A stretch of 32,000 nucleotides of DNA from Methanothermobacter marburgensis str. Marburg (lineage in GTDB: Archaea > Methanobacteriota > Methanobacteria > Methanobacteriales > Methanothermobacteraceae). Shown here in pieces: positions 1 to 32,000 of the stretch. Under the pieces are notes generated by a model that worked only from the letters and a program-made list of their open reading frames with translations, made no database searches and had not been told where the DNA came from. Each line of letters begins with the position of its first letter. Position 1 is the first letter of the stretch. The stretch spans positions 990,001 to 1,022,000 of the forward strand of contig NC_014408.1 of assembly GCF_000145295.1 (NCBI RefSeq). Reading direction: 5' to 3'. A program made the position numbers and the translations under genes.

Positions 1-7
1 ACTTGAT

Positions 8-38
8 AAAAAAAGGATTCATGGGGAAACCCCATGAA
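8..38 (-). terminator. hairpin plus oligo-T, candidate terminator downstream of the NAS-like gene
   Basis: Perfect inverted repeat ttcatgggg/aaa/ccccatgaa (18-38). On the minus strand it is followed by a T7 run (A-run 8-14 on plus). It lies about 190 nt downstream of the stop at 231. Confidence 0.3.
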
Positions 39-230
39 CTGATTGATGGAGGGAAAAATTTAATATCCAACACCGTACTGGTGTTACACTTATATCTAAA
101 ATATGATGAGTATTTAACACTTACTATTTCATTTGTATTAATAATTAATGGGTTCCTGAGGATTCCACAGTAATAATCAACTCATCTGAAGTTTAATTGA
201 ACTCAGGAGAGCTTGATTGGATTGAAGGTC

Positions 231-1033
231 CTAATCAGGGGATTTGAATACAAGTACAGATGTATTGTTAACCTTACCCGATGGTAGAACAATGCCTGCC
301 CTCCTGAAACCCCTTACATCCTCATCACCTACAGGTGAGTAGAGTATGGCCCTCATCCCGGTGTAGGTCCTGTAAATGACCCTTGTATCCCCATCAACAT
401 AGCGGTGGATGTTCCTGAAAACCCTCTCCTTTGGCTCTGCAAGGGCCGCCACAAGCACTATGTCGAATTCAAGGTCCCTTATTGCTGTCTCATCACCGTT
501 GATTACCCTAACATCCCCTTCAAGTCCAAGTTTCTCTATGACCCTTCCTGCAAGTTCCGCCAGTTCGGGTTCAACTTCAACAACCGACACCCCCATGCCA
601 TGGACACTTGCCAGGAGAATCCCTGTGAGGGGAGGGGCCCTCCCCCAATAAAGACTATTCTTTCACCCTCCCTGTACCTGCCAAGGGTTGCCTCATTTTT
701 AAGGAGCTCGATGTAGCGAGGGTAAAAGTAGAACGACCCTAGCGTCTTCCACGGGTCCTCTGAGGCAAGGACCTCCTCAGCCTTTTCAATTTCAAGTTTC
801 ATCCCGAGGTTGACGTAGAATCTCCTTATTACCCTGAGGGCATGATTCATCCCGGGATCATCAAGGATGTGCTTTGCAGATTCAAAGTCAATGGACTCAT
901 CATGGGCTATCTCCTCAATCTCATCAAGGAGGGGGATTACGGCTTCAACGTTCATCCCATGTATCCCATAATCCATACCCTCAAGTCTTGATGCTATCGA
1001 CCTGATCCTATCCCAGTAGATGTAACAGCTCAT
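231..1033 (-). pseudogene. nicotianamine synthase-like (thermonicotianamine synthase family) gene split by a 1-nt frameshift
   Basis: ORFs 536..1033 and 231..596 read as the N- and C-halves of one NAS-like enzyme. The N-half ends ...FYFYPRYIELLKNE...GERIVFIGGGPLP. The C-half frame is open back to about 645 and reads PLTGILLASVHGMGVSVVEVEP...LVAALAEPKERVF...YRTYTGMRAILY...SGKVNNTSVLVFK. The frames switch inside gtgaggggaggggccc (625-640). One extra G in the G4 run 629-632 would restore ...FIGGGPLPLTGILLA... Confidence 0.8.
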
Positions 1034-1362
1034 GAATATACTTCCATGTAGTTTGTGGACGATGCTCCTTTAATTGGATTAATAAACGGATCCAAGGTTT
1101 ATGGATGATCCCCCATCCAGATCTGAATTAATAACAGACCCCCTATGTTATCATAAACAGGCATCCTTTATTCGCCGGCACATATTAGTTTTGCCATGGT
1201 ACTTATAGGAGATATGGATACATATTATACACAAGGAATGTAGTATTACATATAATCCTTAAAATCGTGATAAAGTATTACTTTGGGGTGGTGTTTATTA
1301 TCAGAGTAACGACACCGGGAGAAGAGTAGGATCCTAAATCAGTCAGGGCATTTCTCTTCAGG

Positions 1363-1875
1363 ATGATAAAGAGGGAGTTCGGTTTTGATTACATACCCGA
1401 GTACCACAGGGACATAGTCAACCTTGAAGAATACTACCTGGAACCTGAAAGGAACACCTTCCTCCTTGCCTGCATTGGTGACAGGCTGGTTGGAACCCTC
1501 GGCCTCCGCGCCTATGACCGTGAATTCAGGGGCCTCAATTACGACCCTGAAAGGACGGCCAGCCTCTGGAGGGTCTTTGTGCATGAGGACTGCAGGAAGA
1601 TGGGTGTTGCATCATACCTTGTGGAAATTGCAGAATCCTTTGCAGCAGAGAAGGGCTATACCCGTATCTACCTTCACACTCATAAACACGTTGAGGGTGC
1701 CCTTGAATTCTGGCTCTCAAAGGGTTACAGCATAGTTATTGACACTGACAATGAACTTGGAACCGTCCACATGGAAAAGTCCCTTAACAGGAGTTCAATG
1801 GGAAACCAGGATTTCAGTGGAACCTGTTCTACCATAAAAAGAGGAGGAACAGGGCATCAGATGACATTTTTTTGA
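1363..1875 (+). CDS. GNAT-family N-acetyltransferase
   Basis: 170-aa ORF with a GNAT core (...LWRVFVHEDCRKMGVASYLVEIAESFAAEKGYTRIYLHT...). The upstream frame is closed by TAG 1327-1329, so ATG 1363 is the first possible start. Confidence 0.75.
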   Translation: MIKREFGFDYIPEYHRDIVNLEEYYLEPERNTFLLACIGDRLVGTLGLRAYDREFRGLNYDPERTASLWRVFVHEDCRKMGVASYLVEIAESFAAEKGYTRIYLHTHKHVEGALEFWLSKGYSIVIDTDNELGTVHMEKSLNRSSMGNQDFSGTCSTIKRGGTGHQMTFF

Positions 1876-2107
1876 GCGAAAGGATTGCTTGATGCCCTGT
1901 TTGAGCTGGCTTCCGTTGATATCCTAGGAGGAATTCATGCTCAGAGATATACTTGGCAGAGGATATATAAATACTTTTTGAAAAAAAATTATTACTCATT
2001 TTAAGTGAAAAGGTTTTCAGTATTAAACCATTCACCGGGATAGAGTAAGGTAAAATTCAGTAATTATAAATCAGAAGCAGCGTCCCCGATTAAAGGAAAA
2101 AAACTTA

Positions 2108-2383
2108 TTATTCCCTGTAATCCTCAAGGATGTCCTCAAGCCTCTCATAGGCCAGGTCAACCGCCTCATCAACTATGGAGGGATCTGCATCGGAGAGTTC
2201 ATCCAGGTAGACCTCAGCACTGATATCAACACTGAGTTCATCATCATATTCAACCCTGACAGAGACGTCAAGGTCGACTATTTCCTTCCTCGGCACCCTC
2301 TGTAATATGTATTCAGAAACAGTGTTATGGAGGAAAATGGATATCTCATCCAGATCCCTCCGGGATAACCGTCTCAGAGTCAA
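2108..2383 (-). CDS. small acidic conserved archaeal protein (DUF3194-like), function unknown
   Basis: 91-aa D/E-rich ORF. Its TTG start (2381-2383) directly abuts the pfdB stop TAA (2384-2386). It is the last gene of the minus-strand superoperon. The family assignment is from memory of the gene that follows prefoldin beta in Methanothermobacter. Confidence 0.55.
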   Translation of the reverse strand: MTLRRLSRRDLDEISIFLHNTVSEYILQRVPRKEIVDLDVSVRVEYDDELSVDISAEVYLDELSDADPSIVDEAVDLAYERLEDILEDYRE

Positions 2384-2749
2384 TTAATTACCCATCCCCG
2401 GGTTGATTCCAGCGCCCTTCATTGCCTCCTGGATGTTAACCTGCATCTCCTGGAGTTTCTTCATGACGCGTTCTTCCTGCCTCTCAATGGTCTTCTCCCT
2501 TAACTGTAGGGTTTCAAGTTTTTCCTGGAGCTCCTCTGTAATCTCATCCTTATCAACCTTGATGAGGATGTTCCCTGAGCTCTTGAATACCTCTGCATCA
2601 TCTGCAGCCTTGGAAAGTTCATCAAGGGCCTTCTGTGTCTCATTAATCTGCATTTCAACCGTCTGTTTCTGCACAGATATTGCCTGTGCCTGCTGCTGCA
2701 GCTGCTGGAACTGAGCCAGCTGATGCTGTACATTCTGTGGAAGTTCCAT
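2384..2749 (-). CDS. pfdB: prefoldin beta subunit
   Basis: 121 aa with two coiled-coil arms (QHQLAQFQQLQQQAQAISVQKQTVEMQINETQKALDEL ... LQEKLETLQLREKTIERQEERVMKKLQEMQ) around a beta-hairpin core. SD GAAGGTGAT precedes the ATG. Confidence 0.92.
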   Translation of the reverse strand: MELPQNVQHQLAQFQQLQQQAQAISVQKQTVEMQINETQKALDELSKAADDAEVFKSSGNILIKVDKDEITEELQEKLETLQLREKTIERQEERVMKKLQEMQVNIQEAMKGAGINPGMGN

Positions 2750-2767
2750 AATATCACCTTCAAATAT

Positions 2768-3046
2768 TTAATCGGATAAATCCAGGGATTTAAGTGTATC
2801 AATCATCTCCATGGACAGTTTAACCCATCGGATTGATGAGTTAAGGGCCGCCCTGAATGACGCCGAATCAGTGGCGCTTATACTTATGGTTATCAGGTCA
2901 TCATCAAGGTCAATGGACATTGAGGACCTTTCAGAGGGTGAATCCTCAACTTCAGGTTTAACCGCCCTGTAAATAACAAGGGCCGTCTCAGGGTCCCCTG
3001 TGGAAACTTCGATTTCACCCTGGATGCTCCTCAATGCCAAGGTCAC
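2768..3046 (-). CDS. pcc1: KEOPS complex subunit Pcc1
   Basis: 92 aa. The C-terminal ISATDSASFRAALNSSIRWVKLSMEMID matches the Pcc1/CTAG signature (..ATD..ALR...NS.LRW.K....). The GTG start overlaps the Brix stop (GTGA at 3043-3046). Confidence 0.8.
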   Translation of the reverse strand: MTLALRSIQGEIEVSTGDPETALVIYRAVKPEVEDSPSERSSMSIDLDDDLITISISATDSASFRAALNSSIRWVKLSMEMIDTLKSLDLSD

Positions 3047-3510
3047 TCACCCATCCTGATATCCTTTATGATAAGTTTAAAGCCAGAGGGCCTGCCCTCC
3101 GAATCAATGAGTTCCATCACACCCCTGTAATCACCGGCAGGCCTTATATCCCATGCACCCTCCCTAACCGACGGGTCATGTTCAAGGCCCATGAGCCGGC
3201 AGATTGTGTGGAGATCATCAGGACAGGACCTTGCACTTCTGGCAGCGCCCCTGAGACTGACGGGTTTAAGGTCAAAGGAAGCGTTGAAGAGGATGTAACC
3301 CAGTTCATGGCCCCTTTCATCAAGGAATGTTATCCTTGCAGGGTTACCATGTCTCTCAAAGAGGATTGCGGCAGGACCCCCTGCATCGATGAGGACCTCG
3401 CGCAGGTTCATCTTCCCCCTGTTTATGTAGGTCCATCCGAGGATCCTTGCAAGCCTCTGGGCAAAGGACCTTGTGCGCTGGGATGGCTTCCTTGAGGTTG
3501 TAAGAAGCAT
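3043..3510 (-). CDS. Brix-domain (Imp4-like) ribosome biogenesis protein
   Basis: 155 aa starting MLLTTSRKPSQRTRSFAQRLARIL..., the typical archaeal Brix/Imp4 N-terminus. It occupies the position after rpoP that this gene has in the superoperon. Confidence 0.85.
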   Translation of the reverse strand: MLLTTSRKPSQRTRSFAQRLARILGWTYINRGKMNLREVLIDAGGPAAILFERHGNPARITFLDERGHELGYILFNASFDLKPVSLRGAARSARSCPDDLHTICRLMGLEHDPSVREGAWDIRPAGDYRGVMELIDSEGRPSGFKLIIKDIRMGE

Positions 3511-3511
3511 C

Positions 3512-3643
3512 CTACCGTGCCCTTATGGTCCTCTTAACAGGAGGCACCTCCTTGAAGAGGATCCTGTACCTGCAGCGCGGGCACTTGTTCTCCATGTACT
3601 TCTTGGGGTCTATCAGGGTTCCGCACTGGGCGCAACGGTACAA
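3512..3643 (-). CDS. rpoP: DNA-directed RNA polymerase subunit P (Rpo12)
   Basis: Not in the ORF track because it is only 43 aa. Hand translation gives (TTG)[42 protein letters not shown]. It has a CxxC...CxxC zinc ribbon with the RCPxCxYRIL.K signature. The TTG start is 1 nt after the rpl37ae stop, and the TAG stop is 1 nt before the Brix ATG. Confidence 0.8.
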
Positions 3644-3644
3644 T

Positions 3645-3914
3645 CTACTTACCTCCAACTATCCTCTTGATGTTACGGGCCGCTGTCTTACCCATCGGGG
3701 TCACAGGCAGGTACGCACCGCCTGTGAATACAGCGCCACACTTTCTGCACTTCCATATGCCCCTGCTCTCCCTTTTAACACCTGGCCTGTCACAGGTGGG
3801 GCATACGTGCTTCCTCTTCATCTCTTCTTCAATCTTCTTGACAGCTCTTTTAGCTTTACGACCGTAACGTGGACCGAAACGTCCTGTAATACCAACTTTC
3901 TTTGTTTTTGCCAT
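3645..3914 (-). CDS. rpl37ae: 50S ribosomal protein L37Ae (eL43)
   Basis: 89 aa starting [20 protein letters not shown], with zinc ribbon CPTC...CRKC. SD GGAGTGAT lies upstream. Confidence 0.95.
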
Positions 3915-3956
3915 TTTATCACTCCAGTAAATATGATGTTATAGGTATTGTAAGGC

Positions 3957-3966
3957 CACTATTTAA
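3957..3966 (-). promoter_or_regulatory. TATA-like box (CTTAAATAG) upstream of rpl37ae, possible internal promoter
   Basis: The minus strand reads aaatCTTAAATAGtgg about 45-50 nt upstream of the rpl37ae ATG, in the 158-nt gap after rrp42. Confidence 0.3.
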
Positions 3967-3982
3967 GATTTGGGGAGCACCA

Positions 3983-4066
3983 GAATATGGTGACCTCTGA
4001 TTCCTCCAAACTATAACTCCTTATGAGAACAGAGCCACTGGAATATGGTGACCTCTGATTCCTCCA
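3983..4066. repeat. perfect 26-bp direct repeat, two copies 58 bp apart
   Basis: gaatatggtgacctctgattcctcca occurs at 3983-4008 and 4041-4066. Flanks are partly similar (gcaccag/gccactg). It lies between the rrp42 stop (4073) and the rpl37ae TATA-like box. Confidence 0.9.
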
Positions 4067-4072
4067 GAGGAT

Positions 4073-4876
4073 TCAGGGTGCCATTGACTTATCAAGGTAC
4101 TCAATGAGCTGGGGTACCTTCTCCCTCGCAATCGAAACCGCCCTCAGGACATCATCCCTTGTGAGGGCACCCTCACCGCCCTTCTGCATGGCGCATATGG
4201 AGCCATCCTCTGTCACCCCTATGGACAGCCTTGCGGTGAGTATGTCCTCCTCCTCAAGGCAGGGGTCCAGTATTATCTCATCACCAATCTTTGCAAAGGT
4301 GCACATGAGGGCCTTTCTATTGATGGGGAGTGGCTGCATGTTCTCCCTGTCAACCAGGACTTCACCATCCTCAACCTCCGCGGCGGGTATCCTTGTATCG
4401 AGGAGCGCTGCCACAGTTGCAAGTACCGCGGCATCAAAGAGGTTGCCGTCATAGTCGATTATGTGGAGGTCCAGGAAGAGCATCCAGACCTTGCTGCCCT
4501 CTATTATGCAGAGTTTTTCAAGGTCTATCATCTGACTTTCCCTTACGCAGCGGTCAACAACCCTTGACAGTTCAACCGAACGCTCATCGGGGGGTCCCGG
4601 CTCAAAGGTTGGTGATGCCATTGGTAGTAGTTCGGAGTTTGTGAGTATCACTCCCATTTCAGGGGTGTCAGGGAATGGTTCGCCTATCTGCGGCTTGACA
4701 CCAACTATTATCTGTGTGTTGCCAAGTTTGACCCTTGAGGAACCCTCAGCCTTGGATATCACCCCTGTTTCAATGGATATGTCCCTGAACTCATGGAGTG
4801 ACCTTCCATCAATTCGCTCCTTGTTATTTATAAGGTCTGTTATACTTTTTCTTGTAATTTCAGGTATTATATCCAT
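4073..4876 (-). CDS. rrp42: exosome complex component Rrp42 (RNase PH-like, inactive subunit)
   Basis: [55 protein letters not shown]... has an RNase PH fold. I prefer ATG 4876 (GGTGA SD 5 nt upstream, 1 nt after the rrp41 TAA). ATG 4888 (MVNKMDII) is the alternative. The 350-aa track ORF extends back through rrp41 and is not credible. Confidence 0.9.
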
Positions 4877-4877
4877 T

Positions 4878-5600
4878 TTATTCACCATACCTCTTTCTGA
4901 GGGCCTCTTTCTGAACCTCATGTATTCTGAGGCAACCCTCCACTGCCAGGTCAAGGGCCCTTTCAAATTCATCATCTGACAGGTTTCCATCACTCTGGAG
5001 AAGTGTGATCTCACGCGTCCTTGGTAGGATTGCAACCGGTACATCTGCCTGTCCGGCCTTGTCCTCCTCCTCAGAGAGGTCAAGGACGACCTGGTCGTTA
5101 ACCTTACCTGCGGCGCAGGCGACAACCATGTCCCTCATGGGTATCCCGGCATCTGCAAGGGCCACAGATGCCGCTGTGATACCCGCGCACCTCGTACCGC
5201 CCTCTGCCTCAAGGACCTCTATGAAGACATCTATGACGGACCTTGGAAACTTTTCAAGTATCAGTGCAGGCCTCAGGGCCTCCGCGGTTATCTTGGAAAT
5301 CTCAACAGAGCGCCTGTCGGGACCAGGCCTCTTTCTCTCCTCAACAGAGAATGGTGCCATGTTGTACCTGCACCTTATAACTGCCCGGTCAGGTCGCTGC
5401 AGCTTCCTTATCTGTGCCTCCCTTGGCCCGTAAACAGCTACAAGTATCTTGTTACCTCCAAATTCAAGGTAGGATGAACCGTCAGCCCTTTCAAGTATTC
5501 CAGCCTCAATTCTCAGGGGCCTGAGTTCATCAAATGCCCTTCCATCCTCCCTGACACTGGGGGAGGTTTTCAACTGATCCTGTGTGATGATACCAATCAC
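4878..5600 (-). CDS. rrp41: exosome complex exonuclease Rrp41 (RNase PH-like catalytic subunit)
   Basis: 240 aa containing ...[45 protein letters not shown]...[24 protein letters not shown]... The GTG start overlaps the rrp4 stop (GTGA, 5597-5600). Confidence 0.93.
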
Positions 5601-6460
5601 CTCTGTTCCTCGGAATTATTTTCATCGTCAACTTCTTCATGCCCTGACTCTTCGGCCTCGGATAATTCCTCTTCATCTTCTTCTAGGTCATCAGGGTTTT
5701 CTGTTTCTTCTTTCATCTCCTCGGCATCCTCAACTGGAGCCTCCGGTTCAGCCAATTCAGACCCATCATCCTCATCCAGGTCCTTGGGTTCAGTGCCGGT
5801 GAGTCTGTCCAGAAGCTCCCTTACACGGTCTGTGAGTCCTGATGTGTGGGCCTCACGGTCTATCATCAATATAACCCTCTCGGCTATCCTCTCCATGTCG
5901 GGTTCGCCCTTTATCCAGACGACTCCATTCTGGCCCACAACGATATCACAGTGGGTCTTCTCCTTGACCATGTTTATCATGGATCCCCTTTTGCCTATGA
6001 GCCTTGGAACCTTTGTTGGTGTTATGTATACCAGAATTCCGTCCCTGAACTTTCCAAGCCCGCGGCCCTTAAGGCCCAGTTTAACCTTTTTGACCTCGTC
6101 CACATCAACTACCCTTAAAAGGAGCACGTCGCCTATGTCAAAGACGTTCTCAAGTTCCCTTTTCTCCTTGCCGAAAACCTCTGACGCCGGCAGGAGCCCG
6201 CTGTAGGGGGAGTTTATATCCAGGCCCCACATTGAGAACCTTATATCAGTGATTTCACCGATCACCACATCTCCCCTTTTGGGGATGTACTTGCTCTGAA
6301 GTGGTATCACGTTTATCTTCTTATTTCTGACAGAAACAAGTCCAACGAATGATGAACATATTTTTTTACCCTCTTTGAAGGTCCCCCTGCCCGGGTAGTA
6401 ATCATTTTCTGCCAGAACCTGACCTGGGACAACCAGGTCCTTTTCATTTACGAGTAACAC
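5597..6460 (-). CDS. rrp4: exosome RNA-binding cap subunit Rrp4 (S1 + KH) with an acidic C-terminal tail
   Basis: 287 aa with a GTG start and SD GGGAGGC. It has an S1-like region ([30 protein letters not shown]) and a KH region ([36 protein letters not shown]). The last ~65 residues are D/E-rich. Confidence 0.9.
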
Positions 6461-6504
6461 ATTATGCCTCCCTGTTTTTTGAAGGCGAAAAAGGAGATGA
6501 GGGT

Positions 6505-7203
6505 TTACTTGATAATCCTGGTCTCAACGTTACCGCCGGTGAGTTCATTGATTTTCTGGTAGAAACTATCCTGAAGACCCCCTGGTATCTCAACCACCGC
6601 TATCCATGACCCGTCACTCTGCCATTCTTCATTCTTTATTTTTCCGAAATTGGATATCACACCGTAGGCTGGGCCGGCCCTGTCGCCTGGTATCTTTATG
6701 GCAACGGTGACCTTCTCGAATTTTATGGGTATCTTGGTCCTTATGGCCTTCAGGACAATGTTGACCTGCTCATCAACTGTTTTGAATGGATCAACGTGAA
6801 CCCTTGCTTCCTCCATTGCCTTTTCAATCCTTTTTGGAGGGTGAGGAAGTCCGTTCTGGGGGTTTATAGCTTCACGTGCAATCTTACTGATGATTTTTTT
6901 GCGTTTATCCTCTATCATCTGTCTTCTCTGTTCTGCAGTGAGCTGTATTGTCCCCCTCTGAAGTATTATGGGTGTTACCTCAAGAGGATCCGCTGTTTCA
7001 AAGACCTTCCTCATGGCCTCCTCAGATGCCTTATCACCCTTTCTGGCGTCCCTGAAGACCTCCTGGACCGCCAGAACATCCTCAACACTGACCTCTGAAT
7101 CCTCCCTCCGGAATTCAGCTGCAAGGTCAGGGTCCACTAGAATTTCGAATCTTTCGCCATGGGATTCGAGCCGGGCGATAACCGCATCTTCAAGGCTGAC
7201 CAT
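6505..7203 (-). CDS. SBDS-family ribosome maturation protein
   Basis: 232 aa starting [28 protein letters not shown]..., with ...[22 protein letters not shown]...[19 protein letters not shown]... The three-domain SBDS layout is visible. It starts 3 nt after the psmA stop. Confidence 0.9.
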
Positions 7204-7206
7204 TTT

Positions 7207-7953
<747 letters not shown>

Positions 7954-8016
7954 TTTTCTAACCTCTCTTTATTGATGGATAAATCTGGTAATCATGAGAC
8001 ATGTGATACAAATCAG

Positions 8017-8397
8017 TCAGTATTTATCTTTCTTGGAAGGTTTAATAAACTTTTGTGTTGCAGAGCGCACCGTTCCGGAGAGTCCCAGTATATGGAATAC
8101 CACCCTTGCCCCGCTGTGGTGGTGTGCAGCTGTGAGGGCAGCCATGACCTTTCCCTCGTAACCCCTCTGGCACTGAAGCACCCCCCTCATCCTTACTGCA
8201 TCCGGGAAACTACATCGCCAGAGTTTCATGAGCCATAAACGGAAATTTGATGTCTCACATTCGCCGTGGAGTTTGAGGCAGCTGTCCCATATGGCGGATA
8301 CGATTTCATCCCTTGAGAGCTCCCTCTCAGATATCAGTTCAAAGGCGATGTACCTCTTTGGGTTCCTGAGTGTGGGGGGGAGTATCTTCATTCTCAT
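8017..8397 (-). CDS. rnp2: RNase P protein component 2 (Pop5 homologue)
   Basis: 126 aa starting MRMKILPPTLRNPKRYIAFELISERELSRDEIVSAIWDSCLKLHGE... with a Pop5-type fold signature. It is adjacent to rnp3. Confidence 0.88.
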   Translation of the reverse strand: MRMKILPPTLRNPKRYIAFELISERELSRDEIVSAIWDSCLKLHGECETSNFRLWLMKLWRCSFPDAVRMRGVLQCQRGYEGKVMAALTAAHHHSGARVVFHILGLSGTVRSATQKFIKPSKKDKY

Positions 8398-8410
8398 GTC
8401 TTCACCGGGT

Positions 8411-8505
8411 TTCAGTCCTGTTCTTCGTCATCCACAAGCCTTTCCTTCCTATTCCAGTTCTTCCGTTGGCTGTGTTCAGTCCTCTTCCTCATCCTCCACA
8501 AGCCT
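8411..8505. repeat. 31-bp imperfect direct repeat duplicating the rnp3 3' end (offset 64 bp)
   Basis: Positions 8475-8505 hold the true last nine codons plus stop (RLVEDEEED*). Positions 8411-8441 hold a copy in the rnp3-rnp2 spacer that reads RLVDDEEQD*. Hand alignment gives 27/31 identity. Confidence 0.8.
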
Positions 8506-9201
8506 CACACCATCTGCAATCATAAGGGAGCGTTTGCGTGAGTATTCGATTATGGATGATGGTGTTGATGATAGGGCCCTCCCGGCCTCCCGGGTACTCA
8601 TCCCAAAGCACCCTGCCAGGTTCATGAGGTCACGGGGTGTGCGGAGGTCATATATTGATGATGCCCTGCTTGAGAGTAAGAGTGGAAAATCGAATTTTCT
8701 GTGGAGTTTAAGGATGTCCCTGAAGTACTCAAGAACCCTCGCCCTTACCTTGAGCCATGAGCCCATGATATCAGTGGTGACAAGTTCAACTGCAACCCTG
8801 TTCCTTGCAGCCTCCCTTGCGAGGACATGGTTCATGCCAGCGTCTCTCCTTGAGGAGTAGGGTGCAGAGAGGACATCCACCCGGGGGTTCTCACAGGCGG
8901 CGCGGTTCACCTTCAGGTCACCCCCTGAAACGTATACAACGTCGGCCTTCCTCCTGAAACGGTTAACCTTGCGCCTCATATCCTGGGGGTTCGAGGCGTT
9001 TATCATAACACCGGCTGCCACCTCAAGGCCACTGATTGCAGGGTTATCCCTCAGGAGTTCAATCTCTGGCTGGAGCCTGCTGTAGGTCTCATCGGAACAG
9101 ACCAGGACAGCCCCCTGGTAACCAAGACGGGAAGCCTCAGCAAGAAGTCTCAGACTGAAATCATGGTCACCTGCCTGAATATGGAAGTCAAAGAATTTCA
9201 T
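8476..9201 (-). CDS. rnp3: RNase P protein component 3 (Rpp30 homologue)
   Basis: MKFFDFHIQAGDHDFSLRLLAEASRLGYQGAVLV... has a TIM-barrel Rpp30 layout and is 241 aa from ATG 9201. The open frame continues upstream through three 18-codon repeat units to ATG 9363, which is the 295-aa track ORF. The native start is inferred to be 9201. Confidence 0.85.
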   Translation of the reverse strand: MKFFDFHIQAGDHDFSLRLLAEASRLGYQGAVLVCSDETYSRLQPEIELLRDNPAISGLEVAAGVMINASNPQDMRRKVNRFRRKADVVYVSGGDLKVNRAACENPRVDVLSAPYSSRRDAGMNHVLAREAARNRVAVELVTTDIMGSWLKVRARVLEYFRDILKLHRKFDFPLLLSSRASSIYDLRTPRDLMNLAGCFGMSTREAGRALSSTPSSIIEYSRKRSLMIADGVRLVEDEEED

Positions 9202-9455
9202 CTGCCTAGATGACCCACTTATTCGAGCATCCTCCTTGAAGTCAAAGAATTTCATCTGCCTAGATGACCCACTTATTCGAGCATCCTCCTTGAAGTCAAA
9301 GAATTTCATCTGCCTAGATGACCCACTTATTCGAGCATCCTCCTTGAAGTCAAAGAATTTCATCTGAACCCGCTGAAATCGGTTATTTGAGCATCCTAAT
9401 GGAAGTTAAAGAATTCATCTGGCTGGATGACTCAATTATTCAAGTAATTTCCTTA
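9184..9455. repeat. 54-bp tandem repeat array (3.4 identical units plus 2 decayed units) spanning the rnp3 start
   Basis: Identical units lie at 9184-9237, 9238-9291 and 9292-9345, with a partial unit at 9346-9366. Decayed units lie at 9346-9401 and 9402-9455. The last one contains the real stop of the upstream gene and is 43/54 identical to the consensus by hand alignment. Confidence 0.95.
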
Positions 9456-9843
9456 TATTCTCAGCTGCAACATCCCTCTTTGCAGGGTAGGCCTCCACCT
9501 TGATCTTGAGGTGTATTGCATCACCGTGCCTTACAGGTTTCCAGATCCCCTCAAGGGCCTCCTGTTTATCCAGTCGGATGAACAGGTTACCGTTTTCATC
9601 GAACCTGCCCTCGAGTTCATCCATTCTGCCCCTGAAGACTTCAATGAATTTTTCCATGAATTCTCTGAGAGCCCTTCTGCGGTCCACCCTGCCCCTTAAA
9701 ACTGTGATGGGGTTTCCATGGTAGCCCTCTGCCATTTCCCTTTCTGGTGCTGCACCGGGTATTATGTTCCTGAGGGCCTCAAGGACCTTTTCCTCGTCCT
9801 CGGTACCGTAAACCATTAGGCGGTAGGAGATGTTGTGTATCAT
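9436..9843 (-). CDS. predicted RNA-binding protein of the exosome superoperon (COG1325/DUF54-like)
   Basis: 135-aa ORF starting MIHNISYRLMVYGTEDEEKVLEALRNIIPG... Its size and its position between rpl15e and rnp3 match the uncharacterised predicted RNA-binding gene of the superoperon. The assignment rests on context and memory. Confidence 0.6.
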   Translation of the reverse strand: MIHNISYRLMVYGTEDEEKVLEALRNIIPGAAPEREMAEGYHGNPITVLRGRVDRRRALREFMEKFIEVFRGRMDELEGRFDENGNLFIRLDKQEALEGIWKPVRHGDAIHLKIKVEAYPAKRDVAAENIRKLLE

Positions 9844-9872
9844 TTTCCTCTAAAAATTAATTGAGTGGGGCT

Positions 9873-10418
9873 TTACCTTACCTTTTCAGCCCCTTTACCC
9901 CTGTTTCGGAGGCCCCTGTTCTTCTTACCTTCACTTGTGAGGCCCCTGAACACACGTCCCCTGTGCTGCTTTTCGCAGATCCAGTTTATTTTGGGGTCAT
10001 TCTTTATTGCTGGGTGGTTTGGATCAACGAGGATGACCTCATAGAACTTGTATTTTCCGTCCTCCCAGACCCAGTAGGAGTTGAGGACCTCCATGTTGGG
10101 GTATTTCCTTGCAACCCTTTCCTCTGCGATCCTCTTTATGCTCTTTGCAGTTGTGATTTTCTTAACACCCATTCTTTTGGGTCTTCTACCTGCCTTGAAC
10201 CTGGTTTTTCTCTGGCTACCGCGCCTCACACGTGTCCTCACGATTATGTATCCAGGTTTTGCCTTGTAACCAAGTGATCTTGCACGGTCTATTCTTGTTG
10301 GCCTTTCAATCCTTTTAATTACAGGGTCCCTTCTCCATTTTGGGGCCCTTTCCCACATAAGCTCCATTACATAGGAGTCCTTTGGATTTTTCCATGCGTC
10401 TTTAACATATTTGTACAT
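9873..10418 (-). CDS. rpl15e: 50S ribosomal protein L15e (eL15)
   Basis: 181 aa starting [57 protein letters not shown]..., canonical for L15e. SD GAGGTG lies upstream. It is the first gene of the superoperon. Confidence 0.96.
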
Positions 10419-10471
10419 TGTTTACACCTCTATTCTGTTCGGCTTTACGCCACATCCATGGGATCGTATCC

Positions 10472-10522
10472 CTTAAAAATAGCGGTTTATGTACTACTAC
10501 ATTTGATGTGGTCACTTAAAAA
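10472..10522 (-). promoter_or_regulatory. two TTTTTAAG TATA-like elements upstream of rpl15e (candidate superoperon promoter)
   Basis: The plus-strand motif cttaaaaa occurs at 10472-10479 and 10515-10522, about 55 and 98 nt upstream of the ATG. A 5-bp hairpin gggat-acg-atccc lies between the proximal box and the SD. Confidence 0.3.
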
Positions 10523-10771
10523 GTTTACTGTTGGTTCCATGAATAAATCTGTTTATGCACGATTTTAGTGTCATTAACCATTTGTGTATGTCTGAATTTA
10601 AGTCCATTAAGCTAGATTAAGCTGGAATTTGATATCCGGTAAACATGATGCAGATAATCCAAATCAGAAAATCATGATATCATCACATATCTTACCGGCT
10701 ATTGATTTTAGTATAATCTATATCTAAATGGAGGTAGATATTAATATAATATTTGTTTCGGGGGGTTGAAT

Positions 10772-12823
10772 GTGAAGTACGTCAAATTTTGCTCTTTGCT
10801 GGCTGTGGCTTTTTTGTTTGTTTTGTTTTTTTCTGGAACTTCAGCAGCTGTTTCACGGAATGAAAGAACTGGAAAAATTTATATGACCATCCAGGAGGCT
10901 ATAGACGATAGTGAAGTTCAGGATACTATAGTGGTGGATGCTGGAACTTATGAAGAAAACATAGTTATAAACAGAGAAAATTTAACTCTGAAAGCAAACG
11001 GAACAGTAATAATAGATGGATGGCGTGACAGAGAACCTGTAATAAATATAACGGCCAATGGGTCAAAAATAAACGGTTTTACGCTGATCAATGGTACTCA
11101 TGGAATATATTCATCTGCTGGCTGGTGTAACCTGACAAAGAACGTCATAAGACACAACGATATAGCAATCTGGCTAATGGACTCCGATAACAGCGTGATC
11201 CAGGAAAATGAAATAACTGATAATACTGGTGGAATAGTTCTAATATCATCAAACAGGAACATTATATCCAGAAATAATATAAGCAGTGAGGGATCCGGAA
11301 TTTCTCTTGAATCCTCAGCTGAAAACACAATTTCCAGTAACATTATAAGAAACTGTCTCAACGGAATCGAAGCTGGGTTCTCACCTTCAAATGTAATCAG
11401 AGAAAACAGGATAGAGGACATAACAGAGAATGCTATTTGCCTTCTGACCTCACTCAACAGTGTCTTAAGGAGTAACTCCATCATCAACGCATCTAGAGCC
11501 ATTAAAATTGGGGGAGGGGACAACTCAGTTGGCCATTTTATCCAGAACATAGATACCTCAAATACCATTGACGGTAAACCAGTCTATTATCTCACTGGAA
11601 TCTCCAACAGGGTCTACAATGGAATCCAAATGGGCTACCTTGCACTTGTGGGCTGCAGGAATGTAACCATAAAAAACGTTGCCCTCTCAAAATGTGGTAA
11701 TGGAATAATACTTGCAAATACAAACAGTTCAAGGATCGAAAACTGCAACATAAGCGATGATGACTATGGTATCTTCCTGTTGCAGTCCAGTAAAAACACC
11801 ATTCAGAGTAACAGGGTACACATGGCCAGATATGATGGTATTTTTATACACTATTCCAGTAACAACACCATTCTGGGAAATAAAATAAGCTTTAGCGGCA
11901 ATAGGGGCATACATGTCACGGGTTCATTCAATACAATCTATGGTAATCTTTTATTGAACAATTCAGTGGGATTACTTATATCAGCTTACAGCAAGGGCAA
12001 CAGGGTCTATGGAAACAGCTTCATAAACAATGGTATTCAGGCGGAAAATGAAGGTGGTTTAACCAATGTTTTCAATCTCACGCGGCCCACTGGAGGTAAC
12101 TACTGGAGCGACTACACCGGGGAGGATAAAAATGGGGATAACTTCGGGGACACTCCCTACACCTTTAGCGGTGGAGCCGACAGCCTTCCGCTCATCAGAG
12201 ATCCTCTGCAGAAACTTAAAGTGGTATCCATGGATCCGCCAAACGGTTCCATGAGCGTTTCAAGGACAAAAAGCCTTGTAATAACCTTCAGCTCCATTAT
12301 CATAGCCGGAACTAAATATTACAGTATAACAGTCAGAAAATCTACAGGTGCTCTAAAATCAATCATCCAGAGTATAAGCGGCAACAGGCTCATCATAACA
12401 CCCGTTGGAGGCTGGGATCCCGGTGTCAAGTTCACAGTCAGAATACCTGTGAATGCCATAGAAAATATTGCAGGAACCACCCTATCAGTGGACTTCACAT
12501 CAAATTTCACGTCTGCCATTGCAGTAACAGCCATTGATCCCAGAAGTGGTGCAACAGGTGTTTCAAGGACCAAAGTAATTGTCATAACATTCAGTAACAG
12601 CATACTTGCCGGCCCCAGCTACAGATCAATAACTGTAAAAACATCTGCCGGCCGGCTGAAGCCCATCAGTAAGAGAATAAGTGGCAACAGGCTCTACATA
12701 AAACCAGTTGGAAGCTGGAGTGCCCGTACAAGGTACATCATCACTGTTCCAAGGACTGCAGTTAAGACCAGCACAGGTAACATGATGGCAGTAGATTTCA
12801 AATCAACATTCACAACAAGATAA
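10772..12823 (+). CDS. secreted/surface protein: signal peptide, parallel beta-helix (PbH1/NosD-like) repeats and two C-terminal Ig-like (SbsA/Big_5-type) domains
   Basis: The N-terminus KYVKFCSLLAVAFLFVLFFSGTSAAVS is a signal/anchor. Residues ~100-440 carry many 22-25-aa repeats of type N.I.GN.I..N..GI.L..S..N.I. Two ~101-aa tandem domains follow. I prefer the GTG 10772 start (GGGGGG 6 nt upstream); the track start is TTG 10766. Confidence 0.75.
   Translation: MKYVKFCSLLAVAFLFVLFFSGTSAAVSRNERTGKIYMTIQEAIDDSEVQDTIVVDAGTYEENIVINRENLTLKANGTVIIDGWRDREPVINITANGSKINGFTLINGTHGIYSSAGWCNLTKNVIRHNDIAIWLMDSDNSVIQENEITDNTGGIVLISSNRNIISRNNISSEGSGISLESSAENTISSNIIRNCLNGIEAGFSPSNVIRENRIEDITENAICLLTSLNSVLRSNSIINASRAIKIGGGDNSVGHFIQNIDTSNTIDGKPVYYLTGISNRVYNGIQMGYLALVGCRNVTIKNVALSKCGNGIILANTNSSRIENCNISDDDYGIFLLQSSKNTIQSNRVHMARYDGIFIHYSSNNTILGNKISFSGNRGIHVTGSFNTIYGNLLLNNSVGLLISAYSKGNRVYGNSFINNGIQAENEGGLTNVFNLTRPTGGNYWSDYTGEDKNGDNFGDTPYTFSGGADSLPLIRDPLQKLKVVSMDPPNGSMSVSRTKSLVITFSSIIIAGTKYYSITVRKSTGALKSIIQSISGNRLIITPVGGWDPGVKFTVRIPVNAIENIAGTTLSVDFTSNFTSAIAVTAIDPRSGATGVSRTKVIVITFSNSILAGPSYRSITVKTSAGRLKPISKRISGNRLYIKPVGSWSARTRYIITVPRTAVKTSTGNMMAVDFKSTFTTR
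12215..12820 (+). repeat. intragenic tandem duplication of a ~303-nt Ig-like domain module
   Basis: 12215-12517 encodes LKVVSMDPPNGSMSVSRTKSLVITFSS...ISGNRLIITPVGGW...SVDFTSNFTS. 12518-12820 encodes IAVTAIDPRSGATGVSRTKVIVITFSN...ISGNRLYIKPVGSW...AVDFKSTFTT. The two are roughly 45% identical at the protein level by eye. Confidence 0.8.
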
Positions 12824-12835
12824 ATAAAAAAATAC

Positions 12836-12850
12836 TTCTTTTCTATTTTT
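12836..12850 (+). terminator. oligo-T tract after the surface-protein gene
   Basis: cttcttttctattttt begins 13 nt after the TAA, matching the archaeal oligo-T termination signal type. Confidence 0.4.
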
Positions 12851-12944
12851 AAATTTTAAGAATATTTATCTAATTTTTGCAAAAGGTGATTTTCAAGAGC
12901 TGATTAATAAAAAACTGAATACCTTAATTTAAAAAAGAATTTAA

Positions 12945-13268
12945 TCAGTCCCCAAGGACCTCATAAAGAATCCTCATTGCCTTCACAAAGGGTGGATTAC
13001 CTGATGTGAGGAGAACAACACGGAGAACGTCAACAATCTCATCCCTTGTAACCCCAAATTCATTTATGGCACTCTGTATCTGCTTTTTAACCGCACGGTC
13101 ATCTGAGTTTGCAGCTGTTATCCCGAGGGCTATGAGTTTCTGTGTCTTGTAGTCAAGAACCTTCCCTGTGTAGGCGGCCTCGTTGAGTTTAACAACTGCC
13201 TCGTAGATGTCAGGATAGTCCTCCTTCACATGGACCATGCCCTTTCCATAGAAAACATCCTCTTTCAT
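12945..13268 (-). CDS. carboxymuconolactone decarboxylase (AhpD-like) family protein
   Basis: 107 aa containing ...LDYKTQKLIALGITAANSDDRAVKKQIQSAINEFGVTRDEIVDVLRVVLLTSGNPPFVKAM..., the CMD-domain pattern. SD GGGAGGTG lies upstream. Confidence 0.7.
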   Translation of the reverse strand: MKEDVFYGKGMVHVKEDYPDIYEAVVKLNEAAYTGKVLDYKTQKLIALGITAANSDDRAVKKQIQSAINEFGVTRDEIVDVLRVVLLTSGNPPFVKAMRILYEVLGD

Positions 13269-13303
13269 ACCTTACACCTCCCGAATCTTATTATGTTCAG
13301 CTT

Positions 13304-13314
13304 GATATTTATAA
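13304..13314 (-). promoter_or_regulatory. TATA box (GTTATAAATATC) for the CMD-family gene
   Basis: The minus strand reads tagTTATAAATAtcaag about 40-45 nt upstream of ATG 13268, just after the oligo-T tract that follows the stomatin gene. Confidence 0.4.
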
Positions 13315-13322
13315 CTAACACC

Positions 13323-13338
13323 AGCTAAAAATAAAAGG
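13323..13338 (-). terminator. oligo-T tract after the NfeD-stomatin operon
   Basis: The minus strand reads ccttttatttttag starting 8 nt after the stomatin TGA (13346-13348). Confidence 0.4.
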
Positions 13339-13345
13339 TGATTAT

Positions 13346-14326
13346 TCACTGTTTTTCCTGAAATTCTGGGGATGCTGGTTTTTTCTCTGCTTCTGATGGC
13401 TCAGATTTTTTCGATGTTTTTTCAGATGCCCTTGAGGGGTCAGAGAGCATCTCTGAGATCCCTGCAATTGAACCCAGAATACCTGTGGCCTCCACAGGGA
13501 GAAGTATCTTTGTGGCCCTTCCATCGGCAACCTTCTCAAGGGCCTCAAGGTATTTGAGTGCTATTATATCATTCGTCGGGTCCCCCTCGTGCATTGCCCT
13601 GAAAACCGAGAGTATGGCCTTGGCCTGACCCTCTGCTATGGCTATCTCCCGGTACTTGTTGGCGTCTGCAACCTTCTTTATGGCCTCGGCCTTACCCTCT
13701 GCCTCAAGGATGGCTGCCTGTTTATCACCCTCAGCCCTCTTTATCTCTGACTGCTTGTAACCCTCTGCCTCGAGGATGGCCGCCCTCTTCATACGTTCGG
13801 CCTTCATCTGCTTTGACATGGCCTCAACTATGTCTCCGGGTGGTTCTATGCGCTGTATCTCCACACGGACAACCCTGGTACCCCACTTGTCTGTGGCCTC
13901 ATCTAGGACCTCGCGGAGCTGGGTGTTTATCATCTCCCTTGATGTGAGGGTCTGGTCCAGTTCAAGGTCCCCTATTATGTTCCTGAGGTTTGTCTGGGCC
14001 AGCTTGGTTATGGCCTGGTAGAAGTCAACCACGTTGTAGACCGCATTGAAGGGGTCAACCACCTCATAGAATATGACGCAGTCCACAACAACGACTGTGT
14101 TGTCCTTGGTTATGACCTCCTGTGGTGGTACATCAACCACCTGCTCCCTCATGTCAACCTTCTTTATGGCCTCTATGAACGGGATTATAACAACGAGGCC
14201 GCTTTCGACTGTCCTCTGATATTTACCGAGCCTTTCAACAACACCCTTCTCGTAGGGTCTGAGTATTTTCAGGCTCTTGAATGCCAGTACAAGGAGTACA
14301 AGTACAATTATTATTTCAAGAAGCAT
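13346..14326 (-). CDS. SPFH/band-7 family protein (stomatin/prohibitin homologue)
   Basis: 326 aa with an N-terminal TM ([16 protein letters not shown]), an SPFH core (...[29 protein letters not shown]...[18 protein letters not shown]...) and a coiled-coil AEAEG repeats region. Confidence 0.92.
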
Positions 14327-14329
14327 CTT

Positions 14330-14752
14330 TCATTCCTCCAGTTTTTCAACAACGAGTTTAACTCCCTCAATTGCCTTCACCTTCACCCTGTCACCCTCTT
14401 TAAGAGCCGCGTCTGACCTTGCCCTCCAGGTTTCACCGTCGACCCTCACAAGACCAGAGCTCTGGGGTGTGATTGCCTCTGTCACGGTTCCCTCCCTTCC
14501 TATGAGTCTATCTGCAACCGCCTTCTTTGATGGCTCACCTGTTATGCGCGCGGCGAATGGCCTTGAAATAGCAAGGAGGATAACTGAAACAACAATGAAT
14601 GTAACAAACTGTACCGTTGTATCGAATCCAAGGTATCCAAGTACCGCTGCTGCCAGTGCCCCGAAGGCGAACCAGAGAAGAAAGAATCCCGCGGTCAGCA
14701 TTTCGCCTATGAGGCATATGGCAGCTATTATCACCCATGACTCAGGTCCCAT
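14330..14752 (-). CDS. NfeD-family membrane protein (short form, C-terminal OB fold)
   Basis: 140 aa with three or so TM helices, then ...[50 protein letters not shown], the NfeD C-terminal signature. It ends 3 nt before the stomatin gene, the classic NfeD-stomatin pair. Confidence 0.88.
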
Positions 14753-14977
14753 GATCCCACCACCAGTTAATAATCTACTCCATGTTTATATTATTTACTG
14801 TTACCCAGTGTTATTCAACTATTAAATATTGTCACAGTCATGGATATAATCATTTATAATATAATATTTTGAAATTTATTATTACGTTTATCGGATTAAT
14901 TGAAATTTTAATAATAATTTTTTATAAAAAAGTATTTATAGTGGTGTCCCATAATAAATTCAACGGAGGTGGAAATC

Positions 14978-15379
14978 GTGAGTGGCGAAGATGAACTGAA
15001 ATTTCTTGTGCTGGGTTACAGGATCAGTGAAGGTAAAACCCAGAGGGAACTTGCAGATGAACTCGGTGCCCATGTGGACATTGTAATAGCAATGGAGAAC
15101 GGCACCTACAGGCACCCCACAAGGAGGCTTCTTAACAGAATCCATGAACTCACCGGGGAATATGAGGTGAAAAGAAGGTACTTCATAAACATTGGAAAGG
15201 GTTACAGGTTGAGGGAAAGGCTTGGACCCCAGTTCAGGTACTTTATCCGTGGCCTTGATAAAATGAAGTACATAAGCATGGAAGAACTTGAGAAGATGCC
15301 AGAAGCCGAATGTTACAGCACCATAGGCACTGTGGACCTGGACGCATTTGAGGTTCTAAGGGCAGGAAAGATGTCCTGA
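14978..15379 (+). CDS. XRE-type helix-turn-helix protein with an uncharacterised C-terminal domain
   Basis: The HTH is ...YRISEGKTQRELADELGAHVDIVIAMENG... I prefer GTG 14978 (GGAGGTGG SD 5 nt upstream); the track start is GTG 14969. Confidence 0.7.
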   Translation: MSGEDELKFLVLGYRISEGKTQRELADELGAHVDIVIAMENGTYRHPTRRLLNRIHELTGEYEVKRRYFINIGKGYRLRERLGPQFRYFIRGLDKMKYISMEELEKMPEAECYSTIGTVDLDAFEVLRAGKMS

Positions 15380-15505
15380 AAATCCACCTATTCTTTAATA
15401 TTTACCATTTTGATCCCTGAAACAGAAAAAGTGTCCTGAAACCCCTCAAATTATTTATTTTTGGATTAGTCAACATTATTAAGGTTCGGATTCATATACC
15501 TAAAC

Positions 15506-16618
15506 ATGAGGTTCATAACACTCATTCTGAAGAATCCGTTCAGAAGCCGTGCAAGGAGTCTCCTTGCAATAACAGGTATCGCGATTGGAATTGCAACCAT
15601 TGTAACCCTTGGAGTGATAACCGAGGGCCTGAAGGCATCAACAGAGAACACCCTCAAGGCGGGTGGCGCCGACTTCACGATTGTGGAGTCCAATGTCTCG
15701 GACATGTTCTTCAGCAAGATAGATGAGGAATACGTGGATAAGGTGCGGAACGTGAGCGGGGTCGAGGACGCTGTTGGAATACTCATGGCTGTACAGCCCC
15801 TTGACGACAACCCCTACTTTGTACTGATAGGGATAGATCCTGCCAAGATAAACATGAGCCAGATAAAGATAACTGATGGCAGGACCCTGACGGATCCAGA
15901 TGCAGATGAGGTCATAATCGGTAAGGTGGCCTCAGAGAACCATGGCAAGGGCGTTGGTGATACAATAAAGATAAAGAACCGTGAGTACCGTATCGTCGGG
16001 ATATTTGAATCCGGTGACATGCAGCAGGACGGAGGGGCCTTTATTTCACTCAAAAAACTCCAGAAAATAGAGGAGAAGGAGGGTAAGGTCACCATGATCT
16101 ACGTTAAAATGACCAGAAATTCAAGGGTGGAGGACGTCACAGACCGCATCGAGAAACGTTACAATGACCTCACAACCATAGCCTCACTTGAGGACCTCCA
16201 GAGCGTTGACCAGGGCCTGCAGACCATAGACACCGCAACCTGGGCCATATCACTCCTCGCCATAATAATAGGTGGAATTGGAGTTATAAACACCATGATA
16301 ATGTCTGTATTTGAGAGAACAAGGGAGATCGGAGTTCTGAAGGCTGTCGGCTGGAGGGACCGCAGGATTCTCGTTATGATACTCGGGGAATCTGTGGTTC
16401 TGACTGTGATCGCAGGTATTGTGGGTTCAGTGCTTGGTGTTGCAGCCATACAGGTGCTCCTTGAGCTTGGAATGAGGGGATTCATAGAGCCAGTATACAG
16501 CCCTGAGATCTTCATGAGGGCCTTTGCAGTCGCCCTCAGCGTGGGTGTTCTCGGCGGACTGTACCCTGCCTACCGGGCATCAAGGCTCGCCCCCACAGAG
16601 GCACTGAGGTACGAGTAG
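15506..16618 (+). CDS. ABC transporter permease, FtsX/MacB-type
   Basis: 370 aa with an N-terminal TM (LLAITGIAIGIATIVTLGVI), a large extracytoplasmic domain and three C-terminal TMs. The FtsX pattern is ...ERTREIGVLKAVGWRDRRILVMILGES... Confidence 0.88.
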   Translation: MRFITLILKNPFRSRARSLLAITGIAIGIATIVTLGVITEGLKASTENTLKAGGADFTIVESNVSDMFFSKIDEEYVDKVRNVSGVEDAVGILMAVQPLDDNPYFVLIGIDPAKINMSQIKITDGRTLTDPDADEVIIGKVASENHGKGVGDTIKIKNREYRIVGIFESGDMQQDGGAFISLKKLQKIEEKEGKVTMIYVKMTRNSRVEDVTDRIEKRYNDLTTIASLEDLQSVDQGLQTIDTATWAISLLAIIIGGIGVINTMIMSVFERTREIGVLKAVGWRDRRILVMILGESVVLTVIAGIVGSVLGVAAIQVLLELGMRGFIEPVYSPEIFMRAFAVALSVGVLGGLYPAYRASRLAPTEALRYE

Positions 16619-16626
16619 GTGGTTCC

Positions 16627-17280
16627 ATGAAGGCCATAGAGGTGAGAAACCTTAAGAAGAGCTTTGATGGGGGTAAGATAAGGGCCCTTAATGGTGTTGA
16701 CCTTGAAGTTGAAATGGGTGAGTTCATCTCAATCATGGGGCCATCAGGTTCAGGTAAATCCACCCTCCTCAACATGATAGGCGCCCTTGATGTCCCTGAC
16801 TCAGGCACCATCAAGGTCGCTGGAAGGGATCTTTCAGAGGAGAGGGACCTGAGTCGTTTAAGGGCCGAGGAAATAGGCTTCGTGTTCCAGCTGCATAACC
16901 TCATACCCAGCCTCACCGCCCTTGAAAACGTTGAGATACCCATGTTTGCTGTGAAGCACGTTAACATGGAGGAGCGTGCAATGGAGCTCCTTGAACAGGT
17001 AGGCCTCGGTGATAAGGCTGACCGGAGGCCCACGGAACTCTCTGGTGGTGAACGCCAGAGGGTTGCAATTGCCAGGGCCCTGGCCAATAACCCGTCAATA
17101 ATCCTTGCAGATGAACCTACGGGGGCTCTTGACTCAAAGACAAGCAGAAATATACTCCAGATGCTTCAGAAGCTTCAGGATGAGGAGGGGGTTACCCTTG
17201 TTGTTGTCACCCATGAGCCCCATGTGGCTGAGATGGCCTCAAGAACCATAAGGATACTTGATGGTGTGATCGTGGATTGA
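16627..17280 (+). CDS. ABC transporter ATP-binding protein (MacB/LolD-like)
   Basis: Walker A GPSGSGKST, Q-loop, signature LSGGERQRVAIARAL, Walker B IILADEPTGALD and an H-loop VVTHE are all present. SD GGTGG lies upstream. Confidence 0.95.
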   Translation: MKAIEVRNLKKSFDGGKIRALNGVDLEVEMGEFISIMGPSGSGKSTLLNMIGALDVPDSGTIKVAGRDLSEERDLSRLRAEEIGFVFQLHNLIPSLTALENVEIPMFAVKHVNMEERAMELLEQVGLGDKADRRPTELSGGERQRVAIARALANNPSIILADEPTGALDSKTSRNILQMLQKLQDEEGVTLVVVTHEPHVAEMASRTIRILDGVIVD

Positions 17281-17611
17281 GGTAAGCGTAGCCAGGGCTT
17301 CATAGGCTCTGGAACTTATAAGAAGGTGACTTTAGCTGGACAACACATCAGCTACTGAAATGTAATTTCAGTGCCCTGTGCAGTAGGCCATTTAAGGTAT
17401 TAAAAGCACTTATTAGTTTTTTAGAGTTTAATGGTCATGAAATCATTTCAAAATCCCTGAATCCCACTTCAAGGTTTTCCTGGTTGAATGCCAGACAAAA
17501 GAATCGTCGATTTATCCTCGGATCACGGGTCAAAGCTCTCCATGCTATCACATGATCATGACATCATATGCAACCCAAATTTGATTAATAAGTTCCAACA
17601 TATTATGAACC

Positions 17612-18184
17612 ATGACTGAAAAACTGACTGTTGCCTGGTGTATCACCGGGGCCGGGGAGAAACTTACTGAAACCTACGAAATAATGAAGGACATCAAAAA
17701 GATCTATGGGGATCATATCAAAATCGACGTCTTTATATCCAAGGCAGGTGACCAGGTTGTCAAGTACTATGGCCTCTACAGGGACCTTGAGACCAGCTTT
17801 GACAGAAAATGGGTTGAAATAAACGCCAATTCACCCTTCCTTGCAGGCCAGGTCCAGCTTGGTAAGTATGACTTCATACTTGTGGCTCCCTGCACCTCCA
17901 ACAGCACAGCCAAGATATCCCTGAGGATAGGGGATACCCTTGTTACAAATGCCGTTATAATGGCCCAGAAGGCCTCTGTCCCTGTCTACATCATGCCATC
18001 GGATTACAGTGAGGGGAAGGTTATCACGACACTTCCAAACGGTAAGAAACTGGAACTCAAAATAACCAGGGAGGACGTTGAACACGTAAAGAGGATATCA
18101 AGGATGGACAAAACAGAGGTTTTCAGTGACCCTGACAAAATCTACAAGATCTTTGAGGAGTGGACCTACCCCAAGGATCAATGA
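17612..18184 (+). CDS. afpA: flavoprotein of the archaeoflavoprotein AfpA type (Dfp/CoaC-like fold)
   Basis: 190 aa containing ...VAWCITGAGEKL...FLAGQVQLGKYDFILVAPCTSNSTAKISLRIGDTLVTNAVIMAQKASVPVYIMP..., the flavoprotein (PF02441-type) pattern. The AfpA assignment is from memory. Confidence 0.65.
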   Translation: MTEKLTVAWCITGAGEKLTETYEIMKDIKKIYGDHIKIDVFISKAGDQVVKYYGLYRDLETSFDRKWVEINANSPFLAGQVQLGKYDFILVAPCTSNSTAKISLRIGDTLVTNAVIMAQKASVPVYIMPSDYSEGKVITTLPNGKKLELKITREDVEHVKRISRMDKTEVFSDPDKIYKIFEEWTYPKDQ

Positions 18185-18210
18185 AAATTTAAAAAATGAA
18201 TTTAAATTTT
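18184..18210. terminator. perfect 10-bp A/T-only inverted repeat between convergent genes
   Basis: aaaatttaaa (18184-18193), loop aaatgaa, tttaaatttt (18201-18210). It gives T-runs on both strands and lies between the afpA stop and the stop of the 108-aa ORF. Confidence 0.4.
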
Positions 18211-18536
18211 TACTCCTGCAGTTCCTGGATGGTCACACCGTAGGTGTAGACCGTCATTCCCTCCTCTTCAGTCTGACTGAAGGGTGCTGTCCCCTTGAAG
18301 TAGGCCTTAACCTCACCGGTATCTGCGATATTCATTGTGAGAGGTTCCATATCAGTCATTGATTCAAAAAATGCCATTGCGGCCTCTATGTCCCCCTTAT
18401 CCGGACTTTCAAAGGTTATTGAGAGTGTACCTTTCTGTTTTTCCTTCATCCGGACCCTGTTCTGGTTTATTTCAAAGATGTTTTCGCCCTTATTTTTGTT
18501 TCCGCTCTCCTTAACAAAAACCACTGTATCTGACAT
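18210..18536 (-). CDS. hypothetical protein, 108 aa, no family recognised
   Basis: Clean ORF with ATG preceded by a G-rich stretch (CGGGGG) and a TTATATTA box about 45 nt upstream. Codon usage resembles its neighbours. I recognise no motif. Confidence 0.5.
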   Translation of the reverse strand: MSDTVVFVKESGNKNKGENIFEINQNRVRMKEKQKGTLSITFESPDKGDIEAAMAFFESMTDMEPLTMNIADTGEVKAYFKGTAPFSQTEEEGMTVYTYGVTIQELQE

Positions 18537-18609
18537 TTAAACAACCCCCGTATTATTATTGGGCGGGGTGTTTAATATAATTTTGGCCCTCCCTGACTAT
18601 GTGGCTCCA

Positions 18610-19092
18610 CTAAAACTTGTATCCGATAAGGCGAAGGAACCTCTTTCTCTCGGCGATATCCTCCTCATCCTCTATACCCTCAGGTCTGCTGCCATCTATG
18701 ACCCCCAGGATCCCCCTCCCCTGCTCTGTCTCGGCAATGATGACCTCAACAGGGTTTGCGGTGGCACAGTAGATGTTAACAACCTCCGGCACATTCTTTA
18801 TCCGCTGCAGCACGTTTATGGGGAATGCTTCCCTGAGGAACACTATGAAAGAGTGTCCTGCTCCAATTTCAAGCATGGTCTCTGCTGCAAGCTCCTCAAG
18901 TTCCTCATCATTTCCGGCATGCCTCACAAGGCAGTCCCCGGATGCCTCGGCAAATGCCACCCCAAATTTTGCCTGGGGAACCGTGTTCACAATGGCCTCA
19001 TATATGTCCTCAACAGTCTTTATGAAGTGGCTCTGCCCGAGTATCAGGTTCAGGTCCTCCTGGGGCTCTATTCTGACCGTCTTTATCTCCAT
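18610..19092 (-). CDS. PF04008-type protein (adenosine-specific kinase family)
   Basis: [35 protein letters not shown]...[21 protein letters not shown]...[42 protein letters not shown]...[10 protein letters not shown]... I prefer ATG 19092 (AAAGGAGGT SD 6 nt upstream); the track start is TTG 19110. Confidence 0.75.
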
Positions 19093-19226
19093 GAAAAGAC
19101 CTCCTTTCAATATATTTTTATTATGTGTAACTTAAATCATTAAAGGAGGAGAAATGTATTTAAGGCAGAAGACATTTATCATTAATAATCATTATTATTT
19201 TTTTCTGGCACTTATGAGGTGTAACC

Positions 19227-19775
19227 ATGAAAGAGAAAAGTAAGGAGATTGGTTCCCGTGTAAGGGAACTGAGGGAACTTTCAGAAATCACAGAAGATGA
19301 AATGGCCAGTTACCTGAACATTGACGTGGAAACCTACCGCCGCTATGAGACCGGAGAGGAGGACATCCCGGCAAGCATACTCTTTGAGATAGCCCACAAG
19401 ATGGGCGTTGACATGGGACTTCTGCTCACAGGTGAGGAGACAAGGATGCACATCTTCACCGTCACCCGCAAGGGCAAGGGGGTGGAGGTTGAGAGGAGAA
19501 AACAGTACCGCTACGAGAACCTGGCAGAGAAGTTCATACACAAGAAGGCCGAACCATTCATAGTCACAGTGGAGCCCCGGGACGGAAAACCAAAGACCAA
19601 CAGCCACCCAGGGCAGGAATTCAACTACGTCCTTGAGGGGCGCATAAGGTTCTACATACACGACAATGAGATAATACTGAATGAGGGAGACTCCATATTC
19701 TTTGACTCATCATATGAACATGCCATGGAGGCCCTGGACGGTAAAAGGGCCAGATTCCTTGCAATAATAATGTAG
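19227..19775 (+). CDS. XRE-family HTH plus cupin-domain transcriptional regulator
   Basis: The N-terminal HTH is [41 protein letters not shown]. The C-terminal cupin is [18 protein letters not shown]...[21 protein letters not shown] lies upstream. Confidence 0.85.
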
Positions 19776-19785
19776 AGGTGTGCCA

Positions 19786-21465
19786 ATGACTGCTCTCATA
19801 CATGAATTCGTTAACCGTGTTGAATTTGACTCCTACGAGGATTTCCGTGATAATTTCCAGATAAAGATACCTGATAACTTCAACTTTGCATACGACGTGG
19901 TTGACCGCTACGCAGAGATTGAACCCGACAAGACAGCCATCGTCTGGTGCAACGACAGTGGAGATGAAAGGAGGATAACCTTCGGTGAACTCAGGGAACT
20001 CTCAGACAGGGCAGCCAGTTTCTTCACCAGGGAGGGTATAGAGAAGGGTGACACTGTCATGCTGACCCTAAAGGCAAGGTACGACTTCTGGTACTCCCTC
20101 CTGGGACTTCACAAGATAGGCGCCATTGCAATACCAGCCACACACATGCTCAAGGAGAAGGACATCATCTACCGTATAAGGGAAGCCGATATAAGGATGG
20201 TTGTCTGCATAGCAGAGGACGGAGTGCCTGATGTATTTGACAGTGCCATTGATGAACTTGGGGCAGACGTTAAAAGGGTCATCGTCGGTGACCTGGAAAA
20301 GGAAGGATGGATAAACCTCAGGAAGGAACTCAGTGATATCCAGGAGGACTTCCAGGCCCCTGAAGACCGCCCCGGTGGAAAGGATACGCTGCTTGTGTAC
20401 TTCTCATCAGGCACAACCGGTATGCCCAAGATGATAGAGCACGACCACACCTACCCCCTCGGCCACATAATAACCGCAAAGTACTGGCAGAATGTCAGAG
20501 AGAACGGCCTCCACTACACGGTCGCAGACACAGGCTGGGCCAAGGCCATGTGGGGGCAGATCTATGGACAGTGGATAGCTGGAAGCGCCGTATTTGTCTA
20601 CGATTATGATCGCTTTGACCCCGAGAAAATGCTTGAGAAGCTTGAAAAGTATGACATAACAACCTTCTGCGCCCCCCCAACCATATACAGGTTCCTCATA
20701 AAGGAGGACCTCTCACGCTACGACCTATCAGGCATAGAATACGCGGTGACAGCGGGGGAACCCCTCAACCCTGAGGTCTTTGAGAGGTTCAAGGAGCACA
20801 CAGGACTTGAGCTCATGGAGGGCTTCGGTCAGACAGAGTGCGTTGTGTGCATAGCAAACTTCCCCTGGATGGAACCAAAGCCCGGTTCGATGGGAAAACC
20901 ATCACCGGGCTACCAGGTTGAACTCGTGGACAGGAACGGTGAACCCGTGGACGTGGGTGAAGAAGGTGAGATAGTCATAAAAACAGAGGATGGTAAACCG
21001 ATAGGACTCTTCAACGGCTACTACAGGAACCCGGAGAAGACATCAGAGGTATGGTACGGCGGTTACTACCACACAGGGGACACAGCCTGGATGGACGAGG
21101 ACGGGTACATGTGGTTCGTTGGGAGAACCGATGACATAATAAAGAGTTCAGGTTACCGTATAGGGCCCTTTGAGGTTGAAAGCGCCATCATATCCCACCC
21201 ATCGGTCCTTGAATGCGCAGTTACCGGCTACCCTGACCCCATAAGGGGACAGGTTGTCAAGGCAACCGTGGTGCTTGCAAAGGGATATGAACCATCAGAG
21301 GAACTGAAGAAGGAGATACAGGACCATGTGAAAAGGGTGACCGCACCCTACAAGTACCCCAGGATAGTTGAATTTGTTGATGAACTGCCCAAGACCATAA
21401 GCGGTAAGATAAGGCGTGTTGAGATCAGACAGCATGACCTTGAGGGAGACGGTGAAAACCAATGA
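19786..21465 (+). CDS. AMP-forming acyl-CoA synthetase, medium-chain (ACSM/Macs-like) type
   Basis: N-terminal [14 protein letters not shown]...PDKTAIVW, plus motifs [38 protein letters not shown] and [13 protein letters not shown] 19786 follows GAGGTG; the track start is GTG 19780. The stop overlaps the vorC start (ATGA). Confidence 0.88.
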
Positions 21466-21701
21466 AGAAGGCCTACCCGGTAATAAACAGGGTCGAATGC
21501 AAGGCATGTGAGCGGTGTATAATCGCATGCCCCAGGAAAGTGCTTTACATGAGCAATAAGATCAACGAGAGGGGTTACCACTACGTTGAGTACCGTGGCG
21601 AGGGATGCAACGGCTGCGGGAACTGCTACTACACCTGCCCCGAGATCAACGCAATAGAGGTCCACATAGAGAGGTGTGAAGATGGCGACACAGATGGTTA
21701 A
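21462..21701 (+). CDS. vorC: 2-oxoacid:ferredoxin oxidoreductase delta subunit (2x[4Fe-4S] ferredoxin-like), VOR-type
   Basis: 79 aa with two cluster motifs, [12 protein letters not shown] and [12 protein letters not shown]. The symbol is from memory of the three-gene Methanothermobacter vor operon. Confidence 0.8.
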
Positions 21702-22740
21702 GGGTAACACCGCCGTGATAATAGGGGCCATGTATGCTGGCTGTGACTGCTACTTCGGATACCCGATAACACCAGCAAGTGAGATACTCCACGAGGCCTC
21801 AAGGTACTTCCCCCTGGTGGGGAGGAAGTTTGTGCAGGCAGAATCAGAGGAGGCAGCCATAAATATGGTCTACGGTGCAGCTGCAGCCGGCCACAGGGTC
21901 ATGACAGCATCCTCAGGGCCAGGTATGAGCCTCAAACAGGAGGGAATATCCTTCCTTGCAGGTGCTGAGCTTCCTGCGGTCATCGTGGATGTCATGAGGG
22001 CAGGTCCGGGACTCGGGAACATCGGGCCGGAGCAGGCAGACTACAACCAGCTGGTGAAGGGCGGTGGACATGGAAACTACAGGAATATCGTCCTTGCACC
22101 CAACAGTGTACAGGAGATGTGCGACCTCACAATGGATGCCTTTGAACTGGCAGACAAATACAGGAACCCAGTTATAATACTTGCAGACGCCGTCCTGGGG
22201 CAGATGGCAGAACCCCTCCGCTTCCCTGAAAGGGCCGTGGAGCACAGGCCGGACACATCCTGGGCTGTATGCGGCAGCAGGGAAACCATGAAGAACCTCG
22301 TAACCTCCATATTCCTTGACTTCGATGAACTCGAGGAGTTCAACTTCTACCTCCAGGAAAAATATGCGGCGGTGGAGGAGAATGAGGTGAGATACGAGGA
22401 ATACATGGTTGAGGATGCTGAAATTGTACTCGTGGCGTATGGTATAAGCAGCAGGGTTGCGAAGAGCGCGGTTGACACAGCAAGGGCAGATGGCATAAAA
22501 GTGGGACTTCTGAGGCCCATAACGCTATTCCCATTCCCATCAGAAAGAATCAGGGAACTTGCAGAGGGTGGCTGCACCTTCATATCGGTTGAGATGAGCA
22601 GCGGCCAGATGAGGGAAGATATAAAGATGGCCTCAGGCTGCAGGGATGTTGAACTCGTAAACAGGATGGGTGGAAACCTCATAGAACTGAGGGACATCCT
22701 CAGGAAAATCAGAGAAATCGCGGGGGAATCCAATGACTAA
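21682..22740 (+). CDS. vorB: 2-oxoacid:ferredoxin oxidoreductase alpha subunit, VOR-type
   Basis: [39 protein letters not shown]... is the typical alpha N-terminus. ATG 21682 lies 5 nt after GAGAGGTG; the track start is GTG 21676. It overlaps vorC by 20 nt and vorA by 8 nt. Confidence 0.88.
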
Positions 22741-24169
22741 AAAGGTGATCAGGAAACCAGATTCACTCCACGAGGTATTCGAGAGGAAGGGTGGAAGCGC
22801 CCCCACAGCCACACACTACTGTGCAGGCTGCGGCCATGGAATACTCCACAAGCTCATAGGTGAGGCCATTGATGAACTGGGTATACAGGAGCGTTCAGTA
22901 ATGATAAGCCCGGTTGGCTGTGCGGTTTTCGCCTACTACTACTTTGACTGCGGAAACGTCCAGGTGGCCCATGGAAGGGCCCCTGCAGTGGGGACAGGGA
23001 TATCACGTGCATAGGACACCCCCGTGGTCTTACTCTACCAGGGTGACGGGGACCTTGCATCCATCGGCCTCAATGAGACGATACAGGCCGCAAACCGTGG
23101 TGAGAAAATGGCGGTCTTCTTTGTCAACAACACCGTCTACGGTATGACAGGCGGTCAGATGGCGCCAACAACCCTCATAGGTGAAGTGACAGTCACATGT
23201 CCCGGTGGGAGGGACCCCCGATATGCAGGTTACCCGCTACATATGTGTGAACTCCTCGACAACCTCCAGGCCCCGGTTTTCATAGAGAGGGTCTCCCTTG
23301 CAGACCCAAAAAGCATAAGGAAGGCCAAAAGAGCTGTTAAAAGAGCCCTTGAAATCCAGAGGGATGGGAAGGGCTACGCATTTGTTGAGGTACTATCACC
23401 ATGCCCCACAAACCTCAGGCAGGACGCCGAGGGTGCTGAAAGGTTCCTGAAGGAGGAAATGGAGAGGGAATTCCCCGTGAAGAACTTCAGGGACCGCTCA
23501 TCCGAGACAGAACCCCTCATAAGATCAGAGAGTGACTTCTCAAGGGAGAGCCTGGACCGCATATTCCAGATAAAGGAGGACTCGGTGCCAGACCCTGTGG
23601 ATGACCCTGAATTCCGGGAGGTAAGGGTTAAGATTGCAGGTTTCGGTGGCCAGGGAGTCCTTAGCATGGGACTGACACTGGCACAGGCAGCCTGCAGTGA
23701 GGGAAGACACACATCATGGTACCCTGCCTATGGGCCCGAACAGAGGGGTGGTACATCAAGCTGCGGAGTAGTTATATCAGGTGAAAGGGTGGGCTCACCG
23801 GCGGTTGACACGCCAGATGTCCTCGTGGCCTTCAACCAGCCATCCCTAGATGAATTTGCAGGTGATGTCAGGGAGGGTGGTATTGTCCTCTACGACACTG
23901 CCACCGCAGATTTCAGTAAAAAAGAGAATCTCAGGGCCATAGGTGTGCCAGCCCTTGAAATAGCAAAGGAACACGGTACAGGGAGAGCTGCCAACACCGC
24001 CATGCTGGGTGTCATGATGGCCCTTGGAATCACAGGCCTCGATGAGGAATCCTTCAGGGATGCCATAAGGTTCACCTTCTCTGGTAAGGATAAGATAATA
24101 GATATCAACCTTAAAATACTCGAGGCAGGAGCAGACTGGGCCAGGAAGAACCTTGAGGGGGAATTTTAA
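22733..24169 (+). pseudogene. vorA: 2-oxoacid:ferredoxin oxidoreductase beta (TPP-binding)/gamma fusion subunit interrupted by one in-frame TAG
   Basis: Track ORFs 22733..23014 and 23024..24169 share one frame. The read-through gives ...HYCAGCGHG...[37 protein letters not shown]...[16 protein letters not shown]..., a linker, then the gamma domain [10 protein letters not shown]... That is 478 codons in total. Whether it is a pseudogene, a split gene, recoded or a base-call error is undecided. Confidence 0.8.
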
Positions 24170-25485
24170 TGTCATACCATGGATCAGCCAGGAAATTCCT
24201 TGAATCAGCCTCCATAGATGTGGGGGACACCGTTAGGGTGGAGAAACCCGATGTGACCTATGAGGGCATGGTGCTGGACCGTGCAGATGATGCAGATGAC
24301 AGGCACATCGTCCTGAAACTCAAAAACGGATACAACATTGGAGTTGAAATCAGCGACGCAAAAATAGAACTCATTGAGAGGGGTTCAGAGCCAAAAATAG
24401 AGCTACCCCCGGTTGATGTGAGTGAGGACCCCAACCTGCCAGATGTATCCATAATATCAACGGGCGGTACCGTTGCATCAATAATAGACTACCGTACAGG
24501 TGCAGTGCACCCGGCCTTCACCGCAGACGACCTCCTCCGGGCCAACCCCGAACTCCTGGACATGGCAAACATAAGGGGTAAGGCCGTCCTGAACATCCTC
24601 AGTGAGAACATGAAACCCGAATACTGGGTTGAAACCGCAAGGGCCGTATACCGGGAGATAGATGCCGGTGCAGATGGTGTTGTTGTTGCACATGGAACCG
24701 ACACCATGCACTACACATCCGCCGCCCTCAGCTTCATGCTCAAAACTCCAGTCCCTGTGGTCCTCACAGGCGCCCAGAGGAGTTCAGACAGGCCATCATC
24801 GGATGCAAGCCTCAACATACAGTGCTCGGTGAGGGCCGCCACCTCTGATATAGCTGAGGTCACGGTCTGCATGCATGCAACCATGGATGACCTCACCTGC
24901 CACCTCCACAGGGGCGTGAAGGTGAGGAAGATGCACACCTCAAGGAGGGACACCTTCAGGAGCATAAACGCCCTCCCCCTCGCAGAGGTAACACCAGGGG
25001 ACATCAAAATACTTGACGCTGACTACAGGAAGAGGGGTTCAGCTGAACTGGAACTCCATGACAGAGTTGAGGAGAGGGTTGCCCTCATAAAGAGTTACCC
25101 TGGTATGTCTCCTGATATCATAGAATGGCACCTGGAGAGGGGCTACAAGGGACTGGTCATGGAGGGTACAGGTCTCGGGCACTGCCCCGACACACTGATA
25201 CCGGTACTCAGGGAGGCCCATGATATGGGGGTCCCTGTTGCCATGACATCCCAGTGCCTAAACGGAAGGGTCAACATGAACGTCTACAGCACAGGAAGGA
25301 GGCTCCTCCAGGCGGGTGTCATACCCTGCGCAGATATGCTCCCGGAGGTCGCCTACGTCAAGATGTGCTGGGTCCTGGGACAGACATCTGAACCAGGAAG
25401 GGTGCGTGAAATGATGATGGATAACATTGCAGGGGAAATCAAGGATAGGACATCAATAGCATACTTCAGGGGGTTGATCAGATGA
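24169..25485 (+). CDS. gatD: Glu-tRNA(Gln) amidotransferase subunit D
   Basis: 438 aa with an asparaginase-like core: ISTGGTVAS...[43 protein letters not shown]. The ATG overlaps the vorA TAA (TAATG). Confidence 0.93.
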
Positions 25486-27341
25486 ACTGGGATGAGATAG
25501 GACTCAAAATGGGCCTCGAGATACACCAGCAGCTTGATACAGAGAGCAAACTCTTCTGCCCTTGCAGAACAGAACTTATCGATTCAGAACCTGACCACGA
25601 CATAGTGAGGAACCTCAGGCCAACCCAGAGCGAACTCGGGAAATTTGACAGGGCAGCCTTTGAGGAGGCCATGAGGAAGCTCCACTTCCACTACGAGAAC
25701 TACGATGATGGAACATGCCTGGTTGAGGCAGATGAGGAGCCACCCCACCCCCTCAACAGGGAGGCCCTTGAACTTGCAGTTACAATCGCACTCCTCCTCA
25801 ACATGAGGGTTGTGGATGAATTCCACACCATGAGGAAGCAGGTCATCGATGGCAGCAACACCGGGGGCTTCCAGAGGACGGGCCTTGTTGCAACCGACGG
25901 CCACCTTGAAACACCACAGGGGACTGTTAAAATAGAGAACCTCTGCCTTGAGGAGGACGCCGCAAGGAGGATCAGGGAGACAGAGGATGGTGTTGTATTC
26001 AGACTGGACCGCCTGGGCATACCCCTCGTTGAGATAACCACAGACCCATCCATCAGTGACCCCCAGCAGCTCAGGGATGTCGCATACCAGATAGGCCAGG
26101 TGCTCAGGAGCACCCGTGTTAAGAGGGGCCTCGGGACCATAAGGCAGGACCTCAACATATCCATACGTGAGGGGGCCAGGGTCGAGGTGAAGGGTGTCCA
26201 GGACCTTGACCTCATCCCGGAGATAGTTGAGAGGGAGGTCATGAGGCAGCTGAAACTGGTTGAGATAAGAAACACCCTCAGGAAGAGGGGAGCCTCGGTT
26301 GATGGGGATCTGGTTGATGTCTCAGAGGTCTTCAGGGATACGGCCTCCAGGATAATATCCTCGGCAGAGTCAGTACTCGCTGTTAAACTGATGGGCTTCC
26401 ATGGACTGATAGGAACTGAAATACAGCCCGGAAGACGTTTAGGTACAGAGATGGCTGACTATGCAAAGAAGAGGGGCGTTAAGGGGATATTCCACACCGA
26501 TGAACTCCCTGCCTACGGTATAACCCCCGAGGAGGTTAAAGCCCTCAGGGATGCTGTTGATGCCTCAGAGGATGATGCGGTGGTCCTGGTGGCCCATGAT
26601 AGGGAGACAGCAGAGAATGCCCTCAGGGAGGTCACTAAACGTGCCAGGATGGCCATTGATGGCGTTCCAGAGGAGACCCGGAAGGCCCTCCCCGACGGAA
26701 ACACCCAGTACCTCAGGCCACTTCCAACCTCAAGCAGGATGTACCTTGAAACAGACATACCGCTCTTCAGCATAGAAGAGGAATTCATCGAGTGGATCAG
26801 AAAGAACCTCCCTGAACTTCCATCAGAAAAGAGGGAGAGGCTCATAGAAGAGTACGGCCTCAGTGATGACCTGGCATCCCAGCTCGTTAAGAGGAACCTT
26901 GTTGAGGAATTCGAGGCCCTCGCAGAGTTCAGGGTTGATGTGACCGTGGTAGCATCACTCCTCGCCTACACCCTCAGGGAACTTGGAAGGGAGGGCCATG
27001 ATATGGACAGTATCGGCATTGACGAACTCAGAGACGTCATCAGACTCCTTGAGGAGGGTAAGGTGTCAAAGGATGCTCTCAGGGACATAGTTGCCTGCAT
27101 GGCCGATGATGGTGTAACAGCAGGTGAGGCTGCAGAGAAACTGGACCTCCTGCTCCTTACAGAGGATGAGGTTGAGGCTGTGATAGATGAGATCATTGAG
27201 CTTAACCATGAAATGATCCAGGAGAGGGGTATGGGTGCAATGGGACCCCTGATGGGTCAGGCCATGGGTAGGCTGCGTGGTAGAGCCGATGGTAAGATTG
27301 TAAACAGGATACTGAACTCAAAAATCCGGGAAAGACTCTAG
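25482..27341 (+). CDS. gatE: Glu-tRNA(Gln) amidotransferase subunit E
   Basis: 619 aa starting [26 protein letters not shown]..., with ...[10 protein letters not shown]... and a GatB/E kinase-like core plus a YqeY-like tail. The ATG overlaps the gatD TGA (ATGA). Confidence 0.93.
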
Positions 27342-27524
27342 AAACCTCATTTTACATTTTTAGTTCACAAAAATATATTACCTTTTTCAATGCAAACTTA
27401 AATCCAGCTTAGTCCCCTTAAACAACCTCATAATCACAATATACCATTAATTTTTTTAATGTAGATAGGTCATTTACTTAAATCTTTATCTCAATCAAAA
27501 ACCAAGATAAAACCTGAAGGTGGT

Positions 27525-28436
27525 ATGATGACTGATTACGACATAATAGTTATAGGGGCTGGCCCCGCAGGACTAACAGCAGGTATCTACGGTGGAAGGC
27601 AGGGAAGTCGTGTTCTCATGCTGGATAAGGGCCCTGCAGGTGGACTGGGCCTTGAGGTCCCCATGATGGAGAATTACCCTGGATTTGAAATGATAGCCGG
27701 GATGAGCCTTGTCACCAAAATGAAGAAACAGGCCACGAAGGTGGCTGAGCTCAGGGAAATGGAGGAAGTGAAGGAGATAGAGAAGGATGACGTGTTCACA
27801 GTCAGGACCTCAAGGGACACCTACACGGCCTCCGCACTGATCTTTGCAACAGGAAGCAGGCACAGGCAGCTGGGTGTGCCAGGCGAGAACGAACTCCTTG
27901 GAAGGGGTGTGTGTTACTGTGCAACCTGTGACGGCCCACTCTACAGGGGCAGGAAGGTCCTCATGGTTGGTGGAGGAAACAGCGCAGCCCAGGAGGCAGT
28001 GTTCCTCAAAAACATAGGGTGTGACGTCAGCATAGTCCACAGGAGGGATGAACTGAGGGCCGACAGGTACCTTCAGGAAAAGCTGAAGGAAATGAACATC
28101 CCTGTGATATGGAACTCTGTTGTAACCGAGATAAGGGGTGATGATAGGGTTGAGGAGGTCATGATACACAACCGTGTAACAGGTGAGGATGAGGCCCTGA
28201 AGGTTGATGGGATATTCATATCCATAGGTGAAGAGCCCCTCAATCAGCTCGCAGTTGAACTGGGTGTTGAGGTGGATGATGGCGGCTACATCATAACAGA
28301 TAAAAGGCAGAGGACAAACATCCCCCTTGTATACGCGGCGGGGGATATCACCGGGGGCCTGAACCAGTGGGTAACAGCATGTGCAGAGGGGGCAATTGCA
28401 GCAACCTATGCCTACAGTGAAATACAGAGACTCTGA
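27525..28436 (+). CDS. trxB: thioredoxin-disulfide reductase-like flavoprotein
   Basis: 303 aa with FAD motif IVIGAGPAG, redox CATCDG, NAD(P)H motif [10 protein letters not shown] plus HRRDELRA, and C-terminal AAGDITG. Confidence 0.88.
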
Positions 28437-28447
28437 AGGGATTCTCC

Positions 28448-29362
28448 TCATTCAGAAAAATAATCATTATCAATCTTTTTAACAGAATAGGAGGCCACCT
28501 CAGTTACACCCACACCATGTTCAATCATATAGTTCGCCATCTGCATCCCATCAACAAGCACTATCCTGCTATCAATTTTGGAAACGTATTCTCTTGCACC
28601 TTCCGTAAAATTCGATGTGGTTATGAATATGCCCTTCGCTGCCCTCTTACCCTGCAGTGCACCCGCAAATTTCTGGATCTCGGGACGGGACACTGAACTG
28701 TTCCACCTTTTAGCCTGTATGTAGATAACCTCAAGTCCCAGTCTGTCCTCCTTTATTATTCCGTCGACTCCACCGTCCCCCTGCCTGCCAATGGCACTCC
28801 CTGCATCCTCCCTGGATCCTCCATAACCCATCCTCACAAGTAGATCCACAACAAGTCGTTCAAAGAATTCAGGTGAGCTGTTCCTGACCATATCCAGGAT
28901 TTCGGCTGCGAGGCCCTTCCTGAGTTCATCATAGGCCCTTTCAAGTCTCTCCTCAGGGGTGAGCCTCTCCCTACTCGAATTGGTCCTTTTTTGAAGCTTT
29001 TTACGGGTCTTCCTTGGTTTCCCTGATCCCCCACGAAACTCTGCAAATTCAGGGAACTGCATCAGAAAATCAACGTCAATGGCATGCGGATCCCCCTTAA
29101 GAATCTCCAATCCGCGCTCTGTGATATTAAAAAATCCCCTTTTCCTTGATTCAAGAAGACCCGCCTTCTTGAGGTATGTCTTGGCCCATGAAACCCTGCC
29201 TTTGAATTTTGGCGAGCCACTCGGCATAAGTTCGTTTAAATCGTCCTGGGATAACTGGAACTCCTCTGCAAGTTTTTCTATGGACCCATTTAAACTCTGC
29301 TCTCCCTCAGCTGCCAGCCTCAGGATGGGTAACATTATATCCTGAAAATCAGGGACCGCCAT
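28448..29362 (-). CDS. mrr: Mrr-like type IV (modification-dependent) restriction endonuclease
   Basis: MAVPDFQDIMLPILRLAAEGE... is an Mrr_N winged helix. The C-terminal PD-(D/E)xK core is GDGGVDGII...VIYIQAKRW...GIFITTSNFT. ATG 29362 lies 7 nt after GGAGG. The track start 29404 adds 14 residues and overlaps the small ORF. Confidence 0.85.
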   Translation of the reverse strand: MAVPDFQDIMLPILRLAAEGEQSLNGSIEKLAEEFQLSQDDLNELMPSGSPKFKGRVSWAKTYLKKAGLLESRKRGFFNITERGLEILKGDPHAIDVDFLMQFPEFAEFRGGSGKPRKTRKKLQKRTNSSRERLTPEERLERAYDELRKGLAAEILDMVRNSSPEFFERLVVDLLVRMGYGGSREDAGSAIGRQGDGGVDGIIKEDRLGLEVIYIQAKRWNSSVSRPEIQKFAGALQGKRAAKGIFITTSNFTEGAREYVSKIDSRIVLVDGMQMANYMIEHGVGVTEVASYSVKKIDNDYFSE

Positions 29363-29378
29363 ATGCACCCCTCCGGTG

Positions 29379-29522
29379 TCATCTTCCCTCTCTGAGGAAG
29401 ACATATATCACATAGGCGATTATAAGAACCACTATAACCGGCAGCAGCCAGACAAGAACATAGAATGCCACAACCGCAAGTACAAGTGCAACCAGAATGT
29501 AAATTATATCCATGGCCTCCAT
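29379..29522 (-). CDS. small hydrophobic membrane peptide (44-47 aa), unannotated
   Basis: Hand translation gives MEAMDIIYILVALVLAVVAFYVLVWLLPVIVVLIIAYVIYVFLREGR*. An alternative start is ATG 29513. It has ~39 consecutive apolar residues with one Pro and a charged REGR tail. The TGA lies 17 nt before the mrr ATG. A TTTATATT box about 20 nt upstream suggests a leaderless transcript. Confidence 0.45.
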   Translation of the reverse strand: MEAMDIIYILVALVLAVVAFYVLVWLLPVIVVLIIAYVIYVFLREGR

Positions 29523-29553
29523 AATATTTAATTATCCAATGAAATATAAATAG
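29523..29553. promoter_or_regulatory. compact divergent promoter region with back-to-back TATA-like boxes
   Basis: aatatttaatta (plus strand, for guaAA) and aaatataaatag (TTTATATT on the minus strand, for the small ORF/mrr) sit within the ~55-60-bp divergent gap. Confidence 0.35.
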
Positions 29554-29582
29554 ATTTTCAGAATCAGACAGGGAGAATGTTT

Positions 29583-30143
29583 ATGATACTCATCATCAAT
29601 AATCACGGCCAGTACAACCACAGAATACACAGGACACTCCGGTATCTCCAGATACCATCCAGTCTCGTGCCCAACACAACACCGCTGGATGAGATCATCT
29701 CAATGGAACCAGATGGCCTCATACTCGGTGGCGGCCCATCACTTGAGATGGCAGGTAACTGTGTTGAGTACATCCAGAAACTCGATATTCCGATACTGGG
29801 TATCTGCCTGGGCCACCAGCTCATAGCCATGGCCTACGGTGGGGAGGTTGCAACCGCCGAGGCAGAGAGCTACGCCCAGATAGAACTGGAGATACTGGAC
29901 GAGGATGACATCTTCAGGGGCCTCGGCCCCAGGATGAGCGTATGGGCCTCCCACAAGGATGAGGTTAAGAGGCTCCCCGAGGACTTCAATGTTCTTGCAA
30001 CCTCAAGCATATGTGAGGTGGAGGCCATGAAACACCATGAAAGGCCAGTATACGGTATACAGTTCCACCCTGAGGTACACCATACACAGGATGGTCACCG
30101 GGTCTTCGAAAACTTCCATGAGGTCTGTGAAAACCTCCAATAG
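29583..30143 (+). CDS. guaAA: GMP synthase [glutamine-hydrolysing] subunit A (class I glutamine amidotransferase)
   Basis: [22 protein letters not shown]...[10 protein letters not shown]...IQFHPEV carries the catalytic Cys-His-Glu triad context. ATG 29583 lies 6 nt after GGGAGA; the track start is ATG 29577. Confidence 0.92.
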
Positions 30144-30202
30144 AAACACCTTCAAAAAAAACCTCTGAAAACTTCCATGAAGTCCGCAGAAACATCTAAT
30201 AT
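30108..30202. repeat. 36-bp imperfect direct repeat duplicating the guaAA 3' end (offset 59 bp)
   Basis: 30108-30143 is gaaaacttccatgaggtctgtgaaaacctccaatag ([11 protein letters not shown]). 30167-30202 is gaaaacttccatgaagtccgcagaaacatctaatat (ENFHEVRRNI*). They are 28/36 identical and the first 14 nt are identical. Confidence 0.8.
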
Positions 30203-30319
30203 AAAGGTTTCATAAGAGACACCCAACATCAGGCAAAGATTTCATGGAAAAGGCTGACCTTAACATTAAATAGGAGCCACACAAATAATTAAACCAATCA
30301 TTTTTATCCGGTGATATTA

Positions 30320-31246
30320 ATGCTGAATCCATCTGATTTTATCCAGAAAGCTGTGGAAGAGATAAGAAATACCGTGGGTGATGAAAAGGCAATAATAGCA
30401 CTCTCAGGAGGAGTTGACAGTTCAGTGGCCTCTGTACTTGCAGGTAAGGCCATAGGTGATAACCTGACAGCGGTCTTCGTTGACCATGGACTCCTCAGGG
30501 AGGGCGAGGCAGAATACGTGAAGAAAACCTTCAGTGATAGGCTTAACTTCCGATACATTGATGCATCAGACGAGTTCCTGGGGGAACTTGAGGGTGTGAC
30601 GGACCCTGAGGAGAAACGCAAGATAATCGGGAGGGTCTTCATTGAGGTCTTTGAACGCGTTGCAGAGGAGATAGGCGCGAGGTACCTGGTGCAGGGTACC
30701 ATAGCCCCCGACTGGATCGAGAGTGAGGGTAAGATAAAATCCCACCACAACGTTGCACTCCCCCATGGACTGGTGCTTGAGATAGTGGAACCAATAAGGG
30801 AACTGTACAAGGATGAGGTGCGGGAAATTGGCCTTGAACTCGGCCTTCCCCGTGAGATGATCCAGAGGCAGCCATTCCCTGGTCCTGGACTTGCGGTGAG
30901 GATCGTGGGTGAGATAACCAGGGAGAAAATAGAGATATGCAGGAGGGCCAACGCCATCGTGGAGGAGGAGGTCCTTGAAAGCGGACTCCATGAGAGCCTC
31001 TGGCAGTACTTTGCTGTGCTCACAGACACCATGGTGACCGGTGTTAAGGGTGATGTGAGGGACTTCGGCTACCTCGTGGTCATAAGGATGGTTGAATCCC
31101 TTGATGCAATGACCGCCAGTGTCCCTGAACTCCCCTGGGACCTTGTGAAGAGGATATCAAAGCGTATAACCTCCGAGATACCTGAGGTTACACATGTGGC
31201 GCTTTCTGTGAGCGATAAGCCGCCAAGCACCATTGAATTTGCCTGA
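30320..31246 (+). CDS. guaAB: GMP synthase subunit B (ATP pyrophosphatase)
   Basis: [36 protein letters not shown] carries the PP-loop SGGVDS. The C-terminal dimerisation domain reads ...[12 protein letters not shown] 30320 lies 4 nt after GGTGAT; the track start is GTG 30311. Confidence 0.93.
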
Positions 31247-31505
31247 ATTAGATTTGAAATTTGAGACATCCTCCATTATTCTTTCCATTATCACCATCCC
31301 GGTGAGTTTCCCGCAAATACCATCTTTTTATCATCTATCATGTCTGAATGGGGAGTTCCATTGTCTTTTAAATGACACGCAGACGATCCCTTATCATCCA
31401 TCATTGGACGGTCATGAAACACTGCAGTCATGGATCTGAGATCCCTCTAAAAAGATGAATGATTATAATATAATCTAATATACATTTAAGAACATATTTC
31501 CACTC

Positions 31506-31961
31506 ATGAGTGAAAAAATACCCATATTCTCCGCTGCAGGTGGAAATGTTGAGATGGTTGAAAAGATCGAATTAACCGTTGAGGAGTGGCGGGAGATACT
31601 CGAACCCGAGGCCTTCCGTGTTGCAAGGTGCGGAGGCACAGAACCTCCATTCACAGGCGAATACCATGACTTCCATGGTGACGGTATATACCGCTGCGTA
31701 TGCTGCGGCACAGACCTTTTTGACTCAGAAACCAAATTTGATTCAGGCACAGGATGGCCAAGCTTCTATGACACCATATCAGAGTACAATGTGGAACTCA
31801 GGGAGGACCGGAGCCTTGGAATGGTGCGCTGTGAGGTCCTCTGTGCGAGGTGCGGCGCCCATCTTGGCCATGTATTCGATGACGGCCCCCTGCCAACAGG
31901 TAAGAGGTACTGTATGAACTCAGCGGCACTTAAATTCATCCCAAGGAGCCAGATACGCTGA
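31506..31961 (+). CDS. msrB: peptide-methionine (R)-S-oxide reductase
   Basis: ...[28 protein letters not shown]...[26 protein letters not shown]...[16 protein letters not shown]...RYCMNSAAL carries the SelR/MsrB zinc CxxC pairs and the catalytic Cys. An alternative start is ATG 31554. Confidence 0.9.
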
Positions 31962-32000
31962 GGTTCAAATATAGAGGCCTGGAGGCATTTAATGGCTGAG

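Follow-up and report, generated by a model that had tools for sequence, protein, structure and literature searches.

A 54-bp tandem array of variable copy number reiterates the gene junction and start codon of the RNase P subunit gene rnp3 in Methanothermobacter marburgensis

In the variable-number tandem repeats (VNTRs), or minisatellites, of prokaryotes, including the in-frame coding repeats of the MLVA kind, identical units of tens of base pairs follow one another head to tail, and their number differs between close strains while the flanks are conserved; slippage or unequal recombination is presumed to be the cause. Repeats in the 5' part of coding sequences also underlie the contingency loci of Neisseria and Haemophilus, where slippage alters the copy number and leads to phase variation. 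Nested N-terminal isoforms with a common C-terminal body, such as the forms of bacterial IF2, are made from several alternative in-frame starts on one mRNA. Finally, mycobacterial MIRUs are variable tandem units placed between co-oriented genes of operons, where their stop and start signals and small ORFs sustain downstream translation; they are dispersed over many loci, apparently mobile, and coupled to the downstream gene by a -4 nt overlap (PMC12548453).

The array described here lies in a window of 32,000 nucleotides (the whole stretch of DNA that was analysed) from M. marburgensis str. Marburg, between a gene for a PF01877 protein and rnp3, which encodes the RNase P subunit Rpp30. It shares with VNTRs the identical head-to-tail units of tens of base pairs, a unit length that is a multiple of three, and copy-number differences between close strains with conserved flanks: we found three exact and two decayed 54-bp units, and the copy number varies, with a two-copy case that is possibly a collapsed three. 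Its unit, however, is a gene junction (a stop relic, an SD-like spacer, a start codon and six codons) rather than a repeat inside a protein or a piece of anonymous intergenic DNA. What is unusual about the locus is this content, since an essential gene carries in-frame repeats of an entire gene junction with its start codon. Since the start codon of the unit is in frame, every added copy adds a potential initiation site to that gene.

The other systems are matched in part. Like a contingency locus, the array consists of repeats at the 5' end of a gene and would gain or lose copies by slippage, but it is not a phase-variable one, since 54 bp are 18 whole codons and the result is only length polymorphism, never a frame shift. 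The would-be ladder of products resembles that of IF2-type isoforms, with several in-frame starts on one mRNA and a common C-terminal body; here, however, the starts arise by reiteration of one translation initiation region (TIR), their number is polymorphic, and use of the extra ones is a prediction. With MIRUs the array shares its placement between co-oriented operon genes, in the same orientation, and the small ORF of its outermost unit (U0, see below) is comparable to the internal ORF of a MIRU. In contrast to MIRUs, it contains no ORF with a -4 nt overlap, and its units are read in frame into rnp3 with spacings of 17-19 nt; moreover, the unit is locally derived, and its host is an archaeon. 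In the 32-kb window and in a metagenome scan, the unit was seen only at the rnp3 locus. We found no earlier description in the literature of the rnp3 repeat or of a VNTR that reiterates a start codon.

Tandem Repeats Finder (TRF) detected one strong array in the window, at 9184-9441 (period 54, 4.8 copies, score 372). In a repeat search, the 75-nt stretches beginning at 9184, 9238 and 9292 proved identical, and a degenerate copy with 85% identity was returned at 9383-9415; the periodicity is perfect from 9184 to 9366. Within the 32-kb window, the array holds all three occurrences of the unit's 31-nt core, versus 0.00 occurrences expected in shuffles. A preliminary description of the locus had claimed three identical 54-bp units followed by two decayed ones, and on this TRF, the repeat search and the reading of the strand agree (Table 1). 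The make-up that it gave for the unit is likewise exactly what the coding (minus) strand of U2-U4 reads: AAGGAGGATGCTCGAATAA, a relic of the end of the upstream gene with its TAA; GTGGGTCATCTAGGCAG, a 17-nt spacer with the SD-like GGGTCATC; and ATGAAATTCTTTGACTTC, which is rnp3 codons 1-6. It was the 3' end of the PF01877 gene that supplied the relic. The genuine end of that gene is found in U0, where RKLLE* with the TAA stop at 9438-9436 is followed by a 17-nt spacer and by the pseudo-start, an ATG at 9418 with a 1-nt deletion. An ORF search placed the in-frame ATGs of rnp3 at 9363, 9309, 9255 and 9201, with the frame open through the whole array, again as described before; the ATG of U1 at 9363 is the first one of the 295-aa ORF.

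Table 1. Array units, reading frames and neighbouring genes in the window (positions counted from its first letter).
Feature	Position	Strand	Size	Remarks
SBDS	6505-7203	(-)		
Proteasome alpha subunit (psmA)	7207-7953	(-)		
Pop5/Rpp14 (pop5)	8017-8397	(-)		Pop5 = ADL58668.1
rnp3 from the family-typical start	8476-9201	(-)	241 aa	Begins MKFFDFHIQ
rnp3 (Rpp30), longest ORF	8476-9363	(-)	295 aa	Begins (MKFFDFKEDARISGSSRQ)x3; product as annotated publicly
U4	9184-9237	(-)	54 bp	Identical to U3 and U2
U3	9238-9291	(-)	54 bp	Identical to U4 and U2
U2	9292-9345	(-)	54 bp	Identical to U4 and U3
U1, older decayed unit	9346-9401	(-)	56 nt	Relic CATTAGGATGCTCAAATAA; deviant 19-nt spacer CCGATTTCAGCGGGTTCAG; in-frame ATG 9363, then MKFFDF
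Small ORF MNSLTSIRMLK*	9383-9418	(-)	11 codons	Starts at the U0 pseudo-start, 17 nt past the upstream stop
U0, outermost decayed unit	9402-9454	(-)		True upstream-gene end; spacer TTGAGTCATCCAGCCAG; pseudo-start ATGAATTCTTTAACTTC
PF01877 'RNA_binding' gene, upstream	9436-9843	(-)	135 aa	ADL58670.1; annotated as predicted exosome subunit
Ribosomal protein L15e	9873-10418	(-)		

The gene that carries the array encodes Rpp30. Its product matches Pfam PF01876 (RNase_P_p30; E 3.7e-48, residues 58-266 of the 295-aa ORF) and the solved structures 6K0A chain C (E 4e-30), 3WYZ and 1V77. AlphaFold2 modelled its barrel with confidence: the first beta-strand spans residues 58-63, the core has pLDDT >90, and strands and helices alternate as expected for Rpp30. 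As position 1 of the Pfam profile falls at residue 58 of the long ORF, the ATG at 9201 is the family-typical start; Rpp30 homologues from lineages without the array begin MKFFDFHI or MKFLDLHI. By exact-sequence look-up, the 295-aa protein is ADL58669.1 / WBF09244.1 / WP_013295892.1 / UniRef100_D9PWS1, so that public annotation already shows the N-terminal repeat in triplicate. In the AlphaFold2 model, residues 1-52 have pLDDT <50 (about 30); the 54-residue extension is thus predicted to be disordered and, if made, would form a floppy tail attached straight to beta-strand 1. The cryo-EM paper on M. jannaschii RNase P gives roles for the C-terminal tail of Rpp30 and does not discuss its N-terminus (PMC6565675). 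All six annotated genes between 6505 and 10418 lie on the minus strand with short gaps, and the PF01877 gene and rnp3 belong to the archaeal exosome/RNase P/proteasome cluster.

Comparison across Methanothermobacter indicates how the array came about. Loci of the M. defluvii type (L020) have a single junction, with 21 nt between the PF01877 stop and the rnp3 ATG, and the same holds for a second lineage with a 247-aa Rpp30 (L024; 18 nt). Judging by these sequences, the ancestral state is one junction, and the array is derived and clade-specific. Arrays occupy the same site in every lineage of the M. marburgensis clade that was read at the DNA level, Rpp30 of these lineages being ~90% identical to that of the window. 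The array-bearing relatives compared were a Kamchatka MAG (L001), a Logan contig (L019) and two further MAGs (L052 and L053). The scan of a genome collection with Rpp30 returned L001 as its sole Methanothermobacter locus, the others being from Methanobacterium or unclassified Methanobacteriaceae, and the other alleles were retrieved by exact-protein look-up.

The units in the four relatives are mutually diverged, which places the first duplications before the splits of these lineages. The U1-type unit, with its odd TTCCAGCAGGGTTCAG-like spacer followed by an ATG, is orthologous in all four. The relic in the Marburg unit matches the true upstream-gene end of L001, AAGGAAGATGCTCCAATAG, at 16 of 19 positions, versus 14 of 19 for the upstream-gene end of the window itself; the match to L001 confirms that the relic derives from the 3' end of the upstream gene. 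Together with the single-junction outgroups and the occurrence of one, two or three identical units (see below), these diverged arrays uphold the history proposed in the preliminary description, in which the junction was duplicated, the copies diverged, and a recent re-expansion followed. As for the initial duplication, we considered an origin by microhomology, given the likeness between the end of the upstream gene, GAAATTACTTGA, and the start of rnp3, GAAATTCTTTGA, and rejected it, as the two lie ~35 nt apart and the unit is 54 nt long.

The small ORF in U0 is an addition to what had been described of this locus. It terminates exactly at the relic TAA of U1 (9385-9383), 19 nt ahead of the ATG at 9363. 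A similar ORF is found in L052, L053 and L019 and is absent from L001. At the DNA level, the U0-equivalent unit is frameshifted or devoid of an ATG in the other array-bearing lineages.

The number of identical units differs between closely related strains, and this polymorphism of one to three copies is real. Three copies are present in the window, and its 295-aa product recurs in another M. marburgensis record (WBF09244.1). The complete genome of strain KEPCO-1 (CP042937.1) also has three identical units; scattered differences from the window at flanking positions mark KEPCO-1 as an independent strain, and an assembly artefact is thereby excluded for the three-copy array. One copy, corresponding to a 259-aa product, was found with 100% identical flanks in at least nine independent metagenome assemblies drawn from ENA, JGI, NCBI and Logan. 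These include MEGAHIT contigs built with k=127 and k=141, at which a true three-copy array is unable to collapse to one. In the one-copy contigs and in L045, the adjacent flanks show 100% identity; two bases in the U0 spacer differ in L044 and KEPCO-1. The two-copy allele (277-aa product) is the least secure, being found in one draft (GCA_041928885.1), where, if the assembly used k of 127 or less, the shortest path through the repeat could turn three copies into two. Three k=127 contigs of the biogas-fermenter project PRJEB21266 run into the array, one entering it on its left side and two on its right, and each terminates after precisely 127 nt of the repeat pattern. Because a de Bruijn graph breaks when the periodic tract is longer than k+54, these breaks point to at least three copies or to mixed alleles. 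Whether the product has 259, 277 or 295 aa, its ORF is open. The proposal that this is a variable-number locus is borne out, the identical unit occurring once, twice or three times in genomes whose flanks are otherwise the same. An exact-pattern metagenome scan for the unit returned only AMZC01000617.1, an already known sequence from the rnp3 locus, and no further alleles.

Taking these observations together, we are confident that the array is a minisatellite that arose by tandem duplication of the intercistronic junction and changes by slippage or unequal recombination. An old duplication of the PF01877-rnp3 junction gave rise to U0 and U1, both now decayed. More recently, the rnp3-proximal unit has changed in number, with one copy in many environmental genomes and three in Marburg and KEPCO-1; the identity of the copies is what slippage during replication, or unequal recombination between the 54-bp repeats, would produce. 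The array is presumably transcribed as part of a polycistronic mRNA. Given that each identical unit has the full rnp3 TIR, ribosomes could initiate at 9309 and 9255 besides 9201, and perhaps also at the older conserved ATG at 9363, and Rpp30 would be made with 0, 18, 36 or 54 extra residues. These residues would form a disordered tail before beta-strand 1 of the TIM barrel that RNase P tolerates, and the copy number would drift essentially neutrally. Such a combination of a lineage-specific minisatellite, tolerated N-terminally extended isoforms of Rpp30 and near-neutral copy number is, in our judgement, the probable one. The length polymorphism, real as it is, would then probably be near-neutral, and as far as the sequences allow one to judge, its functional significance is probably small.

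The array has also moved the canonical start away from the upstream gene. The canonical rnp3 start follows the PF01877 stop at about 17-21 nt where the junction is single, at 125 nt where one copy of the unit is present, and at 233 nt where there are three. Archaeal termination-reinitiation coupling is reported to fade beyond ~30 nt (review, PMC12548453), and at distances so far above this value direct coupling to 9201 has probably been lost. The small ORF of U0 may instead relay ribosomes to the ATG at 9363 by termination-reinitiation.

As regards use of the extra start codons, the ATGs at 9309, 9255 and 9201 are identical in sequence over the stretch from -36 nt to +18 nt. Predicted SD pairing to the 3' end of 16S rRNA, which we take to be GAUCACCUCCU, is -7.0 kcal/mol for each of the three, psmA reaching -7.4 (37 C), and a folding model gives similar accessibility of the start region for all copies. 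With context and pairing identical, we found no sequence feature that would let a ribosome tell 9201 from 9255 or 9309. It should be kept in mind that at 65 C the rnp3 TIR has weak SD pairing (-1.3 kcal/mol), so that SD strength by itself tells little about the choice of start. We lean, with moderate confidence, towards the view that the upstream identical TIRs are used and that cells carry a mix of Rpp30 forms with tolerated disordered tails. If so, one would expect peptides such as ISGSSR, QMKFFDFK, QMKFFDFHIQAGDHDFSLR, or ones spanning ...ISGSSRQMKFFDF..., and a ladder of Rpp30 forms in steps of ~2.1 kDa; if 9201 alone is used, the N-terminus (M)KFFDFHIQAGDHDFSLR is expected. Rpp30 is not among the entries in the supplement to the proteome paper on M. 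marburgensis.

Two other features of the unit were considered and set aside. As a working SD, the motif AAGGAGG would be separated by ~30 nt from the in-frame ATG that follows, and it directly abuts an out-of-frame one. A mini-ORF after each TAA (GTG...TGA overlapping the ATG), regarded as a coupling device, is a trivial outcome of a 17-nt spacer followed by ATGA, and its GTG start is not conserved, being CTG in L019.

A possible, though clearly less likely, alternative is that the array is a silent relic, that is, extra untranslated intercistronic RNA ahead of a sole start at 9201, with the 295-aa annotation being an artefact of gene callers that choose the longest ORF. In that event, it would be an ordinary neutral repeat. 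The Pfam model and all homologues from outside the clade begin at the position of 9201, and the predicted disorder of the extension would suit a segment that is never made. The peptide itself does not appear to be under selection either, since a hand count gave ~9 non-synonymous and 3 synonymous changes between lineages, which is roughly neutral. Likewise, SD pairing at the U1 ATG (-4.5 kcal/mol, versus a median of -4.2) is at the background level. The shared context of 9255, 9309 and 9201 speaks against this reading, as does the MAG GCA_030055425.1, the one genome in which the canonical start is replaced by ATT and only an upstream ATG is left. Furthermore, the path from the U1-type ATG to the canonical start has neither frameshift nor stop in any lineage: the distance is 54, 54, 54, 54 and 105 nt in five lineages, one extra unit of 51 nt setting the last of them apart. 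In contrast, ~7 small indels, mostly frameshifting, have accumulated in the 72 nt that directly precede the U1-type ATG. The sample is small, with p ~0.02 under a crude uniform model, and the frame is preserved partly because of the build of the unit (54 nt = 18 codons), so that the contrast between the open frame and its indel-rich neighbour is suggestive only. Keeping these points in mind, we continue to favour use of the reiterated starts with near-neutral copy number.

It is tempting to go further and suppose that every reiterated TIR is used, that strains with one, two and three copies make different ladders and amounts of Rpp30, that the upstream start is the sole one in the ATT lineage, and that the repeat serves as an evolvable tuner of start site and dosage. 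On the sequence evidence at hand, we regard this extended version as rather improbable. The adaptive form of the idea, in which the copy number sets the dosage or isoform mix of Rpp30 and, by coupling, of the pop5 and psmA products downstream, and is under selection, for example in fast-growing cultivated strains, seems to us more doubtful still. A complete TIR is indeed gained with each unit, and both cultivated isolates with this exact unit, Marburg and KEPCO-1, have three copies where most environmental contigs have one. However, this sample is tiny and not phylogenetically independent, the biogas-fermenter metagenomes also seem to hold three or more copies, and the isolates DP and K4 of sister lineages have one extension unit, as deduced from their 259-aa products. 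In addition, a unit that is a multiple of three permits no on/off switching of the kind known from classical contingency loci.

Very unlikely, in our opinion, is a role of the repeat as a functional RNA or DNA element, whether as a regulatory RNA with a defined structure, as a platform to which proteins bind, or as an internal promoter driving rnp3-pop5-psmA. Such a role would agree with the good conservation of the U1-type spacer between lineages, with the TATA-like TATAAATTATAAAT found in L001 ~19 nt upstream of the U1-type ATG, and with a 6-bp hairpin (UCAUCU/AGAUGA) over each start codon. Yet the folding energy of the array is no better than that of shuffled sequences (z = 0.12), the TATA-like motif is not conserved in other lineages, and the hairpin is marginal at 65 C. 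An Rfam scan of 8900-9900 in E-value mode gave chance-level matches only, the best being a C/D-box snoRNA with 17 bits versus a threshold of 65 bits. The repeat search found no inverted repeats of at least 12 nt in the array, and when 0-5 copies were folded at 37 and 65 C, start accessibility did not change with copy number.

The idea that faulty assembly produced the three identical copies, a reading for which the preliminary description had proposed a check and in whose favour the majority of short-read assemblies have one copy, is almost certainly wrong, given three copies in two M. marburgensis records and independently in the complete KEPCO-1 genome, k=127 contigs that break just as three or more copies predict, and diverged multi-unit arrays in relatives that cannot be artefacts.

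The locus offers a natural experiment on start choice: two or three ATGs in identical context lie on one mRNA at rising distance from the upstream stop. As one- and three-copy natural alleles exist in near-identical strains, start usage would separate SD-based initiation from termination-reinitiation coupling. The locus might also be usable as a strain marker for biomethanation strains of the M. marburgensis type. For annotation, it is worth bearing in mind that the public Rpp30 entries of 295, 277 and 259 aa differ by repeat number alone.

A possible signal of recombination around rnp3, the gene for the RNase P subunit Rpp30, came from metagenome contigs L047-L051. A tract of 4.6 kb with sharp edges was 100% identical between the window and these contigs, while the remainder of the contigs showed only 73-88% identity with it. 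The identical tract was seen in independent assemblies from several samples. From this pattern of identity, it looks as if part of the exosome/RNase P cluster has recently been recombined or transferred between two Methanothermobacter backbones. The complete genome of KEPCO-1 (L055, CP042937.1) was identical to the window over 10001-12500, and its 26 mismatches within 8001-8750 were clustered in the 3' end of rnp3 and in pop5. This clustering gives a second indication that the rnp3 locus is a recombinational mosaic.

Features of the window discussed here
Feature	Window position	Strand	Content
4.6-kb identical tract	5297-9896		PF01877 gene, rnp3, pop5, psmA, SBDS, part of rrp4
Hairpin in array unit	9198-9213		6-bp stem, UCAUCU-AGGC-AGAUGA
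NosD/beta-helix repeat protein gene	10766-12823	+	685 aa; N-terminus signal-peptide-like
Band_7/SPFH gene	13346-14326	-	contains 33-bp-period repeat
33-bp-period repeat	13694-13784		2.8 copies, 63% matches

L052 and L001 are among the relatives that carry diverged arrays at rnp3. The MAG L052 (GCA_030055425.1, JASFYE010000001.1) carries ATT at the canonical rnp3 start (positions ~1555-1557), so that the sole standard start left is the repeat-derived upstream ATG. This ATT could equally represent a consensus error in the MAG or a rare AUU start. In the Kamchatka MAG (L001, positions 2860-2900), the U1-type relic, which belongs to the older U1-type unit, is changed to TATAAATTATAAAT and lies ~19 nt before the conserved upstream ATG. 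TATAAATTATAAAT could be an archaeal TATA box, in which case the rnp3 transcript would be leaderless or have a short leader. In the other lineages compared, this motif was not conserved.

Within the array itself, every identical unit holds at the equivalent position a hairpin that pairs an SD-like region with the start codon. According to predicted folding, it forms part of the MFE structure at 37 °C and is essentially melted at 65 °C.

Farther along the window, the NosD/beta-helix gene is situated between the L15e and CMD-family genes, on the opposite strand. It was also found in KEPCO-1 and L034 and is missing from the L047-type, M. defluvii-type (L020) and L024 (247-aa Rpp30 lineage) loci, where the CMD gene adjoins L15e. 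The repeat in the Band_7/SPFH gene encodes an AAILEAEG-type coiled-coil repeat and is ordinary.

Follow-up and report, generated by a model that had tools for sequence, protein, structure and literature searches.

The in-frame TAG that interrupts vorA in the 2010 genome record of Methanothermobacter marburgensis str. Marburg (CP001710 / NC_014408.1) belongs to a cluster of six substitutions within 19 nt, and these substitutions are private to that record: an intact allele of the gene exists in the same strain. A consensus error is the most likely explanation; less likely, the subculture that was sequenced had a complex mutation of its own. We infer that the cause lies in sequencing or assembly, rather than in a real mutation of the sequenced culture. 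The window referred to below is the whole 32,000-nt stretch analyzed, that is, positions 990,001 to 1,022,000 of NC_014408.1. Its vorCBA-gatD locus comprises the following features:

21462..21701, + strand: vorC, delta subunit of the 2x[4Fe-4S] ferredoxin type, 79 aa, with Pfam Fer4 families; exactly ADL58684.1 (VorC)
21682..22740, + strand: vorB, alpha-type subunit, 352 aa from the ATG at 21682, with PF01855 and PF17147
22733..24169, + strand: full-length vorA, 478 codons; except in the patch, its sequence is identical to that of the intact gene in the re-sequenced strain
22733..23014, + strand: N-terminal vorA piece of the 2010 record, 93 aa (vorA1 / MTBMA_c10920 / ADL58686.1), listed in the supplement of Kaster et al. 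(2011) and terminating with TAG
23012..23014, + strand: in-frame TAG, codon 94 of vorA, in the ORF counted from the ATG at 22733
23012..23030, + strand: patch of 19 nt with six differences from independent Marburg sequence (2010 record/independent sequence: 23012 T/G, 23018-23021 ACCC/GATG, 23030 T/A)
23024..24169, + strand: distal vorA ORF, 381 aa from the GTG at 23024 (MTBMA_c10930 / ADL58687.1), with GDGD, the remaining TPP domain and the gamma (PF01558) domain
24169..25485, + strand: gatD, whose ATG overlaps the vorA TAA (TAATG)

A previous, sequence-only reading of the window had placed the TAG in frame at codon 94 of vorA and the vorA stop across the gatD start, and the window sequence bears out both (TAA 24167-24169, ATG 24169-24171). 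The same reading counted 381 more codons after the TAG; the frame actually holds 384 sense codons (23015-24166), and the figure of 381 applies to the ORF beginning at GTG 23024. The 93-aa and 381-aa products are 100% identical to ADL58686.1 and ADL58687.1, respectively, both from M. marburgensis str. Marburg. The 93-aa piece contains C30-x2-C33 and C63 and ends in ...GTGISRA, and the GDGD motif is coded ten codons 3' of the TAG, at 23042-23053 (VorA residues 104-107). Upstream, the mechanical ORF of vorB starts at a GTG (21676), and the identical 352-aa VorB is also encoded on independent Logan contigs.

Taken as a single protein, VorA has the TPP-binding PP domain (PF02775, E = 1.6e-18, residues 69-220), within which the TAG position falls, and a fused gamma (POR) domain (PF01558, E = 1.4e-45, residues 305-467). 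Its operon partners, VorB (PF01855/PF17147) and VorC (Fer4), both lie upstream. The domain order is that of an ordinary archaeal VorA such as M. thermautotrophicus O26801 (477 aa), and the gene order vorC-vorB-vorA is common to strain KEPCO-1, to an independent contig from SRR22315765 and to the window. Identity with the ordinary VorA of Methanothermobacter is 88-99% within the genus; the 2010 record departs from that protein only by the TAG and by T96, P97 and L100, where the ordinary protein has D, A and I. VorA also aligns with the OFOR beta chains 8ys5_C and 5b48_B, and in these solved beta subunits the TAG site corresponds to the residue N of a loop 'A-N-P-x', just ahead of the GDGD strand.

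Using the exact VorB protein as an anchor, we retrieved a Logan assembly contig (SRR22315765_130, 8,280 bp) that aligns without gaps to window 19190-27469 and differs from it at exactly six positions, all inside 23012-23030. Around the place where the 2010 record has the 19-nt sequence TAGGACACCCCCGTGGTCT, the contig reads GCA GAG GAC GAT GCC GTG GTC ATA, which leaves vorA intact, with a product of 478 aa. From codon 94, residues *-D-T-P-V-V-L of the 2010 record are thus replaced by E-D-D-A-V-V-I. The same 478-aa protein is deposited for M. marburgensis as WBF09261.1 / WP_269879166.1, on a genome sequence of 1,634,705 bp. Casini et al. (iScience 26:108016, 2023; PMC10579436) assembled the genome of strain Marburg de novo from PacBio data, at exactly 1,634,705 bp, with material taken directly from a DSMZ stock 'without excessive subcultivation'. 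Over the whole genome they count no more than 68 single-nucleotide differences and 30 indel bases relative to NC_014408.1, and 25 old genes could not be mapped onto the new annotation (PMC10579436). By our own comparison, the patch would account for six of these 68 differences; vorA is not discussed in the main text of that article (PMC10579436). GatD is identical in both Marburg genome records (ADL58688.1, WBF09262.1).

Elsewhere in the window, other independent contigs, from SRR22315766, SRR22315767 and ENA biogas metagenomes, show zero differences over positions 2009-9213 and 9240-17664 (~15.7 kb). Altogether, ~24 kb of the window is matched exactly in independent sequence, save for the 19-nt patch. 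Since about one difference would be expected over the ~24 kb compared, six within 19 nt stand out as an isolated anomaly. The re-sequenced genome and the independent assemblies of the same genotype have one 478-aa gene in place of two, and the stop, present only in the 2010 record, is missing from both SRR22315765 and WBF09261.1, contrary to what would be seen for a split gene or a nonsense pseudogene of the strain. The DSMZ-held strain thus has an intact, ordinary vorA, apparently transcribed if the contigs derive from RNA-seq, and the split annotation ADL58686 / ADL58687 is probably wrong for it. With vorA intact in independent data, there is no need for the argument, raised in the sequence-only reading, that translational coupling to gatD would select for keeping ribosomes on distal vorA.

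The Logan contigs from SRR22315765, SRR22315766 and SRR22315767 (window 19190-27469, 15452-17388 and 2009-9213) are short and begin and end intergenically, about 37-54 nt ahead of the first ATG and 100-130 nt past the last stop. They may therefore be transcript assemblies, perhaps from the RNA-seq series of the Casini study. A single contig links seven genes, those of the XRE-cupin regulator and an acyl-CoA synthetase together with vorCBA and gatDE, a sign that transcription may read through all of them.

Comparison with relatives leads to the same allele as the independent Marburg sequence. We compared codon 94 across 82 loci. Genomes of Methanobacteriales and Methanosarcinales supplied 80 orthologues, to which KEPCO-1 and the independent contig of strain Marburg were added. 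A sense codon is found in every one, GAA/GAG (E) in 70, CAG (Q) in nine and CTT (L) in three; the previous reading had proposed such an orthologue alignment to see the ancestral codon. Its statement that the affected position is variable holds weakly, given the Q and L codons; E nevertheless occupies 70 of the 82 loci. The downstream residues D-T-P-V-V-L of the 2010 record occur at none of the 82 loci, Methanothermobacter relatives having E-D-D-A-V-V-I at the site, and every relative has an unsplit gene. In some Methanobacterium matches vorA seemed ~700 bp longer, but only because tblastn segments had been joined; the ORF ends normally there.

KEPCO-1, the nearest other strain, is 97.5% identical to the window over 7.4 kb, and within 22862-23403 it differs from it only at the six patch positions. 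The independent Marburg sequence agrees with KEPCO-1 at all six of these positions and with a Kamchatka MAG (L001) at five of the six. Further lesions in vorA, which the previous reading would have taken as a sign of a pseudogene, are not observed outside 23012-23030 in comparison with the intact allele. One difference in this region is genuine. Compared with KEPCO-1, the window has a 1-nt indel at 25469, near the gatD 3' end, so that GatD measures 438 aa instead of 435 aa and gatD overlaps gatE in the sequence ATGA. The same indel is present in the independent Marburg contig and is thus a real difference between strains.

The split of vorA was already published. Kaster et al. (Archaea 2011:973848; PMC3087415) list in their supplement MTBMA_c10920 (93 aa, vorA1) and MTBMA_c10930 (381 aa) as counterparts of MTH705 (477 aa), class vorA1/vorA2 as a putative gene-splitting event, exactly at this locus, and state both that sequencing errors may underlie some of the annotated splits and that function is not necessarily abolished by splits. 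A search by locus tag for proteomic evidence led to no article other than theirs. Their article blames splits generically on single-base indels, whereas here we observe a nonsense codon within a patch of six substitutions, and this patch is missing from the later sequence of the strain. The published event is in effect superseded by that later sequencing. Swiss-Prot entry P80907.2 is exactly the read-through product of the window with Glu at position 94, and its curators appear to have taken the stop as erroneous. Although the stop was turned into Glu, the entry keeps T96, P97 and L100 of the 2010 record (window 23018-23032). In WBF09261.1 and all Methanothermobacter relatives, residues 96, 97 and 100 are D, A and I, and a comparison of these sequences suggests that P80907.2 is probably wrong at the three residues.

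We consider it probable that the six-substitution patch is a local consensus or editing error of the 2010 hybrid 454/Sanger record, and that the real vorA reads GAG GAC GAT GCC GTG GTC ATA from codon 94 and encodes an ordinary 478-aa VorA. With such an intact gene, neither read-through, nor reinitiation, nor gene fission would be called for. Several observations favor an error: the tight clustering of the differences against an otherwise perfect background; the authors' own caveat on split genes (PMC3087415); the 30 indel-base discrepancies of the old record and the 25 old genes left unmapped in the new annotation; the apparent correction of the stop to Glu by Swiss-Prot; and the agreement of the independent sequence with KEPCO-1 at all six positions, together with the sense codon in 82 of 82 loci. 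We also count in its support that vorA has no other defect. Other facts speak against it. The 2010 assembly is described as deep and of high quality (32x 454 plus 7.4x Sanger, minimum PHRED 45; PMC3087415), and the patch consists of six substitutions with no indel, while the usual 454 errors are homopolymer indels. In addition, one laboratory's DSMZ-derived culture is the source of the PacBio genome and, provided that they belong to the same study, of the Logan runs, so that the Marburg laboratory lineage sequenced in 2010 may really have carried the patch. Our predecessor had listed a base-call error among its explanations: the TAG is indeed absent from independent Marburg sequence, but a single miscall is too simple for six bases in 19 nt. 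More broadly, its pair of 'base-call error' and 'very recent lesion' brackets the evidence, in that the TAG and its five neighbors occur only in the 2010 record.

Alternatively, the patch may reflect a genuine complex (multi-nucleotide) mutation confined to the subculture from which the 2010 sequence was obtained; vorA would there be a fresh null allele and a very young pseudogene. We regard this as possible, though clearly less probable than an error in the record. Branched-chain acids are assimilated through VOR, and another route to valine exists. The mutation would have arisen while the culture was passaged for decades in the laboratory on H2/CO2 mineral medium, a condition under which an anabolic VOR is dispensable, and the anabolic role of the enzyme is stated by Kaster et al. 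(PMC3087415). The high coverage and quality stated for the 2010 assembly are in keeping with a real change, as are the preserved frame with substitutions only, the use for re-sequencing of a DSMZ stock that is a different culture lineage, and the lack of any further lesion, which a very recent event predicts. On the other side, for one natural event to put six substitutions into 19 nt and none into the ~24 kb around would be extreme, and the window offers no templating donor, direct or inverted. Tersteegen and colleagues, in 1997 and in the same laboratory, reportedly purified an active VOR that included VorA from strain Marburg, which also argues against a null allele. Even a patch truly present in the Marburg laboratory lineage would be no more than a private loss-of-function allele of a gene dispensable on mineral medium.

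A template for the patch was sought in two ways. Allowing up to three mismatches, the window holds no second copy, and no convincing inverted or direct partner near the patch, as expected from gene conversion or a quasi-palindrome template switch, was found within the window. A 7-mer (ACCCCCG) located ~200 nt downstream was rejected as a donor, its sharing being at chance level. We likewise rejected a partial complementarity to the GDGD codons, which is at chance level and accounts for only two of the four central changes. In JGI metagenome contigs, neither the patch nor its flanks with the patch masked had any match.

A functional split, also envisaged in the previous reading, would require that the TAG be real and that the 93-aa and 381-aa fragments, the second produced by termination-reinitiation at GTG 23024, join non-covalently at the shared [4Fe-4S]/TPP site. 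Such an enzyme is structurally not absurd, as the break falls in the loop just ahead of the GDGD strand, and Kaster et al. noted that splits need not destroy function (PMC3087415). The GTG lies 9 nt past the TAG with a weak AGGA 7 nt upstream of it; however, the same GTG and GAGGA are present in the intact allele, so that nothing there is specific to a split. The break would also cut the PF02775 domain (residues 69-220), none of the 82 comparison loci is split or has a stop at codon 94, the same strain has an unsplit gene, and nothing indicates that the distal piece is translated. We therefore hold a working split enzyme to be very unlikely. Equally improbable, in our view, is that the 2010 Marburg lineage carried the patch and still made active VOR, either from two VorA fragments by way of GTG 23024 or by low-level read-through. 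If true, it would provide a natural TPP domain that tolerates a break just ahead of the GDG strand.

The least credible possibility is a programmed or efficient local read-through of UAG yielding a full-length 52-kDa VorA. The frame is open on either side of the TAG, the distal part is intact, and E, Q and L are tolerated at the orthologous position. Nonetheless, a recoded stop should be conserved in orthologues, and this one is found in none of the 82 loci and is missing from independent sequence of the same strain; such non-conservation effectively refutes read-through. No stimulatory RNA structure was detected, the 120 nt 3' of the TAG folding no better than shuffled sequences (z = -0.33), and no Rfam family matches 21000-25000. 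The window contains no tRNA gene that could act as a suppressor. TAG is furthermore an ordinary terminator in this window: it ends the ABC permease (15506-16618), XRE-cupin (19227-19775) and gatE (25482-27341) genes, the ORF at 29577-30143, previously called guaAA, and both pieces of the NAS-like gene. This excludes a global reassignment of TAG, and we agree with the previous reading on this point. Pyrrolysine UAG codons in the methylamine methyltransferases of Methanosarcinales offer an apparent parallel, since they too are in-frame UAGs in methanogen genes with an open distal frame. They are, however, conserved across orthologues and require the pylTSBCD genes, whereas the vorA TAG is unconserved, occurs in one record only and sits among genes that TAG terminates normally. 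Methanobacteriales are not known to have a Pyl system.

The description made from the window alone is thus partly supported: right in proposing an error or a very recent lesion, it finds no support for read-through, a functional split or a coupling constraint. The chief value of the vorA TAG is one of caution. It should not be tallied as a case of archaeal stop-codon recoding, nor does it provide evidence of metabolic decay in M. marburgensis, a model methanogen.

The vorA stop had also been paired with a frameshift in a NAS-like gene as a second lesion of an accessory metabolic gene. The coordinates of the latter are as follows:

231-1033, - strand: NAS-like (PF03059) gene, split into ORFs 536-1033 (165 aa) and 231-596 (121 aa)

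This pairing is misleading, as the NAS split recurs in many independent assemblies and the vorA TAG in none. The 165-aa NAS fragment, with the second NAS ORF behind it, is found in many independent MAGs, genomes and metagenome contigs that are ~98.9% identical to the window, and the NAS split is real and shared, unlike the vorA TAG. An identical 165-aa product turns up in the index of about 150 collection blocks; in other close strains (L090, L092, L095), NAS is intact, at 265 aa.

Contigs from biogas-fermenter metagenomes (ENA PRJEB21266; L084, L085, L087, L088) are 100% identical to the window over up to 8.4 kb (9240-17664). On this sequence identity, the Marburg genotype, or one indistinguishable from it over 9240-17664, is present in those biogas reactors.

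A tandem repeat in the window overlaps a protein-coding gene:

9184-9441: 54-nt (18-codon) tandem repeat, 4.8 copies, 87% matches, overlapping the 5' end of an RNase P p30-like gene (8476-9363, - strand)

The RNase P p30-like products of relatives measure 245-277 aa, against 295 aa for the mechanical ORF in the window, and the copy number of the repeat appears to vary between strains.
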